This document shows positions 1 through 58,730 of a stretch of 58,730 nucleotides of DNA, piece after piece. The DNA lies in sequence record SRR20825019_449; one strand, given 5' to 3'. The stretch's first letter is position 1. Each line of letters begins with the position of its first letter. The translations under genes were made by a program, and so were the position numbers. The notes under the pieces were generated by a model. It made no database searches, was not told where the DNA came from, and was given only the letters and a program-made list of their open reading frames with translations.

Positions 1-36
1 GTAGTCTGGTGCTCTATCCAGCTGAGCTACCGGTGC
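1..36 (-). tRNA. tRNA-Arg (probably ACG), 5' half only; cut by the window edge
   Basis: Reverse complement reads GCACCGGTAGCTCAGCTGGATAGAGCACCAGACTAC: acceptor stem, D-arm and anticodon arm up to AC[G], typical of alphaproteobacterial tRNA-Arg(ACG). Confidence 0.9.
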
Positions 37-198
37 GTGCCATCAAATCAGTCACAGCAACCTAGCGTGGCTGCGGTGTGCGGCGCAACCTAATCAGATT
101 GAATTTATATTGCAAGCGAGAAATCTGTTTTTCTTGTTTCTGCCACAAATCAGGCGTAGCGTGTGCCTCTCAACTACCGGAAATCAAAGGCTTTTACA

Positions 199-738
199 GT
201 GAAAATTGGCATAAAATACGTTTCAATTTTTATCTCTTTGTCTCTCTTGAGCGCCTGCTCAAGCTCAGACAAGGATTGGCCGAATCTTTCCGATAAGTTG
301 CCTGACGCGTCTGAGCGTGAGCGCACCCCGGAAGGCACTGATCCGGCGTCTGTGACACCAAGCGCAAAGCCAGCGCCACCGCCGCGCCCGGTGATGACAG
401 GGGACATCAGCACGCCCCCGAATGACGACCCCGCACCGCAGTCGCTCAGCGAGGCCAATACGCTTCTTGAAGAGATTAAAAAGGCGCTAAGGGAAGAAAC
501 CCTCACCTACCGGCAAACGGTTGCCAAACTGGGCACCGCTGCAAGCGAGGAACTGCAGGATATCTGGTTCAGCGCCCAATTGGCACTCACGCGCCTGAGC
601 CGCACAGCGTCCCGCCTTGACCCGCTCACGGAGCTTGAGCTGCCCCAAATTGCCGATGCGGCCAGCACGGAAGCGGAGATTATCGAGCGTTTTGTGGTGG
701 GGGAGCGCCAGCGCCTTGCGGATAGCGAGCCTAACTAA
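199..738 (+). CDS. Hypothetical lipoprotein with Pro-rich linker and helical C-terminus
   Basis: Signal peptide with lipobox LLSAC; start uncertain (GTG 199; ORF open from 163). Confidence 0.65.
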   Translation: MKIGIKYVSIFISLSLLSACSSSDKDWPNLSDKLPDASERERTPEGTDPASVTPSAKPAPPPRPVMTGDISTPPNDDPAPQSLSEANTLLEEIKKALREETLTYRQTVAKLGTAASEELQDIWFSAQLALTRLSRTASRLDPLTELELPQIADAASTEAEIIERFVVGERQRLADSEPN

Positions 739-1628
739 CGCACGACAGCTTTTTTCACCGCCAGTTCCATACAGTCTGCCGCCAATGCGCCCAAAAGCGC
801 CAGCGTGCCTGCAAGCTCACCACTTGTGGGGCGCTCACCATTTGAAATGGCGAAAATGGTATCCCCATCATAAGGCGTATGGATTGGTTTGATCGCCCTC
901 GCGAGGCCGTCATGCGCCATGATCGCGAGCCGTTTGAGCGCGGCTTTATCAAGCGCCACATTGGTCGCCACCGCCCCGATGGTGGTATTTGAGCCCACAA
1001 GGCCAAGCTTCGGGAACTCAACATCGCCGGGGGCCGAAATGCCATCCTTTGGCACCGCACCAAAACTGTTCACCGCCACAATGGCGGAGACCATGGTGCC
1101 GTCCTCGAGCGTCAAGCTCGCGCTTCCAAGCCCGCCTGGCACCGCCCCTGCCATGGCACCATGGCCCGCGCCAACCGCGCCGTGCTCTGTGCTCGCGGCA
1201 AGACCATCAAGCGCCGCATACGCGAGCCGGTGATAAGGCGGCTCATCACCCCATTCCTTGTCACCACCATTCATCAGGTCAAACAATATAGCGCTTGGCA
1301 CCACCGGCACGGCCTTGGGGCCAAGCGGCAAGCCAACACCACGGGCGGAAAGCGCGAGTGTCACGGCGTCTGCGGCGGCAAGGCCAAACACAGACCCGCC
1401 CGCTAGCACAAGGCCGTGCACCTTCTCAACCAGGCAGCTGGGGTCCAGCGCTTCCGTGTCGCGTGTGCCGGGCGCGCCGCCGCGCACATCAACCGCCATG
1501 GCCATCGGCGCATCGGGGATGATCACCGTCACGCCGGTTTTGGCGCGCGCGTCATGTGCCTGACCAACCTTAAGGCCAGCAACGTCGGTAAACTGATCCG
1601 AGGGCCCCGGTATTGCGGAAAAGCGCAT
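735..1628 (-). CDS. P1/S58 family peptidase (DmpA-like aminopeptidase)
   Basis: TDVAGLKVG, DVRGGAPGTRDT, GGSVFGL, NTTIGAVATN, HDGLARAIKPIHTPYDGD motifs. Confidence 0.9.
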   Translation of the reverse strand: MRFSAIPGPSDQFTDVAGLKVGQAHDARAKTGVTVIIPDAPMAMAVDVRGGAPGTRDTEALDPSCLVEKVHGLVLAGGSVFGLAAADAVTLALSARGVGLPLGPKAVPVVPSAILFDLMNGGDKEWGDEPPYHRLAYAALDGLAASTEHGAVGAGHGAMAGAVPGGLGSASLTLEDGTMVSAIVAVNSFGAVPKDGISAPGDVEFPKLGLVGSNTTIGAVATNVALDKAALKRLAIMAHDGLARAIKPIHTPYDGDTIFAISNGERPTSGELAGTLALLGALAADCMELAVKKAVVR

Positions 1629-1631
1629 GGT

Positions 1632-3032
1632 CTAGCCCTCCACTTCCTCACCGGGCAGGCACACCATGAAGGTGGTGCCGTCCGCGCCGGTTTCCTCAAG
1701 CCCGATCTGCCCGCCGTGGGCGAGTACGATATCGCGTGCGGTCGCCAGTCCAAGGCCCGTGCCACCCGCCCGGGCGGATGAAAACGCCTTGAAAAGCGAC
1801 GGGCGCACATGCTCAGGAATGCCGGGGCCATGATCCTTGATGCGGATATGCACAGTATGCGCCGCATCTTCCATCGCGCTCACTTCAATGCGCCCTGTGT
1901 TGCCCTGCACCTCAAAAGCGTTGCGGCACAGGTTCAGAAGCACGCGGTGTAATTGTTCCGTGTCCGCATAAACCTTAAACTCGTCATCCACCTTGATCTC
2001 AAAAGCGAACTCTTCATTATCCATAAGCCCGAGCGACTGGCCCACATCTTCCACCAAGGCTTTGAGTGGCACCCAGGCCTTCTCGGGCAGGATATCCTCT
2101 GCCTTGCCGTGCCGGATCGTGCTTTCACACAAAGCCACCGCCCGGCTTACAGCAGTCATCAGGCGGCGGGAAACCTTCTGCACGCCGGGGTGATCCACCC
2201 GCTGCAGCGCGTCTGACGCCAGTTGCGCTGTCGCCAGAATATTCCTCAGGTCATGGTTGATTTTGGCCACGGCTTCACCAAGCGCGGCCAGATGGGTTTT
2301 CTGGTTCAAGTTCTGCCTGAGCTCGTCCTGCATGCGGCCAAGCTCGCGCTCCACAAGGCCGATCTCGTCAGGGCGGCGGCTCTCACGGCTCCGCTTGGGC
2401 ACAGCTTCCGGCTTGCGGCGGAAGGCAACAATGCGGTCTTTCACCCGGCGCATGGGGCGCACAAGCATCCAGTGCAGCGCCAGATAAACCAGAATGCCGG
2501 TGAAAAGCGATATCAGGACCGACAGCACCAGCACATTATTGGAATAGTTCGCCAGCGCGCGGTAAAGCCCCATCTCGTCGATGGTGATCTCAAGCATGCG
2601 CGTGCCAGGCAGCATGGGGTCCCCCACAATGCGTACCACCCGGTTACCACCTGCCTCAAGCGTATCAAACGCATCCATGATCAGCGTGCCGAGCGAAGGA
2701 TTCCTGAGGTCATAGGTGCCGTTCACCTCTGCGGGCATCACATCAAACCCGAGCACGAGGCTTTTATCCTCGCGCCTGACAATAATGGCAATCACGCCCG
2801 ATTGGTTAAGAAGCCGCTGCTCAAGCGCGGGGCTGACCATATTATTAGGTGCCTCTTCAAGCGCGAGCACCGCGATCTGCGCGTTCTCAAGCCGTGTAGC
2901 TATATAGTCCTGTCGGAAGGTAGCGATCGACGGCAGATATACAAACACAGACACCCCCATCACAAAGATGAAGGTGAGAATCAGCAGGCGGGACCTGAGA
3001 CTAGATGTAAACGGTCTGTAATGCTCGGGCAT
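1632..3032 (-). CDS. Membrane sensor histidine kinase (HAMP, HisKA, HATPase)
   Basis: Two TM segments, H-box KINHDLRN, N-box NLCRNA, DHGPG, GTGLGL. Confidence 0.92.
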   Translation of the reverse strand: MPEHYRPFTSSLRSRLLILTFIFVMGVSVFVYLPSIATFRQDYIATRLENAQIAVLALEEAPNNMVSPALEQRLLNQSGVIAIIVRREDKSLVLGFDVMPAEVNGTYDLRNPSLGTLIMDAFDTLEAGGNRVVRIVGDPMLPGTRMLEITIDEMGLYRALANYSNNVLVLSVLISLFTGILVYLALHWMLVRPMRRVKDRIVAFRRKPEAVPKRSRESRRPDEIGLVERELGRMQDELRQNLNQKTHLAALGEAVAKINHDLRNILATAQLASDALQRVDHPGVQKVSRRLMTAVSRAVALCESTIRHGKAEDILPEKAWVPLKALVEDVGQSLGLMDNEEFAFEIKVDDEFKVYADTEQLHRVLLNLCRNAFEVQGNTGRIEVSAMEDAAHTVHIRIKDHGPGIPEHVRPSLFKAFSSARAGGTGLGLATARDIVLAHGGQIGLEETGADGTTFMVCLPGEEVEG

Positions 3033-3322
3033 AAAAAGTGTTGAATCCCATCCCGGAGCGAATTGCAAGTAAACTAACGAGGGTGGGCGAATCGCCACAG
3101 CCTCCCTCAATTGTTACGAACAAGCGTCCCCTTGGGCTTAGATTTGGTTACAAATATCGCGATAACAACCAAAATTTCGCCAAATGGGGGCGAAATTATG
3201 TTAAGTACTGCCTTCAGCGCTGTTGACTTGGTTTGAAGTCACGGTTATACAGCGCGCTCGAAATTTGGACGCCGGGCCGCGGGTTTCCCGCAAGGCTAGG
3301 TGATAAAGCTGGAGTAAGACAA

Positions 3323-3457
3323 GTGAAACGGACCTTTCAACCGAGTGTACTCGTTCGCAAACGCCGTCACGGTTTCCGTGCGCGTATGGCGACCGTTGGT
3401 GGCCGCAGGGTGCTGAATGCACGCCGCGCCAAAGGCCGGAAGCGCCTGTCGGCGTAA
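3323..3457 (+). CDS. rpmH: 50S ribosomal protein L34
   Basis: GTG start after [26 protein letters not shown]...GRKRLSA. Confidence 0.98.
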
Positions 3458-3502
3458 AGGTCTTGGGGGTGCTTAGCACCTTCCACTAGTCACAGATGAA
3501 AT

Positions 3503-3540
3503 GCCGACCGAGAGATATCCGGTCGGCTTTCTTTGTTTTT
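3503..3540 (+). terminator. Intrinsic terminator after rpmH
   Basis: Stem GCCGACCG/CGGTCGGC followed by TTTCTTTGTTTTT. Confidence 0.75.
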
Positions 3541-3617
3541 GGGGTAACCTGCGCCGCAGATGGCAAAGCGCCCCTTGAAAACACCCTGAACAAGCTTTCG
3601 GGCATGAGCATTTAGGC

Positions 3618-4073
3618 ATGAACACAGGCATAGAGCTTGAACGCGTAACAAAACGGCCGGAATATCTGGCTATTGCCGCGACACGCCGCAAGTGGGTCAC
3701 GCCAAGCTTTATTGTGCAGGCCCGCCCTGCTGAAACCGAAGTTGCTGACATCGACCCCGCCGAATCGGAACAAACAGGTATCGAGATCGACCCCATCACG
3801 CGGATCGGCTTTACCGTTTCAAAAAAAGTTGGCGGGGCGGTCAAACGCAACCGCGCCCGGCGCAGGTTAAAGGAAGCCGCACGTACAGCGTTCAGCAAAT
3901 ATGGCTCGCCAGGCTGGGCTTATGTGGTGATCGGCAGACCTGCGGCAATCTCTTATGATTTTGAGAAAATGCAGGCAGATATGCGCTGGGCTCTTGCAAA
4001 ACTGGCCTCCGGCGCCGACTTAAAACCAAGCCAGAACGGCCAGAACAAGCCAAAAGACAGGAAAAACACCTGA
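3618..4073 (+). CDS. rnpA: Ribonuclease P protein component
   Basis: [24 protein letters not shown] (RNR motif); follows rpmH. Confidence 0.96.
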
Positions 4074-4438
4074 TGAAAACACCCGGCATGGAAAAGCAGC
4101 GCCTTTCCCCCATCGCCTGGGTCGCGCTTGGGATTATCAAGATATATCAGTTGTTTATCTCGCCACTTCTGGGGCCAAACTGCCGCTTTCAGCCCACCTG
4201 CAGCGCTTATGCGGTTGAGGCTATTCGCACCCACGGCGGTGTGCGCGGGTCATGGCTGGCAATATGCCGCATGGCAAGGTGCCATCCTTGGGGTGGATTT
4301 GGATACGATCCTGTGCCACAAAGCGGGCGCAGTTTAGCAAGTGAGGCAGAGGCACCATGTGGTTGCGCCGATGCACACAAGAGTGAAAAGGCTGGCCAAG
4401 ACCGGCCGCATGATCAGGGTATGACGTCTCATGGGTGA
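4073..4438 (+). CDS. yidD: Membrane protein insertion efficiency factor
   Basis: [23 protein letters not shown]...[14 protein letters not shown]. Confidence 0.95.
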
Positions 4439-6173
4439 CAATAAGAATTTCGTGCTTTTTGGCGTGATTGCACTGGCAATCCTGCTTGGCTACCAACAGT
4501 TTTATGCCGGGCCAAAAATGGAAGCCGCACGCCAATATGAAGAGCAACTGGTGCAAGAACGCGCCATTGAAGAGGCTCTCGCCCCCAAGGAAATTGCCCC
4601 GATCGACGATGCAGACAGTAATCTGGCCGCCACAGAGGTCGCAGAGCCCGTGGAAGATGCGGGCAGCGTTCGCATTGAAACACCTGAGCTTAGCGGTTCC
4701 ATGTCGCTGCGCGGTGCCCGCTTTGATGACCTCCTGCTCGTCAACCACAAGACAAGCATGGACGAAAACGCCAAAGACGTTCGCCTGCTAAAACCACAAG
4801 GCCGGGCTGACGCTTATTCGATCCGGTACGGCTGGGCCGCTTCAAGCCAAAACCCGGACGCCGTGCCAACCGCAAACAGCATCTGGTCTACTGACAGCGA
4901 TATCCTGACCCCAACGTCACCGGTAACACTATCATGGGATAACGGCGAAGGCCTGCGCTTCCTGATGGAGATTGAAGTGGATGAAGAGTTTCTCTTCACT
5001 GTGACACAAAGCGTGGTCAACTCCACTGACGAAACAATGCAGATCGCGCCTTTTGGCCGCATCAGCCGTCATGGCGAGCCCAAGACAGATGGTCTCTATA
5101 TTCTGCATGAAGGCCCCCTTGGTGTGTTTAACGGCACGCTTGAAGAAATGTCATACTCTGACCTTGAGGACGGCAATTTCGAGACCGGCACCACGGGTGG
5201 CTGGATGGGTATCACCGATAAATTCTGGATGACCACCCTGATCCCGGACCAGAATGCCGAGCTTTCCCGCGCGCGTTTTGTGCGCCGCGCTACAGCAGCC
5301 AACGTCACCTATCTGGTCGATTATGTTCAGAACTGGCAGTCCCTTCACGCGGGCAGCAGCATTGAGACAACAAGCCGCTTTTATGCGGGCGCCAAGATCG
5401 TTGGCACCATCGACAAATATCAGGAAAAATATGATATCGCGCTCTTTGACCGCACCATCGACTGGGGCTGGTTCTATTGGCTGACACGGCCAATCTTCAA
5501 AGGTCTGCACTATCTCTTTGGCCTGACAGGCAACTATGGCGTAGCCATTCTGTTGATGACCGTGGTGTTGAAGATCATCCTGTTCCCGCTCGCGAACAAA
5601 TCCTATGTGTCCATGAGCCACATGAAAGACGCGCAGCCCAAGATCAAAAAGCTGCAGGAACGCTACAAGGATGATCGCCAGAAGCTCCAGCAGGAAATGA
5701 TGGAGCTGTATAAAAAAGAGAAGATCAACCCGATGGCTGGCTGTCTGCCCATCCTGATCCAGATTCCGATCTTCTTTGCGCTTTATAAGGTGCTGTATGT
5801 CACCATCGAGATGCGGCACCAGCCCTTCTTTGGCTGGCTCAAGGATTTGTCTGCGCCGGACCCCATGACACCGCTCACGCTTTTTGGTGCCATTGACTGG
5901 AGCCCACCGGCGTTCCTTGCTGTTGGTATCCTGCCAATCCTGATGGGTGTTTCCATGTGGCTGCAACAGAAGCTGAACCCGCAGTCCGCGGCGATGGACC
6001 CGACACAGCAGAAGATCATGAGCTTCCTGCCCATCATCTTCACCTTCATCATGGCACCTTTCAGTGCAGGCCTCGTGCTTTACTGGACATGGAACAACAT
6101 CCTTTCCATCGGGCAACAATGGGTGATCATGCGCCGCGAACACGCGCGCCGTGAGGCCAAGGGCAAAGTCTGA
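4431..6173 (+). CDS. yidC: Membrane protein insertase
   Basis: [40 protein letters not shown]. Confidence 0.97.
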
Positions 6174-6174
6174 T

Positions 6175-6828
6175 ATGGAAGAAGAACGCTTCACCCAGAC
6201 AGATATGGAACGTGGCCGGCTTTTATTTGCCGGCCCCGTTGACTTTGTCATGGGCGCGGTTTCGCTTGATACCCTGCCGGGCGCTGACCGGCCGGAAGTT
6301 GCTTTTGCCGGACGCTCGAACGTTGGTAAATCAAGCCTTGTGAACGCACTTACGGGCCGCAAGACGCTGGCGCGTACGTCAAACACACCGGGCCGCACGC
6401 AAGAGCTGAACTATTTCTCCATCGGGAAAGAGCTTGAGCTGGACGCCTATATGGTTGACCTGCCCGGTTATGGGTACGCCAAGATTGAGCGCAAGAAAGT
6501 GCATGCCTGGACCCGGCTGGTGAAAGATTACCTGCGCGGGCGGCCGAACCTGCGCCGGATCATGCTGTTGATCGACAGCCGCCATGGCCTCAAGGAAAAT
6601 GACCGCGAGATCATGACCATGCTGGATGAAGCCGCTGTCAACTATCAGGTCGTGCTCACCAAGCTTGATAAGCTCAAGGTGATTGACCGCGAAAAGATCC
6701 TGAAAAAAACCCAGGACGACGCGAAAAAATATATCGCCTGCCATCCTGTTGTGCTGGCCACCTCAAGCGAAAAAGGCTGGGGCATCCCCGAGCTGCGCGC
6801 GGAACTTTGCCAGACCTTCTCTTTTTAG
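6175..6828 (+). CDS. engB: Ribosome biogenesis GTPase YihA/YsxC
   Basis: GRSNVGKSS, DLPGYG, TKLDK; follows yidC. Confidence 0.95.
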   Translation: MEEERFTQTDMERGRLLFAGPVDFVMGAVSLDTLPGADRPEVAFAGRSNVGKSSLVNALTGRKTLARTSNTPGRTQELNYFSIGKELELDAYMVDLPGYGYAKIERKKVHAWTRLVKDYLRGRPNLRRIMLLIDSRHGLKENDREIMTMLDEAAVNYQVVLTKLDKLKVIDREKILKKTQDDAKKYIACHPVVLATSSEKGWGIPELRAELCQTFSF

Positions 6829-6832
6829 GCCC

Positions 6833-7267
6833 ATGAACTCCCCGCTGAACACGTTGGAGCTGCGGAGAGGCGGCACATATCATGGCCGCTATGAGGTTTT
6901 TGATATCTGGGTGGATGGCGAACGCCTTCTGGACCGGCTGGCCGCGTTTGAGGCGCGTTATACGGATAGGATCGCCGGGGCCTATGTTCCCCATTTGCCG
7001 GTAAGCTCTACACGAAAAAACCTGCTGCCACCAAGTGACGGTTTTGTGCCCTATGCCTGTGACTGCGGCGAGTGGCAGTGCTGGTTTATCACCTGCAACA
7101 TATCTGCGGACTACGGCTTTGTGCGTTGGCACGGCTGGTCAAACCCCTACCGGGGCGACAAATCCAAAGCCGATCAGGGGCTTTACTGGAGCTACCGTGA
7201 TTTCCCCGACCTGAATTTCGATCAGGAAGCCTACAAGGCCACCATTGAAGCCGCGCTCAAGGCTTGA
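6833..7267 (+). CDS. Hypothetical protein with CxCGxxxC motif
   Basis: ATG 5 nt after the engB stop; ACDCGEWQCWF; protein-like composition. Confidence 0.7.
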   Translation: MNSPLNTLELRRGGTYHGRYEVFDIWVDGERLLDRLAAFEARYTDRIAGAYVPHLPVSSTRKNLLPPSDGFVPYACDCGEWQCWFITCNISADYGFVRWHGWSNPYRGDKSKADQGLYWSYRDFPDLNFDQEAYKATIEAALKA

Positions 7268-7289
7268 AATTCAAAAAAATTATCGGCGA

Positions 7290-7317
7290 TGTCGAAATTG
7301 CCACCATGTCATCCGTC
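7290..7317 (+). promoter_or_regulatory. Putative ECF42-type promoter
   Basis: TGTCGA-N18-CGTC upstream of the yciI-ECF42 pair; resembles the described ECF42 target motif. Confidence 0.6.
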
Positions 7318-7377
7318 GATGGGGCTATAACGGGCAAATAGGGCGCCGTGCCCACCTGCCCTGACACTCAGGAGACG

Positions 7378-7731
7378 ATGATGGCAAATTTCATGCTTGT
7401 GCTGCACGACCGGCTTGACGGTTTTTCAACTCTTTCGCATGACGAGATGATGGCGATGATCAAGGAATATACCGCCTGGACCGAAAAGATGCTGGCGGAA
7501 GGCCGCTTCCTCGGCGGTGAAAAACTCAAGGACGAACCGGGACGGCAGATCATGGCTGGCAAGAGCGGGATTGAGACCCACGCCGGACCGTTTACCGAAA
7601 CGGGTGAGATGATCGGCGGTTATATGACGATCAGCGCCAATGACTACGACGAAGCCGTTGAGATCGCCAAAACCTGCCCACACGCGAAATATGGGCGTAT
7701 TGAGCTTCGGGAAATTGACCAGATAAAATAA
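7378..7731 (+). CDS. YciI/DGPF family protein
   Basis: AGPFTETGEMIGGY...DEAVEIAKTCP...IELREI. Confidence 0.9.
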   Translation: MMANFMLVLHDRLDGFSTLSHDEMMAMIKEYTAWTEKMLAEGRFLGGEKLKDEPGRQIMAGKSGIETHAGPFTETGEMIGGYMTISANDYDEAVEIAKTCPHAKYGRIELREIDQIK

Positions 7732-9002
7732 TGCACCCCGAGCTAGATACACACGGGCCAAATACACCCGAGAACGACACTGAGGTAAAACGCACGCTTG
7801 ACCAGTTGTTCCGCCGCGAGACGGGGCGGCTGGTCGCGTCACTTGTCAGGCGGCTTGGGGCCCATCATCTGACACTTGCGGAAGACATCGCGCAGGAGGC
7901 CCTGCTGGCCGCCGCCCGCACCTGGCCATATGATGGCATGCCCGACAACCCCGCCGCGTGGCTCAACCGGGTTGCCACCAATAGGGCGATTGACCTGATC
8001 CGGCGCCAGAAAACAGCCAGCGAGGCCGCGCTCGTGAATACCGAGCGAGGTTCCTTGATCACTGAGACACTGGGGCCTGAGGATAACCAGCTACGCCTTC
8101 TGATGTTGTGTTGCCATGGTGACGTGCCGGAGATGGACCGGCTCACTCTCACGCTCAATATCTGTTTTGGTTTCAGCGCACGCGAGGTGGCCCGGCTTTT
8201 CCTCAAGGAACCAAGCGCCATAAGCGCCCGGCTCACCCGCGCCAAGACAAAACTGCAGATCAATGCACCAGACTTTGCCTGGCCAACGCCGATGGAGCTC
8301 GATACCCGCATCACGTCTGTGCTCAAGGTTATTTATCTGGCCTTCAGCCTTGGGTATAGCCCACGGGAAGGCGCGCTGGCCGTGCGGCAGGATACAGCGC
8401 TTGAGGCACTTCATATGGTTGAACTGTTGGCGAGTGAAACTTCAGCGCGCGGTGATGTCTGTGCGCTGGCGGCACTCCTGTGCCTGCAGGCTTCCCGCCT
8501 TGGCAGCCGGACAGACGATGAGGGCCGGTTTGTGCTCCTCAAAGCGCAGGATCGGAAGATGTGGGACCAAGCCCTGATCAGCCGCGGGTTTCACTATCTG
8601 GCGCAAGCGCGGGCCAGCGATGTGCTCAGCCGCTATCACATAGAAGCCGGGATCGCCGCGCTGCATGCCAGCGCACCTTCGTTTGGTGAGACCGACTGGA
8701 ACGGAATTTGTGGCCTGTATGAAACGCTGGAGGCGGTTACCGATTCACCGGTCGCGGCGCTCAATCATGCGGTTGCGCTGTCCGCAGCCGGGCAGCCTGA
8801 TGCAGCGCTTTTGAAAATCACCAAGCTCGAGTGCCTTGAGACTTTTACGCACGATATCTATTTCCACACCGCAAAAGCGGAAGTGCTGCTGATGAACGGT
8901 GATAAAATTTCAGCGAAAGCCGCTTTCATTCAGGCGCAAAACTGCATCGGCACCAGCACGGACATCACTCACCTCGAACACCGCCTCAGCGAATGTTTTT
9001 AA
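7731..9002 (+). CDS. ECF sigma factor with long C-terminal TPR-like extension (ECF42 type)
   Basis: AEDIAQEA, WPYDGMPDNPAAWL, LRLLMLCCH, QDRKMWD, SPVAALNHAVA; TAATG overlap with the YciI gene. Confidence 0.9.
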   Translation: MHPELDTHGPNTPENDTEVKRTLDQLFRRETGRLVASLVRRLGAHHLTLAEDIAQEALLAAARTWPYDGMPDNPAAWLNRVATNRAIDLIRRQKTASEAALVNTERGSLITETLGPEDNQLRLLMLCCHGDVPEMDRLTLTLNICFGFSAREVARLFLKEPSAISARLTRAKTKLQINAPDFAWPTPMELDTRITSVLKVIYLAFSLGYSPREGALAVRQDTALEALHMVELLASETSARGDVCALAALLCLQASRLGSRTDDEGRFVLLKAQDRKMWDQALISRGFHYLAQARASDVLSRYHIEAGIAALHASAPSFGETDWNGICGLYETLEAVTDSPVAALNHAVALSAAGQPDAALLKITKLECLETFTHDIYFHTAKAEVLLMNGDKISAKAAFIQAQNCIGTSTDITHLEHRLSECF

Positions 9003-9013
9003 GCCGTATTCGC

Positions 9014-9097
9014 GCCACACTGTACGCCGCATTTTAGGCCACACTGGCGCCACACTATTGCCTACAGACCCGCCACACTTCTGTGGTCAGTGTGGCG
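9014..9097. repeat. Cluster of GCCACACT octamers (4 direct, 1 inverted)
   Basis: Copies at 9014, 9038, 9049, 9072; inverted AGTGTGGC at 9089 forms a hairpin with the 9072 copy. Confidence 0.8.
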
Positions 9098-9113
9098 TAA
9101 ATTTCGCGCTCAA

Positions 9114-9455
9114 TCAGTCGTCAAACGCGTCCAAGGTCTCCCTTGAAATAGAGCGAAAACGACGAATAAGTCCATCGATCTCAGCCGCTCGTTCAGCCCG
9201 CGCTGCTTCCTCAAGCGCAAGGCAGGCCTCACCCAGCCGCATTGCACCAAAGCTTCGTGCAGCGCTTTTCAGCGCATGTGCTTGAATTTCAAGCTGTTCC
9301 AGATCCCCCTCTGATGCGAACCTGGCCAGCGCTGTACCTGTTTTGGCAATCTCTTGCTTGAGCGAACTTACAAGAAACGCAGCTGACTCCTGTCCAACAT
9401 CGGCGGTCAACCGGTCCAGAACCGGTTGATCGAGAAGTGGCATTTGACCCCCCAT
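9114..9455 (-). CDS. Stand-alone Hpt domain protein
   Basis: AHALKSAARSFGAMRL Hpt motif; AGGAGA RBS. Confidence 0.9.
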   Translation of the reverse strand: MGGQMPLLDQPVLDRLTADVGQESAAFLVSSLKQEIAKTGTALARFASEGDLEQLEIQAHALKSAARSFGAMRLGEACLALEEAARAERAAEIDGLIRRFRSISRETLDAFDD

Positions 9456-9510
9456 AATGCTCTCCTTCACTCTATGGTGCAGCAAGCCGAAGCTTGCTAA
9501 CCTTTGTACG

Positions 9511-9768
9511 TTACTCGCTCGCCAGCGGTTTACTCAACCGATAAATACCTTTGAGACCCTCAGGGGACACCACCTTGCGCTTGCGAATGAAGCTGAGCGC
9601 ACCCTCATGATAGAGCGCTACTGCCTGCTCCCGCACGCGGGGCAGAAGCTTGCGCCAGTCTTCCCCTTCATCCACCAGCGCCTGGGCGATATCGCGCGGT
9701 GCAACGCTGTTGCCTGGCTCAATTTGTTTCACTATTTCATTCCTTATGGTGTCATTGCCTGCGGCCAT
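9511..9768 (-). CDS. DUF3253 family small protein
   Basis: SVAPRDIAQAL...WRKLLPRVREQA...RKRKVV...KGIYRL. Confidence 0.8.
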   Translation of the reverse strand: MAAGNDTIRNEIVKQIEPGNSVAPRDIAQALVDEGEDWRKLLPRVREQAVALYHEGALSFIRKRKVVSPEGLKGIYRLSKPLASE

Positions 9769-9870
9769 GCCGTTTCCTCTCGTAAATCCGACAATTCAGC
9801 GCTTTTTTACTTTCCCCCAAAGGGGGGTTCGGGCTAGTGTCCCCGGCATTGTTCCAACAAGGGGTGTCCC

Positions 9871-10863
9871 ATGCAAAGAGCACTGAAATTCGCTGCCATC
9901 GCCGCCATTCTTGGCCTGGCTGCCTGCAGCAACGATAACAGCGATAATGATAAAACAGAAGAAGGCACCGACGGCGCCCCACAAGAAGCGACTGAAACAG
10001 GCGCTGACACACAAGCACAGAAAGTACCCGATACAATGACAGATCAAGCCGCGTTCAAGGCTGAGAACCTCGCCTATCTCGAAGAAAATAAAAACAAAGA
10101 GGGCGTTCAGGTTACCGCATCCGGCCTTCAGTACCGCGTGATTGAAAGCGGCGACGGCAAAAGCCCAACGGCTGCCGATTTTGTAACCGTGCATTATGCT
10201 GGCCGCCTGATTGACGGCTCTGAGTTCGATTCGAGCTACAAGCGCGGTGAACCGGCCACATTCCCCGCTGGCCGCCTTATCCCAGGCTGGACCGAAGCGC
10301 TGCAACTGATGCAGGTTGGTGACAAGTGGGAACTCGCGATCCCAAGTGAGATTGCATACGGCGCAAACGGCGCTGGTGGTGTTATTCCGGGTGACGCGAC
10401 ACTGGTGTTTGATGTTGAGCTACTTGGTGTGATGACGCTTGAAGAAGCGGAGGCGGAAGCCCAGAAGCAAGCAGAAGCCTTCAAGATCCAGCAACTCGCA
10501 TTCCTTGAGGCAAATGCCAAAGAAGACGGTGTTGTTGAAACCGAATCAGGCCTGCAGTACCGCGTAATCGAGGAAGGTGAAGGCAAAAGCCCCACCGCAG
10601 AATCACAGGTAACTGTTCACTATGCCGGTACATTGATTGATGGGTCCGAGTTTGATTCGAGCTACAAGCGTGGTGAGCCAGCAAGCTTCCCGCTAAACGG
10701 TGTTATCGGTGGCTGGACTGAAGCTTTGCAACTGATGAAGGAAGGCAGCAAGTACGAGCTTTTCCTGCCCTATCATCTTGCATACGGCGAGCGTGGTTCA
10801 CGCACAATTCCGCCATACGCGACGCTGGTATTCACAGTAGAGCTCGTCTCGGTCGATAGCTAA
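9871..10863 (+). CDS. Lipoprotein FKBP-type peptidyl-prolyl isomerase with two tandem FKBP domains
   Basis: Lipobox [12 protein letters not shown]...[26 protein letters not shown] occurs twice. Confidence 0.95.
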
Positions 10864-11063
10864 GACAAATAACAAAGGATGCCGTAACAACGCTCAAGCA
10901 CATGCTGGAAATAGACATAAAGCGCGATATCCAGCAGCGCCAGAAACCCAAGAACTGGCAGCACTATATATTTGAGCACGATGATAGCGGCACCAAAAGT
11001 TATCCGGGGCGGGGCAATGCGCCGTCCCATCACTTCCTCAGTTTTTGTGCGCTTCCAGAACAT
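10860..11063 (-). CDS. Small membrane protein
   Basis: MFWKR... with a TM helix and C-terminal CYGILC. Confidence 0.55.
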
Positions 11064-11091
11064 GGTTTGATCATACGGCAGGGCGCTGCCT

Positions 11092-12063
11092 ATGCCTAGC
11101 GCGCAATCACCAGCCCGATCGCATGACCAGATAACCGTCCAGCCCGGTCCCATTGACCCAACCCACTGGCACGCACTGCCTGAGGGCACCCCTATACCAC
11201 TGCAACAACACTGGCTTTATGGTCTTGCGCTTCAATCCGTTGGGGTGCCGATATATCAGTGGCAGATCGAAGACACAGATGGCCCGCTTGGTTTCGCGCT
11301 GGTGGCCAGACGCAGGTTCTTGCGCCTTGTCAGCTTTGATACCTTGTTACGCGGCCCGCTTTATTTCCGCGACCGCGCCAAAAGCACAAACGCTGTGCAC
11401 AAGGCCCTGCGGCGTAAATCCAATCCCTGGCGCTGGCGCTTCCTGCTGCAACAACCTGAACTGCTCGACGATACCGCGACAACACAGGCACTGAAGACGG
11501 CTGGGCTCAGGCAGGTTGCGACCGGCTATTCCACGGCATGGCTTGACCTGCGACCGGAGCCGGGCGTGCTTCGCGCTGCCCTTGTGGGCAAATGGCGCAC
11601 CCAGCTTCGCGCGGCAGAGAAGGCCGATATGCAGATCAGCATTGGTGGCCATAAAGCGCACCACTATGCCTGGCTGTTGGAAAAAGAAGCGGCGCAGCGC
11701 AGTGCCCGGTCGTATCAGGCAACCCCGCTTGAGCTTGTTCCGCTTTATCAAGCAACGGCTGAACACGCTGGCGAGCCTGGCATCCTGTCTGTTACCGCAA
11801 TGTCGGGGCGCAGGAGGATCGCGGGTGCCATCTTCCTGCTGCACGGCAACAGCGCGACCTATCACATGGGCTGGGTGGGCGAAGAAGGCCGAAGCACCGG
11901 CGCCCAGAACCGCGTGCTGTTTGAGGCCATGTGCGCCCTTCGGCAAAAGGGAATCAGCTTTCTTGACCTCGGTGGTATCAACACGGCGGAAGGTGCAGGC
12001 ATTGCCCGCTTCAAGCTGGGAACCGGCGCCGCGCCCGTAACCTACACCGGCAGCTGGATCTAG
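11092..12063 (+). CDS. GNAT/FemAB-like acyltransferase
   Basis: GKWRTQLRAAE, ATYHMGW, LDLGGIN, GIARFKLGTG. Confidence 0.85.
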   Translation: MPSAQSPARSHDQITVQPGPIDPTHWHALPEGTPIPLQQHWLYGLALQSVGVPIYQWQIEDTDGPLGFALVARRRFLRLVSFDTLLRGPLYFRDRAKSTNAVHKALRRKSNPWRWRFLLQQPELLDDTATTQALKTAGLRQVATGYSTAWLDLRPEPGVLRAALVGKWRTQLRAAEKADMQISIGGHKAHHYAWLLEKEAAQRSARSYQATPLELVPLYQATAEHAGEPGILSVTAMSGRRRIAGAIFLLHGNSATYHMGWVGEEGRSTGAQNRVLFEAMCALRQKGISFLDLGGINTAEGAGIARFKLGTGAAPVTYTGSWI

Positions 12064-12689
12064 GGCTTGGTGGCCTCTTCTTCCTCTACTGCTTCCTCTT
12101 CAGCGGCCTTGTCATCCTTCTTAATAAACTCTCGTGCCGCCTTGAACTCCTGCTCACCGGCACCGGTAAGCTCTATTTCCACGTCTGTTGGTCGCTGCAC
12201 GTAGTAAATAACCACCCCAAGGAGGAGGGCGATGATGACAAGCAGGCCGATAGCCAACGGGCCAAAAGCTTGTTTTCCCTGTGGTGAAGGCTCATATGCT
12301 GCCGCTCCAACCGTGGGCACGGGCCTGTCGTCTGCCACCGTAACCGGTGCGATCAAGGCATAGCCTTTGCGCGGGATTGTCTTGATATAACGCGGTATTT
12401 TGGGGTCATCGTTCAACGCATGCCGCAATTTAGAAATCGCCTGCGTCAGGGCTTCATCACCGGCAAATGACGCAGTTGAGATTGCAGACAGCAACGCATC
12501 CCTGCTCACAGGCTCGCCGCCAGCAGCACAAAGCACCTCCAGCAGGCGCACAAGGCGCGGCTCTATCGTCCGGCTCACACCGTCCAGCCATATCTGGTTT
12601 CGCGCGCTATCAAAGATGGTATCGCCGATACGCACTTTTCCTGACATTCCAGGCCCTGACATAACAGGCTTCTCAACCTTGTCGGTCAT
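12060..12689 (-). CDS. CadC/ToxR-like membrane-anchored winged-helix regulator
   Basis: EPRLVRLL...DEALTQAISKLRHAL.DDPKIPRYIKTIPRKGY, then one TM helix. Confidence 0.88.
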   Translation of the reverse strand: MTDKVEKPVMSGPGMSGKVRIGDTIFDSARNQIWLDGVSRTIEPRLVRLLEVLCAAGGEPVSRDALLSAISTASFAGDEALTQAISKLRHALNDDPKIPRYIKTIPRKGYALIAPVTVADDRPVPTVGAAAYEPSPQGKQAFGPLAIGLLVIIALLLGVVIYYVQRPTDVEIELTGAGEQEFKAAREFIKKDDKAAEEEAVEEEEATKP

Positions 12690-12804
12690 CTCTCTCAATG
12701 TTTTTCAACCTTTTTGTCAGGACTTTCCCGCCTGTTTTCCCTTAGCTCCAAACAGATACAGCGCTGGTCGCTGATCTGTCAAACTAGCAAAAAGCGAGGA
12801 TAGA

Positions 12805-13923
12805 ATGACAATATTTCGACTTATACTCATAGCTGCCCTTGGCCTGGTCAGCCAAAGAGCAACAGCCCAGACCGCCCCACACCATGGTGGGTTCATTGAC
12901 CGCGAAGTGCTTACGCGCTTCCTGAACGACGCGGAGGACAAAGGGTTTAAAGGCATTGTCGCCGTCTCAGGGCCTGACGGCACGATATTTTCCCGCGGCT
13001 TTGGCGCCGCAGATACGATGGGCACCGCCTACTCACCACAAACAGTGGTGGATATCGCCTCCGTCACCAAACAGTTCACCGGCGCGGCGATCTTAACGTT
13101 GTTTGAGGACGGCAAGCTGAGCTTGAACGACAGGCTCGACCGGTTCTTTCCAGATGTACCAACTGACAAAGCCGCCATCACTGTTCATCAATTGCTGACC
13201 CACACGGCAGGTCTGCCGCACGGGCTTGGTGAGGACAAAGAGATCATTGGCAAACAGGATTATATCGCCCGCGCATTTGCAACACCTCTTATACTCAGGC
13301 CAGGTGAACGGTACGAATATTCAAACGTGGGTTTCACCCTCGCGGCGGCGATTATTGAGCAAGTTTCAGGGCAATCGTATGAAGACTATCTTTATGAAGC
13401 TCTCTGGAAACCTGCCGGCATGGTTGCGACAGGATATCTGCGCCCCAACTGGAACGACCGGCCCATGCAAACGCATGCCGCCCCGATAGAGGGCTTTCAC
13501 GCGCAGCAGGAACTGCTGGAAAAAGCAGATGGCAAGTTCTGGCATCTCACAGGCAACGGCGGCTTGTTAAGCACAGCTGAGAACATCCTGAAATGGCACC
13601 GCGCCCTCCTCAAAAACACAGTCCTGTCAGATGAGAGCAAAGCGCTGCTGTTTGAACCTCACGTGCCTGAAGATGCCGACGGCGTCTATCACTACGGCTA
13701 TGGCTGGTCTGTAGTCCCCGACTATCTGGGTAAAAAGCTGGTTTGGCACAACGGCGGCAGCTATTTCGCGACCGCAGATTTCTGGCGCTTTCCGGCGCAA
13801 GGCACAGCCTTTTTCATTGCGTCTCACGAGGGTGACATCCCTACCTTTATGGTCGCGGACGGCATCGCCGCCATTCTGCTTGGTAAAACCCCGCGTCCCG
13901 TATCAAGGCAGGCGGAAGAATAA
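12805..13923 (+). CDS. Exported serine hydrolase, beta-lactamase class C/AmpH family
   Basis: Signal peptide; ASVTK (SxxK), LLTHTAG, YSN, WHNG. Confidence 0.9.
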   Translation: MTIFRLILIAALGLVSQRATAQTAPHHGGFIDREVLTRFLNDAEDKGFKGIVAVSGPDGTIFSRGFGAADTMGTAYSPQTVVDIASVTKQFTGAAILTLFEDGKLSLNDRLDRFFPDVPTDKAAITVHQLLTHTAGLPHGLGEDKEIIGKQDYIARAFATPLILRPGERYEYSNVGFTLAAAIIEQVSGQSYEDYLYEALWKPAGMVATGYLRPNWNDRPMQTHAAPIEGFHAQQELLEKADGKFWHLTGNGGLLSTAENILKWHRALLKNTVLSDESKALLFEPHVPEDADGVYHYGYGWSVVPDYLGKKLVWHNGGSYFATADFWRFPAQGTAFFIASHEGDIPTFMVADGIAAILLGKTPRPVSRQAEE

Positions 13924-14018
13924 AACGCGCGTTGCTGTGCTGTCCGACGCAGTGCGGCAACGCTCCCTTTATAAAAGATTCTTACCCCACTTGTATGATT
14001 TGGGCTGGCATTCCATAT

Positions 14019-14033
14019 TGTGATATTATAACT
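14019..14033 (+). promoter_or_regulatory. Putative Zur box
   Basis: TGTGATATTATAACT, 13/15 match to the TGTTATATTATAACA Zur-type core, about 37 nt before a His-rich transporter gene. Confidence 0.6.
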
Positions 14034-14069
14034 GTACATCTCAAAGATTCGAGATCAAAACAGGATCAC

Positions 14070-15152
14070 ATGTTGGACTGGGCGTTAATATTATCTGTGG
14101 TGGTACTTCTTGCAGCACCTCTGCTTGCGAAGCTGGTATCGCGTGCGCCGCAGATTAAAGGCGCGCTGGACGGCTTTGTACTGATGACCGTCCTTGGCCT
14201 GATCACGCTCACGCTGCTGCCTGAAGCATTGGCACACGGTGGCTTTTGGGGCCTGGCGATAGCAGTATTTGGGTTCACGCTGCCCTGGATCGCTGAGTTT
14301 CTTTTCCATCATGCAGAAGAGATGACCCACCGCATTGTATTGATGGTGGCGTCACTTGCCCTTGTGGTACATGCCGCATCAGACGGCGCCATTTTAGCCT
14401 TCGCCAGTGAAACCGAGGCCGGGTCTTTTGTGGCCACCGGTATTCTCCTGCACCGTATCGGGGTTGCCGTGGCGGTCTGGTGGCTGCTCAGGCCTGTGCT
14501 GTCAACCGCGGGCGGCCTTGCTGTGCTTGCCGGACTTGGCGCGATGACAATCGTCGGCTACATGCTCGCGCTCTTTGCTGGTGAATGGTACAACTTCCCG
14601 CTTGTTGGCTATTGGCAGGCGTTTGCCGCTGGCTCCCTTCTCCACGTGGTGTTGCACCCGCTTGAGGACCATAACCCGGCCCCCAGCAAAAACACTTTGC
14701 CTGCCCACCGGCTGGGTACCGCGCTGGGCCTCGTGTTTGTGGTGGCCCTTATCAGCGCGCACTATTTCCATCACACCCCGGGGCCTCTGGCGGAAATGCC
14801 CGTGCACGGCATGCACCACGCTGTAGAGCTTCTAAGTGCTGTTGGGCGGCTAATGGCACCAATCCTTCTGCTGGTGCTGCTTGTTGCGTCCATATTGCCG
14901 CACGTATACGGCAAAGGCATGAGCGGAGCATTTGACGGCATCAAGAAAACCGCGCCGTGGACCGTTTTGCTCTGGCTCGCGGGTACCATTTTTGCTGAGC
15001 TGAGCCCCGTCGGTGTCGCCATCCCGTCAGGCAGCCTGCCGCTTTTCATTATCTGGGCGATCGCTGTATCCGCCATTTTGGTGCATATGGGCGCGCGCGC
15101 CTTCTTCACGAGCCTGATGCCAAGCTTCCGCCAGCACCGTCACAGCCACTAA
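14070..15152 (+). CDS. His-rich polytopic membrane protein, ZIP-like metal transporter
   Basis: About 10 TM helices; LLPEA, HAASDG, LLHR, GSLLHVVLH; His-rich loop and tail. Confidence 0.65.
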   Translation: MLDWALILSVVVLLAAPLLAKLVSRAPQIKGALDGFVLMTVLGLITLTLLPEALAHGGFWGLAIAVFGFTLPWIAEFLFHHAEEMTHRIVLMVASLALVVHAASDGAILAFASETEAGSFVATGILLHRIGVAVAVWWLLRPVLSTAGGLAVLAGLGAMTIVGYMLALFAGEWYNFPLVGYWQAFAAGSLLHVVLHPLEDHNPAPSKNTLPAHRLGTALGLVFVVALISAHYFHHTPGPLAEMPVHGMHHAVELLSAVGRLMAPILLLVLLVASILPHVYGKGMSGAFDGIKKTAPWTVLLWLAGTIFAELSPVGVAIPSGSLPLFIIWAIAVSAILVHMGARAFFTSLMPSFRQHRHSH

Positions 15153-15236
15153 AACTAAGCCCCACTGTAATAAGGTTTTGCTTGCCCCCGCCCTGAAAGA
15201 GCGCTAGCCATGCCGCGCGAGCAAAAGGATTTCGGC

Positions 15237-16001
15237 ATGCGATTTGACGGGCAAACCGTTCTTGTCACCGGCGGCACATCAGGGTTTGGCGAGGCCATCG
15301 TCAAAGCCTTCGCGCGCGAGGGTGCCACTGTGCACTTTTGTGGGCTGGTTGACGCTGAGGGCGCGCGGGTCAAATCCGAGATTGAAGCCTTGGGCGGCAT
15401 AGCATTTTACCATCACGCTGATGTACGCCTTGAAGACGATGTCAAAGCCCTGGTAGAGGCAGCAAGTGTAGCCACTGGTGGCCTGGATGTCGCTGTCAAT
15501 AATGCTGGCATCAGCCACACATCTGCCCGCTTTGCTGACCAGGATATGGCCATGGTGGAAGATGTATGGCGCACCAATGTGATGGGTATCTGGCACGCCA
15601 TGCGCCATGAAATCAAAGTCATGCTGAACTCCGGCGGCGGGGCGATCATCAATACGGCGTCAATCCTGTCAAAATCCGGTGCGGAATGGATGGCGGCTTA
15701 TGGTACCAGTAAACATGCTGTTGTTGGGCTGACAAAAAGCGCAGCCCTTGATTATGCCGACCACGGTATCCGCATCAACGCTGTCTCGCCGGGGCCAATG
15801 CTAACCCCGATGTTTGAGCGCGCACTTGAGGATATCGGCGGAGATATGAGCAAGTTTGCGGGCGGCCTGCCAAAAGGCGGCCCCGCGAACCCGGCCGATG
15901 TTGCAAAAACAGTGCTGTATCTGGCTAGCGAAGAAGCGGCCTATATGAACGGCGCCAACGTGGTGGTGGACGGCGGCACGTCATCTGGCCAACATGGCTA
16001 A
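15237..16001 (+). CDS. Short-chain dehydrogenase/reductase
   Basis: TGGTSGFG, NNAG, YGTSK, RINAVSPG. Confidence 0.93.
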   Translation: MRFDGQTVLVTGGTSGFGEAIVKAFAREGATVHFCGLVDAEGARVKSEIEALGGIAFYHHADVRLEDDVKALVEAASVATGGLDVAVNNAGISHTSARFADQDMAMVEDVWRTNVMGIWHAMRHEIKVMLNSGGGAIINTASILSKSGAEWMAAYGTSKHAVVGLTKSAALDYADHGIRINAVSPGPMLTPMFERALEDIGGDMSKFAGGLPKGGPANPADVAKTVLYLASEEAAYMNGANVVVDGGTSSGQHG

Positions 16002-16082
16002 AATTAAGGCTATCCCTTGAAAATCAGGGGCCGGGCCGTCAGATAGTAACGGGGCATTTCGCCCACCGGAGTTTAGCGCGCG

Positions 16083-17156
16083 ATGAATATGGTAACCAAC
16101 TGGTTCCGCAGAACCTTCTCAGACCCGCAGATGGTTCTGCTGGTGCTGGTGCTTGTTATCGCGCTCATAGGCATCACCTTCTTTGGGCATATGCTCGCAC
16201 CAGCGATTGCAGCCGTGGTGATCACCTTCCTTCTGGATGGCCCGGTAAGTTGGCTTGAACGCAAAGGCGTTCGCCCGCTCATTGCGGTGATAGCTGTTTA
16301 TCTCGGGTTTGTGTTTCTCTCGCTTATCACCATGCTTGCGGTGCTGCCGCCGCTCGCGCGCCAGGTTGGCCAGTTTGTAAACGATGCGCCAGCAATGGCG
16401 GAGAGCCTGCAGCAGGCGCTCCTGAACCTGCAGGCTCGTTTCCCCAACCTGATATCCGAAGCACAGGTACAGAGCTGGATTTCAGGCATTGGAAACGAAA
16501 TTGCAAACCTAGGGCCCCAGTTGCTGCAATATTCCCTAACCGGCCTCACGGGTGCTGTTGCTTTTGTGGTGTACGCCGTGCTTGTGCCGGTGATGGTGTT
16601 CTTCTTCCTCAAGGACAAAACGCAGATCCTGCAATGGTTCAGCCGTTTCTTTCCAAATGACAAACCGCTTCTGGAGCAGGTTTGGCGTGAAATACTGGAA
16701 CGCGCGGGCGATTATGCCCGCGGCAAGGTCTATGAGATACTGATCGTGGGGGTTGCGGCCTTCATCACATATCAGATTCTGGGGCTGCCTTATGCCACAC
16801 TGTTGGCAGTTGCCACCGGCCTCAGTGTCATCATTCCCTATTTCGGCGCTGCCGCTGTCACCTTCCCGGTTGCGCTGGTGGCCTATTTCCATTGGGGTGT
16901 GAGCGGTGAGATGGCAACAGCAATCATCGCCTATCTGGTGCTTCAGGCACTGGACGGTAACGTGCTTGTGCCGCTCTTGTTCTCGGAAGCAGTGAAGCTG
17001 CACCCCAACGCCATTATCATTGCGATTTTGATCTTTGGCGGCATCTGGGGCTTCTGGGGTGTCTTTTTTGCTATCCCGCTGGCGACAGTCGCAAACGCGG
17101 TGCTTCGAGGCTGGCGTGAACGGGCTGCAGGGACCAGTGCATCCGCTAACACCTGA
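16083..17156 (+). CDS. AI-2E family transporter (PerM-like)
   Basis: LDGNVLVPLLFSEAVKLHP...FGGIWGFWGVFFAIP. Confidence 0.9.
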   Translation: MNMVTNWFRRTFSDPQMVLLVLVLVIALIGITFFGHMLAPAIAAVVITFLLDGPVSWLERKGVRPLIAVIAVYLGFVFLSLITMLAVLPPLARQVGQFVNDAPAMAESLQQALLNLQARFPNLISEAQVQSWISGIGNEIANLGPQLLQYSLTGLTGAVAFVVYAVLVPVMVFFFLKDKTQILQWFSRFFPNDKPLLEQVWREILERAGDYARGKVYEILIVGVAAFITYQILGLPYATLLAVATGLSVIIPYFGAAAVTFPVALVAYFHWGVSGEMATAIIAYLVLQALDGNVLVPLLFSEAVKLHPNAIIIAILIFGGIWGFWGVFFAIPLATVANAVLRGWRERAAGTSASANT

Positions 17157-17234
17157 TTTTAAAAAACCTTTTCATCCGGCTGAATTTCTGCCTAAATGTG
17201 CTTGGGCTAACACTAAAACGAGCATGATTATTCA

Positions 17235-17588
17235 ATGATACTGGAATCTCGCAGCATCATCTTTTCGGACGAAGAACTGGTTCTTGCATTGCGCCCGGTG
17301 CTTGAAAGCCGCGGTGCAGCTGCCAATCCACCAATTTCAAACATCGCCTCCCAGCTTGACGATGAGGGCGAAGTGACTGTGCGGTTTGACCTGTCTGATG
17401 GGTCCGACCCTGTGCTGTTCAACAGCCGTGAAGTCGGTGCCGCCGTTCTCAATCACTGTATCGACCAAGGCATACCGCTGCCGCGCGGTTCGTATAAGGA
17501 ACTCGCCATCCGTGGTTCGCATATTGCGTTGATTGTACGGCTTGAATCCGGCTCGATGAGCTCAGGCATAGACGAGGACGAAGAGTAG
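17235..17588 (+). CDS. Hypothetical protein
   Basis: Clean ORF, protein-like, acidic tail; fills the gap before convergent cysK. Confidence 0.7.
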   Translation: MILESRSIIFSDEELVLALRPVLESRGAAANPPISNIASQLDDEGEVTVRFDLSDGSDPVLFNSREVGAAVLNHCIDQGIPLPRGSYKELAIRGSHIALIVRLESGSMSSGIDEDEE

Positions 17589-17628
17589 CTCTTCGTCCTT
17601 TTTCTTATTCATGAAATGACCCAAAGGT

Positions 17629-18543
17629 CTATTCCGGCAGAAACTCTGGAACAGATAGATAGCGCTCGCCCGTGTCGTAACAAAAGCCGATCACGCGGGC
17701 GCCTTTTGGCAGGCTCGCAACCTTCGTGGCAATAGCTGCCAAGGTGGCACCTGACGATATGCCAACAAGCATGGCTTCTTCCCGCGCGGCGCGCAGGGCC
17801 ATTTTCTTGGCGTCCAAAGGGTCAACCTTCAAAACCTCATCGATCAGGCTCATGTCCATCACGTCAGGGATGAAGCCCGCACCAATACCCTGTATCGGAT
17901 GTGGCCCCGGGTCACCGCCTGACATGACCGGCGACAGCGTCGGCTCCACAGCACACACCTTAAAGCCCGGCCATGCCTTCTTCAGCACCTCGGCACAACC
18001 GGTGATATGCCCACCAGTACCAACACCCGTGATCAGATAATCAAGGCCGTCCGGGAAATCTGCCAGGATTTCCTCAGCGGTTTTTTCCCGGTGCACTTTC
18101 ACGTTGGCGGGGTTTGAGAACTGTTGCGGCATCCAGCCACCTTCGGTGCTTTCCAGAACCTCGGCTGCTTTCGCAATCGCGCCTTTCATGCCAAGCTCCT
18201 TTGGCGTCAGCACAAACTCAGCACCATACGCCAGCATCAAACGACGACGCTCAACCGACATGGATTCAGGCATCACGAGGATAAGCTTATAGCCCTTCAC
18301 CGCCGCCACCATGGCAAGGCCAATACCGGTGTTGCCGGATGTCGGCTCAATGATCACGCCGCCCGGCTTGAGGGAACCGTCTTTCTCAGCTTCTTCAATC
18401 ATCGAAAGCGCGATACGGTCCTTGATCGAGCCGCCCGGGTTGACCCGCTCCTGCTTGATCCAGACCTCATGGTCAGGGAATAGGCGCTTGAGCCGTACAT
18501 GCGGCGTACCGCCAATGGTGTCCAAAATGGATTCAGCTTTCAT
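17629..18543 (-). CDS. cysK: Cysteine synthase A
   Basis: [38 protein letters not shown]. Confidence 0.96.
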
Positions 18544-18585
18544 GGATACCCCTTATGATATTTGTGATCAGCGAGGCGTCAGGCT

Positions 18586-19449
18586 TTAGCCTTGCGCCTT
18601 CTGCCGAGATTTGATTGAAACGATTTCATCGGTGTCGCATGGCCGGAACATCACGCGGGACCACGCCGGTACAGACCGTGTTATCCAGACGTTACCACCA
18701 ATAACCGAGTTATTGCCGACCGTGGTTTCACCGCCCAAAATGGTCGCACCCGCATAAATCACCACATTGTCTTCAATGGTGGGGTGCCGCTTTTTGGATT
18801 TCTGGTCCCGGTCAACACGAAGCGCGCCGAGTGTGACACCCTGATAAAGCTTCACATTATTACCGATGACAGCGGTTTCACCGACCACCACGCCCGTACC
18901 GTGGTCGATGAAAAATGATTTGCCGATTGTCGCGCCCGGATTGATGTCCACACCGGTTTTCTGGTGCGCGTATTCCGTGATCATACGCGGCAGCAACGGC
19001 ACCTCACGTTTGTGAAGCGCGTGCGCGATCCGGTATGCGGTGATTGCATAAAACCCCGGATAACACAGGATCACTTCTTCAACTGATTCTGAAGCCGGGT
19101 CACTATCAAAAATTGCCTGCGCATCAAGGAAACAATTTTCAGCAATGGTCGGCAGGTCTGAGAGAAAACCCTGCACCAAAAGGCGTGCACATCCAATGTC
19201 CTTGCCTTTGCACAAGCTATCAACAAGCAGGTAAAACTCTTGTTCCAGCAGCTCAAGCCGTGCCTGAAGCGAAAGATCGTCTCCTTCCGCTACCGCATAA
19301 TGCGGGAACATCACCGCCGCGGTTTTCTTCAGCAGGTTCCCTATTTTGGCAAGCGACAAGCCCGTCAGGTTGCCATACCGCTGGTGATGTTCCTGCAGTT
19401 TGGCCGCGATATGCTCAAGGCTCGTATCAGATATGGATGTGGTGCTCAT
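18586..19449 (-). CDS. cysE: Serine O-acetyltransferase
   Basis: DPA...CYPG, DINPGATIG, FIDHGTGVVVGET, KRHPTIED; adjacent to cysK. Confidence 0.93.
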   Translation of the reverse strand: MSTTSISDTSLEHIAAKLQEHHQRYGNLTGLSLAKIGNLLKKTAAVMFPHYAVAEGDDLSLQARLELLEQEFYLLVDSLCKGKDIGCARLLVQGFLSDLPTIAENCFLDAQAIFDSDPASESVEEVILCYPGFYAITAYRIAHALHKREVPLLPRMITEYAHQKTGVDINPGATIGKSFFIDHGTGVVVGETAVIGNNVKLYQGVTLGALRVDRDQKSKKRHPTIEDNVVIYAGATILGGETTVGNNSVIGGNVWITRSVPAWSRVMFRPCDTDEIVSIKSRQKAQG

Positions 19450-19581
19450 GGCAGACCCTCTTCTTCCTGTATAACAGTTTAGGAGGCCGGGAGCCATCTA
19501 CAAGCCCTGCCGGAGTGATAAATTCTTCACTTTCATGAGAGGAAAGCTTGTCTTTCCCCATGCTTTAGACTTTATACCGCG

Positions 19582-20352
19582 CTAGGCGTCGTCGTCCGCC
19601 ACCTTGTGCGTGAGCAGATTCCCAAAACCTGCTTCGGCGATCAACTGGTCAGACCGGGTCACGACGGCCGCTTCCACTCTCTCCATGAAGCCGGCTTTAT
19701 CAAGCCCGTGCTCAATCGGGCCATCAATCTCAAACACGGCAGTACCGCCCCGGTGCCAGAACCCTTTTGTCCAAAACAGGCCGGTGTTGGTTGCAACCGT
19801 ATAAACCGGCAGGTCTGTATCCGCCTGCAGGTAATAGGCGCCGCTTTTCAGCCTGCGGTAATGGCCGGGGCGCATCCGTGTTGCCTGCGGGTAAACAATA
19901 AGCGGACGCCCCATCTCCTGAATATGTTTGGCAACATCTTCCATGCCCTTGTGCGCCGTGCGGCTTTCGCGGTCAATTTTAACAATCTTGGCCTTTCGGA
20001 GGGCGGCACCAATAAAAGGCACATGAAACAGTTGCTTTTTCGCAAGCGCCGTCACGTCATTCCGTATGGGGAACGTCATGATCGGGTCCATATTCGACTG
20101 GTGAGCTGCCGCGAGTATGAAAGCGCCTTCTTTTGGTAATTTTTCCAGCCCGCGATACTCATGTTTCAGGCCAAGGGTCAAACGCGCGATCCACAGCGAG
20201 CCCCTGCAGTAGTAATGAATACCCCTACGAATAGGGCCATCTGTTTTGGCCAGACAAAGTGGCATCAACCCGATGCTGCAATAAATGAGTGTAAAGGGAT
20301 AGTAGATCAGGTTGAACAGGATGGAGCCGATCCCATTTCTCAATAGTTTCAC
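19582..20352 (-). CDS. 1-acyl-sn-glycerol-3-phosphate acyltransferase (PlsC family)
   Basis: HQSNMD (HX4D), AKKQLF, IDRE, YPQATR; GTG start after AGGAG. Confidence 0.85.
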   Translation of the reverse strand: MKLLRNGIGSILFNLIYYPFTLIYCSIGLMPLCLAKTDGPIRRGIHYYCRGSLWIARLTLGLKHEYRGLEKLPKEGAFILAAAHQSNMDPIMTFPIRNDVTALAKKQLFHVPFIGAALRKAKIVKIDRESRTAHKGMEDVAKHIQEMGRPLIVYPQATRMRPGHYRRLKSGAYYLQADTDLPVYTVATNTGLFWTKGFWHRGGTAVFEIDGPIEHGLDKAGFMERVEAAVVTRSDQLIAEAGFGNLLTHKVADDDA

Positions 20353-20504
20353 GAACGTCTCTCCTGCTGGTAAACCACATTTGTTGCGCGGCACGCGCAT
20401 CCGACATAGGCATTGCCACTATAGCCGGGTTTAACTCAAGAAAAAAATCCGTTAGCGTTGAGCAATGACGGGTATGCTTCGCCCATGCAGCAAGGGGATT
20501 TCAG

Positions 20505-20846
20505 GTGACCGACCAGGACAAAAGACAGGATGACCGACTACCCGTGCTGTGGCATGGCACGCTCATGACAAATGATGACCGCGAGTTTCCCTGCCAGATA
20601 AGGGATATCAGTCTCGCCGGGACACTGATCACCTGTGATGCAGACGTCAAAATGGGCGATGAGCTATTGCTGACAATTGACCGTATCGGTGAGTTTGCTG
20701 GCGTGGTGAAATGGCAGGGCTCACAAGGGCTGGGCCTGATGATCCTTGCGGGGCCAGACCTATTCCTCAAAAAATTCGCCGAAGGTGCCGGAAGCGGCCT
20801 TTCGGAAGCTCCCAATGCACCAACGGACGACCCTCTCGCAGGATAG
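20505..20846 (+). CDS. Single-domain PilZ protein
   Basis: RQDDR (RxxxR) and DISLAG (DxSxxG) c-di-GMP-binding motifs. Confidence 0.88.
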   Translation: MTDQDKRQDDRLPVLWHGTLMTNDDREFPCQIRDISLAGTLITCDADVKMGDELLLTIDRIGEFAGVVKWQGSQGLGLMILAGPDLFLKKFAEGAGSGLSEAPNAPTDDPLAG

Positions 20847-20859
20847 TTGGACAATCCGG

Positions 20860-20890
20860 AAAAAAATAAGGCGGCCGGGGGATGGCCGCC
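20860..20890 (-). terminator. Intrinsic terminator of the minus-strand sigma54 transcript
   Basis: Minus strand GGCGGCC-loop-GGCCGCC followed by TTATTTTTTT. Confidence 0.8.
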
Positions 20891-20985
20891 GTTATTGAGC
20901 GTAAACTGCCGAGTGCTATCCTGCTGAGTGCTCTGAGTGTCTAGCTGTCATATTATTATTGTTATATCGGTATCACCCTCCGCTT

Positions 20986-21105
20986 TTACTTGCGGAGTTT
21001 GTGACGTCGTGTACGGCGGCGGCTATATTTTGCTTCAGTAACGCCGAAGCTCGCATAAACCACCAGGGTCGGGCTTTCTGGTAAAACTGTGTTCAGGAAT
21101 GCCAT
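20986..21105 (-). CDS. 39-aa small protein MAFLNTVLPESPTLVVYASFGVTEAKYSRRRTRRHKLRK
   Basis: GAGGAG RBS 7 nt before ATG; lies within the sigma54 transcript. Confidence 0.55.
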   Translation of the reverse strand: MAFLNTVLPESPTLVVYASFGVTEAKYSRRRTRRHKLRK

Positions 21106-21218
21106 TTGTCTTCTCCTCGCTGTCGCGCCTCTTATGGGCGGATATCTGGTTGCCGGGTTTCCGGTCGCATTCAATGCTGTCGTTGTCGTTTCGGTTTTTG
21201 TTTTGTTGCCTGAATATC

Positions 21219-21235
21219 AGCAAGGCCTGTGCCAG
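21219..21235 (-). promoter_or_regulatory. Sigma54 -24/-12 promoter
   Basis: Minus strand CTGGCAC-AGGCC-TTGCT, exact TGGCAC-N5-TTGCW consensus. Confidence 0.85.
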
Positions 21236-21252
21236 AAACATAAATCCATATA

Positions 21253-21265
21253 AATCAATGAGTTA
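21253..21265 (+). promoter_or_regulatory. IHF binding site
   Basis: AATCAATGAGTTA matches WATCAANNNNTTR; sits between the promoter and the upstream palindromes. Confidence 0.7.
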
Positions 21266-21296
21266 ATTTTTATTCTCCGACACTAGTCAAGAGATG

Positions 21297-21335
21297 TGTT
21301 CGATTCCGAACAGATATAGTGTCCGAATATGAACA
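21297..21335. promoter_or_regulatory. Two upstream activator sequences for an enhancer-binding protein
   Basis: TGTTCGattcCGAACA (21297-21312, perfect 6-bp arms) and TGTCCGaataTGAACA (21320-21335); both TGT-N10-ACA. Confidence 0.65.
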
Positions 21336-21440
21336 ACTGACAGACAGTGTTTCCAGCTGGGCCTTGCAATTTTCTCACACTCGAGTATATATGCCTTATA
21401 CTAAATATAAAGATTTCTTTATATTATGAAGGAACACCGT

Positions 21441-22103
21441 ATGAGTTATCCCTCCATTCCTCACCGAGAGGAAGACTGGTCCCGCATCACGGGCCTGATC
21501 AAAGCCTATCCCTTTGCTCATTTATTCACTGGCAGCGGCACAAGGGCCCGGGTCACTCGCCTGCCGTTTGCGTTTGATGATACCGGCGAGGGTGGTGGCA
21601 GCTTGCGCGCACATATGGACGCCCGCAACCCACAGGTCAGCGCCCTTGACGACACGGATGTGCTGGTGGCTTTCTCAGGGCCAGACGCCTATGTATCGCC
21701 CAATTGGCGGAATGACAGAAGCCGCGGCGCGACATGGGACTACACGGCCGTGCATATCTGGGGTCGTGCGGTTATACGGCGCGACCGCGATTTTTTCGCC
21801 ACGCTTATCCGCGACCTCGCCGCACCGGCTGAGGAGAAATACCAGTCACTTTCAGACGCACCCACCTGGACCTTTGAGGATGCACCCGAAGACTATGTAA
21901 ATCGGTTGTTGCCGCATCTGGTGGGGTTTGAGATTACCATCACCCGCGTGGAAGCCATCTCCAAACTGCATCAGGACTTCGCGCCCAAGGATGCGCTGCG
22001 TGTTGCAGACCATCTTGCCCAAAGCCCGAATGAGGATGGACGGACTATCGCCAGCCTGATTCGGGCGAAAACCGCGCTCAAACAAGCGAAACGAACCAGC
22101 TAA
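21441..22103 (+). CDS. FMN-binding negative transcriptional regulator (PaiB family)
   Basis: LRAHMDARNPQ, FSGPDAYVSPNW, TWDYTAVH, KLHQD. Confidence 0.88.
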   Translation: MSYPSIPHREEDWSRITGLIKAYPFAHLFTGSGTRARVTRLPFAFDDTGEGGGSLRAHMDARNPQVSALDDTDVLVAFSGPDAYVSPNWRNDRSRGATWDYTAVHIWGRAVIRRDRDFFATLIRDLAAPAEEKYQSLSDAPTWTFEDAPEDYVNRLLPHLVGFEITITRVEAISKLHQDFAPKDALRVADHLAQSPNEDGRTIASLIRAKTALKQAKRTS

Positions 22104-23320
22104 CACTGTACGCGCTTTTGACGTGGCAGGCACAGTATGACGCCGCCAATACCACAGGCTAGCACCGCACCGAGGAACGGGTGACCGGGGTTGGCAGCCG
22201 CAAGCCAGCCCCCTGTCAGCGCAGCCATCGCCGCCGCAAGCACGGTAACAGCACGGTAGAGCCCGAGGGCTTGTCCTTGCGCCTCTGCCGGTGCGGCGTC
22301 AGAGACGAGAACCGACGTTGCTGTCTGGCCAAAGGTAATACCAACCGCAATGGCGATAACCGCAGGGATATGCGCGAGTTCCGTATTGGCTTGTAGAAAA
22401 GCGTATTGCCCAAGCCCCATGAGCGTAAAAGCAAGCATCGCCACGGCGCGTGCACCAACCCGGTTCACCAGCCGCCCTACCACAAGGCCTGCCGCAACAA
22501 GTGGGGCGGACAAAAGCGCCGCGTTAATGCCAAGCTGCATTGGCTCGGTGCCGTAAACCTGCACAAAATAAACCGGAAAGAAATCGAAGAAGCTCATGAT
22601 CGACCAGAAGGTGCAGAAAGATACCAACATGAGCGGCATCATCGCGCCAGCCATGCTCCTCGGTGTTGAAGCAGCTGTATGCACAGCCCCTCCTCCGCCC
22701 TTGAGGAAGACCGGCACCAGAAGGAGGTTCACCACAAACAGCGCAGCCGCGAGCCAGAAAGGTAGTGCCCAATGCATTGGGGAAGCGCCGGAGCTGACAT
22801 CACCAAGGATGGCGCCGCCCGCGAGCGGTCCCACGACAAACCCTAGGTCCATCGCGATGCCAATGAAGGCAAAGTTCCGCGCTTTGGTTTGCGCTGAGCT
22901 GGCGTCAGACGCAAGCGACTGTACGATCGCAACGCTGCCTTCGCCAAGCCCGGCGATAAAACGCCCCAAAAGCAGCAGGTATATCAAGCTGCTCATCACC
23001 CCCAAGGCCAGCATAAGCGACCCCAGAACCGTCAGCGCCAGCGCGAACATCAGCGTCTGCTTGCGCCCGTACCTGTCGGACGCACGCCCGAGAAGGAAGG
23101 AACCGACAATTTGCCCAAGCGGATAGAGCGCAAGCCCCACCCCCAACAATTGTATCCGGACACCGTTGCTAACTCCTTCATCCAAAAGAGGAGCCGCCGG
23201 TGTGAGGAACAAAGGGCTAAAAACCGGGAAGGGGATAGAGAAGCCAACCCAACCCAGAAAGACTGTCAGAAAGACAAACATCATGATAGCGCGCTCACGC
23301 GCTTCGTGGTGTTTCGTCAC
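22100..23320 (-). CDS. MFS transporter (TetA/DHA1-like)
   Basis: GRASDRYGRK motif A, LGRFIAGLG, LGFVVGPLAGG; about 12 TM helices. Confidence 0.9.
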   Translation of the reverse strand: MTKHHEARERAIMMFVFLTVFLGWVGFSIPFPVFSPLFLTPAAPLLDEGVSNGVRIQLLGVGLALYPLGQIVGSFLLGRASDRYGRKQTLMFALALTVLGSLMLALGVMSSLIYLLLLGRFIAGLGEGSVAIVQSLASDASSAQTKARNFAFIGIAMDLGFVVGPLAGGAILGDVSSGASPMHWALPFWLAAALFVVNLLLVPVFLKGGGGAVHTAASTPRSMAGAMMPLMLVSFCTFWSIMSFFDFFPVYFVQVYGTEPMQLGINAALLSAPLVAAGLVVGRLVNRVGARAVAMLAFTLMGLGQYAFLQANTELAHIPAVIAIAVGITFGQTATSVLVSDAAPAEAQGQALGLYRAVTVLAAAMAALTGGWLAAANPGHPFLGAVLACGIGGVILCLPRQKRVQC

Positions 23321-23376
23321 AAAAACCTCGTTTCAAATGGGGTTAGGGTCAAATGGGTTAGGGCTTCTGGCTTGGG

Positions 23377-24273
23377 CTAGTGCCTGACCAGCACACCTGC
23401 TTCAGCGTCAATCCGGGCGAGCTTGTCCGGGTTGCGGGTTACAAAAATCTGGCTCGCTTTCCCGTCAGCATCGAAGCCGAAAGTAATGACCGCCTCAGCG
23501 CGGCCGTTAGCACGGGAAACAAGCCCCAGCGACGAGTTCAACTCAAGCGTTACGACCTCCCCGCCGCGCCAATAATGCCCTAGAACCTTGGTAACAAACG
23601 CGAGTGTTTCCTTCAGCCCCACCAGTGTTCTGCTCACTGCCGTTGCCTTGCCGCCGCTGTCTGATTGCACGGTTACATCATGCGCGAGCAAAGACACAAG
23701 GGATTCAGTTTTCCCTGTATTAACTGCCGTCATGAAGGCATCGAGAAGCTCGCCTTGTCGGTCCTTGGGTGCCTGATGCACCGTTTCAGCGCGTTGCACG
23801 TTTGCGCGGGCGCGGGAGACCAGTTTGCGGCATGCAGGCTCGGCAATATCGAGGCTCGCGGCAATGTCCCTATAATCCATTTCAAAAACGTCATGCAGCA
23901 GGAAGGCCGCACGCTCTTTTGGTGCCAGACGTTCAAGCACCAGCATGAATGCCATGGTGACACTCTCGGAAAGGGAAAGCTGGCATTCCGGGTCATCCAA
24001 CACCTCGGTATGCATGGGCTCAGGCAACCAAGCTCCAATATAACTTGTGCGAGCGCGGCGCGCAGATTTCAGCACATCCAGCGCTTTGCGCACACAAACG
24101 GTGGTCAGCCAACCTTGCGGGTTGCTGATGCTGCCATCCTTTTCCCCGAGCCATGCGATCAGGGTATCCTGCACCACGTCCTCCGCTTCAGCAACAGAGC
24201 CAAGCACCCGGTACGCCAGGCCCATAAGGACCTGACGATGACTTTCAAAAATTTCTATCGCGCTGGACGACAT
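23377..24273 (-). CDS. ECF41 (SigJ-type) sigma factor with SnoaL-like extension
   Basis: YIGAWLPEP, DSGGK and RNPDKL signature motifs. Confidence 0.93.
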   Translation of the reverse strand: MSSSAIEIFESHRQVLMGLAYRVLGSVAEAEDVVQDTLIAWLGEKDGSISNPQGWLTTVCVRKALDVLKSARRARTSYIGAWLPEPMHTEVLDDPECQLSLSESVTMAFMLVLERLAPKERAAFLLHDVFEMDYRDIAASLDIAEPACRKLVSRARANVQRAETVHQAPKDRQGELLDAFMTAVNTGKTESLVSLLAHDVTVQSDSGGKATAVSRTLVGLKETLAFVTKVLGHYWRGGEVVTLELNSSLGLVSRANGRAEAVITFGFDADGKASQIFVTRNPDKLARIDAEAGVLVRH

Positions 24274-24287
24274 ATCAACGTCCTCAC

Positions 24288-24719
24288 TCAGTGCTGCGAA
24301 ATCTGGATACGATTCCAGAGGTTGATCATCGCTGAGATCGCCGTGATTGCAGAAATCTCCGCATCGGTAAAATGCTTTTTCAGCTCAGCCCGCAGGGCGC
24401 CAAGATCCGTGTGAACATGCACTTCCGTCAGGGCCTCAACCCAGGCGAATGCCACCTTTTCTTTATCTGTATAATCGCTCACGTGGCGCCAGACCACCAA
24501 CCGGTCAAGCCTTTCATTGCTTTCACCGTGTTTGCGGGCATCGCCTGTGTGCATTTTTACACAGAAGCCACAGCCGTTGATCTGGGATGCCCGGAGAAGA
24601 AGCAAATGGTGCAGGGATTGCTCAATACCCGCCTTGGCAATTTCAGCTTCCACCGCCTGAAGGGCGGTCAGGATAGGTGCTGCGTGTTCATAGAAATTTA
24701 CCGGTGCTGTCGTGGTCAT
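24288..24719 (-). CDS. Carboxymuconolactone decarboxylase/AhpD family protein
   Basis: LRASQINGCGFCVKMH...INLWNRI; canonical ECF41 partner. Confidence 0.92.
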   Translation of the reverse strand: MTTTAPVNFYEHAAPILTALQAVEAEIAKAGIEQSLHHLLLLRASQINGCGFCVKMHTGDARKHGESNERLDRLVVWRHVSDYTDKEKVAFAWVEALTEVHVHTDLGALRAELKKHFTDAEISAITAISAMINLWNRIQISQH

Positions 24720-24764
24720 TTTCATCTCCAGTTTGTTCAACATAAATTTTCTGTTCACAAACGT

Positions 24765-24791
24765 GACGATTGACCGTCCGGCAAAGTGACG
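24765..24791 (-). promoter_or_regulatory. ECF41 target promoter
   Basis: Minus strand cGTCACt-N16-CGTC versus the known consensus TGTCACA-N16-CGTC. Confidence 0.75.
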
Positions 24792-24995
24792 TGGTGGCGG
24801 TATTTTTCTCAGATTTTATCGACCATCTCCGGAAACTCACCGGCAACGGTTCATGAAATCCTTAGCCCACACCCTGTTAAGAAGGCGTCAAATCGCCCTT
24901 CAATTGCTCCCCCGGAAACCCCAAAATAACGCATCGCCGCAGGGATGCCTGCTACCGCCTCGATAAATAGGCTGGACGTATATCCCTTTGTGATA

Positions 24996-25018
24996 TAGAA
25001 ATGCGACTCATTCTTAAT
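24996..25018 (+). promoter_or_regulatory. Putative Fur-type iron box
   Basis: AGAAATGCGACTCATTCTTA upstream of a siderophore receptor gene. Confidence 0.55.
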
Positions 25019-25074
25019 ATCAATAAATTCCTGTGCCTTCCCCACCTCAGCATAGGGATACAAAGGGTTTAGAA

Positions 25075-27246
25075 ATGCCAGCTTTCACCACGAAGTATTC
25101 AGATTACTCCGGCACGCGCCATAGCACTCGATACGCTTTCCTGCTCTCACTTCTGACCTCGTCGGCTCTGATCTCCTCCCCCCTTCTTGCTGAAGACATG
25201 AGCGCAGAGGATGATGAGAATATTGAAGAGATCGTCGTTAAAGGCGCCTACACCACCAATGAACTGCTCGATTCGGCTACCGGTCTCGGCCTTTCGCCTC
25301 AGGAAACACCGCAGTCAGTCAGCGTTATGACCTTCCAACGTATTGAAGACCAGGACCTGCGCTCGCTATCTGATATTGTGATAAACGCTGTTGGTGTCTC
25401 CGCGAAAGAGCTGGACAGCACCCGTTATGGCTTCTCCGCGCGTGGTTTTTCGATCCAGAATTATCAGCTTGACGGTGTTCCCCTGGCATGGAGCCCTGGC
25501 GGTGATTCCGGCGAGACCCTACAAGACACCGCGCTGTATGAGCGTATCGAGATTGTGCGCGGGGCCACCGGACTGCTTACCGGTGCCGGTGACCCTTCCG
25601 CCTCCATCAACCTGGTGCGCAAAACGGCAAACAGCCGGAACTTCAAGGGCTTCATCGCGGCGGATGGCGGCAGCTGGAACACCTACGGCATCCTCGCCGA
25701 TGTAGCCACATCGCTGAACAGCGACGGCTCCATCCGTGGTCGCCTCGTCGCACGTTATAGGGAAGGCGATTCGTTCCGCGACTGGGGCAGCGATAAGAAG
25801 ACCGTGCTATACGGTGTAATTGAAGCCGATGTCTCTGACGACCTTCTGCTGCGCGCGGGTGCGAGCTATCAGGATAATTCTCCCCTTGGTACCACATGGG
25901 GTGGTTTGCCGGCCTGGTTTGCTGATGGCAGCCAAGCCAGTTGGGACCGTAAAAAGACCATCGCGCCCGATTGGTCTTTCTGGGCATCAGAGACCAGCAA
26001 TTATTTCGCGACACTTGATTATAATTTCTCCGCTGACTGGCGCGCGAAAGTCAGCTTCAACAGATACGAAACATCGGCAGATCTGAAACTGTTGTATCTA
26101 TACGGTGTGCCAGACCGTGAAACGGGCATCGGTCTTGGCGCCTCCCCCTACCGGGCAGACACCAAAAGCGACCAGAACAGCATCGACTTCCAGATCCAGG
26201 GCGCTTTCTCACTGTTTGGCCGCCGCCACGAGTTGGTATTCGGCGGGCTGCACAGCAAACAATATTCAGAGGCAGGGTATTACGCGGCCAGCAACGTTGC
26301 CCCGATTGGGGATTTTAACGCATGGGATGGGTCGTACACTGAGCCAACATGGTCAACTGACCGTCAAATTGACGGCGACTATGACACTGTGCAAACAGGC
26401 TTTTATGCGGCGTCTCGCCTCAGTTTGACTGATGCGTTCAAGCTGGTTGTGGGGGGCCGCCTGGCGAAATGGAGCCAGCGAGGGCAGCTATACGGCACAG
26501 TGCGCGACTATGGCGACAGCGGTGTGTTCATCCCTTATGCTGGTGCGCTCTATGATGTTTCAGACAATCATACAGTTTACGCCAGCTATACCGAGATTTT
26601 CGAGCCCCAGAACGCGCAAGACAGGAACGGTGACTTCCTCGCCCCGCTCGAAGGTAAAAACTATGAAGTTGGCTTGAAAAGCACTTTCTTTGATGATGCG
26701 CTTCACACCACCGTGTCGTTATTTCTTGTTGAGCAGGATAATCTGGCACAGCCCGACCCGGGCCACACCATTCCGGGCACAATTTTTGAGGCTTCCCGTG
26801 CCGCCAAGGGTACCGAGAGCAAGGGTTTTGAGCTTGAGGTTGTGGGCGAAGTCCTGCCGGGCTGGAACATCAGCACAGGCTATACCCAGTTCAAGGCTGA
26901 GGACGCAGGCGGCGTGGCTGTTAACACATCGCAACCGCGCAAGCTGCTGAAGATATTCACCACCTATTCGGTTAATAAATTCACCCTTGGTGGTGGCGTC
27001 AATTGGGAAGGCCGTAATTATACAGACACGATCAACCCGGTGAGTGGCAATGCTGAACGGTTAGAGCAGGCATCATATGCCCTCGCCAGCCTGATGGCCC
27101 GCTATGACATCAACGAGCAGCTGTCATTGCAGGCCAACGTGGAAAATCTGTTTGATGAAACATATTTCAGCCAGATCGGCTTCTACAGCCAGCTTGCCTA
27201 TGGTGAACCTAGGCGGGTGACCGTCAAAGCCCGCTACACTTTCTAA
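25075..27246 (+). CDS. TonB-dependent siderophore receptor (FhuE/FpvA-like)
   Basis: SATGLGLSPQETPQSVSV, ERIEIVRGATGLLTGAGDPSASINLVRK, NLFDETY, terminal F. Confidence 0.92.
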   Translation: MPAFTTKYSDYSGTRHSTRYAFLLSLLTSSALISSPLLAEDMSAEDDENIEEIVVKGAYTTNELLDSATGLGLSPQETPQSVSVMTFQRIEDQDLRSLSDIVINAVGVSAKELDSTRYGFSARGFSIQNYQLDGVPLAWSPGGDSGETLQDTALYERIEIVRGATGLLTGAGDPSASINLVRKTANSRNFKGFIAADGGSWNTYGILADVATSLNSDGSIRGRLVARYREGDSFRDWGSDKKTVLYGVIEADVSDDLLLRAGASYQDNSPLGTTWGGLPAWFADGSQASWDRKKTIAPDWSFWASETSNYFATLDYNFSADWRAKVSFNRYETSADLKLLYLYGVPDRETGIGLGASPYRADTKSDQNSIDFQIQGAFSLFGRRHELVFGGLHSKQYSEAGYYAASNVAPIGDFNAWDGSYTEPTWSTDRQIDGDYDTVQTGFYAASRLSLTDAFKLVVGGRLAKWSQRGQLYGTVRDYGDSGVFIPYAGALYDVSDNHTVYASYTEIFEPQNAQDRNGDFLAPLEGKNYEVGLKSTFFDDALHTTVSLFLVEQDNLAQPDPGHTIPGTIFEASRAAKGTESKGFELEVVGEVLPGWNISTGYTQFKAEDAGGVAVNTSQPRKLLKIFTTYSVNKFTLGGGVNWEGRNYTDTINPVSGNAERLEQASYALASLMARYDINEQLSLQANVENLFDETYFSQIGFYSQLAYGEPRRVTVKARYTF

Positions 27247-27260
27247 GGCCAGACAACTAG

Positions 27261-27296
27261 AAGCCCGGAGCGAGCGCAATAGCTCGGCCTGGGCTT
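27261..27296 (+). terminator. Hairpin after the siderophore receptor gene
   Basis: AAGCCCGG..CGAGC-loop-GCTCG..CCTGGGCTT; weak U-tract. Confidence 0.45.
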
Positions 27297-27591
27297 ACCT
27301 ACCGCGACCCACCGTCATGTGTAGGAACAATATAGTTTGAAAATTAGGTTCAATTATTTTGAATAAAGTTTGGAAATTAATTCCAACCGCACTCCTCATG
27401 GCGCAGAATAAGTCCACCGAACTCAAAACACAGATCACTACCAATCGCTATTTTCGTCGTTTTCCCAACTAAATTGGTGCCTAGCGAAGAATAAGAGATG
27501 CTGCGCTAGATTAAGCGGTCATCAGCTATTTATACAAGGCGGTCACAATTTTCCCTATCGCTACCGTTCACCAACGATTTACCCAAGAAAA

Positions 27592-27618
27592 TGGAGGTAC
27601 ATCGTACGCCACTTCGTT
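27592..27618 (+). promoter_or_regulatory. ECF-type promoter motif, copy 1
   Basis: TGGAGGT-ACATCGTACGCCACTT-CGTT, 27 nt before the CDS at 27646. Confidence 0.75.
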
Positions 27619-27645
27619 CTAAGACCAGGAAAGAAGGACATACAA

Positions 27646-28731
27646 GTGGCACAACGCATCCAATTCAATTTGCTTCAGGGCTTAATGTTTACACTGTTGG
27701 CGACAGGTAGCAGCTTGGCACAGGATCAAGGCATTCAACCACCCAGCCTTGGCCAGCAGGCGAGCTATAGCGAATACTGGGAACAGCAGTTCCTGTTTGA
27801 CGATGGCACATTCGTCACCAGTCAGTTTCTGATTACCAACCTGCCGATAAGCAAACACCACGGCATCCAGATCGGCACGCTTGTTGGCAACAGCACACAA
27901 GCATATGGCGGACGTGTGATCATCAAGAACGGCCGCCCCCGCGATGGCTGGGGCTTTGAACCAACCAAACAGTCACTATCGATCTTCAGCCACGTTTTGG
28001 CCGGCCAACACCCAGGATATCTGATGCGGCTCGCAAACACCGCTGCAGAGCTGGATGTGTTATTTTCTGCAGGAGAGGACGCCATTGAGCTTGTAGCCCC
28101 TAACGGACCATTTGGGTTACCTCAAATTACACTCTACGCACCTCTATCCCAAGCCTTCGCCCGTTGGCGGCCAGGGCCGGAGATTGGTGGCGACGCCGAA
28201 GCCATTGACTGGATCAAGATCGGTCACGGCCATGGCATTGGCGTTCATGTGCGACAAACCCACGAGCTGCACAAGAGCATCCGCCGCTGGACCCGTATGA
28301 CAGGAACCAAAAGCAGCGCGGGGGTTCCTGTCCCCGTCCTGCACCAATTTGTAACACCACGAGGTGAGACAAGCACCGTTCTGTTGCTGCTATCACTCTC
28401 CTCACCGCCACAGCGATTTGACAACGTCACCCTGATAGAAAAAAAGACCGGCACCACCTGGAACCTTCAAGCCAGCATGGAAGGACAACGGATAATTGGC
28501 ACTGTCGTGATTGACAAACCACTCGATCATTTCATCTTAAAGGACCATTTGTCCGGTATCGAGAAGTTGGTAGCGGGCGCATCAGCGGACATCGACCGGA
28601 CACAAACCATTGCCCGCTACACACTCTCGCTCGAGACAGCAACGGGCACCAAACAGCTCACAGGAGACGCAATTTTCGAAGATGTCATGGTCGGAGAAGG
28701 TCGCAGAAAACGCAACAGGCGTCTACGCTAG
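27646..28731 (+). CDS. Secreted hypothetical protein, possibly AttH/CrtC/Svf1 lipocalin-like beta fold
   Basis: Signal peptide (SSLA-Q); SEYWEQQFLFDDG...SQFLITN; beta-strand-rich; basic tail. Confidence 0.7.
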   Translation: MAQRIQFNLLQGLMFTLLATGSSLAQDQGIQPPSLGQQASYSEYWEQQFLFDDGTFVTSQFLITNLPISKHHGIQIGTLVGNSTQAYGGRVIIKNGRPRDGWGFEPTKQSLSIFSHVLAGQHPGYLMRLANTAAELDVLFSAGEDAIELVAPNGPFGLPQITLYAPLSQAFARWRPGPEIGGDAEAIDWIKIGHGHGIGVHVRQTHELHKSIRRWTRMTGTKSSAGVPVPVLHQFVTPRGETSTVLLLLSLSSPPQRFDNVTLIEKKTGTTWNLQASMEGQRIIGTVVIDKPLDHFILKDHLSGIEKLVAGASADIDRTQTIARYTLSLETATGTKQLTGDAIFEDVMVGEGRRKRNRRLR

Positions 28732-29087
28732 ACGCGCTCAAGAATTTGTGGTGTAGCCCAGCCCGACTTTGATTTGATCACCATCACTGCAGTCCTCCGC
28801 AAGCGGACGCCAGCCGACCAAAACCCGCCAGCTTCCACAAACGGACACGGCCATCAGCCTGTAACGACCCACAAGATCGAGCACGGCTTCAGAAAACCCG
28901 TTTTTGGCTTCCACCCGCAACAAACCAAGCGCTGCAACGCTAACCTATTCCTTGCTGACCCCCTACCAACACTGAGCCACGCTTTTCGACAGCGATTTCG
29001 CGGACCCCGCTGACGCAAAGTCGCCAGGTTTGAAGATGGCGTGGCCTAACGTCGCCTTGACGCGACTCAGAAAATAGGCCGCAAGGG

Positions 29088-31607
29088 TCAGAAACGACGT
29101 TCGAGAAACAGGCCAAAAGTGCGCGGTCGCGGCGGAGTGACCTGATGGCCTTCAAGCACGGTAAAACTATTGCCGAAAGAGAAAGTATTAGCGCGGGTAT
29201 CAGACAGGTTCTGGGCAAACAGACCCATCTTCCAAATATCGTTCGAAACCTGCAAACGGACGTTCAGGATGCCAAAATCGCCCATTTGTGGGGATTCCGC
29301 TTCATTGAAGGTCAACGCGGATTTACCGATATAGGCATAATCCGCGCTAAAGGCGCCGTCCCACTTCGGGCCCAGGGTAAACTGATACAACAGCGCGAGG
29401 CTGGCCGTGTTTTCAGAGATCGCAGGCAACCTGTCACCCTTGACAGCACCAAGGAAGGCATTGTCTTCGAGAAGTTCGGAATCGTTCCAAAAGAAAGATC
29501 CTTTCAGCTCAAGCCCGTCAAAGGGCGAAACCGCGAATTCCAGTTCATAGCCAACATTCTTTGCGTCACCGACGTTGGTGACATAGGGAAAACCGCTGTC
29601 GCCAATCTGGTCAGACTGAATATCATACCAGCGCACATAGAAGGCGGACATGTTGACTGACAGCCGACGGTCAAACCAGTAGGATTTTATTCCAGCTTCA
29701 AAGCTTATGAGGTCGTCGGACAAAAATTCGGTGACCCGACCCGCCGGAAACGGCTCGTCTGGGTCGGCCGCCACAAGAGCCTCTAGCGGCGTATCGATAT
29801 TCAATCCACCCACACGGTATCCGACGCCCACCTGAGCATAGGTTTGCACCTGATCGGACCACGTATATTGAACGGCGACCTTTGGGATCACCTTATTGAT
29901 CCTCTTTTTTCCATTCACTGTCTGACGTTCGTCGTCCAGGACAAATTCTGAAACATAGTCTAACTTGAGTTCATTACGGGAAAAGCGGGCGCCTGCTGTA
30001 AAGCTCAGCTTGTCTGACGCTCGAAAAATTGCCTCGCCGAAAACGGCAATGTCCTCTGTTGTTTCCGTTCTGTCTTCCCAAAGCGCAAGGCGTGCGTCTC
30101 TGATATCGAAAGCCAGCGCGAGTGCCGTATCCTTTGTCTGCAACCGACGAAGAAAATAGAACCCTGCCAACCATTCAAAACGATGCCCGGGGGCAGACTG
30201 CAGACGTGTTTCATGGCTAAAGGTGTCTATATCGTCCCGGGTGAAGTAAGCCACTGCGTTTTCTGGCTGTATCACCTCCAGAAATTCCTCTACTCCTGCA
30301 AAGGAGGATAGGTCATCCATGATGAAAGCGCTTGGTGGTAGATTTGCCAATTCGTCAAAAAACAATAAGCCTTCACTGGCGTCCGTTGTTTCCTTGACCG
30401 TGCGGTCAATAAGAGCTGTGGCACTAGTGAAGTGCAAACTGCCTATTCTGCCCTTGACCGTCATATTCAAATGGATGAAACCATCCTTGTAAGGTTCAGG
30501 CAGCAGGTTAGCGCGCTGGTTGCGCCCCAGCCGATCATCAAAATACTGGGAATCATCATAGTGAATGGTCTGGTAATTGATACTGGCCTCCAGATTCCAG
30601 CGCTCGTTGATTTGCCACCTTAGCGCCGGGCGGATGCCGAAGATGTCCAAGTTATTGGTATTCTTTTCTGACAGCCCGACGTTATCGATATAGCCTTCGC
30701 GCTGTTCGCCATAGCCCGTTACCCGCAAACCAAGCCGACCAGGAATTAGCGGGTGGTTGACCATAAAATCGAGCTGCCCGCCCAGGCCGCCGCCCTTTGT
30801 GCCTGAAAGTGTCGTCCGAACGCGGGCAGATGTGTCATCCACATCCGGTTTTTTGGTGATGACGCGGTACAATCCACCCATTGAACCGGCACCATAAAGT
30901 GTGCCCTGTGGCCCTCGCACCAATTCGATCCGATCTACATCAAACAGGCGTAGATCCGGGTTTGTATCATTCAGATTTACCGGCGTTTCGTCGATATAAA
31001 CACCGACCATCGCCTGAGTACGGTCAGCGAATGGCCCATCAGACAAGCCACGAACAAAAATCTTGTTTCGGCCCGGGCCCAAATTGGTGGTGGAGACGCC
31101 TGCCAGGTGCGGCGCCAAAGACTGAAAGTCATGAACGCCCAGATCATCCAACACGAGCCCTGAAAGCCCTGACACACTGACCGGCAGATCAAATCCTGCT
31201 GCCGGCCGTTTGACCGCTGTAACCACTAGATCTTCTATAAAATCGGCTTGTCTGGCAGCGTGCCTCGCCACTGGAGCCGTAGGCTGCTGCTGGCTCTGGG
31301 GTTGCGCAGGAACGAAAAGCTGAACTGTGCTATCATCCAAGAACCGGTAGTGAATACCGCTGCCGTCAAGAATTGTCCTCAGTGATGCGTTTCTTGAGAT
31401 ATGGCCTTGCGTCCCGCCTGACATCACACCGTCTAGCTTGAGCCCCGAAAAGTCTATCGACAGCCCAGCTTCCTCGGCAAATTCGATCAGCGCGGTTACC
31501 AGCGATTGCGGCGGCACGTCAAAGATCGTCACTTGGGCATGCACTGGAGCATTGGCCAAAGCCCCTAGGATCAGTCCGAAAAGAACGGCGCCCTGCCGTG
31601 CAGCCAT
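29088..31607 (-). CDS. TonB-dependent receptor with N-terminal STN signalling domain (transducer)
   Basis: FDVPPQSLVTALIEFAEEAG...LDGSGIHYRF STN domain; RGPQGTLYGAGSMGG; PRTFG...F. Confidence 0.92.
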   Translation of the reverse strand: MAARQGAVLFGLILGALANAPVHAQVTIFDVPPQSLVTALIEFAEEAGLSIDFSGLKLDGVMSGGTQGHISRNASLRTILDGSGIHYRFLDDSTVQLFVPAQPQSQQQPTAPVARHAARQADFIEDLVVTAVKRPAAGFDLPVSVSGLSGLVLDDLGVHDFQSLAPHLAGVSTTNLGPGRNKIFVRGLSDGPFADRTQAMVGVYIDETPVNLNDTNPDLRLFDVDRIELVRGPQGTLYGAGSMGGLYRVITKKPDVDDTSARVRTTLSGTKGGGLGGQLDFMVNHPLIPGRLGLRVTGYGEQREGYIDNVGLSEKNTNNLDIFGIRPALRWQINERWNLEASINYQTIHYDDSQYFDDRLGRNQRANLLPEPYKDGFIHLNMTVKGRIGSLHFTSATALIDRTVKETTDASEGLLFFDELANLPPSAFIMDDLSSFAGVEEFLEVIQPENAVAYFTRDDIDTFSHETRLQSAPGHRFEWLAGFYFLRRLQTKDTALALAFDIRDARLALWEDRTETTEDIAVFGEAIFRASDKLSFTAGARFSRNELKLDYVSEFVLDDERQTVNGKKRINKVIPKVAVQYTWSDQVQTYAQVGVGYRVGGLNIDTPLEALVAADPDEPFPAGRVTEFLSDDLISFEAGIKSYWFDRRLSVNMSAFYVRWYDIQSDQIGDSGFPYVTNVGDAKNVGYELEFAVSPFDGLELKGSFFWNDSELLEDNAFLGAVKGDRLPAISENTASLALLYQFTLGPKWDGAFSADYAYIGKSALTFNEAESPQMGDFGILNVRLQVSNDIWKMGLFAQNLSDTRANTFSFGNSFTVLEGHQVTPPRPRTFGLFLERRF

Positions 31608-31616
31608 ACGCCCCGC

Positions 31617-32636
31617 CTACTGGTTGGCTGTAAAGATAATTTCGAAATCAGATACATCCAGATCCAGATCCATGAACCCGGCCAATTGCCGTGCCATCTG
31701 CTCTGCCGTCGAAACCTGAATTACACCAGAAAATCGAATATTGAGATCCGCTCCCGAAGCAAGTCGGACGGATACAGTTGGGAACAGCGCATCAATTCTG
31801 GAGACAACATCAATCAAAGCAGCATCGCGGAACGTTAGCACGCCCCTGGCCCACGCCCCTACAGTTTCGGCTGGCACATGTGCCATCACCGGTTCCGTCT
31901 CGTTTTCATCGAAAATCGCTACAACACCTGGCTCGATCAACAGGGGTGCCTGCGTTGCACTTGCCTCATGGTCAAGCGGCTCAACAGCCACCAGACCATG
32001 GTTCACCGCCACCCGGTCGAAACCCTCTGCCCGGATCACTTCGAACCGGGTCCCCACCACTTTCACTTGTCGATTGGCAGTTCGCACATAAAACGGCCGC
32101 GTCGGGTTCGGCACCACATCAAAGAAGGCACGACCTGCCTCAAGGGTCACCACACGCATATCGTCAGATATGGCGACCGTCATACCACTACCGCCAAACA
32201 GCGACACCCGCGAACCATCAGCCAGCTCGACGGTGCGTACGCTCGCACCTTCCGCCACATACTGGTGCGGCAAGGATGGTTCATCGTAAAAACCGGTGCC
32301 GGGGAAAATAACACCGAAAAGAAGTGCCATTGCCGCAGCAGCAACTGTCGCCAAACGCGGCCAGCCAAGGTTTGCGAACAGGCCATGCCACTTTGGTTTG
32401 CTCTCGACTGTAAAATCCTGAGCAAAGGTAGTTCGCACCACGCCCTCAAGGGCATCAGCCGAACGCATGGCCAAAGCCACCCGCTCGTACGCATCGGCGT
32501 GCGCCGGGTCTTCAAGCAGCCACTCCATATGGCGCTCGATATCCACGTCGGTCACGTCGCCGGATGCCAAACGGGCATACCAATCAGCGGCTGCATCCAG
32601 CACAGCGGGTGGCGTTATGTCATGTCCACTGCTCAT
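31617..32636 (-). CDS. FecR family anti-sigma factor/membrane sensor
   Basis: AAADWYARL, WLLEDPAHADAY, TM helix, LADGSRV, VVGTRFEV, AWARG. Confidence 0.93.
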   Translation of the reverse strand: MSSGHDITPPAVLDAAADWYARLASGDVTDVDIERHMEWLLEDPAHADAYERVALAMRSADALEGVVRTTFAQDFTVESKPKWHGLFANLGWPRLATVAAAAMALLFGVIFPGTGFYDEPSLPHQYVAEGASVRTVELADGSRVSLFGGSGMTVAISDDMRVVTLEAGRAFFDVVPNPTRPFYVRTANRQVKVVGTRFEVIRAEGFDRVAVNHGLVAVEPLDHEASATQAPLLIEPGVVAIFDENETEPVMAHVPAETVGAWARGVLTFRDAALIDVVSRIDALFPTVSVRLASGADLNIRFSGVIQVSTAEQMARQLAGFMDLDLDVSDFEIIFTANQ

Positions 32637-32662
32637 GGTTTCATTCTCTCATACATCACTAT

Positions 32663-32689
32663 AACGGAATGAAGGACGGAAGCCCTCCA
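32663..32689 (-). promoter_or_regulatory. ECF-type promoter motif, copy 2
   Basis: Minus strand TGGAGGG-CTTCCGTCCTTCATTC-CGTT, 26 nt before the fecR-like gene. Confidence 0.75.
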
Positions 32690-32718
32690 ACCGACATTCA
32701 TCACTGTGTTGCGCGGGT

Positions 32719-33291
32719 TCATTGTCGCTGGCTCCTCGAAATGGCCAGCGCCTTAATGGCCCGGATCATATGTTTCTCGATCGTACTCTTGGGAATACCG
32801 GTCCGCTCGGAGATTTCAGCGTGGCTCAACTCCTCGAACCGGTGCAGCAAAAATATCTGCCTAGTCTTCTTCGGCAACTCTTCCAGAGCCTGCATCGCCG
32901 CGGCCAGCTCCTGCTTGGCCACCAGCGCACGCGAAGGGTCTACAGACACCGACGCACTCATATCATCATCCGCGCCAGCCGTATTAGCCTTGCCCCAAGC
33001 GTCCTCTCGCGCTGCGCGGGCGTTGCGCTCGCGCACCTTATCGATCACGAGGTTAGCAATGATACGAGCCAGAAGGGCCTCTGGTGAAGCAGTATTAGCC
33101 ACATCATACTTATTCTGGAACCTGATGAAGGCCTCTTGAACAATTTCCTCGGCTTCGGCATCATCCTTCAGGCGTGCTGCCGCAAAACGAATCAACGGAC
33201 CCCGCTGCAGGCGAAAAAGTTCCTCCAGTGACCTGCCCCGTACCGTGCTCGCCTGCGGTTTGTCTGTTTTTAATTTCGCCCAATCAAACAT
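32719..33291 (-). CDS. FecI-like ECF sigma factor
   Basis: EAEEIVQEAF, IIANLVID, LPKKTRQIFLLHRFEELSHAEI...STIEKHM. Confidence 0.93.
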   Translation of the reverse strand: MFDWAKLKTDKPQASTVRGRSLEELFRLQRGPLIRFAAARLKDDAEAEEIVQEAFIRFQNKYDVANTASPEALLARIIANLVIDKVRERNARAAREDAWGKANTAGADDDMSASVSVDPSRALVAKQELAAAMQALEELPKKTRQIFLLHRFEELSHAEISERTGIPKSTIEKHMIRAIKALAISRSQRQ

Positions 33292-33363
33292 GCCGGAACC
33301 TTAGCCGATTGCCCCCTGCCAGAAAAGCACCTGAATGCCATTACAAAAATATTTCAGAAAGAT

Positions 33364-33390
33364 TGGAGGTACATAGCCGGCAGGTCCGTT
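33364..33390 (+). promoter_or_regulatory. ECF-type promoter motif, copy 3
   Basis: TGGAGGT-ACATAGCCGGCAGGTC-CGTT, 38 nt before ino1. Confidence 0.75.
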
Positions 33391-33428
33391 TCCCTGACGA
33401 AGCAAATAAAAAGGCCTGGAGTATCCTT

Positions 33429-34574
33429 ATGACAATGCCGAAAAATACCATCAATGTCGCCATCGTGGGCTTAGGGAACTGTGCGAGCTCCCTGGTACAG
33501 GGCGTCTATTATTATGGCACTGAGAAAAACGCAGATGCCTCAGGGTTAATGCATGAAAGCCTAGGCGGCTACCTGCCGTCCGACATCCGCATAACTGCAG
33601 CGTTTGACATTGACCAGCGCAAGGTTGGTAAGGACGTATCCAAAGCCATTTTTGAGGCTCCCAATTGCACAGCCGTCTTCCAGGCGGACATTCCCCATCA
33701 GGGCGTCAAGGTGAAAATGGGCCGTGTTCTGGATGGCTATTCAGATCATATGTCAACTTACCCCGACAAGCGCCGATTCATGCCCCTTGACGCGCCCGAG
33801 CCAACCAAACACGATATCGTCCGCGAATTAAAAGAAGCAAAGGTGGATGTTCTGATGAACTATCTGCCAGTGGGCAGCCAGAAGGCGACCGAATTCTATG
33901 CTGAATGCGCGCTCGAGGCCGGTGTCGCCTTCGTCAACAACATCCCTGTTTTTATCGCTAGCGATCCGGTGTGGGCGGAACGGTTTGAAAAGGCCGGCCT
34001 GCCGATCATCGGCGACGACATCAAGGCCCAGTTGGGCGCCACCATCGTGCACCGTGTCCTGACCGACCTGTTCGCCAAGCGCGGCGTGGCCATGGACCGC
34101 ACGTACCAGTTGAACACGGGCGGTAATACAGACTTCCTAAACATGAAAAACCAGGAACGACTGGAATCCAAAAAGACTTCGAAAACCGAGGCAGTTCAGT
34201 CGGTCGCGGCGCACCGGATCGAAGACGAAAATATCCATGTGGGCCCCAGCGACTATGTGGCCTGGCAGAATGACAACAAGGTTTGTTTCCTGCGCATGGA
34301 AGGCCGTCTGTTCGGCGATGTGCCGATGAACCTTGAACTCAGGCTGTCTGTTGAAGATTCGCCTAACTCGGCTGGTGTCGCCATTGATACCGTCCGCTGT
34401 GCCAAGCTGGCACTCGACCGCGGTAGGGCCGGTGTGATTGAAGGGCCTTCGGCCTTCTTCTGCAAGCACCCGCCCATACAGCACACCGACGATGTGGCGC
34501 GCACCATGACAGAGGCCTTCATCGCTGGGTCTCATATTGAACCGGCGACCAAAAGAATTGCGGCGGCAGAATAA
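33429..34574 (+). CDS. ino1: myo-inositol-1-phosphate synthase (MIPS)
   Basis: GLGNCASSLVQG, YLPVGS, GDDIKAQLGAT, YQLNTGGNTDFLNM, DSPNSAG. Confidence 0.96.
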   Translation: MTMPKNTINVAIVGLGNCASSLVQGVYYYGTEKNADASGLMHESLGGYLPSDIRITAAFDIDQRKVGKDVSKAIFEAPNCTAVFQADIPHQGVKVKMGRVLDGYSDHMSTYPDKRRFMPLDAPEPTKHDIVRELKEAKVDVLMNYLPVGSQKATEFYAECALEAGVAFVNNIPVFIASDPVWAERFEKAGLPIIGDDIKAQLGATIVHRVLTDLFAKRGVAMDRTYQLNTGGNTDFLNMKNQERLESKKTSKTEAVQSVAAHRIEDENIHVGPSDYVAWQNDNKVCFLRMEGRLFGDVPMNLELRLSVEDSPNSAGVAIDTVRCAKLALDRGRAGVIEGPSAFFCKHPPIQHTDDVARTMTEAFIAGSHIEPATKRIAAAE

Positions 34575-34586
34575 CCGTCCCCTGGC

Positions 34587-34740
34587 TGAAGGTATTCGCC
34601 TTACCGCAATGCCCCGGCCGCTCCACCCCTCCCATTAGGCGGTCAGGGCCCTATCCCCTTGTTTGACGGTATTCGCCTCACGCCTTGCCGCAACACCCCG
34701 GCCGCTCCAATCTTCCCATTGAGCGGTCGGGACCTACCCC
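34587..34740 (+). repeat. Two imperfect tandem repeats of about 75 bp, each with a hairpin
   Basis: Units 34587-34658 and 34664-34740 share TGA.GGTATTCGCCT..CCGCAA..CCCCGGCCGCTCCA...TCCCATT..GCGGTC.GG..CTA.CCC. Confidence 0.8.
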
Positions 34741-34758
34741 AAGAAGGAAAAAAGCGCC

Positions 34759-35661
34759 ATGGTCCAAACACCGATAGACGCATCATCCCGGGGCTCTGTA
34801 CTGGAACCGCATCAGTATGGGCGACCAAGTGCGATCGAAGATGCATCCAATCGTTATCTGATCCACCCCCTGTCAGACCTTGTGGTGACCGTTGCCCACA
34901 GGATGGGGCTTTCTCCCAACACAGTCTCATTCATGGGGCTCGCCTGCGGTTTTTTGGCGGCCTTCCTATATTATGACCTGCCTCAGCAGGTCCCAGTTAT
35001 CGGTGGTTTTGTTGCCATGGTTGCCTGGCACGTCCTTGACGGGGCCGACGGACGCCTGGCGCGTCTCACGCGCCGGTCCAGTGCTTTTGGCCGCGTCATC
35101 GACGGCATCTGTGATCATCTTGTGTTTGGCGCAGTCTATATCGCGCTGGCCTTGCACTTGATGGAAACAGGCTATTCTGCACATGTCTGGTGGCTTGTCG
35201 TCGGCGCAGGCCTGTCACACGCGGTACAGGCCGCCGGCTATGAAGAACGACGTCAGAAATACCAGCGCAGGCTGAAGGGGTTAACACGCGCAACGACAGA
35301 ACAAGACATGTTGGTGGTGAACGGCAAAAAATCCACGCTAGCAGCCCTCTATGATGCAGCACAAAAGCTGGTAAGCGGCAACCGCTCAGTGCTTGACGAC
35401 AGGCTCCGCAACCTCCAGACGTCACCGAACGGAAAAAGGTATGCGGCTCACATCATAAGCCAAACTGTACCCATGGTACGCGCTTGGGGCGTCTTGAACG
35501 CCAACAACCGTACCTTCCTGATCTTCGCTTTTTCCTTGTTCGGGCAGCCGGCTTTCTATTTCGCCTTCGAGTTGGTGATCTTCAATTTGGTCTTGGTGAT
35601 CCTGATGATCGCCGAATGGCGTCAGGAAAAGGCGCTGGCGGCTCAATCGCTGCCAAACTGA
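34759..35661 (+). CDS. CDP-alcohol phosphotransferase (DIPPS/PI-synthase-like)
   Basis: SPNTVS and signature LDGADGRLARLTRRSSAFGRVIDGICD. Confidence 0.92.
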   Translation: MVQTPIDASSRGSVLEPHQYGRPSAIEDASNRYLIHPLSDLVVTVAHRMGLSPNTVSFMGLACGFLAAFLYYDLPQQVPVIGGFVAMVAWHVLDGADGRLARLTRRSSAFGRVIDGICDHLVFGAVYIALALHLMETGYSAHVWWLVVGAGLSHAVQAAGYEERRQKYQRRLKGLTRATTEQDMLVVNGKKSTLAALYDAAQKLVSGNRSVLDDRLRNLQTSPNGKRYAAHIISQTVPMVRAWGVLNANNRTFLIFAFSLFGQPAFYFAFELVIFNLVLVILMIAEWRQEKALAAQSLPN

Positions 35662-35662
35662 G

Positions 35663-37126
35663 ATGGGCGCAATCGACGACATAAAAGACATCCTGCGCGG
35701 CGCACTGGCATCTCTTGGCGGCTTTGGTGGTCGCATGCTGGCCCGGCTGGTGCTGATGCTGGTTGCGGGCCACCTCTATGGCGCGGCATCACTGGGGCTT
35801 TTAGGCCAAGTGGCGGCGCTCACAGAAATCATCGCGGCGGCGGCAACCATGGGGCTCAAACGTACTTTACTCGATCTCCTCAGCGGCAAGGAAGCCGAGG
35901 AACAGGCACTCAAAATCATCAAAGAGGCGTTGATGGCAGCCCTGCTGGCGGCCTTTGTGGGCGCCTTCTTGTTGGCTGCCTTGTGGCCCCTCCTCTTTCC
36001 TGCCCCTTCCATGCCCTTGCTGCTGCTGGGCGCCATACCCTCTATCGTCATCGCGGAGGTTGGCGGCGCCGCGATCCGGTTCAAGCGCATCATTCGCTGG
36101 GAAGTGATTGCACGCTGCGTGTTTGAGCCCTGGGGCTTCCTGCTTGGCGCGTTGACCTTTTATTATACTGGCCTGACGGAGACCGGCCTAGTCGCGGCAT
36201 ACGCTTTCTCCTGCGTGATGGCGGCATGTGGCATACTGATCGGCCTTCACAAGGTATTTGGTGCCCGCGCCCTCATTGGGGCTACATTCAACCCGACTGC
36301 CCTTTACCGCATACCGCTCTATAGCCTTCCTGCTGGGATCACAGACATGGGCGTCATGATGTTTCGCCGTCTTGATATCCTTATCCTGTCAACCGTCGCA
36401 GGTCACGACACCACCGGCATCTATTATATGGCGCAACAGATTGTCACCATTCCACATAAGATCCATCAGTTGTTTGATCCCATGATAACCCCTGTGATTG
36501 CCCGGCTACATCATGGGCTAAAACGTGACGTGATTGCCGCTAAGCTAGCGGGCTTCTGCCGCTGGACCTTCACACTGCAGCTGGCGCTCACGGTGCCCAT
36601 CGCCATATTCGGTGACCACCTAATGGCTCTGTTCGGCGATCAGTTCGCCTCAGGTGCAATCGTTCTGGCCTTCCTTTTGTTTGCTGAATTGATGGACGGC
36701 AGTTTTGCACTGACGGAAACCACCCTTCTGTTCGCCCGGCCAGGCCTGCCGCCCAGATTGGTGTCCACCGCGCTTGCAATCGAGATACTGACTGTTGCCG
36801 GACTGGCGTCGCTTTGGGGAGAAACGGGGGCCGCCATTGCCTTCGCCATTGCCATGTCGAGCCTGGCCCTGGCCCGACTGTTTTTTATCAAACAGCAGCT
36901 CGGCATCAGGATCATAGGGGTCCCATTTATGCCACCGATTATCATTGCATTCCTTGTTGGGGGGGGGCTGTTGGCTTTCAGGCTCTATGTCCCTGCCTTT
37001 GCTGCCGACGTTTTTGGCCTTCTTCTTCCTGCCGCCATTTGCTGTTTTCTGCTGTTGGTCAGACTGAAAGGGTTGACGCCCTTGGACAGGGAAGTGGTCA
37101 AGCAATTGCGCTCTGGTTCAAGCTGA
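35663..37126 (+). CDS. Wzx/MOP-family flippase
   Basis: About 14 TM helices; RRLDILILS...GIYYMAQQI, LFGDQF, GETGAAIA. Confidence 0.8.
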   Translation: MGAIDDIKDILRGALASLGGFGGRMLARLVLMLVAGHLYGAASLGLLGQVAALTEIIAAAATMGLKRTLLDLLSGKEAEEQALKIIKEALMAALLAAFVGAFLLAALWPLLFPAPSMPLLLLGAIPSIVIAEVGGAAIRFKRIIRWEVIARCVFEPWGFLLGALTFYYTGLTETGLVAAYAFSCVMAACGILIGLHKVFGARALIGATFNPTALYRIPLYSLPAGITDMGVMMFRRLDILILSTVAGHDTTGIYYMAQQIVTIPHKIHQLFDPMITPVIARLHHGLKRDVIAAKLAGFCRWTFTLQLALTVPIAIFGDHLMALFGDQFASGAIVLAFLLFAELMDGSFALTETTLLFARPGLPPRLVSTALAIEILTVAGLASLWGETGAAIAFAIAMSSLALARLFFIKQQLGIRIIGVPFMPPIIIAFLVGGGLLAFRLYVPAFAADVFGLLLPAAICCFLLLVRLKGLTPLDREVVKQLRSGSS

Positions 37127-37835
37127 TCCAGTCTGACGCCATCCGGTGCATCGCTGGGCTATCAACATCAATCCAGAAAGCGTCTCCAATATCTACACCA
37201 AGAGCACGGCCGTTCTGCGCCAACATGGCCATGCCACCGGATATTGAGAAATCTCCCGTTTCACGGCCTGTCTCACTGATGGCATCAAAAAGCGCCGGGC
37301 CTGCACAGAAAACCCCTGTATCGAAGGCTGTGTAAACGGAAATCTCTTTTCCAATCTCCCTAATGAAAGGGCCCTTCATGCAGACCTTGGTCACATCGTG
37401 CAAGTCGACAAAAGAATTATTCAGGCGCATATCCACCGCAAGCGCAACATCAGTTTTCATAAGCGGGTGGGCCAAAAGCCTATGATACAGCTCAGCCGAC
37501 ACGATATGATCACACATGGCAAGACAGAACCGCTTGCCAGCAAGTGCTTCCCGCGCGGCCAGAACCGACAGCCCATTCGACCGCCGGTAATCGGGGTTAT
37601 GCACCAAGTCGATCTCCCACCCCCGTTGCTGGCGCAAAACCGAAAGGCTTGCTGCAAGGATGTCCGCCTTATACCCCCCGACGACGGTGGCCCGCTTCAA
37701 GCCAGCCTCAAAGGCGGCCTCCAGGGCGTATTCGATCAACGGCTTTCCATGTACCTCCACGAGAGGTTTAAGGTTGCCCTTTGCCCTCAGGCGCGTCCCC
37801 ATGCCAGCGGCCACTATCAGAAGATCCTCAACCAT
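37098..37835 (-). CDS. NTP transferase, IPCT-like (CTP:inositol-1-phosphate cytidylyltransferase)
   Basis: VAAGMGTRL...KPL, NGLSV, MCDH, DVTKV, DTGVF, WIDVD as in the IPCT/LicC family. Confidence 0.85.
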   Translation of the reverse strand: MVEDLLIVAAGMGTRLRAKGNLKPLVEVHGKPLIEYALEAAFEAGLKRATVVGGYKADILAASLSVLRQQRGWEIDLVHNPDYRRSNGLSVLAAREALAGKRFCLAMCDHIVSAELYHRLLAHPLMKTDVALAVDMRLNNSFVDLHDVTKVCMKGPFIREIGKEISVYTAFDTGVFCAGPALFDAISETGRETGDFSISGGMAMLAQNGRALGVDIGDAFWIDVDSPAMHRMASDWISLNQSAIA

Positions 37836-40236
37836 AAACTGTCTTTCTTTGTTTGGCGCTTTGTAAAAGTTGCAACAACACCGGCAGCAAAACCCAGGTC
37901 ATCAATAGACACATGCCGAAGCCGATCAACGCCAGATAACCCATCGACCGAAGGCCGCCCATGGACGCCGTAATCAGCCCGCCAAACCCCAGAAGCGTCG
38001 TGAAGGTCGTCACAATGGCCGCCCGACCGGTTGTCGCCATGACCGTTCGAACTTCGTCGCGTCCTTCGGTGAAGCGTTCCACAATATGGATAGCATTGTC
38101 GACGGAGATACCAATCAAGGATGGCAGGATCACCATATTGATGATCGACAGCTTCAGCCCCACAAGCGCCATAATGCCAAGGGTAAGGATTAGTCCAAAG
38201 GCCGTGGGCGCCAGAATAACACATGTCGCCTTCAGTGAGCGGCAAAAACCGGCCACAGCCGCCAAGGTCACCAGCCCAACCAGCAAAACGGCTTTGATCG
38301 CGTCCGCCTTCATCAGCGCCAGCATTTCCACAAAGATAAACCCCTCTGACGCCGGGTGATAGGTCTTTCCATCAACTGTAAAGCTGGCGACATCGTCATA
38401 AAACTGGCGGGCAAGATCAGCATCATTCATTGTCACCGAGTTGTAGATATAAACCAGATAGCCCGGTTTTCTCTCGTTGCCCAAAAAGACACGGCGCATG
38501 CCCTGTGGCAGGTCCTTCACATCCAGCATGCCAATCTGCAGATATTTGGCCTTGTCCTGTAACGATATCGGCAGTGGTCCACTTTCCTCGATTTTCGACC
38601 ACATGCGGTTGATCACTTCAAGTCGTGCGGCCTGGCCTTCTCTGTCTGGCACGAAATTGCGGACACTGGTGATTTTCGCCACGGTCGGTGTCCGGGTATC
38701 CTTGCGATTGTAGGCTTCGAAATAGTCTTCAATGGCCTTGACCTCTTCAAGCGTATCAACCACCAGAACGGCCCGGTCATGACCGCCTTTGAAGATGCGT
38801 TTCGACCGCTCAGTAGCCCATTGGTGCTCTGCCGACTGTGCCGCCTGGATATTTTTGAAGTTTCGCTCGAATGACAGGTGCGGCACCAGGAAGCCCGCTG
38901 CCACAAGCGGCGGAAGAAACAACCCAAGTGCCCGGCGGGGCCCTAGCGCAAACCGCCCGCCCATAACACCACTGCCAGCGACGCCGCTTGGGCGCCATGT
39001 CATAAAAGGGGCCATAACGGACAGCAAGGCCGGAAACACGGTATACATTGACAGGTAAATCAGCAGCATGCCGCTGCCCGCGATGAAGCCAAACTCTCGG
39101 AACGCGCGGAATTCTGTCAGCAGCAGGGCCAAAAAACCTGCCGCTGTTGTGATACCCGCGATCAATGACGCCCGCCCCGTATGGGCCAAAAGGACTGCGA
39201 TTGCTTCCCTGTGGCTGTCACCTAGCCCCCGCGCTTCCGCATAGCGGCTGAAATTGTGAATTCCGAAATCAATGCCCAACCCAAACAGGATCAGCGCCAA
39301 AAAAATGGTGATCAGGTTCAGCCCCCCAATAACCACTGCCGTTAATCCAATCGTCCATATAATGCCAAACGCTAGTGGGATAATGATCAACGGCAGCGCC
39401 ATCAGGCGACGATAATGAAGCAACAGAAGAAGCATAATCAGCGACACAGAACTGCCAAGGCCGATCTTCACGTCATGCATCACGGCGTCAAATTGCGCTA
39501 CTTTGTTGCGAACCCTGCCCGCAATCCCGACTTTAAGCCCACTGCCTGATGCATTCAATTCAAGGGCCTGAATGATGGCAGCAATATCGCCAATCATAGT
39601 CTTGGCACCAGCCAACCCTTGATATCCAGCTTTGGGCCATATTACGAGCGCCTGGCTGCGTCCATCGTCTGAGGCAAATCGCCGCTCGGTCTCCATCGGA
39701 GCTAGAAGTTCGCTGGCAGGAACCCCTTTCTTCTCACGGCTTGAAACTCGGATATCCTGCCCCACCAATGAGATAGTGAGAGGTATGCCGGTCGACTTCT
39801 CGATATTGCGAGTGACATTAGCCAGAATCTCTTCTTCCAGTCTGGCTTCAACCTGCTCCAGTTCAGCGACATCAAGCTGCAACAGCTTGTGGCGCTCAAG
39901 GACGGAAATATCTTCAAAATACTGAGCGCTGTCGGTCCATGGCAGGCGACGGGTAATTGCCTCCAGAATGAACAATCCCTCCTCAGCCCGACGCGGATCA
40001 TCGCTTTCGACAATCACTTGAATAGCAGCAAAGCTGCCAATTTTTTCCATGGCGTCATTCAGTGTGATCACGCTTGGGGCATCTTCCGGCATCAGGGCCT
40101 CAAGCTTGGTCGAAACCTTGAGCGTACCCGCTGCTGACATGGCAAGCACAGATGCCATGAGCGCCAGCGCCAAAACCAACCAACGCCCTGCCACAACCAG
40201 CCCGGCTGCTTTCATACTCCAGTGTCCCACGCTCAC
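37828..40236 (-). CDS. MMPL/HpnN-like RND lipid exporter
   Basis: Two repeats with GLGIDFGIH and GISVDNAIH, TT..GF motifs; 1+5 TM halves. Confidence 0.9.
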   Translation of the reverse strand: MSVGHWSMKAAGLVVAGRWLVLALALMASVLAMSAAGTLKVSTKLEALMPEDAPSVITLNDAMEKIGSFAAIQVIVESDDPRRAEEGLFILEAITRRLPWTDSAQYFEDISVLERHKLLQLDVAELEQVEARLEEEILANVTRNIEKSTGIPLTISLVGQDIRVSSREKKGVPASELLAPMETERRFASDDGRSQALVIWPKAGYQGLAGAKTMIGDIAAIIQALELNASGSGLKVGIAGRVRNKVAQFDAVMHDVKIGLGSSVSLIMLLLLLHYRRLMALPLIIIPLAFGIIWTIGLTAVVIGGLNLITIFLALILFGLGIDFGIHNFSRYAEARGLGDSHREAIAVLLAHTGRASLIAGITTAAGFLALLLTEFRAFREFGFIAGSGMLLIYLSMYTVFPALLSVMAPFMTWRPSGVAGSGVMGGRFALGPRRALGLFLPPLVAAGFLVPHLSFERNFKNIQAAQSAEHQWATERSKRIFKGGHDRAVLVVDTLEEVKAIEDYFEAYNRKDTRTPTVAKITSVRNFVPDREGQAARLEVINRMWSKIEESGPLPISLQDKAKYLQIGMLDVKDLPQGMRRVFLGNERKPGYLVYIYNSVTMNDADLARQFYDDVASFTVDGKTYHPASEGFIFVEMLALMKADAIKAVLLVGLVTLAAVAGFCRSLKATCVILAPTAFGLILTLGIMALVGLKLSIINMVILPSLIGISVDNAIHIVERFTEGRDEVRTVMATTGRAAIVTTFTTLLGFGGLITASMGGLRSMGYLALIGFGMCLLMTWVLLPVLLQLLQSAKQRKTVYG

Positions 40237-40265
40237 TCCACATTTTCACCCGCTTACAGGGTAAT

Positions 40266-40292
40266 AACGGAGCGCCACCTAAGCCACCTCCA
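40266..40292 (-). promoter_or_regulatory. ECF-type promoter motif, copy 4
   Basis: Minus strand TGGAGGT-GGCTTAGGTGGCGCTC-CGTT, 29 nt before the MMPL gene. Confidence 0.75.
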
Positions 40293-40513
40293 GTAAAACC
40301 ACCTTGTCCACGTTTGGTGATGGCGTGACCGCCAAAGTGATCGCTCTGAATGGATGCTTGGGTTCCAAGTTTGATGAGGTACTCATGTTGGAAGAACAGT
40401 TTCACGATCTGTCTCACTAGCACTGAAGCAGAACAGCTGGTGCAACCCGCGGCCACATAATCGCCGTCGCTACCTTCTTATATTGCATATAGAATTAGTA
40501 GTGCCTTGCTATG

Positions 40514-40529
40514 TTAAGTTTGGCTTCAG
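40514..40529 (+). promoter_or_regulatory. Putative OmpR/PmrA-type direct-repeat box
   Basis: TTAAG-N6-TTCAG upstream of the response regulator gene. Confidence 0.55.
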
Positions 40530-40551
40530 GCAAATTTGAGATATTGAAACG

Positions 40552-41214
40552 ATGGCACGTTTATTATTGGTAGAGGATGACGTTCAGCTTGGGGAATCCC
40601 TTAAAGAAGGGCTTGAGATGGATGTCTATCACGTTGATTGGTTGCGAAATGGCGCGGATGCGCTTTTGGCGCTGGAAACCAATGATTTTGACATCGCCGT
40701 GTTGGATCTGGGCCTGCCGGGGATGGACGGGGTAACGTTACTACAGGCCGCCCGCAAGAATGGTGACAGCACCCCCATTCTTATTCTCACTGCGCGAGAC
40801 ACTGTTGCAGATAAAATAAGAGGGCTGGATTCAGGGGCGGACGATTATCTAGTAAAACCCTTTGATATAGATGAATTATCCGCACGGCTTCGCTCACTCT
40901 TGCGGCGCTCGTCAGGGCGGGCAAGTCCTGCACTTGAAGTGGGCGCAATATCATTGGACCCCGCAACGGGCGATATTACTATAGATGCCATTCCTACTAT
41001 TTTGTCCGGCCGAGAACGGGCCTTGTTGCAAATTCTGATGGAGAACGCCGGACGTTTTGTTTCCAAAAGTAGATTGGAGAACAGCCTTTATGGCTGGGAT
41101 TCTGAGGTCGAAAGTAATACCGTTGAGGTATATATCTCCAAATTGCGAAAGAAAGTTGGACGCGCGAGTATTACCACAATGCGCGGCGTCGGCTACAGAA
41201 TGAATAAAGCGTAA
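40552..41214 (+). CDS. OmpR-family response regulator (QseB/PmrA-like)
   Basis: LLVEDD, LDLGLP, GADDYLVKPF, SNTVEVYISKLRKK. Confidence 0.93.
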   Translation: MARLLLVEDDVQLGESLKEGLEMDVYHVDWLRNGADALLALETNDFDIAVLDLGLPGMDGVTLLQAARKNGDSTPILILTARDTVADKIRGLDSGADDYLVKPFDIDELSARLRSLLRRSSGRASPALEVGAISLDPATGDITIDAIPTILSGRERALLQILMENAGRFVSKSRLENSLYGWDSEVESNTVEVYISKLRKKVGRASITTMRGVGYRMNKA

Positions 41215-41215
41215 C

Positions 41216-42679
41216 ATGGCCGCCTCTCTCAAACGGAAGCTTACAATGCATCTATCCCGCTGGTTGCTCGGGATCTGGATCGGCGCTTCCCTTTTGGCAT
41301 TTTTTGCCGCCAAATCCGAGGTGACAGAGGTTTTTGATATGCGCATGCGTGATTATGCCACGCTGCTTACAGAGATTGCTTATCGGCGCATCCATGACCT
41401 TGAAGAACGCGGCGTTGATGTGATCAACACCCCACCCAACACAGCCTTTGAATATAATAGTACGCTAGCCTTCAAGGTATGGCGCAATGGGAAACTGGCA
41501 GCAAGCAGCACCGGCGCGCCTAATTTTCCAACGCCAAATCAGCCAGGCTTCTATTACGAAAGAATAACTTCTTACGAAAACTCAGATCATGAAAAAGAGA
41601 TCGCTGAAGGGCGTGCACCAGAGCTTGAGACTGACGACTGGATTTTTTATGCGGCCCACGACCCTTCATACGATCTTTGGGTTGTGGTGGCGGAAATCGA
41701 CGATGTTCGGGAGTTCCTGATTGGTAAGATGATATTGCAGATGGTTTGGCCTGTATTGGTGATATTTCCCATTCTGTTTGCCGCCATATATTTTACCATA
41801 CAAAAGCAATTGAGGCCTCTTGGGAAAGTCTCGCGGCAAATAGGCAGACGCAATCCATCAGAGCTCTCTTCTATCAGCAGCGATGGGGCGCCAGCCGAAT
41901 TGATACCCATCATTGCATCGCTTAACAGCTTGCTTGCCCGCTTATCTGCAGCTTTGGAAGCCGAACGCCGGTTCACAGCGAATGCTTCCCATGAGCTTCG
42001 GACCCCGCTAGCTGCTCTAATAACACAGGTGCAGGTCGCGGAGCGGCAAAGCGAAGACAAAGAAAGTCGACACGTTCTTTCGAAGATCAGGGACAGAGCA
42101 AACAGGCTTACAAATTTGGTTGATCAGCTAATGACCCTCGCGCGCCTTGATCCTGACCAGTCCTCATTAAATCCGGAACATTTCTGCGTTCAGCAAACAA
42201 GCGAAGCCATTTTGGCTGATTTGGCGAACGCGGCTCTGGAAAAGAACATTGAACTCAACTTAGATGTGGCGCCAAACAGCACCGTGTATGGAATTGAGGC
42301 TCACTATTCTGTAATGGTGCGTAATCTTGTTGAAAATGCAATTCGGTACTCCCCCGAAAACACGGAAGTATGTTTGAAGTTCTCCCAGGAAGGCTCTACC
42401 TGCGAAGTAATGGTAACGGACCAGGGGAAGGGTATCCCAGATAAGGAAAAAAAACGGGTATTTGAATATTTTACACGCGGCGAAAATGAAAGCATTCTGG
42501 GCAGTGGCATCGGCCTGTCAATCGTCCAACGGGTTGCCTCATTTATGAAGGCCACAGTCACAATTACGGATAATATTCCGTCAGGAACCATTGTTACAGT
42601 CTGGTGGGATACCAATGTTGCGTCAGTCGCCGCTGACTCAATTAGGAAAACGAGGCAGCATCAATCGAAAGAACGTTAA
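41216..42679 (+). CDS. Sensor histidine kinase (QseC/PmrB-like)
   Basis: ERRFTANASHELRTPL, NLVENAIRY, GSGIGLSIV. Confidence 0.92.
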   Translation: MAASLKRKLTMHLSRWLLGIWIGASLLAFFAAKSEVTEVFDMRMRDYATLLTEIAYRRIHDLEERGVDVINTPPNTAFEYNSTLAFKVWRNGKLAASSTGAPNFPTPNQPGFYYERITSYENSDHEKEIAEGRAPELETDDWIFYAAHDPSYDLWVVVAEIDDVREFLIGKMILQMVWPVLVIFPILFAAIYFTIQKQLRPLGKVSRQIGRRNPSELSSISSDGAPAELIPIIASLNSLLARLSAALEAERRFTANASHELRTPLAALITQVQVAERQSEDKESRHVLSKIRDRANRLTNLVDQLMTLARLDPDQSSLNPEHFCVQQTSEAILADLANAALEKNIELNLDVAPNSTVYGIEAHYSVMVRNLVENAIRYSPENTEVCLKFSQEGSTCEVMVTDQGKGIPDKEKKRVFEYFTRGENESILGSGIGLSIVQRVASFMKATVTITDNIPSGTIVTVWWDTNVASVAADSIRKTRQHQSKER

Positions 42680-43616
42680 CTTCACTGATTGGTGTTTGTG
42701 TAAAGCTCCCCTCAAGCCATCCAGCTTTTTGAATTGCGGCCTGCCGATTTCGGCTCACAGGTATGGTTCTGCCATCAAACAAAGTAATTTCGATATTACG
42801 TCCCTTTTTGACCGCGCGGCGAACCGCCCCTTCCGCGACCCAGTGAGAGCGATGTACCTGCAGTCCGTTCATATGTGCAACGTCGACAATGGCATCACCA
42901 AACCGATAGTATATCAGCTCATTTCCAGACTCTGTTGTGACCATGATGTAATGCTGCTGGGCCTCAATGTGCAATATTTCTGCGGTATCCGGCAGGTCTG
43001 ACCTGAGAAGGAAACGTGGCATAGATGGTTGAGAGGAAATCTCCTCCAACTCCATTTGATTCAATTTATGCGCTCTATTGGCACCGTGGCTACCACCCAT
43101 TATATGCTCGGTTTCCGGGCAGTTGCCGCGGGAAAACCAAAGCATGTCAAGAAGCAGCGCCATATAGAACATTGGTACAGCTGCGCAGAGAACTTCATGC
43201 CAAATACCCTGCATAAGGAAATGGGTCCTGGTGCTGTATGTTTGCCCTTCCACTACTGGGTATTCCGACAGCCCGATTGCCATATCAATGAGTTCGGAGA
43301 AGGGCGAAAAAATTAGCAAACCCGCGCCCCAAACCATGACCATTTTGCCGGCAAACGGAAGTTGTGCGAGCCTGCTGTTTCGCTCAAATACAAAGCGTAA
43401 ACCAAACAAGATTATCGCTGCAATTACGGTAAGAACAACCCAGAACAAAAAAGTCGCGAGCTTGCCGAATTCAACGGATGGAACGTAGGCACCAGCCATT
43501 GAAGTTGATGCAGAACCAACAACGACAATAAAAGCTGTCACATAGGGTTTTGCGTCCCAAAAATTTACGTCTTCCCGCTTCATCTCACGCCTTTCACTAC
43601 AGATATTCCTCTTCAT
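42642..43616 (-). CDS. Membrane-anchored LytTR regulator
   Basis: Four N-terminal TM helices; EAQQHY, QVHRSHWV, IPVSR; start uncertain. Confidence 0.88.
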   Translation of the reverse strand: MKRNICSERREMKREDVNFWDAKPYVTAFIVVVGSASTSMAGAYVPSVEFGKLATFLFWVVLTVIAAIILFGLRFVFERNSRLAQLPFAGKMVMVWGAGLLIFSPFSELIDMAIGLSEYPVVEGQTYSTRTHFLMQGIWHEVLCAAVPMFYMALLLDMLWFSRGNCPETEHIMGGSHGANRAHKLNQMELEEISSQPSMPRFLLRSDLPDTAEILHIEAQQHYIMVTTESGNELIYYRFGDAIVDVAHMNGLQVHRSHWVAEGAVRRAVKKGRNIEITLFDGRTIPVSRNRQAAIQKAGWLEGSFTQTPISEVNVLSIDAASFS

Positions 43617-43762
43617 AGATGCAGTGTCGCGAACGTTCCTGAAACGTAGCTGAATAAAAAATTGCCCCGTTCATGCAGAATAAAAGGGCAGGCATCGATC
43701 AGCTCTGCCAATTGGTGAAAAATAATCCACTTCACGTAAAACCAGATCACGCTCTGGCTGTT

Positions 43763-43778
43763 TTCAGCAAGCCTTCAG
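43763..43778 (+). promoter_or_regulatory. Direct-repeat box
   Basis: TTCAG-N6-TTCAG upstream of the hydrolase operon. Confidence 0.55.
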
Positions 43779-43831
43779 GTTAGGAGGGCTATGAAGCTAT
43801 GACTTTCGAAAACAACTGGCGGAGGAAGAAC

Positions 43832-45097
43832 ATGTATTTAAAAGTAAACGGAAATCGTGCAGCAAGGCTGTTGCGAACTTTGGCTGTTGGTATAACCGTC
43901 GGCCTTGGGCTATTCCCTAGCTCGATATCACAAGCGAGCGATGAAATGCGCTTGAAGGTTGAAGATCCGCGCCTGGCCCAGGATGCAGAACGCCGCTTCT
44001 CAGGTTGGGTACACAAAGGTGCGGATGAGCAAGAGCTAGACCAAGTATACCGCAGCGTATCAAAACTGTTCGGCTCTGGCCCAAATTCATGGGTGTATGA
44101 AAACAGTAAATTTGGTAAAAAGCACGAGGAAACAGCCAATCGCCTACTGTCTCAAGGCGACGTTGCTGGCGCAGCAGAAGAGCTAAAGATCGCAGCGACT
44201 TTCTATGGCATTGCCCGCTTTCCTTTTCTACACAATCAAGCAACCATTGACGCCTACAAGAAGCATGACGAATTGTATCTCGCTTCTCTGAGATTAAAGG
44301 GAATTCCTGTTCAGGAAATCAATATCCCTTTCGAAGGCAAAGAACTAGACGTTCACCTGTTTACATCTTCGGTAGTGCCGCCCAAATCACCGGGGCCGGC
44401 GGTTGTTGTCTCAGGGGGCATTGATTCCTGGAAAAGCGAAATGTGGCCAACTGTGGAAGCAATGCTTGCAGAAGGCCTAGTCGTTCTAACAATGGACATG
44501 CCTGGCACGGGCACCAGTGACTGGCGGCTCTCGGCAGACGCCGAAAAAGTCTATAGCGCCGCTGTCGACTACCTGAAGTCTCGTCCGGATGTAAATCCCG
44601 ACCAGATTGGTGTAAACCTGCGCAGTTATGCTGGTTATTTTGCCGTAAAACTTGCACTCTTGGACCCTGATGTAAAAGCAGCTGTCAACTTTGGGGGGCC
44701 GATACAGGAAGCATATGGCGAGAACAACCTATTGAGGTTGCCAAATTACATGCTTTCCACAGTCGGCGCAGGATTTGGAATGACGCGAAAAGAGTTTGTT
44801 GACAATCCAGAAAAAGCGCGCGCCGAAATGAAGGCTCATACCCAAAAAACAACGTTTGAGGCGCTCGGCTTGCTCAAGCCGTTCCCTGACCAAGCCGCGC
44901 TATTATCCATCAACGGCGACAACGACATGCTTGTGCCAGTTGAAGATATTTATGTGCTGTCCAAAGCTGGCATTCGTCAGGAAATCTGGATCTATCCTGG
45001 CGGGGGGCATACCGGCGGTAAATACCGTGCCGAGAATATTCCAGCCGCTGCCAAATGGCTAAAAATGCAGCTGACAAGTGATCGCCCATTTAGATAG
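43832..45097 (+). CDS. Exported alpha/beta hydrolase, FrsA/Ayg1-like
   Basis: Signal peptide; YGIARFP, GGIDSWK, DMPGTG, RSYAG, NGDNDMLVP, GGGH. Confidence 0.8.
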   Translation: MYLKVNGNRAARLLRTLAVGITVGLGLFPSSISQASDEMRLKVEDPRLAQDAERRFSGWVHKGADEQELDQVYRSVSKLFGSGPNSWVYENSKFGKKHEETANRLLSQGDVAGAAEELKIAATFYGIARFPFLHNQATIDAYKKHDELYLASLRLKGIPVQEINIPFEGKELDVHLFTSSVVPPKSPGPAVVVSGGIDSWKSEMWPTVEAMLAEGLVVLTMDMPGTGTSDWRLSADAEKVYSAAVDYLKSRPDVNPDQIGVNLRSYAGYFAVKLALLDPDVKAAVNFGGPIQEAYGENNLLRLPNYMLSTVGAGFGMTRKEFVDNPEKARAEMKAHTQKTTFEALGLLKPFPDQAALLSINGDNDMLVPVEDIYVLSKAGIRQEIWIYPGGGHTGGKYRAENIPAAAKWLKMQLTSDRPFR

Positions 45098-45110
45098 TGG
45101 GATATAGAAA

Positions 45111-45677
45111 ATGCAGATTGCAAACAACTTTCAGCAATATGGGCTGATATCGCAAGTTTTGCATTGGAGCATGGCGGGCTTAATGCTCGCCATGCTCGCT
45201 ACAGGGCTGTATATGACCAACATGCCAAACGGGGCCTTGCGAGACCTTGTTTACATGATGCACAAGACCACCGGCCTCACGCTATTACTATTAGCGGTAT
45301 TACGCCTTGTGTGGACCAGGCACAATCCCCGTCCAGATATCGCGAGTTCCGTGACAGGGTGGCAGCGAAAAGTTGCGCGCCTAGTTCACAAAGTGCTCTT
45401 CTTCCTGATTTTCGCAATACCTGTTACAGGTATTGGAATGAACTTTTTCAGGGGTGCTGTGCTGGAATTTATTGTACCGCTCAATAGCCCCAGCGAGCCA
45501 TTTCTTCCTCTAATGTATTTCTTTGGTGCTCTGCATAAGTTCGTGTTCCCGGTGCTTTTGGCGACCCTCGTTTCCATACATATAGCAGGTCTTCTTAAAC
45601 ACCTCTGGATCGATGGTGACAAACTTGCGATTAGGCGCATGTTTGGCTCCATTGATACAAACAGGGGAAAAGAATGA
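45111..45677 (+). CDS. Cytochrome b561 (YceJ-like)
   Basis: LHWSMA, HKTTG, VHKVLF, LHK, HIAGLLKH. Confidence 0.9.
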   Translation: MQIANNFQQYGLISQVLHWSMAGLMLAMLATGLYMTNMPNGALRDLVYMMHKTTGLTLLLLAVLRLVWTRHNPRPDIASSVTGWQRKVARLVHKVLFFLIFAIPVTGIGMNFFRGAVLEFIVPLNSPSEPFLPLMYFFGALHKFVFPVLLATLVSIHIAGLLKHLWIDGDKLAIRRMFGSIDTNRGKE

Positions 45678-46144
45678 TGTGGTATTTTCTTCTTATTCTG
45701 TCGGCGAGCGCACTTGCTGGACGTCACATTTTCCGTAAGGAAGGGGGGGTTGCAGCTATGGTTACAACCCTCACCTGTTGCCTGCTCTTTACAGCGATGG
45801 CACCGCTTGTGTTAGGTCTTTCCACAGGCATGAAGCTAGTTGACAAACCTACCCAAATCACAGGGTTTGTGGCTGCCGTAGAAGCTGTCGACATTATAGC
45901 GCCGACATTAGAAGTAACCATTGATACGGGTTCAAGAAGCTGGAGTGAGGTTGAAGGACAGCTCACCACAGGTGAAGATTCATACAGCTTCCTACGTCTA
46001 TCCAGCGCCGACCCAAACCTGTCAGACAAGCTAAAAGCGCTGCACGGAGAAAAAGCAACCCTGACCTTCCAGCCTTGGATCGTTCAGCCGTTCAGGCATG
46101 GACTGACCTCACTCCAGATTCTGGATATATCAAAAGCCGAATGA
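45674..46144 (+). CDS. Hypothetical membrane protein (2 TM helices plus soluble domain)
   Basis: ATGA overlap with the cytochrome b gene. Confidence 0.6.
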   Translation: MMWYFLLILSASALAGRHIFRKEGGVAAMVTTLTCCLLFTAMAPLVLGLSTGMKLVDKPTQITGFVAAVEAVDIIAPTLEVTIDTGSRSWSEVEGQLTTGEDSYSFLRLSSADPNLSDKLKALHGEKATLTFQPWIVQPFRHGLTSLQILDISKAE

Positions 46145-46161
46145 TACCATACCCAAGGTAA

Positions 46162-46743
46162 TTATCGGCTGTAAGTACCCGTTAGCGTACCTTTGGCAAT
46201 GATATGGCCTGCCATTTTCTCCAGTAATTCGCCTTTACTTATGGCTTCTGTAGGCAAAGCCAACTTGGTATCAAGCGCATAGATTATGTAATAATATGTA
46301 TGCTCCCCAAACGGCGGGCACGGCCCGTAATAGCCAACGACACCGCCCGTTTTATCCCCTTGATATATCCCGTTTTCCAGCAGCCGGTCTTTCCTTAACC
46401 CCTGCGGTAACGCACGCCAATCTGCAGGTATATTAGCTACGGTCCAATGCACAATCTCGAACAACGGGATACTTGGAGACGGCGCATCATAATCCGTCGC
46501 TATGAGAGCAAAAGACTGAGTGGCTGCCGGAGCGCCATCCCACCTCAACGGCGGTGCAGTATCTGCACCCTCACAGGTGTGTTCATCAGGTATTCTGCTT
46601 GCATTCTCAAAGGCAACACTGGTTAGTGAAATGATGTCCGGGGCATCAGCACCGACCTCAGTTTCCGGGCTGCCACTGCATGCCATCAGGGCAATACTCA
46701 AGCCAGCAACTGATATTGTAGAAGAAAGTCGCATTCTTGCCAT
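46162..46743 (-). CDS. YbhB/YbcL (PEBP/RKIP-like) lipoprotein
   Basis: Lipobox LMAC; DYDAP, HW, YYGPCPP, HTY..IYALD; AGGAGG RBS. Confidence 0.9.
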   Translation of the reverse strand: MARMRLSSTISVAGLSIALMACSGSPETEVGADAPDIISLTSVAFENASRIPDEHTCEGADTAPPLRWDGAPAATQSFALIATDYDAPSPSIPLFEIVHWTVANIPADWRALPQGLRKDRLLENGIYQGDKTGGVVGYYGPCPPFGEHTYYYIIYALDTKLALPTEAISKGELLEKMAGHIIAKGTLTGTYSR

Positions 46744-46757
46744 CCGCCAGCCCCTCC

Positions 46758-49700
46758 TTATCGGCTTGTTTTGTGGGTGAAAAGGGTAGCCCAAAGCTGC
46801 GCTAAACATGCCCGCAGTTTGTGCAAACCAATAAGCAATGCTGGGGTTAGAAGAAGGATTGCCCAGATCGAAAAGAAGCTGCCAAAGCTAAGCGCAATCG
46901 CCAGCGGGATTATAAATTGAGCCTGTGTTGACACCTCAAAAAGTATGGGGATTAGCCCTATTGAAGTCGTGAGCGATGTCAGCATGATTGGACGAAAGCG
47001 ATCCATAGCAGCTGTGCGGATCGCATCGTAAGGCGTCTGGCCCCCGATTATATTTTCTCTGGCTCTCATGGTTAAAACCAAAGATCCATTAATCACTAAG
47101 CCAGAAAGTGCGATAAACCCAAATGTGCTGATAACATTGATGGAGTAGCCCATCAGAATGTGTCCGAAAATTGCAAACGCGATACAGAACGGAATAACCG
47201 ACAAGACGATCAGGGCCTGAAGATAAGAGCGAAATAAGCCCGCAAGTGCGGCAAATATTGCACCAAAACACATCAGGGTACCGCCGAGAATTGTGGTGTT
47301 TGTTTCGTCCTCCATTTCGGCTTCACCGCCATAAGACCACTTTAAGCCAGGCATTGCCTGCAATAGCTTCGGCATAACATTTTCAGCGACCTCCTTGCGG
47401 ATCAGGCTCACGTTGGCTTCTTGTCGGTTGATATTGCCTGCTACAGTGACAATGCGACGATTGTCACGCCGGGTGATACGCGTATAAGCATTCCCATACG
47501 AAGGTTCCGCAACGCTCATTAACGGCACCTCTGTGCCATCAGGACTAAGAATCGTCATCTTCCCCAGGCTGTGCAGGGACATGCGGTCGGCCCCCGCCCG
47601 CCTGAGCCGCACACGAATTTCGTCACCATACCGTATCTGCCGAATACTCTCGTTTCCGAAATATGCATCCCGCAACTGCTGGCCAATATCGGCAGCGGAC
47701 AATCCCAACCTGTCGGCAAGCGGTGTCGTTCGAAACGAGATTTGCGGTTTTCCAGGTGTCAGACCGTTGTCGATGTCCTCCACACCTTGAAGCCGACTGA
47801 TGGCGCTGGCCACCTTCAGAGCCGCATCCTCCAAGACCTTTGGATCAACATGCGAAAGTTGAATTTCCAGTTCTTTGTTACCCCCGGGACCAACTTCAAA
47901 GTCATAAAATACATTCATTGGGCCAGCCATCAGGCCAACCTCACGGCGCCACCGTGAAACAAAGTCGGCTGCTGCAAAGGGTCGATGATCCTGCCCAACA
48001 AGAATCACAGTAACCGACCCAATGTTTCCGGTTCCCTCTTTGATGCGTCGAGCGGCATAGTGCACACCGCCAAGTTCAGACAGAGCGCGCCCGGCCGCTT
48101 CATCTATATGGTTCAAGCTGTCTTCCAATACATAGAACGGGCTGCCGGCTGGCATTTCAAACTCGACTTCTATGCGCGTGCTCTCCACCTTCGGGGCAAA
48201 GTTTGTATCGATCCGGCCAGTGGCTACCCACGCAAATATAAAGGCCAGAAACCCCACAAATATAAGCAGTGTATTCAGCGGATTTCGCATACTAAGCAGA
48301 AGAAAATACCTGTACGGTCCGGTTTTCAGTGCCAGAAAGCCCACCGCAACATGAGCCCTTATCCTCGCCAAAGGATGTACTACGGTTGCAAGTAAACTGC
48401 CTTCTTTCAGCGCACGAAATTGGCGAATTTCGCCCTTCATTCCCATTAAATGGGCGGGGAGAATAAATATCGCCTCAATAAAGGAAACGATGAAGATAGC
48501 AAATACCAGCATTGCCATTGGTTTAAGCATTTGTCCAATTTCGCCCGGTAAGAACATCGAAGGCAGAAAGGCCATAATGTTGGTACCCACTGCGAACGTT
48601 ACCGGAACCAGCATTTCTTCAACGCCGTCCATGACGCTTTCCTGAACAGGCTTACCTGCTTGCAGGTGGCGATAAATATTCTCACCCACAATAACAGCGT
48701 CATCAACGACAATGCCCAAAGTGATTATAAAGGCGAAAAGAGTAACCATATTCAGGGGTACTGCCGCTGCCGGCATAAAGGTCACTGCGCCCAGAAAAAC
48801 AACCGGGATAGAAGCGCTTACCCAAAAAGCAAGCCGGATTTCCATAAATAGAGCCAGAGCGACAACCACGAGCAATAGTCCCATGGCTCCGTTTTCATAT
48901 AGCAGCCCAATCCTGTCCCGAAACGAATCCGCCTGACTATCCAGCACATTGATATACATCCCGGTGGGTAAGCTTTTCTGACGCTCTGACACGTAGCTAT
49001 AAACCTGCTCGGAAAGTTCCAGAATGCGACCTTTTTCACTTTGGAAAACCACTAATTCATAACCACGTTGGTTATCAAAGGTCAGTATCCGATCTGTATC
49101 CTCAAAGCCTTCGGAAACCTTTGCAATGTCGGATAAACTCACCAATCCAGCTGGGGACGCCACCGCACTCAGCTCGCTAAATCTCTCCGCTTTGTCACGT
49201 TTTCCAAGAATCCTTAGAAGGGTTTCTCCATCTGATCCGCGAATAGCGCCCGCAGGAACGTCTTGGGCGGTATTCGCCACCGAATCTGCAAGTTCTGCGA
49301 GGGTAAGGCCTCGTGCCCTTAGCTCAGCGGCAGGGACTTCAATAAGAATCTCGGGCCGTCTGGCACCGACAATATCAACGCGCGTTATGTCCGGGATTGT
49401 CAGGAGGTCTGCCTGTATATCTTTTGCAACCATGTACAGCGTTTGTTCATCAACGTTGCCGTACAGCGCCAAAGCCACGATATCTTCAATATCTTCGGCC
49501 AGCCGTACTTCCGGACGCTCTGCGCCTATTGGGAATGTCCTGATCCGATCTACAGCTATCTTGATATCCTGCAGCGCAACATTCGGGTTTGCGCCCTCCG
49601 CCAGTTCGGCAAGCACATGCCCATAGCCTTCTTCAGCTGTGGCTACCATCTTTCGGATGCTGCTGATGCCCTGCAGGTTGCTTTCGATCCCCAGCAGGAT

Positions 49701-49910
49701 ACTTTCTTCTACTTCCTCAGGACTCGCACCTGGATACTCGACGGAGACCTCAACTTTATTCAAGGTAAAAGAGGCCTGCGCTTCTTGTTCCACAATCTGC
49801 AGGGCAAAATAACCACCCGCCAAAAGAGCAACCATCAACATGTTGGCTGCAATTGCGTTTTGCGCCATCCAGCCTGCCAGCCTGCTTATGGCACTTCTCT
49901 GGGCCGTCAT
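46758..49910 (-). CDS. RND efflux permease (AcrB family)
   Basis: YPGASPEEVE, GIVVDDAVIVGENI, RFRPIMLTSLTT. Confidence 0.93.
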   Translation of the reverse strand: MTAQRSAISRLAGWMAQNAIAANMLMVALLAGGYFALQIVEQEAQASFTLNKVEVSVEYPGASPEEVEESILLGIESNLQGISSIRKMVATAEEGYGHVLAELAEGANPNVALQDIKIAVDRIRTFPIGAERPEVRLAEDIEDIVALALYGNVDEQTLYMVAKDIQADLLTIPDITRVDIVGARRPEILIEVPAAELRARGLTLAELADSVANTAQDVPAGAIRGSDGETLLRILGKRDKAERFSELSAVASPAGLVSLSDIAKVSEGFEDTDRILTFDNQRGYELVVFQSEKGRILELSEQVYSYVSERQKSLPTGMYINVLDSQADSFRDRIGLLYENGAMGLLLVVVALALFMEIRLAFWVSASIPVVFLGAVTFMPAAAVPLNMVTLFAFIITLGIVVDDAVIVGENIYRHLQAGKPVQESVMDGVEEMLVPVTFAVGTNIMAFLPSMFLPGEIGQMLKPMAMLVFAIFIVSFIEAIFILPAHLMGMKGEIRQFRALKEGSLLATVVHPLARIRAHVAVGFLALKTGPYRYFLLLSMRNPLNTLLIFVGFLAFIFAWVATGRIDTNFAPKVESTRIEVEFEMPAGSPFYVLEDSLNHIDEAAGRALSELGGVHYAARRIKEGTGNIGSVTVILVGQDHRPFAAADFVSRWRREVGLMAGPMNVFYDFEVGPGGNKELEIQLSHVDPKVLEDAALKVASAISRLQGVEDIDNGLTPGKPQISFRTTPLADRLGLSAADIGQQLRDAYFGNESIRQIRYGDEIRVRLRRAGADRMSLHSLGKMTILSPDGTEVPLMSVAEPSYGNAYTRITRRDNRRIVTVAGNINRQEANVSLIRKEVAENVMPKLLQAMPGLKWSYGGEAEMEDETNTTILGGTLMCFGAIFAALAGLFRSYLQALIVLSVIPFCIAFAIFGHILMGYSINVISTFGFIALSGLVINGSLVLTMRARENIIGGQTPYDAIRTAAMDRFRPIMLTSLTTSIGLIPILFEVSTQAQFIIPLAIALSFGSFFSIWAILLLTPALLIGLHKLRACLAQLWATLFTHKTSR

Positions 49911-51094
49911 TGCGTGTGCTCCAGGATGATAAGCGGTGCACCCTCTTTGGCTTGGCCTAATGGGCTTGTCACAAGCCGATCACCAGGCTGAATATCACCT
50001 TTTACATAACTATGAGTTGTGTCCTGCCAAACCGTGGTGACTGGCAGTAGCTTCAGTCTATCGCCAGTCGTTGCCAGCATTAAATGCCCATCCAGAGAAA
50101 GAGTCGCAGAAGGCACAGCGTATATATTATGTAGCTTCCCCGCGCTGATCCTCGCTCGAACAAAATCGCCCACCCGAATGAGGCCTTTGCCAGACTTAAC
50201 ACTGATGTCCAAGGCTGTTTTCTCAACAGGTATAGAAACCAATACCTGTGGGCTATGTACCCTGGTGCTCAGTACCGGCAGAAGGGAGATTATTGACCCA
50301 GTGGCAAGGATATCATTACCGCTCGTTATTACCTCTACAGGCATACCGGCCTGCACTTGCTGTATGTCTTGTTCCTGCAGCGCAAGCCGTAAATACAAAG
50401 TGCCGCTGTCAATCAACGTTACTGCAACAGTCCCCGCTGCCAACAGTTGTCCTTTTGTGACCGTTTTTTCTGAAACATACCCTGTAAATGGGACTCGAAC
50501 TGCCGTACGGGCCAGATCTTCCTTTGCCATGTGCAAATCTGCTGTGGCTTGCGCCAGGCGCGCTTTTGCCCTGTCCAGCTGCGGTACTCTCAGCACCAAC
50601 TGCCTGTCAGACTTTGAAAGGGTTTGCATTTGCTCAAGTTGCTGCAGTTCGCGCCGCGCTATCTGCTGCTGGCCTTCTTCCAACTGCACGTCAGCGCGCG
50701 CGATCACAACAGCGTTCTCTGCACGAGTAACGGCACTTCTGTACGTTGTCTCATCTAAGGAAAAAAGCACCGTGCCAGCAGCAAAGACCGCCCCTTCCTC
50801 CAACTGGGGGTGCACATATGTTACACGGCCACTCACTTCAGGGGCCAGCTGTACCGAACGGGCCAGCTCAATGGTGCCATATGCCTCTATCATCCTAGGC
50901 ACCGACTGTTGAACCAGTGACGCAACGGTCACCGGCACGCCTTTTTCTATAGCCACAACCGAAGCTGGCGTTGGGGCAGTCACAAACAGAAAGCTTACTG
51001 ATGCAACTATGGTCAGCACCAGAACAATGGTTGTTAAAGAAAAACGGGGCATAGTATCGTCCAGCGCTGCGAAAAATGTACGGAATGTACACAT
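49907..51094 (-). CDS. RND periplasmic adaptor (membrane fusion protein)
   Basis: PEVSGRV, coiled coil, VRVPFTG; start at 51094 or 51052. Confidence 0.9.
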   Translation of the reverse strand: MCTFRTFFAALDDTMPRFSLTTIVLVLTIVASVSFLFVTAPTPASVVAIEKGVPVTVASLVQQSVPRMIEAYGTIELARSVQLAPEVSGRVTYVHPQLEEGAVFAAGTVLFSLDETTYRSAVTRAENAVVIARADVQLEEGQQQIARRELQQLEQMQTLSKSDRQLVLRVPQLDRAKARLAQATADLHMAKEDLARTAVRVPFTGYVSEKTVTKGQLLAAGTVAVTLIDSGTLYLRLALQEQDIQQVQAGMPVEVITSGNDILATGSIISLLPVLSTRVHSPQVLVSIPVEKTALDISVKSGKGLIRVGDFVRARISAGKLHNIYAVPSATLSLDGHLMLATTGDRLKLLPVTTVWQDTTHSYVKGDIQPGDRLVTSPLGQAKEGAPLIILEHTQ

Positions 51095-51122
51095 TTATTT
51101 CCGTAGAGAATGAACGCTGCTG

Positions 51123-51138
51123 CTTAAATGAAACTGAA
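51123..51138 (-). promoter_or_regulatory. Direct-repeat box
   Basis: Minus strand TTCAG-N6-TTAAG upstream of the MFP-RND operon. Confidence 0.55.
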
Positions 51139-51167
51139 AAAGTAGCGGGCATTGAGCCCGCTACTTT
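51139..51167 (-). terminator. Intrinsic terminator after the TonB receptor gene
   Basis: Perfect 12-bp stem AAAGTAGCGGGC/GCCCGCTACTTT with a U-tract on the minus strand. Confidence 0.8.
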
Positions 51168-51216
51168 ATAGGCGCCATGGGCGACTACTCTGGGGGAATA
51201 CTCGTTCTACTTTATA

Positions 51217-53445
51217 CTAGAAATTCACCGCAACGCTGATGCCATATTCTCGCGGCGGGTGATACGTAACGGTACGCTGCTCATACAGTCCCACCACTGG
51301 CCCAATGCCGCTTTGTTCCACCTTATTGGTAAGGTTTCTGCCCCACACAGAAACTTCAAAGCGATCATCTAGGTCAGCCCAAGTCAAACGAGCGTCAACC
51401 TTGCCTACACCAGGCCTACGATTTTGCTTAAAGAAAGTAGACCCGTCGTCAACCATAAGACCATCAAGAATTGTGCCTCTATTCCTGTAATCAACACGCA
51501 GGCGAAGATCACCTTTGTCTTCAAAAAGCGGGATATCCACAGTACCAGACAGAGCAATTGTCCACTCTGGAACTTCCGCAAGCTTCATCCCGATAAACTC
51601 GGCGTTTGGGTGTTGCTTCATTTCAGAATCAATATACCCGAACGCACCGCTCAACGAGAAAATGCTGTTCGGCCGCAGAAGAAAGTCGATTTCCACGCCA
51701 CGAATATCAGCCTCACCCGCGTTATCAACAATGGAGGTGCCTGACGGCAAAAAGTCCGGCACCTGAATATCGTCATAGCTCATGAGAAAAGTTGTAGCAT
51801 TGACAATAAAGCGCCTGTCAGCAGAGGACGCGCGCACGCCTGCCTCAATGTTAGTTAGCTTCTCTTTGTCGAAGCTGGTCATCAAGGCCTCGGCGTTTAC
51901 AGGCTCGCCGTTAAATCCGCCAGAAAGGTAGCCCTGACTGATGGTTGCATACACCATCACGTCATCAGTGATATTGTAGTCAAGCGAAGCCCTGCCCGTA
52001 AAAGCGCTCCATTTATCAGACGCGGATCCTGCAACGGTTGGCAATGAATCAGGTTCAATAAAGACATCAGCCGCAAAGCCAGTTGCAGTATGATCAACGG
52101 TAAAGTCTTTTTTGTCCCGGCTATAACGCCCCCCAAGGGTTAACCGCAAAGTGTCTGTCAGGTCGATAGCTGTTTCACCAAACACACCGTAAGCATTCGT
52201 CGTATTATATTCGTCAAAAACCTGATCCGTACCAAGAGCGTCTCCCAGGTTTGGCAATGCATACAGCGCCTCTTTGTGTTCCAGACGGTTCGAATCCTCG
52301 TTCAGGTAAAACAACCCGATAGTCCAGAACAAGCCGTCTGCTGAAGGCGAATTGTCGAACCTTAATTCCTGGTTGAATACATCTGAATCGTTGCTGGAAT
52401 TCTGCACAACAAGCCGTGATCTTGTACCGAACAAGTCGTTCCGGATATCATCGTCGCCGTGCCTGTAAGCTGTGATCGACTTCAGGCTAAAGCCACCAAA
52501 TTCCCAATAGATATCTGCTGATACGCCGTAAATTTCGCGCTCATAGAATGTGTCCTCATTATTGCTGGCTTCATAGGGATCAAGCGAGTCGTCCAGCAAC
52601 GGGAAATCCGTGATGGGCTCAATAAAAAAGGGGAGGCTTGGATCATAAGAACGACGGGGACGCGGCGATCCGTGATCGTCTTTACTATAGTGCGCTCGAA
52701 GATGCACAGAGAATTGATCTGAAGGGTCGACTAGAAACTGCAAACGTCCGGAGAATGTCTGTCGCGTATCCAGGTCTTCACCGCTTATCGCATCATCCGT
52801 ATAGCCATCGCTTTCATCATAATAAAGACTCAATCGCGCTGAAATTTTATCGCTGATTCCGCCGTTTATGTAACCCTCAGCCTTCAGACGGTTGAGATTT
52901 CCATACCCGACCTTCAGTGAACCCGATGGCTCCTGCGTCGGCTTCTTGGAAATGAAATGAACAATGCCACCCGTAGCGTTCCGTCCATAGGTTGTGCCCT
53001 GCGGCCCGCGTAGAACCTCCACACGTTCCATGTCATAAAATGCGGACGCATACATAAAGGACCGTGAAATAACTTCACCGTCAATCAAGACGCTTACGCT
53101 GGTATCGGTTGCCGGGCCTTCTGACCCGCCGGCTACGCCCCTGATTGAAAGCGTTTGCTCAGACGGGTTGTTAATCGCTGAACCCGCACCAGGTATCATC
53201 GCAACGATATCAAGAATATCGTCCGCGCCGGTTTCCTTCAAAGTTAGCGAATCTAGAGCCGTAACGGACAGCGGTACATCTTGCAGGTTTTCTGTGCGTT
53301 TTTGTGCCGTAACAATAATTTCTTCAAACATAATAGTTGAATTGTCATCGTCCTGTGCCTTCACCGACTGGCCAAAACAGCCTACCATTAACATAACGGC
53401 TATTGATGGCTGGGCCACATAGTGCTTTTTAGAATACTTTGACAT
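51217..53445 (-). CDS. TonB-dependent receptor
   Basis: EEIIVTAQKR, RVEVLRGPQGTTYGRNATGG, PREYG...NF. Confidence 0.93.
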   Translation of the reverse strand: MSKYSKKHYVAQPSIAVMLMVGCFGQSVKAQDDDNSTIMFEEIIVTAQKRTENLQDVPLSVTALDSLTLKETGADDILDIVAMIPGAGSAINNPSEQTLSIRGVAGGSEGPATDTSVSVLIDGEVISRSFMYASAFYDMERVEVLRGPQGTTYGRNATGGIVHFISKKPTQEPSGSLKVGYGNLNRLKAEGYINGGISDKISARLSLYYDESDGYTDDAISGEDLDTRQTFSGRLQFLVDPSDQFSVHLRAHYSKDDHGSPRPRRSYDPSLPFFIEPITDFPLLDDSLDPYEASNNEDTFYEREIYGVSADIYWEFGGFSLKSITAYRHGDDDIRNDLFGTRSRLVVQNSSNDSDVFNQELRFDNSPSADGLFWTIGLFYLNEDSNRLEHKEALYALPNLGDALGTDQVFDEYNTTNAYGVFGETAIDLTDTLRLTLGGRYSRDKKDFTVDHTATGFAADVFIEPDSLPTVAGSASDKWSAFTGRASLDYNITDDVMVYATISQGYLSGGFNGEPVNAEALMTSFDKEKLTNIEAGVRASSADRRFIVNATTFLMSYDDIQVPDFLPSGTSIVDNAGEADIRGVEIDFLLRPNSIFSLSGAFGYIDSEMKQHPNAEFIGMKLAEVPEWTIALSGTVDIPLFEDKGDLRLRVDYRNRGTILDGLMVDDGSTFFKQNRRPGVGKVDARLTWADLDDRFEVSVWGRNLTNKVEQSGIGPVVGLYEQRTVTYHPPREYGISVAVNF

Positions 53446-53691
53446 GGTTTCCCTTCCTCCCTGATTTCCCTTAGTTCCCCAGAGCCCGGTCCGCCATCTG
53501 TATTTACAGGGCTTGCAAGCTCTTTCTTGATTCTACATCCCGATTTCCAGGGCTCTCAATGGGTTCCGCATGAAAGGGCTAAAAGTTTCCCAAAGACGTT
53601 TTAAGTCAGCTTAAATCTGCAAATTACGAGGAAAAGTTACGGTTTTTCGCGGTCACCGGCCCATTCATGCTGCGTGAAATGGACGCCCCAT

Positions 53692-55029
53692 CTAGATCGC
53701 AAAACGCATCTCCATGCCGATTGCAAATCCATCAGATCGGTCACCGCCAAATGCAGCACCCGGATTTACGTACGCCACGTTGGCTTCCAGGGACAGACCG
53801 AAGGCAAGCTTAACACCAACGGTTACATCAATCTCTGACGCTAGTTTCTTGTTCAGCCCATTGGGCTGTCCGTTCCAGCTCCAGCCTGGCTGGCTTGTTG
53901 CTAGCTTATCCTGCCAAAACAAATGATAAAGCAAGGAGACAGACCAGGCCTTTCCAGGAAAATGGCGTGCCATAAGAGTAACCGCATGAATGTTAGCTAC
54001 CTCTGCGCGGAGCGCTTCCCCCAGAAGGCGGTACTTTGGCCCTGCCCCCCAAAAGCTGTTATTTCGCTGCAACCCGGTTTGACGATAAAGGCCGTCAGTT
54101 TCATCGGTCGGGTCGCTATCGCCAGAGCCCCAAATATAGGCAACACCTAACTCCGTTCTCGTGGGCAAGGCTAAATCATATATGGCGCGTATTTCTGTTG
54201 ACCATGCGGAGCGACTACCCTGCAAGGTTTCACCCCGTAGATGCGTTACTTCAAGCCAGTGCTGCAATTGGGGCAAGGCTCTGCCATAACTACGAAGCGC
54301 ATAATATGTTCGGTCGTCCGCAGTTAACGATCTATCATTCAATAGCAGAATAAGAGCACCAATATTTACCGTACCAAAAAGGCGTTTTTCGGCCTTTGTT
54401 ATAATATCTGTTGATCTGGTGCTCGCATCGCCATGAAGGATATCCGCCCTAAGGTCACCACGGGAAAAAATACCGAAATCAAGCTGATAGGACTGTGAGG
54501 CATACGACATAAGGGCACCGTCATATTGCGCCCGAAGGATGGCCTCGCGCTTATCCTGAATCGTCATCCGGCCGAATCGAAGCGACAGACCTTCCATACC
54601 AGCATCATGTATATTCACCCGGGCATTTTCCAGAATGACCTCGCTGCGAGCGCCGCCGCTATCCTTCAGGCCAACTTTCTCCTTCAATTCAACAGAAAAA
54701 TACAAGTCACTGTTGCGGGTAAGGGGTGCAGCCAGCCCAAATTCAACACGAACGGGTATATCTGCTTGATCAAACGAACTCTCTCCGGTCAGATCACGGT
54801 TAAAACGCGAAAAGGGAAACGCCTTTAACTGTCCGCCCCACTGAATACGCCCCAAGCCGACGTTCTCACGCCGCTCTTTACGTAAAACCGGCAAGAAGTC
54901 CAGTGCTTGCTTTTCCGCAATATTGAGAGGTTCTAGATTAGCTGGGCTATTGTCTGCAGCGTACACTGAAACTGTTGATAATAACGCCGACAACAGAGTG
55001 GAAACAGCTCTGGAATATGCCACATGCAT
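53692..55029 (-). CDS. AlgE-like (alginate export family) outer-membrane porin
   Basis: Signal peptide; GSGD..D..YRQTGLQRN, EIDV; amphipathic beta strands. Confidence 0.7.
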   Translation of the reverse strand: MHVAYSRAVSTLLSALLSTVSVYAADNSPANLEPLNIAEKQALDFLPVLRKERRENVGLGRIQWGGQLKAFPFSRFNRDLTGESSFDQADIPVRVEFGLAAPLTRNSDLYFSVELKEKVGLKDSGGARSEVILENARVNIHDAGMEGLSLRFGRMTIQDKREAILRAQYDGALMSYASQSYQLDFGIFSRGDLRADILHGDASTRSTDIITKAEKRLFGTVNIGALILLLNDRSLTADDRTYYALRSYGRALPQLQHWLEVTHLRGETLQGSRSAWSTEIRAIYDLALPTRTELGVAYIWGSGDSDPTDETDGLYRQTGLQRNNSFWGAGPKYRLLGEALRAEVANIHAVTLMARHFPGKAWSVSLLYHLFWQDKLATSQPGWSWNGQPNGLNKKLASEIDVTVGVKLAFGLSLEANVAYVNPGAAFGGDRSDGFAIGMEMRFAI

Positions 55030-55089
55030 TGTTCAACCTCGCATTCATCGAGTGCAGTCAGGCAACGGTGCAAAGAAGCGACAGACGTT

Positions 55090-55512
55090 TCAAAGTCCAG
55101 ATCGACGGATAAAATTTTGCCTGGAGATGAAAAGGGCGCAAAGTGGGAAAGCTGCCATAATGACATGAACAACTTCCGCCAGAATATGTGGCGCAGCGAG
55201 CTCAGGGATAAACGGCGTCCCCACCCAAAACGGTGCGTAATACCCCGCCATCAGAACCATTGAAATTACCCACGTCTGCGGCGTTCGCCATTTTTCCGGG
55301 CCGAAAAAAACAGCTAGCAAAATAAGGACTGCGGCCATGTCGCCGAAAGCCTCGCGAAACGCGTGATACCAAGCGTGGGTTGCGGCTTCATCACCGCCAC
55401 CAATCAACAGATAGGCCGGGTCCCCAACATGGCTAATGGTTTTTGCCCAACTGAGAGTACCAACCAACATGCCAATAGCCAGCAATCCTCGACCCATCAT
55501 TAGTCGGTTCAT
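55090..55512 (-). CDS. Hypothetical 4-TM membrane protein
   Basis: AGGA RBS before ATG 55512; HAWYHAFRE motif. Confidence 0.7.
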   Translation of the reverse strand: MNRLMMGRGLLAIGMLVGTLSWAKTISHVGDPAYLLIGGGDEAATHAWYHAFREAFGDMAAVLILLAVFFGPEKWRTPQTWVISMVLMAGYYAPFWVGTPFIPELAAPHILAEVVHVIMAAFPLCALFISRQNFIRRSGL

Positions 55513-55572
55513 ATTCTTGTCCTTATATCGCCTGTCGAACTCGGGTGTTATTGCGGACCCTAGGTTTCCTTT

Positions 55573-55588
55573 CTGAAACAAACCTGAA
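55573..55588 (-). promoter_or_regulatory. Direct-repeat box
   Basis: Minus strand TTCAG-N6-TTCAG, about 60 nt before ATG 55512. Confidence 0.55.
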
Positions 55589-55937
55589 CCTCTAAAGATG
55601 GATCGACGTTGCAAGAGGGAGCGGGGCGTTTTGTTACAGCCGCTGTAGGTCGCTCCAGCTTCCATGTAGGTCCTTGGTTCGGGCATCGCCATCTCTGGTT
55701 TAGGACGCTATACGCTTCTTCAAATGCCAGACGCGGCACTCGTACCCGTTGAAAATGCTAGGAAAAACAGGACCTTGCAGCCACTACAAAGGTGTCACCT
55801 CTCCAAAACCCGGAAGTCTGGTGGTTACCCCTGGAGTTTATCCAAAGTTGGAACAGGTTTTTCGCGAATAATTTTGGAGGACGATCACACACTGCACCGT
55901 TGAGCCAACAATAGTATTTGGCAAAACAGGAAAAATT

Positions 55938-58316
55938 ATGTCCTTCTTTAAAATACTCGTAGCGACTGCGTCACTTATAACTGCGCTCTCATCAATCGCC
56001 AGTGCGCAGGAAAGCCGCGTAACTGGCCGCATCATAAATACAGAAACAAAACGCCCCACAGCCGGCGCCGTTGTCACGGTGACCGACAGACAGGAAAATG
56101 TCATCGCAACCTCAGTTGCCGATGAGCAAGGCAATTTCCATATTGGAATAAACCATACTGGCTCTGTCTCACTGACGGTAACGGCAGACAGCTTTCAATC
56201 CGCACGTGAACACAATGTTCAACTGTTTGAAGATAAAGGTGTTATTGTTGATTTCGCCTTGCGACCCACAAACGACATCGAAGAAATTAATGTTATCGGT
56301 AACTCCATCACAACTTCACGGCAAGGGTCTATCACTAGCCGCATTTTAAGCCGCGAAGAAATCCGCCGAGCCCCTGGAACCGCTGGGGATATTTTCAGGG
56401 GCCTGAATGCTCTGCCCGGGGTGGTTGCAACAGGCGCCTATTCAAGCTTCGCGGTTCGAGGTCGAGGCCCCAGGGATAATATCATCCTTGTCGATGATAT
56501 TCCGTTTGGGCGCACCACGCACTTTGACAACGCGATCGGGGAAGAAGACGAAGTGGCCAATGGCGGACGCTACTCCATTTTTGGACAGAATGTTGTTGGA
56601 CAGGCAGAGTTCAAGCCCGGTGGCTGGGAAGCTGCATACGGGGGTGCGAATGGGTCACTACTGAAGTTGCAACTGGCCGAAGGCAACAGAGACACCCCCT
56701 TCATCAGCGGAAAGGTCGACCTTGCTGGCGGTGAGTTTCTCTATGATGGCCCCAGTGGATTTCATGAGAACACAAGCATGCTGGTATCCATGCGATATTA
56801 CGACTTTGGCCCCCTGCTAGATCTAATTGACAGCAAGGATGTTGGCCGCCCAGTTATGGGGGATTTTCTTTTTAAATCTGTTACCCGTATCGACCCAGAT
56901 ACTAAACTCAAGGTCATGGGCCTATACACACCGGAGAAAAACACACGGGACATCAGCCATGTCTTGGCCGCTGAAGAATCCCCTGATTATATGTTATTTG
57001 AGAGCAAACAAAGCGCTGGCGCGCTGGGCGCAACACTCGAAAAACTGGTCGGTGATACCGGCGAATGGCGCAACACGCTGTATTACCGGTTTGGCGACGA
57101 AAATACATATCAAGGAGAAGCCTTCCCAGATCTCAGTGACACTCCAACCGTGGCTGAAAGCATTATGCAAGAGGAACGCATTCTTTCCCTAAAGGAGAAC
57201 GAGAAAGAGTTCGGATGGCGCAGCGACTATTCCCAGGATAATCGCTTTGGCCGCTTTCAGGCCGGGCTGCGCCTCACACACCTGTCCACTGACTATCGTC
57301 AAAGCCTGAGCAGGGACTATGCACAGTTTGTGTATGATAGCGATGATTACCGTCCATCTGCAGGCCAAAACTATATTTTGCTGACACCCGAGTTATATGA
57401 TTCTGCATTCAATCACAACGGTATCCGGGCCGCAGCCTATCTCGACCAGTCTTTTGACTTCGACACGCTTACGATCACACCAGGCGTCCGAGTTGAGTAT
57501 GACGACTTGTTGTCGAAGACCATGGTCTCACCGCGATTGCAACTGGACTGGCAAGTCAATGAACGTGCCCGCCTCAGTATAACCAGTGGCTTCTACTATC
57601 AACCACCCAGTTTGCTTGAAATCGCTGCCCATCCAGAAAACCAAAACCTAGAGCACGAGAGAATAATACAAGCTAGTGTCGGGCTGGGCTATTATCTGGG
57701 CAACAATTATTCGATGCAGATTGAAACCTACTACCAGGATATGAATAAGCTCATTCCAGATGGGGACCGAGTGACCGGTATCCTATCCAACAGCGGCAAG
57801 GGTTGGTCTGCTGGTTTTGATTGGATCGTGAGGAAAGACTTTTCCAACCGCTGGTCGGCCTCAGCTCGGTACAGCTATAATAAAACCAGGATCGATGATG
57901 GCGATGGCAACGGGTATCATCCTTCAAAATTTCACAGACCTCACTTGGGTAACGTCACCATCAATTATGAACTGAACGATAATTGGTCGTTTGGACTCCA
58001 ATATCAGATGGCTTCAGGCCGACCGAGTGAAGCCTATATTATCCATGAAAATGTAATCCCAGAGGCAGGCCTACTGCGCTATTCACGCGAGATTACAGAC
58101 CCATATTTTGGACGTCATTCCTCTTTTTCCACCCTTAATTTTCGGATGGATTACCAAACCCAGATTGGCGGCGTTCGCATGAAGGCCTTCATTGATATCG
58201 TTAATGCGTTGAACAGAAGCAATATTGACGAAATCCACTTTAGCGACATTGATGGCACTATTGAAAGTGAGGGGATGGGCATTATTCCGCAATTTGGTGT
58301 CTCATTTGAATTTTAA
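55938..58316 (+). CDS. TonB-dependent receptor with N-terminal carboxypeptidase-regulatory-like domain
   Basis: VTGRII...GAVVTV...DEQGNF, PGTAGDIFRGLNALPGV, SPRL, terminal FEF. Confidence 0.88.
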   Translation: MSFFKILVATASLITALSSIASAQESRVTGRIINTETKRPTAGAVVTVTDRQENVIATSVADEQGNFHIGINHTGSVSLTVTADSFQSAREHNVQLFEDKGVIVDFALRPTNDIEEINVIGNSITTSRQGSITSRILSREEIRRAPGTAGDIFRGLNALPGVVATGAYSSFAVRGRGPRDNIILVDDIPFGRTTHFDNAIGEEDEVANGGRYSIFGQNVVGQAEFKPGGWEAAYGGANGSLLKLQLAEGNRDTPFISGKVDLAGGEFLYDGPSGFHENTSMLVSMRYYDFGPLLDLIDSKDVGRPVMGDFLFKSVTRIDPDTKLKVMGLYTPEKNTRDISHVLAAEESPDYMLFESKQSAGALGATLEKLVGDTGEWRNTLYYRFGDENTYQGEAFPDLSDTPTVAESIMQEERILSLKENEKEFGWRSDYSQDNRFGRFQAGLRLTHLSTDYRQSLSRDYAQFVYDSDDYRPSAGQNYILLTPELYDSAFNHNGIRAAAYLDQSFDFDTLTITPGVRVEYDDLLSKTMVSPRLQLDWQVNERARLSITSGFYYQPPSLLEIAAHPENQNLEHERIIQASVGLGYYLGNNYSMQIETYYQDMNKLIPDGDRVTGILSNSGKGWSAGFDWIVRKDFSNRWSASARYSYNKTRIDDGDGNGYHPSKFHRPHLGNVTINYELNDNWSFGLQYQMASGRPSEAYIIHENVIPEAGLLRYSREITDPYFGRHSSFSTLNFRMDYQTQIGGVRMKAFIDIVNALNRSNIDEIHFSDIDGTIESEGMGIIPQFGVSFEF

Positions 58317-58322
58317 TGTTCT

Positions 58323-58352
58323 AGCGGGCGGCGGCAGCCGTTGTCGCCCGCT
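58323..58352 (+). terminator. Hairpin after the receptor gene
   Basis: AGCGGGCGGCGGC-AGCC-GTTGTCGCCCGCT (with G-U pairs). Confidence 0.5.
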
Positions 58353-58358
58353 CTTCGC

Positions 58359-58730
58359 CTAGGGTCTGGACTCAATTGCACCGGCATTTGATCGCTAAAA
58401 GAAATAGCAGATTGAGGAACCCCTTTTTAACCCAGCCGCTGCGCGGCAAACCTTAATGATTGAGCCATCAATGAAGACAAGGGCACGTTGGGCTCTTGTA
58501 TCAGGCATGGAATATACCCTTCCAGACACCTCTCCCACGCCACCGGACGTAACAATTATAAACCGTAGTCGATGGCCCATACCGTTCGGACAGATCACAC
58601 CATGGTGCGCCCGTTCGTAAAATATAGAAAAGGCCGTTCAGAATGACCCTGTCACCGCGCCAGACTGCACCACGACCATTCCTTGGCAAGAGCAGCTCAA
58701 CGGTAATACCCCCAATAAATAGTGGTACTC
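58359..58730 (-). mobile_element. Decayed IS5-family element (transposase pseudogene)
   Basis: DRVILNGLFYILRTGAPW.DL.ERYG..TTVYN.Y.RW...GVW, then in another frame IDGSIIKV..AAAG; IS-end-like CTAGGGTCTGGACTCA at 58359. Confidence 0.8.

Follow-up and report, generated by a model that had tools for sequence, protein, structure and literature searches.

A predicted sigma-54 transcription unit of Kordiimonas-related DNA combines a small-protein gene with an unusually conserved RNA tail

The minus strand of positions 20860–21335 of the analyzed window (the whole 58,730-nt stretch of record SRR20825019_449) carries what its sequence indicates to be a stand-alone sigma-54 transcription unit and not a CrcZ-like decoy: a small-protein gene followed by an RNA tail of unusual conservation. 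A sequence-only reading of this region had proposed a non-coding, sigma-54-driven RNA of CrcZ-like architecture that titrates Hfq. That proposal was partly supported: the unit is real, since all the elements named in it are present at their positions on the minus strand and are kept in relatives, and comparative analysis bears out a separate unit, some 350 nt long, that has a sigma-54/IHF/upstream-activator promoter. As a whole, the locus is best explained as a unit of a pump-linked sigma-54 regulon that would make both a micro-protein and a 3'-UTR regulatory RNA, which we consider rather probable. By similarity, the relatives of the window's DNA belong to the genus Kordiimonas. The nearest genome, G001 (4.2 Mb), has 97% of sampled words in common with the window and carries a unit that is 100% identical. 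The predicted transcript of about 347 nt runs on the minus strand from around position 21208, a start placed by promoter geometry, to the terminator at 20860.

The upstream part of the unit contains two TGT-N10-ACA palindromes, as previously reported, located on the minus strand at 21320–21335 (distal, TGTTCATATTCGGACA) and 21297–21312 (proximal, TGTTCGGAATCGAACA). Both are predicted activator sites that fit the pattern TGTWCG-N4-YGAACA, and the 7-bp spacer between them is conserved. The bare TGT-N10-ACA pattern is not enriched within the window (15 found vs 10.3 expected); a refined version, TGTYCR-N4-YGRACA, occurs three times in the 4.2-Mb genome of G001, and two of these three matches lie at the unit, 7 bp apart. 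Between the activator sites and the promoter, at 21253–21265 (no strand assigned), is the sole window match to the IHF consensus, which we take to be WATCAANNNNTTR; the proposed IHF site was thus recovered, and its core TAA...TTGAT is kept in same-clade homologues. The sigma-54 -24/-12 promoter TGGCAC-N5-TTGCT (21219–21234, minus strand) is unique in the window as an exact match, also when the pattern is relaxed to TGGCAC-N5-TTGCW, which agrees with the earlier description. One sigma-54-like site with one mismatch, TGGCACGGGCCTTGGA, is located at 1749–1764 of the window, also on the minus strand. The genome of G001 encodes rpoN. The predicted 5' UTR (21106–21208, minus strand) begins with the CA/A-rich sequence CAACAAAACAAAAACCGAAACGACAACGACAGC, exactly as had been read, and includes a conserved leader element, ACGACAGC, at 21176–21183 (minus strand). 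CA/A-rich leaders were also found 3' of other sigma-54 promoters of G001, namely those of psp and of a porin-like gene, and an A-rich leader after a sigma-54 promoter need not mean a CrcZ-like decoy.

The palindromes, IHF-like site, promoter, Shine-Dalgarno (SD) sequence with its ORF, and terminator are all kept at homologous loci in four other same-clade genomes, whose units show 70%–81% identity. Among these five genomes, mean pairwise identity was 69% for the twin palindromes (21 of 39 columns invariant), 86% for the -24/-12 promoter (13 of 18), 90% for the SD region (15 of 19), 74% for the ORF (65 of 120), 44% for the A-rich part of the 3' UTR (5 of 52), and 100% for a 31-nt block at 20903–20933, where all 31 columns are invariant. 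Diverged homologous loci with all elements were present in seven more genomes, and their parts follow the order twin palindromes, IHF-like A/T tract, promoter, CGACAGC leader, SD sequence, ORF, 3' motif, and terminator. A convergent PilZ-domain gene is located downstream of most of these diverged units; in the window, the stop of the convergent PilZ gene is at 20846. The fold of the whole RNA barely beats that of shuffled sequences (z of -1.94).

The statement that no long ORF lies inside the transcript is literally true, but it passes over a 39-codon ORF (with stop) at 20986–21105 on the minus strand, preceded by the SD sequence GAGGAG (21113–21118, minus strand) located 7 nt upstream of the ATG. 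In the five close homologues, differences at codon positions 1, 2, and 3 numbered 70, 55, and 185, and the in-frame pN/pS was 0.11–0.40 at a pS of 0.39–0.75, while pN exceeded pS in both shifted frames. Because of these codon-position differences and pN/pS values, the ~347-nt RNA is judged to be coding; by this substitution pattern, the ORF is under purifying selection, and its translation is predicted. The product, MAFLNTVLPESPTLVVYASFGVTEAKYSRRRTRRHKLRK, was aligned with its homologues. All ten aligned products keep the N-terminus M-x-F-L-N-x-V, the middle is variable, and the arginine tail SRRRxRRxK has invariant residues R30, R31, R33, and R34. A six-frame profile search detected the ORF in 12 of the 32 genus genomes: ten matches were strong (65–76 bits), and the two marginal ones were confirmed by promoter context. 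The same search found no such ORF in 13 genomes from other genera of the family. Among 1.84 billion representative sequences, the micro-protein had six matches, four of them genuine (35–40 aa) and two spurious repeats. Its cluster contained no named members, Pfam and NCBIfam returned no matches to it, and an atlas search gave no usable match. The AlphaFold model is of low confidence (mean pLDDT 60.5) and shows only a C-terminal helix at residues 29–38. Judging from these searches, the micro-protein is an arginine-tailed orphan whose relatives have no known function. A conserved small ORF (MNxMxQLxS...) also precedes pspA in the psp operon of G001 (L100, ~6350–6520) and of another genome, G042 (L101, ~4100–4270); in G001, it ends in an arginine-rich sequence (ERRVRRIERRRRRLH) reminiscent of the window micro-protein.

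Downstream of the ORF, the 3' UTR starts with an A-rich (AAY)n tract, AUAACAAUAAUAAU, at 20952–20965 (minus strand), a possible Hfq distal-face site. It reads as the sequence-only reading had given it, and it was retained as A-rich in clade 1 only. This tract is followed by the invariant block GAGCACUCAGCAGGAUAGCACUCGGCAGUUU (20903–20933, minus strand), composed of GCACUC[A/G]G repeats, with a third repeat, ACACUCAG, just upstream at 20933–20940 (minus strand). The block is exact and single-copy in 5 of the 32 genus genomes, and the remaining 40 genomes sampled from the family contained no near matches with up to three mismatches. Synonymous sites in the five block-bearing species are near saturation. 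The unit ends with an intrinsic terminator at 20860–20890 (minus strand), in which a stem of seven G-C pairs (20870–20890) precedes a U-run extending to 20860; the strong terminator seen earlier is therefore present, and homologous terminators contain compensatory changes. In the five genomes of clade 2, the 3' part consists of a hairpin, an invariant, largely unpaired 15-nt motif, GACACUCAGCGAGGA, and the terminator, five pairs of which are changed on both sides. The clade 2 motif includes the core CACUCAG, which is unpaired between the hairpin and the terminator. In the two genomes of a third clade, the 3' motif is GAC(A)CCUCACUGCC. The 3' motif is constant within each clade and differs between clades. 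A consistent structure around the block was not seen in the window's clade.

The 3' part of the unit resembles sRNAs derived from 3' UTRs in that its intrinsic terminator is common to it and the upstream mRNA, and in that conservation of the putative seed (all 31 positions invariant) exceeds that of the ORF (74% mean identity). The hfq gene is encoded in G001. A regulatory RNA role is favored for the 3' part because its motif, constant inside each clade, changes from one clade to the next, its setting is sRNA-like (A-rich tract before the motif, U-tail after it), and Hfq is present. Most likely, the 3' module is a putative Hfq-associated regulatory RNA, acting within the mRNA or after 3' processing, and its possible Hfq-dependent role would then be that of an mRNA-borne element rather than a sponge.

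A serious rival, which we regard as possible but distinctly less probable, is that the unit is only a small-protein gene and its block works in cis, on the mRNA that contains it, or binds a protein, with no trans-acting RNA role. The block could serve mRNA stability, termination efficiency, or docking of ribosomes or proteins, possibly including the arginine-tailed product itself. The coding signature of the ORF is in line with such a role, and no internal promoter able to make a separate 3' RNA was predicted. Target searches, which covered part of the genome, also gave nothing above controls. In G001, the complement of the block had two non-self near-matches; both fall in coding sequence, and chance alone would give about as many. 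When 159 translation-initiation regions from the window and two loci were scanned for duplexes, the block scored below shuffled seeds, and its pairing with a second sigma-54 RNA, described below, entered the 5% tail in just two genomes out of 12, without compensatory change; in both tests, the shuffles preserved mononucleotide content only. In addition, similarity was noted between the motif and SD contexts, with that of the unit itself, GACAGCGAGGAG, among them: of nine one-mismatch matches of the clade 2 motif elsewhere, three are the SD sequences of ordinary genes, and a search for the 15-nt motif with up to one mismatch gave 14 matches vs 3 for the reversed control, several of which are due to chance or are ordinary SDs. 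Against this rival, 31 of 31 invariant positions together with a tandem 8-nt repeat exceed the usual need of a cis-element; the succession of hairpin, single-stranded motif, and terminator is typical of sRNAs; and a motif fixed in each clade yet changing between clades behaves like a seed co-evolving with its partners. CsrA, considered as a protein acting on the GGA-containing block, was not found in G001.

In a sister genus, the motif GAUACUCAGCGAGGA and a terminator directly follow pspC (L101, 5709–5775, in G042, and L087 in G043). The pspC 3' UTR of G001 (L100, 8054–8170) contains, in place of this motif, six CGGAC repeats and GACACUCAC before the terminator. Either chance produced these sequences, or a second envelope-stress operon under sigma-54 may carry regulatory modules in its 3' UTR.

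According to the sequence-only reading, the activator of the unit should be encoded elsewhere, and a candidate was identified in G001, a pump-linked response-regulator-type sigma-54 activator. This genome encodes seven true sigma-54 activators: FlbD, NtrC, NtrX, PspF, a LuxO-like protein, and two generic response regulators. The gene of one of the latter is located about 0.5 Mb from the unit and is followed by a PAS histidine kinase gene; it is divergent from an operon encoding an HlyD protein, an ABC ATPase, and two MacB_PCD-FtsX permeases. The intergenic region between activator and pump contains three palindromes, TGTGCGATATCGGACA, TGTACGATAACGAACA, and TGTACGGTATCGAACA, just upstream of the -24/-12 promoter TGGCACGGGCTTTGC, which faces the pump operon. 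We collected 80 loci with orthologs of the activator, 75 of which were long enough to use, from Kordiimonas and from Colwellia, Halieaceae, Thalassotalea, Kangiella, and others (64%–71% identity). At least one palindrome of the same type was present within 560 nt upstream in 74 of the 75 loci. The upstream sequences contained 171 such sites (4.07 per kb), compared with 3 (0.016 per kb) in coding and downstream control sequence. The consensus of the 171 sites, TGTWCG-N4-YGAACA, is the pattern that both window sites fit.

The twin palindrome with up to two mismatches was found in 17 genomes of an order-wide draw of 301, and the reversed control gave none. An ortholog of the activator is present in 16 of these 17 genomes vs 86 of the 301 overall, a count weakened by shared ancestry: in the out-group genus g43, 14 of 18 genomes carry the activator, which confounds the association. 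Within the genus, the phylogenetic profile is uninformative, as the LuxO-like and the pump-linked activators each occur in nearly all genomes. No activator gene was found within about 10 kb of the other palindrome-driven genes. There are at least two operators upstream of a -24/-12 promoter in the unit, G001 has both the activator and the kinase, and the unit apparently belongs to the regulon of the pump-linked response regulator, as judged from operator sequence. It seems to be a lineage-specific addition to this regulon because five other activator-bearing genomes have clustered palindromes at the activator locus only. The literature search returned nothing on the pump-linked activator, its operator, or the small-ORF unit.

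Two further features of this system were observed. Far from the activator gene, MacB/FtsX-like permease genes that stand alone are likewise driven by the twin palindrome with a sigma-54 promoter (loci L052 in G114, L054 in G122, L060 in G004, and L063 in G053); FtsX-like permeases are named as sigma-54-regulated, in general terms, in the consulted part of PMC12316311. The activator-kinase-pump module with its conserved operator is found in Kordiimonas, belonging to Alphaproteobacteria, and in many marine Gammaproteobacteria at 64%–71% protein identity (L103–L182), a distribution that suggests horizontal spread of the whole module.

It is very doubtful that another activator, such as NifA, the LuxO-like protein, or PspF, binds the palindromes. 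NifA is the classic TGT-N10-ACA binder, and the palindromes match its upstream activator sequence, if only formally; however, all seven activators of G001 fall short of the NifA cutoff of 528.85 (best score 357). The LuxO-like protein is present in G001, with 595 bits to the LuxO model, but strong orthologs, found in 70 of the 301 genomes, are missing from all six palindrome-bearing genomes outside the genus. For PspF, a similar 3' motif follows pspC in the sister genus, while the pspF-pspA intergenic region, although it contains a separate sigma-54 promoter, lacks a palindrome. CbrB was rejected too: its subsites are TGTTAC/GTAACA, and the CbrAB system is described in the consulted part of PMC6296734 as exclusive to Pseudomonads, whereas the window sites TGTTCATATTCGGACA and TGTTCGGAATCGAACA differ from these subsites.

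The original reading of the locus as a non-coding, CrcZ-like RNA titrating Hfq through A-rich motifs now appears most improbable, being contradicted by the ORF, the Rfam results, the activator site, and the number of motifs. CrcZ has more A-rich motifs than the window RNA. Of the CrcZ features, the sigma-54/IHF promoter and the length of about 350 nt recur in the unit; CbrB-type sites, non-coding status, and several conserved AANAANAA motifs do not. The window RNA does contain three overlapping AANAANAA matches vs 0.44 in shuffles, and hfq is available in G001, but the matches make up only two tracts, which are not kept in clade 2: there, each of four of the five homologues contains just one match, no more than shuffles give, and its position is not constant. 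The conserved ORF looks translated, and the leader is similar to those of other sigma-54 mRNAs. A permissive Rfam scan (E up to 10) of positions 20300–21900 gave five weak, chance-level matches, none of which was CrcZ or CrcY. The best, narK, scored 19 bits vs a threshold of 43 and was aligned merely to promoter letters; this sub-threshold match arose because the start of the consensus of RF03032 ("narK RNA"), GGCaCAgcucUUGCU, reads like a sigma-54 -24/-12 promoter, and it was aligned at 21174–21233 of the window. As far as the available part of PMC6296734 describes them, CrcZ and CrcY of Pseudomonas are like the unit in the sigma-54 promoter, IHF site, upstream activator, similar length, and some A-rich motifs, but CrcZ is non-coding and driven by CbrB, whereas the unit is coding, has other operators, and lacks an Rfam match.

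We give little credence to two alternatives that place the block outside the minus-strand RNA, either as the 3' UTR of the convergent PilZ gene or as a DNA-level site: it does lie 57–87 nt past the PilZ stop at 20846, and the PilZ neighbor is conserved, but on the plus strand the block falls beyond the hairpin, the U-run makes this hairpin a terminator on the minus strand only, and the order of block, small ORF, and terminator is the same in every clade.

Several known systems share features with the unit as explained here. CpxQ is an envelope-stress sRNA from the cpxP 3' UTR; like the unit, it pertains to an envelope-stress-type regulon and a small-protein mRNA whose 3' end may regulate, but the sigma factor is different, there is no homology, and the unit is known here from its sequence alone. 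The Qrr RNAs of Vibrio are LuxO/sigma-54-dependent non-coding sRNAs of about 100 nt with an invariant region of about 32 nt. The unit resembles them in sigma-54 control and in an invariant stretch of about 31 nt that precedes the terminator, but it is longer and coding, Rfam gave no Qrr match in it, and the LuxO-like ortholog was found in none of the six twin-palindrome genomes outside the genus, so that the unit is not assigned to the Qrr family. SgrS/SgrT is a dual-function RNA. The same is true of VcdRP of Vibrio cholerae, which combines a 29-aa protein with a base-pairing region, according to the accessible part of PMC8672173. These two RNAs are similar to the unit in being short transcripts with a micro-protein ORF and a separate conserved RNA segment, but they have no sequence relation to the unit, which is under sigma-54 and whose RNA function is predicted. 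In Enterobacteriaceae, the 3' UTR of the NtrC/sigma-54-dependent glnA mRNA gives rise to the sRNA GlnZ (PMC9731577, in part). By that account, both cases involve a sigma-54/activator-dependent mRNA, a conserved regulatory RNA in the 3' UTR, its role being putative in the unit, and a terminator common to the RNA and its mRNA, but the upstream gene of GlnZ encodes an enzyme and not a 39-codon orphan ORF, and the activator is NtrC and not a pump-linked regulator.

A separate sigma-54 RNA family of about 125 nt was found in addition to the unit. It lacks an ORF and consists of two invariant copies of UUUUGCCUGAG and a terminator, preceded by three TGT-N11-ACA palindromes (e.g., TGTTTCAATTTGAGACA), an IHF-like site, and a -24/-12 promoter. 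Its architecture resembles that of Qrr. In G001, this RNA is encoded outside the window, on the minus strand of contig C1 at about 274100–274300 (L233); other loci are L008/L222 (G003) and L223–L232, and every one of the 12 genomes with the unit, G001 among them, has it. Of 45 family genomes, 20 contain the UUUUGCCUGAG motif, some of them in 2–4 copies, and the reversed control gave none. This RNA is a better candidate than the window unit for the sigma-54-driven regulatory RNA of the lineage. Same-sense copies of UUUUGCCUGAG are located in the 5' region of the LuxO-like gene (L263, about 200 bp upstream, in G014, and L034, position ~7435, minus strand, in G001) and beside Flp-pilin genes (L261, L257), and the motif may be a shared recognition element for some partner. 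The LuxO-like activator of G001 (L034, 5863–7260) scores 595 bits against the Vibrio LuxO model, under the cutoff of 800; it is present in 42 of 45 family genomes, rpoN lies about 5 kb away in G001, and no LuxU-like gene was recognized adjoining it at L034 of this genome.

It is conceivable, but improbable, that the unit is the two-part output of an efflux- or envelope-sensing system in which its CACUCAG repeats pair with the UUUUGCCUGAG repeats of the second RNA and with the 5' region of the LuxO-like gene. If true, two sigma-54 circuits of a marine alphaproteobacterium would be wired by RNA-RNA sponging, and the micro-protein and the 3'-UTR RNA would cooperate.

Returning to the explanation that we favor, in which the unit belongs to the pump-linked regulon and makes a micro-protein and a 3'-UTR regulatory RNA, the following sequence of events may be proposed. 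The kinase would be triggered, presumably by an envelope- or efflux-related signal, and the pump-linked activator would bind the two TGTWCG-N4-YGAACA sites. IHF would bend the DNA, and sigma-54 polymerase would start transcription near 21208. The first output would be the 39-aa cytoplasmic micro-protein; the second would be the 3'-UTR RNA module, comprising the A-rich tract, the repeated single-stranded CACUCAG-type motif, and the terminator with its U-tail, and this module may act in trans.

Comparative genomics provides the operator and the first predicted regulon members of an uncharacterized sigma-54 two-component system, which is tied to MacB-type pumps and is common to marine Alphaproteobacteria and Gammaproteobacteria. 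In Kordiimonas, this regulon appears to have gained a rapidly evolving gene for a micro-protein, to which an ultra-conserved RNA tail is fused. Few sigma-54-driven small proteins and few sigma-54-linked 3'-UTR regulators are known, and the unit would represent a compact case.

Follow-up and report, generated by a model that had tools for sequence, protein, structure and literature searches.

A bipartite element, TGGAGG(T/G)-N16-CGTT, precedes four transcription units around a FecI-like ECF sigma factor gene in the DNA of a marine alphaproteobacterium, and it is very probably the −35 (TGGAGG) and −10 (c-T-C-CGT-T, core CGT) promoter read by that sigma factor. Related genomes retain the element at a fixed position, in a fixed orientation and with fixed spacing, and it is absent wherever the module of sigma factor, FecR-type regulator and TonB-dependent transducer is absent. 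Judged from the sequence, it would mark genes for inositol-lipid synthesis, lipid export and outer-membrane receptors as one co-controlled set. The window, i.e., the whole stretch of DNA that was analysed, comprises 58,730 nt (sequence record SRR20825019_449), and its relevant features are collected in Table 1.

Table 1. Motif copies and genes of the window, with coordinates, strands and supporting evidence
Feature	Position	Strand	Context or evidence
Motif 1, TGGAGGT-N16-CGTT, promoter-like	27592-27618	+	Upstream of secreted AttH-like protein gene; 27 nt from last T of CGTT to start codon GTG 27646; PWM 21.8 bits
Secreted protein, 361 aa	27646-28731	+	No Pfam or NCBIfam family; predicted double beta-barrel
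TonB-dependent transducer (signalling domain, plug, barrel)	29088-31607	-	Pfam Plug, TonB_dep_Rec_b-barrel
FecR-type sigma regulator (anti-sigma)	31617-32636	-	Pfam DUF4880 and FecR; NCBIfam FecR E 2e-20, below cut-off
Motif 2, promoter-like	32663-32689	-	In 82-nt gap between sigma stop codon and fecR start; 26 nt from last T of CGTT to ATG 32636; PWM 25.4 bits
ECF sigma factor, FecI-like by gene context	32719-33291	-	Pfam Sigma70_r2, Sigma70_r4_2, Sigma70_ECF
Motif 3, promoter-like	33364-33390	+	Upstream of ino1, divergent from sigma gene; 38 nt from last T of CGTT to ATG 33429; PWM 21.3 bits
ino1 operon	33429-37126	+	Pfam and NCBIfam
Myo-inositol-1-phosphate synthase (MIPS, ino1)	33429-34574	+	Pfam/NCBIfam
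CDP-alcohol phosphatidyltransferase	34759-35661	+	Pfam/NCBIfam, NCBIfam below cut-off
MOP/Wzx-like flippase-type membrane protein	35663-37126	+	Pfam/NCBIfam
NTP transferase resembling the inositol-1-phosphate cytidylyltransferase half of IPCT/DIPPS	37098-37835	-	NCBIfam below cut-off
MMPL/RND lipid-exporter-like protein	37828-40236	-	Best matches HpnN and BstA, below cut-offs
Motif 4, promoter-like	40266-40292	-	Upstream of MMPL gene; 29 nt from last T of CGTT to GTG 40236; PWM 23.1 bits
Probable motif 5, TGGAGGA-N16-CGTT	55875-55901	+	Weaker; 36 nt before ORF 55938-58316
Second TonB-dependent receptor	55938-58316	+	N-terminal CarboxypepD_reg domain (Pfam); no signalling domain detected
Second sigma-like gene	23377-24273		
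Response regulator and kinase	40552-42679		Adjoin the cluster

Occurrence of the motif in the window and the nearest genome

A pattern scan of the window revealed exactly four matches to TGGAGGK-N16-CGTT, all inside 12.7 kb, against a mean of 0.04 expected from 100 dinucleotide shuffles, none of which reached four or more copies. The first-pass annotation had reported four copies on the coding strand, 26-38 nt before the start codons. The scan reproduced their positions and strands, and comparison with the ORFs upheld the distances and the placement; the reported absence of a copy before the sigma gene and before the receptor gene at 25033 was also borne out. With a PWM trained on 48 sites, all from genomes other than the window, the four sites score 21-25 bits, compared with maxima of 10-17.6 in 10 shuffles.

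The genome-wide motif scan that had been suggested as a check was performed on G001, the nearest genome compared (4.2 Mb, sharing 97% of the window's sampled words). Six matches were found, of which four are the cluster sites, while the reversed pattern used as a control gave four. These two copies outside the cluster and the four control matches are what would be expected if a short degenerate pattern occurred by chance; against this stand the shuffles, the clustering of the window sites and the retention of their position in 17 genomes. Of the nine G001 matches to the two patterns outside the cluster, every one sits within an ORF, overlaps a ribosome-binding site or is wrongly oriented. A chance origin is refuted by the shuffles, by the footprint in relatives and by a prior-free dyad count, and it can be set aside with near certainty.

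Conservation and promoter-like anatomy

The window was compared with 17 syntenic loci of related genomes, whose sigma factors are 41-73% identical, and a strict core (GGAGG-N17-CGT on the coding strand upstream of a gene) was scored. This core was found upstream of fecR in 17/18 loci, of ino1 in 15/17 (the other two carrying one-mismatch variants in the same place), of the secreted protein gene in 13/15 and of the MMPL gene in 9/14, although these counts do not represent independent events because the relatives are kin. Among the five loci lacking it at the MMPL gene, the spacer measures 16 nt in one, and in another the −35 has decayed. No motif was found upstream of the sigma gene (0/18 loci) or the CDP-alcohol transferase gene (0/17), and the transducer gene has no motif of its own (0/16). 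The MOP gene is preceded by the motif in one of 16 loci, L041, where it stands alone, and the NTP transferase gene in two of 15.

A prior-free count of dyads (a 4-mer and a 3-mer separated by 14-20 nt) revealed GAGG-N17-CGT to be the commonest, in 55 of 67 target upstream regions; GGAG and GAGG form the first half of the top dyad and CGT the second. Among 82 control regions, the top dyads were the reverse complement of the motif (15/82), derived from the spacer shared by the sigma gene and ino1. MAFFT alignments of the upstream regions contain TGGAGG and CGTT as the only conserved blocks, with a T-run upstream of the −35 box, and prior-free alignment upstream of ino1 retained only the T-run, TGGAGG, TCCGTT, GCA and GGAG. 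The motif is therefore an element conserved at the same genes while its spacer and flanks diverge.

The spacer is 17 nt in 55 of the 67 upstream regions and 16 nt in one, no other length from 13 to 21 being found; its sequence varies freely and contains no information, and the median distance from motif to start codon is 22-53 nt. The invariance of GGAGG in 53 unique sites is fixed by the search pattern and is not independent evidence, whereas several positions left free by the pattern are also preferred: T precedes GGAGG in 46/53 sites, T and C precede CGT in 41/53 and 38/53, respectively, and T follows CGT in 44/53. Two boxes separated by a fixed spacer of 16-18 nt and a CGT core in the −10 element, as expected of an ECF promoter, are thus both present. 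Most ECF −35 elements contain an AAC core (GGAAC or similar), which was not found here, the −35 reading TGGAGG. ECF promoter spacers of 16-18 nt are used in PMC7776599, passages of which describe FecI-like sigma factors as hard to predict and suggest weak −35 stringency for them; the invariant −35 observed here is at odds with that suggestion.

A conserved bipartite element close to a start codon might also serve as an operator for a DNA-binding activator or repressor rather than as a sigma recognition element, and the response regulator and kinase adjoining the cluster would offer candidates. Against this, the two halves form neither a direct nor an inverted repeat, and the motif always has the orientation of the downstream gene with spacing fixed at 17 nt. 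Nor does any transcription-factor gene stay with the cluster: none of the 17 syntenic loci contains the response regulator gene, the kinase gene or the LytTR gene. Furthermore, no sigma-70-like consensus match was found in the motif-bearing intergenic regions between 27200 and 40700, so that no separate core promoter is seen for such a factor. An operator is considered unlikely.

An element acting in the 5' leader RNA was also weighed. GGAGG is the Shine-Dalgarno core, and in the second box GT often follows CTCC, to which GGAG is complementary, GCTC being the commonest four bases before CGT; the first box might therefore act as a Shine-Dalgarno-like or anti-anti-Shine-Dalgarno sequence paired with CUCC before CGU, or as the ribosome-binding site of a leader peptide. 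However, 11/53 sites have T instead of C before CGT (TTCGT), which breaks the pairing, and GGAGG never compensates. The four window leaders fold differently (z-scores from -1.7 to +0.75), no Rfam family reaches its gathering score anywhere in the window, and the spacer, being devoid of information, has no start codon conserved after GGAGG. The real ribosome-binding sites lie further downstream, as exemplified by the conserved GGAG upstream of ino1. An RNA-level role is thus highly improbable, and promoter boxes are the preferred reading of the two conserved blocks.

A fifth, weaker copy before a second receptor gene

The first-pass annotation had taken the four copies as both defining and bounding the system. 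This claim proved too narrow, since 15 kb away the gene of a second TonB-dependent receptor is preceded by a further, weaker copy, the fifth. This copy had been overlooked because its seventh base is A. It scores only 12.7 bits by PWM, within the shuffle range; nevertheless, the strict core was found upstream of the receptor orthologues in all four sigma-bearing genomes that were compared (the window, L032, L033 and L086), and in 3/3 of the syntenic loci. In L087, a genome without the sigma factor, the orthologue has no strict core upstream. In L032 and L033, synteny places the receptor gene inside the cluster, in the position of the MMPL gene. The fifth copy is probably a further, weaker member of the motif set. 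The boundary drawn previously is also exceeded in relatives, which carry additional motif-preceded outer-membrane and lipid genes.

Co-occurrence of the motif with the sigma factor module

Of the 32 genomes of the genus, 16 contain a sigma orthologue; for the order the count is 19 of 251. In the 16 genus genomes bearing the sigma factor, TGGAGG-N16-YCGTY gave 107 matches vs 54 for the control pattern, compared with 53 vs 48 in the 16 genus genomes without it (all summed by hand). Among 80 ino1 loci from public genomes, the motif was present in only three, those with a sigma factor at least 57% identical, and the remaining 77 have no site within 100 nt upstream of ino1. Likewise, ino1 clusters of other families lacking this sigma factor have no motif (0/10 loci). 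In G017, which contains the biosynthetic cluster and in which no sigma factor was found, there is no site in 14 kb; this genome is 76% complete and the contig ends near the cluster. The motif is absent from the two more distant sigma-FecR pairs, those of L093 (sigma 40% identical) and G121 (36%); the joint occurrence of sigma factor and motif can therefore be traced through one lineage plus G045, but no further.

The motif might instead be a promoter for a different alternative sigma factor, whose gene lies elsewhere in the genome and is co-inherited with the cluster, while the local sigma factor has other targets. A first look at G001 yielded 23 sigma-like candidate stretches, implying that other ECF sigma factors exist. 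Nevertheless, in all 17 relatives the local sigma gene has motif sites to either side, and the motif is missing wherever the local sigma factor is missing. The second sigma-like gene of the window and the neighbouring receptor gene are found in 0/17 syntenic loci, as are the regulatory genes mentioned above. Recognition by a different sigma factor is accordingly regarded as improbable. The proposal that a local ECF sigma factor ties together the signalling, biosynthetic, export and secreted-protein units is strongly supported by this comparison, while recognition of the motif by the sigma factor itself is still something we infer.

The signalling module

The best NCBIfam models for the sigma factor are TIGR02985, PRK12527 and FecI, all below cut-offs, and the protein may be assigned to ECF239-243, the FecI-like clade of PMC7826278, with which its gene context alone fits. 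The transducer gene follows fecR and shares its transcription unit. Residues about 20-100 of the transducer match the signalling domains of HasR (E 8e-8), PupA (3e-5), FpvA (5e-4) and FecA (1e-3), while the match to Pfam STN alone is weak (E 0.042). With the sigma gene beside that of a FecR-type regulator, and a TonB-dependent receptor bearing an N-terminal signalling domain, these genes form, by domain content, a true cell-surface-signalling set. The sigma gene does not seem to be autoregulated; as it has no motif copy, we propose that the sigma factor is made from another promoter. The Fur control and iron-carrier uptake cargo of FecI/FecR/FecA systems were not found: the best match to a 19-nt Fur-box consensus before the sigma gene is 10-12/19, within the window background.

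Genes preceded by the motif

The ino1 operon and the MMPL-NTP transferase gene pair (37098-40236, - strand, with the NTP transferase gene following) encode MIPS, a putative cytidylyltransferase and a CDP-alcohol phosphatidyltransferase together, the combination expected for a CDP-inositol route. The substrates of the two transferases can only be inferred, because all their NCBIfam matches are below cut-off. No HAD hydrolase domain was found by Pfam in any of the 13 proteins encoded in 25033-43616. The AF2 model of the secreted protein has a mean pLDDT of 77.4, and a Foldseek search of the PDB returned 7e22, 7e5t, 2ich (AttH), 7a0q and 9g4c (E 2e-10, TM about 0.5), so that a fold of the AttH / Diels-Alderase / kievitone hydratase kind is predicted. 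In an alignment, the N-terminus of the secreted protein resembles a signal peptide, and its C-terminal tail is basic. Given the predicted AttH-type double beta-barrel, the protein probably binds or modifies a lipid or another hydrophobic ligand. The cargo thus appears to be inositol-lipid synthesis and lipid export, an unusual one for cell-surface signalling, rather than iron uptake.

Proposed mechanism

FecR would hold the sigma factor until the transducer, through its HasR/FecA-type signalling domain, responds to the binding of an outside ligand. The freed sigma factor would then direct RNA polymerase to at least four promoters, probably five. Transcription of fecR and the transducer gene would create a feedback loop, as for hasS in the Has system. 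The other targets would be ino1 with the CDP-alcohol transferase and flippase-like genes, the HpnN-like MMPL exporter gene with the cytidylyltransferase gene, the gene of the secreted AttH-fold protein and, more weakly driven, the second TonB receptor gene. The output would be an inositol phospholipid made via CDP-inositol and delivered to the outer membrane.

A broader reading, offered tentatively as a possibility on which we would not yet rely, is that TonB-dependent signalling switches on outer-membrane remodelling and not nutrient uptake: CDP-inositol lipid synthesis (with probable GT4 glycosylation in some relatives), flipping, HpnN-like RND export and periplasmic handling by the AttH-fold protein would all be driven from the TGGAGG-N17-CGTT promoter of a FecI-clade sigma factor. 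If true, this would be the first example in which cell-surface signalling governs the lipid composition of the envelope, and the sigma factor would be a rare one among the FecI-like kind, having a stringent −35 and a multi-promoter regulon that can be read.

Comparison with known systems

In the PvdS / FpvI-FpvR-FpvA system of Pseudomonas aeruginosa, a surface-signalling sigma factor activates a biosynthetic pathway and a receptor through a shared short promoter box with CGT in the −10, and the product is a siderophore. The present system differs in its box, in its product, which is most likely a membrane lipid, and in showing no sign of iron control. Canonical ECF promoters have a GGAAC-type −35, a 16-17 nt spacer and a CGT-type −10. 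The motif described here is likewise bipartite, with fixed 16-17 nt spacing and a CGT core, and lies near the start codon on the coding strand; it differs in that TGGAGG lacks the AAC core and in not being upstream of the sigma gene. Large surveys that looked upstream of sigma genes left out FecI-like groups for the latter reason, as indicated in part of PMC3817407.

FecA-FecR-FecI of Escherichia coli shares with the present module an ECF sigma factor, a FecR-type regulator (DUF4880, FecR) and a transducer with an N-terminal signalling domain. According to sections of PMC9249621, the sigma gene of fecIR has no target promoter of its own upstream, which is also the case for the local sigma gene, and −35 point mutations in the fecA promoter have a much smaller effect than −10 mutations, in contrast to the invariant −35 here. 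Moreover, the targets are inositol-lipid synthesis and lipid-export genes instead of an iron-carrier transport operon, several promoters are present per genome, and no Fur-box-like sequence above background (by the 19-nt consensus) precedes the sigma gene. In the Has system of Serratia marcescens, the same sections state that the anti-sigma gene is under sigma control and the sigma gene is not autoregulated (PMC9249621). The motif between the sigma gene and fecR parallels HasR-HasS-HasI, and the HasR signalling domain is the best solved-structure match to the transducer N-terminus, although the cargo here is unrelated to haem.

A putative alternative (CDP-inositol) inositol-lipid cluster has been described in Bacteroides vulgatus and Prevotella, for which a Kennedy-like route to phosphatidylinositol is proposed in the portion of PMC9246714 concerned. 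As in that cluster, MIPS, an NTP transferase and a CDP-alcohol phosphatidyltransferase are encoded together. Relative to the cluster as outlined there, the present one has no HAD hydrolase among the 13 proteins scanned and resides in an alphaproteobacterium, the CDP-inositol pathway being putative in both cases. It also adds flippase-like, HpnN-like RND exporter and AttH-fold genes, together with the wiring of an ECF sigma factor.

Conservation of the motif in the window and in related genomes

The bipartite motif TGGAGGK-N16-CGTT, the proposed -35 and -10 of the local FecI-like ECF sigma factor, matches the 58.7-kb window exactly four times against an expected mean of 0.04, and none of 100 shuffles contained four or more copies. 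The first-pass annotation had described these same four copies, on the coding strand and close before the gene starts, and this placement was borne out, as all of them are oriented with the coding strand and end 27, 26, 38 and 29 nt before the start codons. A position weight matrix (PWM) trained on 48 sites from other genomes only gave the four window sites 21-25 bits, and the maxima of ten shuffles were 10-17.6. Chance matches as an explanation of the four copies are excluded.

Among 61 relatives searched, 16 of the 32 members of the genus and a second genus of the same family have a sigma factor orthologue (56-73% identical), and a further orthologue, 41% identical, comes from a different family; order-wide, the sigma factor was present in 19 of 251 genomes. 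Up to 20 kb were fetched around each orthologue, and the whole cluster is syntenic in the sigma-bearing loci. The strict core GGAGG-N17-CGT, counted in the 250 nt before each gene and on its coding strand, recurs upstream of the fecR, ino1, secreted protein and MMPL genes in most loci (see the table), and its absence before the sigma gene, as proposed from the window, held in every locus. Several exceptions are near-misses: ino1 is preceded at the same place by GGcGG and GGAtG in L029 and L031, the MMPL gene by a copy with a 16-nt spacer in L026, and fecR by TGGgG in L041 (all loci of relatives), and a decayed -35 stands at the usual place in L029.

Because pattern-based counts risk circularity, an exhaustive dyad count was made over all combinations of a 4-mer, N14-20 and a 3-mer. 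The commonest dyad in 67 target upstream regions was GAGG-N17-CGT (55/67); the top dyads in 82 control regions were its reverse complement (15/82), derived from the spacer shared by the sigma and ino1 genes. Aligned by MAFFT with no motif prior, the upstream regions kept only TGGAGG and (T.)CGTT, apart from those of ino1, where a T-run further upstream, a GCA some 11 nt beyond CGTT and a ribosome-binding GGAG are kept as well. In 53 unique sites, at positions left free in the search, T precedes GGAGG in 46, TC precedes CGT in 41 and 38, respectively, and T follows CGT in 44. The spacer sequence of these sites has no information content. Of the spacer lengths from 13 to 21 nt that were examined, only two occur, 17 nt (55 regions) and 16 nt (one region). 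The motif is almost certainly a conserved functional cis-element. An action at the RNA level, as an RNA element, leader peptide or hairpin, was dropped as highly improbable, given that the folds of the four window leaders differ, no Rfam family matched and compensatory changes are absent.

Features of the window, with motif copies and the number of loci (window and relatives) carrying the strict core upstream
Feature	Position	Strand	Motif copy upstream	Loci with motif	Remarks
Sigma-70 r2/r4 protein gene	23377-24273	-			298 aa, C-terminal extension (ECF with fused domain); adjoins MFS transporter gene; absent from 17 syntenic loci
Secreted protein gene	27646-28731	+	27592-27618 (+)	13/15	361 aa; no family match
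MipA remnant	28744-29067	-			no motif copy
TonB-dependent transducer gene	29088-31607	-		0/16	
FecR-type regulator gene	31617-32636	-	32663-32689 (-)	17/18	
ECF sigma factor gene	32719-33291	-		0/18	
Myo-inositol-1-phosphate synthase gene (ino1)	33429-34574	+	33364-33390 (+)	15/17	
CDP-alcohol phosphatidyltransferase gene	34759-35661	+		0/17	
Wzx/MOP-like membrane protein gene	35663-37126	+		1/16	the sole genome where the MOP gene stands alone
NTP transferase gene	37098-37835	-		2/15	two genomes without MMPL gene
MMPL/RND protein gene	37828-40236	-	40266-40292 (-)	9/14	
Response regulator and kinase genes	40552-42679				absent from 17 syntenic loci
Region between cluster and fifth motif copy	46758-55029				AcrB-type RND pump and HlyD partner, TonB receptor, porin
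TonB receptor gene	51217-53445				
Alginate-export-family porin gene	53692-55029				
Second TonB-dependent receptor gene	55938-58316		55875-55901 (+)		CarboxypepD_reg N-terminus

Gene content of the cluster

Gene identities were obtained from Pfam, NCBIfam and solved-structure searches. The sigma factor, FecR-type regulator and transducer form a complete cell-surface-signalling set, in which residues 20-100 of the transducer match the signalling domains of HasR, PupA and FecA (E 8e-8 to 1e-3); NCBIfam-based assignment did not reach the exact ECF group of the sigma factor. The best matches of the MMPL/RND protein are HpnN and BstA, which are hopanoid/sterol lipid transporters, and the NTP transferase resembles the inositol-1-phosphate cytidylyltransferase half of IPCT/DIPPS, in both cases below the cut-offs.

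Ten orthologues of the secreted protein were aligned, and structure prediction for the protein yielded a fold with a mean pLDDT of 77.4, for which Foldseek returned AttH, fungal Diels-Alderases, kievitone hydratase and 25-phosphosteroid lyase (E 2e-10, TM about 0.5), in agreement with leads from a protein atlas (Svf1, CrtC and Diels-Alderase clusters). The predicted model places the secreted protein with double beta-barrel proteins of the AttH kind, which hold hydrophobic ligands. A remnant of a MipA-family outer-membrane protein gene, 28% identical to the last 117 residues of the L026 MipA protein, is found between the secreted protein gene and the point where the transducer gene ends. In four relatives this position is taken by a complete MipA gene preceded by a motif copy, and the window copy seems to be truncated.

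Link between the motif and the local sigma factor

The motif has the anatomy of an ECF promoter, with two boxes at a fixed spacing of 16-17 nt, a CGT -10 and a short leader. Sigma-70-like consensus sequences occur 6 times in 27200-40700 versus 7.7 expected, and none lies in the motif-bearing intergenic regions of the cluster. A transcription factor site, the reading to be weighed against this promoter-like anatomy, is improbable. Recognition by another sigma factor is about as improbable; the remaining regulator genes of the window that lie close to the cluster (a second sigma-like gene, the response regulator/kinase and a LytTR gene) are present in none of the 17 syntenic loci.

The distribution of the motif follows that of the sigma gene. 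When the genomes of the genus were grouped by the sigma orthologue search and not by the motif, TGGAGG-N16-YCGTY outnumbered the reversed control by 107 matches to 54 in the 16 genomes with the sigma factor and by 53 to 48 in the 16 without it. In 80 public ino1 loci, the motif stands beside ino1 only in three, namely those with a sigma factor at least 57% identical, and the other 77 have no site within 100 nt upstream of ino1 and a single site about 207 nt upstream. Similarly, ino1 clusters from elsewhere in the order, in other families, have a different arrangement and lie in genomes lacking the sigma factor; the motif precedes ino1 in 0 of 10 such loci. In one genome of the genus (G017), a 14-kb contig (L168) contains the MMPL, NTP transferase, MOP, CDP-alcohol transferase and ino1 genes, but neither the sigma-FecR-transducer module nor the motif was found, and the ino1 upstream region resembles a decayed motif; the regulator may have been lost naturally here, although the genome is 76% complete and the contig ends near the cluster. 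The more distant sigma-FecR pairs at or near ino1 clusters in L093 and G121 (40% and 36% identical, respectively) lack GGAGG-N16-18-CGT, and brief inspection revealed no alternative shared motif. We infer from these sequence comparisons that the motif is likely the promoter recognized by the local sigma factor.

A different arrangement was observed in other marine alphaproteobacteria (L091, L093, L094 and L097), where the ino1, CDP-alcohol transferase, MOP, MMPL and NTP transferase genes form a single co-directional operon. In L093 the operon is followed by the 40%-identical sigma-FecR-transducer set and TGGAGG-N17-CGT is absent; L093 and L091 have in common a different conserved block upstream of ino1.

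Extent of the regulon

The first-pass annotation regarded the four motif-bearing units as both the core and the limit of the regulon. The core is supported, but the limit did not stand in view of a fifth copy and of motif-preceded genes in relatives. The fifth copy, TGGAGGA-N16-CGTT, precedes the gene of a second TonB-dependent receptor by 36 nt, and its PWM score of 12.7 bits is inside the shuffle range. Orthologues of this receptor (78% identical) occur in three other genomes, all of which are sigma-bearing and have the strict core upstream, and in two of them the gene occupies the place of the MMPL gene in the cluster; a 48%-identical orthologue in a sigma-less genome has no motif. The second receptor is a probable, weak member of the regulon. 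None of the genes between the cluster and the fifth copy has a motif copy.

In relatives, the motif also precedes genes for MipA-family outer-membrane proteins (four loci), Exo_endo_phos phosphoesterases (four genomes, in two of them far from the cluster), a TolC-like OEP, an LptF/G permease, a GT4 glycosyltransferase, a second CDP-alcohol transferase-like protein, an OMP beta-barrel protein, a beta-lactamase-family hydrolase and an RTX/serralysin-like protein, whose shared theme is the envelope and envelope lipids. Well-placed copies far from the cluster (L170-L173 in genome G006 and L174 in G008) precede Exo_endo_phos, OMP beta-barrel, beta-lactamase-family hydrolase and RTX/serralysin-like genes, which suggests that the regulon is larger in some species. 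Extra sites in L026, L027/L028 and L039 are followed by short ORFs (about 130 aa), which are mutually unrelated, belong to no family and were not counted as genes.

A genome-wide scan of G001, the nearest of the genomes compared (4.2 Mb), gave six matches to TGGAGGK-N16-CGTT, four of them inside the cluster, and four to the backwards-read control pattern; GGAGG-N15-YYCGTY gave 11 matches versus 10 for its control. The nine non-cluster matches all lie within long ORFs, over a ribosome-binding site or pointing away from genes. For additional regulon members in G001, strict patterns yielded nothing beyond background; degenerate sites would escape them. The G001 orthologue of the Exo_endo_phos gene lacks the motif, though other genomes have it. 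About 100-250 nt into this orthologue (L178), in the 5' part of the gene, lie several copies of a tandem 12-nt repeat (GATTCCGCCACA-like), which would encode a repetitive N-terminal stretch.

Proposed working and comparison with known systems

Surface signalling normally serves iron uptake, and inositol-lipid synthesis is rare in bacteria; the regulon would join surface signalling to inositol-lipid synthesis and lipid export. The promoter anatomy, the complete signalling module and the presence of the motif at fecR instead of the sigma gene lead us to propose a sequence from ligand to lipid, whose steps are inferred, whereas the motif and its conservation are observed. Binding of a ligand at the transducer would cause FecR to set the sigma factor free, transcription would start from the four to five motif promoters, fecR and the transducer gene would be fed back on, and an inositol phospholipid would be made via CDP-inositol and then exported. 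A search for a Fur box before the sigma gene gave nothing above background with a consensus of the E. coli type, which may not be suited to an alphaproteobacterium.

FecI-like sigma factors constitute the largest ECF clade, and their promoters are poorly known. In one survey, FecI-like groups were left out of promoter modelling because they are not autoregulated (PMC3817407), and according to another study they are over-represented among sigma factors without a prediction, with weak -35 stringency being suspected (PMC7776599). A classification lists FecI-like sigma factors as ECF239-243 and connects them with the uptake of iron or carbohydrates (PMC7826278). Against this background, it is unusual to find an invariant TGGAGG -35 or a cargo of lipid-biosynthetic genes; neither was found described in the literature searched, mostly outside subscription journals, and supplements of ECF papers may list predicted motifs for FecI-like subgroups. 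Each genome of this lineage has four to seven target promoters that are well conserved, so that the recognition sequence, with its unusual -35, is clean and open to direct reporter and in vitro tests. The regulon would also make the CDP-inositol pathway, as yet unproven, accessible through its regulation, as overproduction of the sigma factor should turn on the entire pathway for lipidomics.

The proposed circuit resembles known systems in several features. As with the sigma gene here, fecI and hasI are described in PMC9249621 as lacking their own target promoter, and the same source places the anti-sigma gene hasS under sigma control, as would be the case for the motif-preceded fecR. The CDP-inositol route has been put forward, though not proven, for Bacteroides vulgatus-like clusters in PMC9246714, and these clusters would share with the present one the same putative route to inositol lipids.

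Follow-up and report, generated by a model that had tools for sequence, protein, structure and literature searches.

The window, a 58,730-nt stretch of DNA from a marine alphaproteobacterium, carries at positions 27592-40292 what is probably a self-contained regulon, run by cell-surface signalling, that serves an inositol-phosphate lipid of the envelope, most likely with ceramide as the acceptor. By analogy with FecIRA-type systems, an extracellular ligand would bind the receptor TBDR2, whose signal would pass to FecR and lead to release of the ECF sigma factor. As placed by sequence comparison, the sigma factor would act at five tGGAGG-N16-YCGTT promoters in front of fecR-TBDR2, MIPS-CDPOH-MOP, MMPL-NTP, hyp361 and TBDR3, the first of these giving positive feedback. 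Family membership and gene linkage suggest that MIPS makes inositol phosphate, that the IPCT-like NTP turns it into CDP-inositol, that CDPOH transfers phosphoinositol to a membrane lipid, most likely ceramide, that MOP is the inner-membrane flippase for the product and that an HpnN-like MMPL pulls it out of the membrane. The AttH-like hyp361 may then carry or modify it in the periplasm on its way to the outer membrane. That synthesis would be triggered by an external ligand follows only from the way FecIRA-type systems work.

All nine listed genes were present in the block by ORF list, Pfam and NCBIfam. The earlier note's inventory of MIPS, an IPCT-like enzyme, a CDP-alcohol transferase, a flippase, an MMPL protein, a beta-rich secreted protein and an ECF-FecR-TonB trio was thereby recovered in full. 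The ends of the block coincide with the outermost promoter motifs (27593-27617 and 40267-40291), and neither TBDR1 (25033-27246) nor the two-component pair at 40552-42679 showed conservation with the locus. The comparison set consisted of 80 related loci plus the window, with L001-L038 representing the window's own lineage; the nearest complete genome, G001, is 4.18 Mb. The neighbourhood search proposed in the earlier note found MIPS within 10 kb of a CDPOH homologue in 66 of the 80 related loci and an NTP transferase homologue within the same distance in 71, so the gene grouping exceeds chance.

MIPS (myo-inositol-1-phosphate synthase, 381 aa; 33429-34574, plus strand) matched PF01658 at 122 bits (cut-off 27) and TIGR03450 at 447.5 bits, under the equivalog cut-off of 638. 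Its ORF opens at 33174, but the true start codon is the ATG at 33429, which follows a GGAG ribosome-binding site. NTP (37098-37835, minus strand) had its best NCBIfam match in the IPCT half of NF041135 (4.1e-26), and its top three PDB matches were all IPCTs aligned over nearly the full length (2xme, 4.7e-12; 4mnd, 2.8e-11; 4jd0, 5.8e-11), with LicC next at 7.9e-7. It is proposed to be a CTP:inositol-1-phosphate cytidylyltransferase. Likeness to IPCTs does not fix inositol phosphate as the substrate: the best structural match of Caulobacter CpgD is also an IPCT, yet CpgD makes CDP-glycerate (PMC12275187). CDPOH (34759-35661, plus strand) is a divergent CDP-alcohol phosphotransferase (PF01066) with an intact catalytic motif, D94-G-x-D97-G-x2-A-R ... 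G111-x3-D115-x3-D119, invariant in 15 sequences. Its similarity to solved enzymes is remote throughout (AF2299, 1.8e-7; CEPT1, 5e-6; PgsA1, 6e-6; DIPPS, 1.4e-3) and the closest fold was that of AF2299 (TM 0.53). We propose that it is a CDP-inositol:lipid (ceramide) phosphoinositol transferase. For Bacteroidota, Heaver et al. (PMC9246714) have already proposed a CDP-inositol route in which an NTP transferase and a CDP-alcohol transferase are encoded beside MIPS, and the pathway chemistry is therefore not new in kind.

The putative transport genes adjoin these enzymes. MOP (35663-37126, plus strand) belongs to the MOP superfamily (Wzx/PST-like). Its description as a Wzx-type flippase held for the family, where 18 of 23 members matched Polysacc_synt (E <= 0.01, best 3.9e-17), 8 matched Polysacc_synt_3 and 3 matched MatE, but the window protein itself fell under the Polysacc_synt cut-off (E 7.6e-4; 19.4 bits against 28.2). 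No solved relative of MOP was found by profile, and we propose that it is a lipid flippase. MMPL (37828-40236, minus strand) is an HpnN-like MMPL/RND lipid exporter by PF03176 (106 bits) and scored 280 bits against TIGR03480 HpnN, under the cut-off of 751.85. HpnN (6wu0) was its best solved relative, and the siderophore exporters MmpL4 and MmpL5 were also among its solved relatives (about 1e-13 to 5e-13). The secreted beta-rich protein hyp361 (27646-28731, plus strand) has a signal peptide, a conserved C-terminal Arg/Lys tail and no Pfam or NCBIfam match. Its AF2 model (pLDDT 88.9, pTM 0.85) predicts an AttH/CrtC-like double beta-barrel, a fold of lipid-binding type, and Foldseek matched it to AttH NE1406 (2ich), Fsa2, CghA, kievitone hydratase and 25-phosphosteroid lyase (E 2e-10 to 1e-6, TM 0.48-0.60). 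In L059, L063, L066, L067, L075 and L079 a homologue sits between the CDPOH and MOP genes; in L050 and L058 it sits between the serine palmitoyltransferase gene (Spt) and MMPL. A role as a periplasmic lipid carrier or lipid-modifying enzyme is proposed for hyp361.

The claim that the product would be an envelope lipid, not a solute, is supported, because the transferase family travels with MOP, the HpnN-like MMPL and the AttH/CrtC-type secreted protein, and because it lies in sphingolipid gene clusters in other lineages. The acceptor is probably ceramide, giving inositol-phosphoceramide, a likely refinement that the earlier account did not contain. Among 401 Alphaproteobacteria genomes CDPOH was found in 6, Spt in 52 and MIPS in 36; both Spt and MIPS were present in all 6 CDPOH-positive genomes, which are non-independent kin from 5 families. 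Spt was 3-3.5 kb from CDPOH in G078, G198 and G207, and in 20 of the 80 loci at least one of three genes (for Spt, a CerR-like reductase and an acyl-AMP ligase) lay no more than 10 kb from CDPOH. In L050 and L058 a single cluster unites CDPOH with Spt, a CerR-like gene, hyp361 and MMPL, and the window's CDPOH is 36-41% identical to its Spt-linked relatives. In L001-L038 there was no Spt gene within 10 kb of CDPOH, and in G001 the Spt gene (608 bits, curated cut-off 500) is 2 Mb away from CDPOH, so the case for ceramide rests on homology, co-occurrence and the L050/L058 cluster.

A possible but considerably less likely reading keeps the regulon and has CDPOH make a glycerolipid, with diacylglycerol or an ether glycerol receiving the phosphoinositol of CDP-inositol. 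Phosphatidylinositol would then arise by a Kennedy-like route and an inositol sphingolipid would need a further enzyme. Such a Kennedy-like route to an inositol lipid is established for Rhodothermus BEPIS. The missing Spt gene near CDPOH in the window's lineage fits this reading, the diacylglycerol users CEPT1 and CHPT1 are among CDPOH's nearest solved relatives (5e-6 to 3e-5), and Robiginitomaculum versions of the cluster contain genes for PLD-like and GDPD proteins, typical actors in the head-group chemistry of glycerophospholipids. Exactly this chemistry is proposed for genes beside MIPS in Bacteroides vulgatus by Heaver et al. (PMC9246714). However, Spt in every CDPOH-positive genome compared to 52 of 401 overall, and CDPOH within spt/cerR-like/acyl-AMP-ligase clusters in a quarter of the loci, argue for ceramide. 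In addition, a Pfam scan of 16 window proteins found no HAD domain, nor did those proteins include a transferase of PAP2 or AUR1 type; the locus therefore shows no enzyme to hand a head group on to ceramide, as the glycerolipid route would require.

Under either acceptor, control would fall to the regulatory trio. TBDR2 (29088-31607, minus strand) is a TonB-dependent transducer with an N-terminal signalling extension and Pfam Plug and barrel domains. The earlier note had called it an STN receptor; its residues 21-255 do align with FpvA residues 40-274, the signalling domain and plug, but the Pfam STN match itself, with E 0.042 and 14.1 bits, did not reach the cut-off of 28.4 bits. The FecR-like anti-sigma or sigma regulator (31617-32636, minus strand) has DUF4880 and FecR domains and scored 73 bits against NF007296, under its cut-off of 385; only 9 nt separate it from TBDR2 and the two therefore form one operon. 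The ECF sigma factor (32719-33291, minus strand) has Sigma70_r2, r4_2 and ECF domains and matched TIGR02937 at 77.8 bits (cut-off 42.9).

An ECF-type promoter motif, tGGAGG-N16-YCGTT, was found 27-40 nt upstream of four locus operons in the correct orientation. On the plus strand it precedes hyp361 (27593-27617, with TCGTT, ending 28 nt before the GTG at 27646) and MIPS-CDPOH-MOP (33365-33389, itself a conserved block of the intergenic region). On the minus strand it lies before fecR-TBDR2, in the gap that separates fecR from the sigma gene (32664-32688, 27 nt upstream of the fecR ATG), and before MMPL-NTP (40267-40291, 30 nt before the GTG at 40236). A looser pattern, GGAGG-N{15,17}-YCGT, matched the window 6 times against 2.06 expected, and 5 of the 6 had N=16 and operon-front placement. 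The fifth of these extends the predicted regulon past 27592-40292: it lies at 55876-55900 on the plus strand, 37 nt before the ATG of TBDR3 (55938-58316, plus strand), a TonB-type outer-membrane protein with CarboxypepD_reg, Plug and TonB-type barrel domains by Pfam, 15 kb from the locus. TBDR3 is 78% identical to the product of L013:13326-15701, a gene that adjoins NTP and has a motif copy of its own in front, and a search for TBDR3 in 5 other Kordiimonadales genomes gave no match at E <= 1e-60; by these comparisons it is a predicted lineage-specific member of the regulon. A stricter pattern gave 19 matches in G001 compared to 17 in a reversed control. Only this locus's five had T before GGAGG and a long ORF 26-38 nt downstream, and the whole-genome scan found no promoter-placed copies elsewhere in G001.

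Across the 80 loci and the window, the strict motif was counted within 250 nt upstream of each gene. It preceded MIPS in 13 of 17 trio-bearing loci versus 0 of 46 trio-less loci, hyp361 in 9/13 versus 0/8, and MMPL in 7/14 versus 1/20 other loci, the sole exception being L004, whose contig is cut before the expected trio position. The motif preceded fecR in 11 of 17 trio-bearing loci. None of the operon-internal control genes carried it (CDPOH 0/79, MOP 0/47, ECF 0/17, TBDR2 0/18). The ECF sigma gene had no motif upstream in 17 loci and therefore uses a different promoter. In the sigma-MIPS intergenic region of 15 loci the only conserved blocks were the motif and the ribosome-binding site. The strict motif was missing at expected sites before MMPL (7/14), fecR (6/17) and hyp361 (4/13), and several of these sites had variant boxes or a motif before an extra upstream gene. 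The related trios of L025 and L037 had only a degenerate form (AGAGG/AGCGG ... YCGTC), and no motif was found upstream of MIPS in L025.

These patterns bear on a further alternative, that the trio serves ordinary sensing for iron or nutrient uptake and lies beside the inositol genes by chance, the motif reflecting another sigma factor or common ancestry. Iron-carrier uptake is the usual target of FecIRA-type systems (PMC9249621), and about 20 Robiginitomaculum-type loci hold the inositol cluster and work with no trio. Because the Kordiimonadales loci are related, shared gene order by itself carries little weight, and another ECF sigma factor could, in principle, recognise the motif. We consider chance neighbourhood improbable, however, as the motif is confined to operon fronts, tracks the trio, precedes fecR-TBDR2 as well as the biosynthetic operons and has no promoter-placed copy elsewhere in G001. 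The receptor also argues against it. In the distant genomes G002, G003 and G004, which have three different gene arrangements, the single strong TBDR2 orthologue is the copy beside the inositol cluster (42-45% identity; 626, 606 and 333+301 bits; next match <=188 bits), and no orthologue was found in two complete Robiginitomaculum genomes with the cluster but without the trio. The best matches in G005 (112.7 bits, 37% over residues 122-310) and G006 (206.5 bits, 29% identity) were weaker. Nor were siderophore-type ABC or periplasmic binding genes seen at the locus by Pfam. Control of the inositol genes by the adjacent ECF-FecR-TonB trio, as the earlier note had put forward, is thus supported by the motif and by receptor orthology.

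Equally improbable is a pyoverdine-type self-sensing loop, in which synthesis would be auto-induced and the TBDR2 ligand, possibly a metal chelate, would be the inositol-phosphate compound that the cell exports, or a piece of it cut off by secreted phosphodiesterases; the compound would act outside the cell and not as a structural lipid. The FpvA-FpvR-PvdS system likewise joins biosynthesis, an exporter and a receptor/anti-sigma/sigma set, and the locus resembles that architecture with the receptor gene inside the regulon. The relatedness of MMPL to MmpL4 and MmpL5 and the motif before secreted EEP-type (sphingomyelinase-like) and DUF2141 genes in L019 and L026 agree with such a loop, but no metal-binding chemistry and no inner-membrane uptake system is evident at the locus, in many relatives the cluster occurs with no receptor at all, and the lipid exporter HpnN is a far better match to MMPL (1.2e-24 against about 5e-13). 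The regulon for an envelope inositol lipid is therefore the reading we prefer, and in it a type of receptor/sigma switch that normally serves iron uptake would here be placed over the synthesis and export of an inositol lipid.

All of the genes that the earlier note had named in this region, which it read as an inositol-lipid synthesis and export locus with its own ECF-FecR-TonB transducer, were recovered by ORF listing and by Pfam and NCBIfam scans. The signalling trio lies on the minus strand and was assigned with Pfam as an ECF sigma factor (32719-33291; Sigma70_r2 and r4_2 domains), a FecR protein (31617-32636; DUF4880 and FecR domains) and the TonB receptor TBDR2 (29088-31607; Plug and barrel domains). 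The ORF listing placed the three genes adjacent on the same strand with 9 nt between fecR and TBDR2. Divergent from the trio, on the plus strand, are the genes for MIPS (PF01658, 122.2 bits against a cut-off of 27), whose ORF opens at 33174 and whose ATG at 33429 follows a GGAG ribosome-binding site, the CDP-alcohol phosphotransferase CDPOH (34759-35661; PF01066) and the Wzx-like transporter MOP (35663-37126; Polysacc_synt, below cut-off). Convergent with MIPS-CDPOH-MOP, on the minus strand, are the genes for the IPCT-like cytidylyltransferase NTP (37098-37835; matching the IPCT half of NF041135) and the HpnN-like exporter MMPL (37828-40236; Pfam MMPL). The secreted beta-rich protein hyp361 is encoded beyond the receptor (27646-28731, plus strand). 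MIPS scored under the cut-off of the mycothiol-type equivalog (TIGR03450, 447.5 bits against 638). By the names of related proteins and loci, the window belongs to the Kordiimonadales (marine Alphaproteobacteria) or close to them, and a complete 4.18-Mb genome with 97% of the window's sampled words in common (G001) was used as the window's stand-in.

Conservation of the gene set was assessed with a profile of CDPOH relatives, which gave 292 confirmed loci in a species-representative genome collection. The best 80 of the 292 were examined, and neighbours within 10 kb of CDPOH were counted by tblastn with the window's proteins. This neighbourhood search, proposed earlier as a check on the system, found a MIPS homologue at 66 and an NTP homologue at 71 of the best 80 loci, and a hyp361 homologue at 21 of them, several of the loci with no match being short or cut contigs. 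The CDPOH-type cluster was found in Alphaproteobacteria and some Gammaproteobacteria, and in the marine group (L001-L038) it was accompanied by MOP and MMPL. In Emcibacter-type loci (L059, L063, L066, L067, L075 and L079) the gene immediately between CDPOH and MOP is that of hyp361, which was therefore considered part of the pathway and not of the receptor module. An ECF and FecR pair was present at 16 of the best 80 loci. In 13 Kordiimonadales-type loci the pair and MIPS diverge as they do in the window, and three loci (L025, L026 and L037) carry a more distant trio (sigma 36-43% and receptor 39-42% identical) in other positions and orientations.

Some relatives carry additional genes. Robiginitomaculum-type loci encode the IPCT-like protein fused to a GDPD (glycerophosphodiester phosphodiesterase) domain (514-533 aa; L018:14836-16380, L034:16308-17909 and L015:19095-20690), L025 carries GDPD as a separate gene upstream of MIPS (L025:7449-8474), and in L034 and L015 CDPOH and MOP are separated by PLD-like genes. 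A second, longer CDP-alcohol phosphotransferase of 435-481 aa (L008:15590-17035, L050:3714-5021, L066:8647-10005 and L064:6279-7604) has an N-terminal domain of about 230 aa with no Pfam match; the window's locus has no such gene. The genes flanking the locus in the window were rejected as parts of the system. Upstream (23377-27246) Pfam identified a SigJ-like sigma factor, a CMD-family gene and a second TonB receptor, TBDR1 (25033-27246); TBDR1 had no counterpart in any of the best 80 of 292 loci, and the SigJ-like and CMD genes were not conserved with the locus in this same set. Downstream (40552-42679) are an OmpR-type response regulator and a histidine kinase (Pfam), a pair that gave scattered weak matches only in the best 80 loci.

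Alignment of the intergenic region between the sigma gene and MIPS from 15 loci showed two conserved blocks only, the MIPS ribosome-binding site and the sequence TGGAGG-N16-(T)CCGTT on the MIPS strand, whose layout is that of an ECF promoter. In the 58.7-kb window the pattern GGAGG-N{15,17}-YCGT occurred 6 times against 2.06 expected from shuffles, and 2 of 100 shuffled windows reached 6 matches. Five of the six matches have a spacer of exactly 16 nt and all five stand before genes in the correct orientation. On the plus strand these are at 27593-27617 (28 nt to the start of hyp361), 33365-33389 (39 nt to the start of MIPS-CDPOH-MOP) and, as a fifth copy, 55876-55900 (37 nt to the start of TBDR3, a 792-aa TonB-type protein at 55938-58316), and on the minus strand at 32664-32688 (27 nt to the start of fecR-TBDR2) and 40267-40291 (30 nt to the start of MMPL-NTP). 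The sixth match (N=15) is antisense within TBDR1 and was taken to be chance. Genome-wide enrichment of the motif was not seen in G001, where a stricter pattern matched 19 times and its reversed control 17 times. Only 5 of these 19 have a T before GGAGG together with a long ORF starting 26-38 nt downstream, and all 5 are at this locus, the remaining 14 lying inside long reading frames or having no downstream gene. The signal of this putative promoter in G001 is one of position and not of number.

In the best 80 of 292 loci and the window, the 250 nt preceding each gene were examined for the strict motif, which was restricted to loci bearing the trio with a single exception. MIPS was preceded by the motif at 13 of 17 loci with the trio and at 0 of 46 without it, hyp361 at 9 of 13 against 0 of 8, and MMPL at 7 of 14 against 1 of 20; the sole trio-less locus with an MMPL motif (L004) is on a contig that ends before the expected trio site. 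The motif also preceded fecR at 11 of the 17 trio-bearing loci. Control genes internal to operons had none (CDPOH 0/79, MOP 0/47, TBDR2 0/18), and no strict motif was found upstream of the sigma gene (0/17 loci). NTP was preceded by the motif in L013 and L032 only, where it is first in a transcription unit of its own. Variant boxes (GGCGG, GGATG or AGAGG) are present at several of the strict-motif misses, and at others an additional gene opens the operon and has the motif before it, for example the fused second, longer CDP-alcohol phosphotransferase that heads the MMPL operon of L008 or an EEP-family gene in L019.

The motif-preceded genes of the other loci were all envelope or lipid related. 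They included MipA-family outer-membrane proteins (L003, L005, L007, L012 and L014), a TolC-like OEP protein (L003), and secreted endonuclease/exonuclease/phosphatase-family proteins and DUF2141 (L019 and L026); the endonuclease/exonuclease/phosphatase family includes sphingomyelinases. TBDR3 combines CarboxypepD_reg, Plug and TonB-barrel domains. Its gene lies 15 kb outside the locus and is also motif-preceded in a relative, L013, whose protein is 78% identical and whose gene adjoins NTP behind its own motif. TBDR3 is shared with L013 and L032 only. A search of 5 other Kordiimonadales genomes gave no TBDR3 at E <= 1e-60; it was therefore rejected as a general member of the regulon and is taken as a lineage-specific addition.

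The receptor was followed in the genomes holding the three loci with a more distant trio. In each of these a TBDR2 search gave a sole strong match, the copy beside the inositol cluster (626, 606 and 333+301 bits for L025, L026 and L037; 42-45% identity, aligned from residues 21-25), and the next-best match reached at most 188 bits. A TBDR2 orthologue was not found in two complete Robiginitomaculum genomes, in which the cluster is present and the trio absent; the best matches there were 112.7 bits (37% identity, residues 122-310) and 206.5 bits (29%). The Pfam STN match of TBDR2 was weak (E 0.042, 14.1 bits against a cut-off of 28.4), and residues 21-255 aligned to residues 40-274 of FpvA, with the Plug domain starting at residue 140. 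Receptor orthology, the shared motif and the restriction of the motif to trio-bearing loci agree with one another, and by these three comparisons of sequence the trio is functionally tied to the inositol genes and very probably controls them, as the earlier note had proposed.

The control module belongs to the FecIRA/FpvAR type, and its output is unusual. As in FecI-FecR-FecA and FpvA-FpvR-PvdS/FpvI, an ECF sigma factor and a regulator with DUF4880 and FecR domains are encoded with a TonB transducer whose N-terminal extension aligns with FpvA's signalling domain, and the receptor gene is likewise behind a sigma-type promoter. In contrast to those systems, the predicted regulon is made up of genes for lipid biosynthesis and export and not for uptake; Pfam scans detected no uptake genes at the locus, and no ABC or other importer or siderophore gene was seen there. 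The arrangement also differs in that fecR is with the receptor behind the ECF-type promoter and the sigma gene has a separate promoter. To our knowledge, ECF sigma/FecR/TonB transducer signalling is known almost entirely as control of iron-carrier uptake, and a literature search that took in few subscription journals gave no link of a FecIRA-type system to sphingolipid, inositol-lipid or other lipid synthesis.

The two enzymes that define the pathway were compared with characterised families. The best NCBIfam match of NTP was to the IPCT half of the archaeal IPCT/DIPPS model (4.1e-26), with a score under the cut-off for the bifunctional protein (NF041135, 91.9 bits against 580). Its closest similarity, over nearly the full length, was to characterised IPCTs, which took the top three places among PDB matches (2xme, 4.7e-12; 4mnd, 2.8e-11; 4jd0, 5.8e-11; residues 4-231), and the phosphocholine enzyme LicC was next among solved relatives (7.9e-7). 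Caulobacter CpgD is IPCT-like and yet its product is CDP-glycerate (PMC12275187), so the inositol assignment of NTP rests on its tight linkage to MIPS, from which we infer that the substrate is inositol-1-phosphate. CDPOH scored 51.3 bits with PF01066 (gathering cut-off 22) and has the complete motif D-x2-D-G-x2-A-R ... G-x3-D-x3-D, with D94, D97, G98, A101, R102, G111, D115 and D119 invariant in 15 sequences; a C-terminal extension of about 150 residues is also conserved and contains the motifs YEERRQ and NANNRT. CDPOH is remote from all solved enzymes (AF2299, 1.8e-7; CEPT1, 5e-6; PgsA1, 6e-6; DIPPS, 1.4e-3). The CDPOH model (pLDDT 83.5) had AF2299 as its nearest fold (TM 0.53), and Foldseek returned no match at E <= 0.001, the best being AF2299 at 1.2e-3. 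CDPOH also fell under the cut-offs for DIPPS (NF041135, 34.5 bits against 580) and for phosphatidylinositol-phosphate synthases (NF045883, 48 bits against 170; BT_1523-type NF052561, 24.4 against 350).

The pair is like the hyperthermophile IPCT/DIPPS system and BEPIS of Rhodothermus marinus in that CDP-inositol from an IPCT would be used by a CDP-alcohol phosphotransferase, as it reportedly is by BEPIS, and AF2299, a solved archaeal CDP-alcohol phosphotransferase, is the nearest solved relative of CDPOH by both sequence and fold. The compatible solute DIP was nevertheless rejected as the product: CDPOH travels with lipid exporters and sphingolipid genes and fails the DIPPS equivalog. Unlike IPCT/DIPPS, NTP and CDPOH are encoded by separate genes on opposite strands and not fused, CDPOH carries its C-terminal extension, and the host is a marine bacterium with a lipid export module, which makes a DIP-type solute unlikely. 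The product is probably an envelope inositol-phosphate lipid.

The acceptor could not be read from the CDPOH sequence, and the genomic context points to ceramide. In L050 and L058 a CDPOH homologue is clustered with a serine palmitoyltransferase (Spt)-like gene, a CerR-like reductase and a hyp361 homologue, and these clusters also hold a fused second CDP-alcohol transferase, an MMPL gene and a fatty acid desaturase. When the best 80 of 292 loci were searched with the Spt, CerR-like reductase and acyl-AMP ligase of G001, at least one of the three lay within 10 kb of CDPOH in 20 of the 80 and Spt alone in 17, the MIPS-NTP-CDPOH operon typically being between the ligase and Spt. None of these 20 loci is in the marine group L001-L038. 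Among 401 evenly sampled Alphaproteobacteria genomes, the CDPOH family was found in 6 (from 5 families), Spt above its curated cut-off in 52 and MIPS in 36; all 6 CDPOH-positive genomes have both Spt and MIPS (naive hypergeometric p of ~4e-6 and ~4e-7, overstated as kin are not independent). Three of the six have CDPOH and Spt at a distance of 3-3.5 kb and one at 12 kb, and in the other two, of which G001 is one, the genes are separated by 1-2 Mb. The Spt of G001 (NF047599, 608-610 bits against a cut-off of 500) has as neighbours a CerR-like reductase and a fatty acyl-AMP ligase. Two gammaproteobacterial genomes with CDPOH away from MIPS encode MIPS elsewhere. Because CDPOH clusters and co-occurs with sphingolipid genes, inositol-phosphoceramide (IPC) is favoured, and we put the chance that this is the specific product at slightly better than even. 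For the window's own lineage we infer IPC from homology and co-occurrence and not from adjacency.

Other observations were made in the sphingolipid-bearing genomes. MIPS and Spt occur together in 13 of the 401 sampled Alphaproteobacteria (~4.7 expected if independent), and only 6 of these 13 have the CDPOH family at E <= 1e-30, so other inositol-sphingolipid routes or more diverged transferases may exist. In Acidocella aromatica a Gly_transf_sug (DXD) glycosyltransferase gene (L044:6690-7691) lies directly upstream of MIPS-NTP-CDPOH in a sphingolipid cluster. Gly_transf_sug is the domain of yeast mannosyl-IPC synthases, and its presence is a hint that Acetobacteraceae may glycosylate an inositol sphingolipid. 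Genes for LptF/LptG-type permeases adjoin the Spt cluster of G001 (L099:4350-6694) and immediately follow CDPOH in Acidocella (L044:10874-12073), and an Lpt-like route may serve sphingolipids where MOP and MMPL are absent. An aminoglycoside 3-N-acetyltransferase gene in G001 (L100:7284-8120, G001:C1 at ~745.3 kb; NF033082, 340.7 bits against 270) is unrelated to the locus.

The three candidate export proteins were also compared with known families. MMPL (Pfam MMPL, 106.4 bits against 20.5) was nearest to HpnN and BstA and under both equivalog cut-offs (TIGR03480, 280 bits against 751.85; NF045600, 179.5 against 1400). HpnN and BstA are RND exporters of hopanoids and sterols respectively, and BstA is encoded with BstB and BstC; MMPL is likewise encoded with a secreted protein of lipid-binding fold, the differences being that this partner is AttH/CrtC-like and that the cargo would be an inositol-phosphate lipid. 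The window's MOP scored 19.4 bits with Polysacc_synt (cut-off 28.2). Among 23 MOP homologues, 18 matched Polysacc_synt at E <= 0.01 (best 3.9e-17), 8 matched Polysacc_synt_3 and 3 matched MatE; a MOP-family profile gave no match to solved structures at E <= 1. No sequence-family match was found for hyp361 in Pfam or NCBIfam. It has a signal peptide, conserved polar motifs (YxEYWEQ, KNGR and NTAAE) and a conserved Arg/Lys-rich C-terminal tail, and its model (pLDDT 88.9) is an AttH/CrtC-type double beta-barrel, with Foldseek matches to solved AttH/CrtC-like members at E 2.3e-10 to 1e-6 and TM 0.48-0.60. A language-model look-up led to the same AttH/CrtC group, including Svf1. The fold is common to NE1406, fungal Diels-Alderases, kievitone hydratase and 25-phosphosteroid lyase, all of which hold hydrophobic substrates.

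The IPC synthases AUR1 of eukaryotes and BT_1522 of Bacteroides take the head group from phosphatidylinositol; the product proposed here is the same and the enzyme family is different. Insect CPES is a CDP-alcohol phosphotransferase with ceramide as acceptor and CDP-ethanolamine as donor and, compared by description, provides a precedent for a ceramide-using member of this family with another donor. Overall the pathway chemistry resembles that of the archaeal and Rhodothermus CDP-inositol enzymes, of an alternative cluster in Bacteroides vulgatus and Prevotella, and of the Caulobacter CpgD system. As described by Heaver et al. 2022 (PMC9246714), the B. vulgatus and Prevotella cluster has MIPS beside an NTP-transferase-domain protein and a CDP-alcohol phosphatidyltransferase, and its proposed route, biochemically a proposal, passes through CDP-inositol with no PIP intermediate and ends in an inositol sphingolipid. 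Judged against that description, MIPS, the NTP transferase and the CDP-alcohol transferase are common to both clusters. The B. vulgatus and Prevotella cluster includes a HAD hydrolase, whereas none of the 16 window proteins scanned with Pfam gave a HAD match, and CDPOH itself is proposed here to act on ceramide. The window locus adds MOP, MMPL, the AttH-like secreted protein and the ECF/FecR/TonB module, and the hosts are Alphaproteobacteria and some Gammaproteobacteria and not Bacteroidota. The Caulobacter CpgA-D pathway makes ceramide diphosphoglycerate with CDP-glycerate as donor and a ceramide kinase as first step (PMC12275187 and PMC9393093). It is alike in having an alphaproteobacterial anionic sphingolipid head group, a CDP-activated donor and an IPCT-like enzyme encoded with sphingolipid genes. 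It differs in that here the MIPS linkage indicates CDP-inositol and the transferase is a CDP-alcohol phosphotransferase, and cell-surface-signalling control is not reported in the parts consulted of those two papers.

By analogy with FecIRA-type signalling, a ligand would bind TBDR2 and the signal would pass through FecR to free the sigma factor. From family membership and linkage, MIPS would convert glucose-6-phosphate to inositol phosphate, NTP would convert this to CDP-inositol, and CDPOH would move phosphoinositol onto ceramide; the product would be flipped across the inner membrane by MOP and extracted by MMPL, with hyp361 carrying or modifying it in the periplasm en route to the outer membrane. 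Taken whole, trio-controlled synthesis and export of inositol-phosphoceramide is moderately probable. The earlier note's interpretation of a trio-controlled envelope lipid gained support from the company of lipid exporters and sphingolipid genes, from the motif and from receptor orthology, and its remark that cell-surface-signalling control of inositol lipids was undescribed agrees with our literature search, in which few subscription journals were covered. The present analysis adds the promoter motif and its regulon, a further regulon member outside the locus and a probable sphingolipid acceptor. All of the parts come from known families, and the combination and the regulatory output are new. 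More tentatively, a FecIR switch may have been repurposed for outer-membrane lipid remodelling, such that a cue turns on a full IPC pathway with an IPC synthase family using CDP-inositol and ceramide, a new MOP/MMPL/AttH-like export route and, in some strains, a TBDR3-type protein.

The same search, with few subscription journals in its reach, found no report on the CDPOH transferase family or on a CDP-inositol-dependent IPC synthase in Proteobacteria. According to Heaver et al. (PMC9246714), Novosphingobium acidiphilum has an inositol sphingolipid and neither of the known gene clusters. With its strict co-occurrence with MIPS and Spt and its frequent place in sphingolipid clusters, the CDPOH family is a concrete candidate for the missing proteobacterial enzyme. 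If the assignment is true, these CDP-alcohol phosphotransferases would be a previously unrecognised bacterial IPC synthase family and would explain inositol sphingolipids in Proteobacteria that have no Bacteroides-type genes, and MOP, MMPL and the AttH-like protein are a candidate route of sphingolipids to the outer membrane. The regulon predicted here is small and closed: its five promoters lie within 28 kb and serve genes of lipid head-group synthesis and export. Lipid synthesis and export would be a new kind of output for cell-surface signalling, one that the promoter motif makes directly testable.
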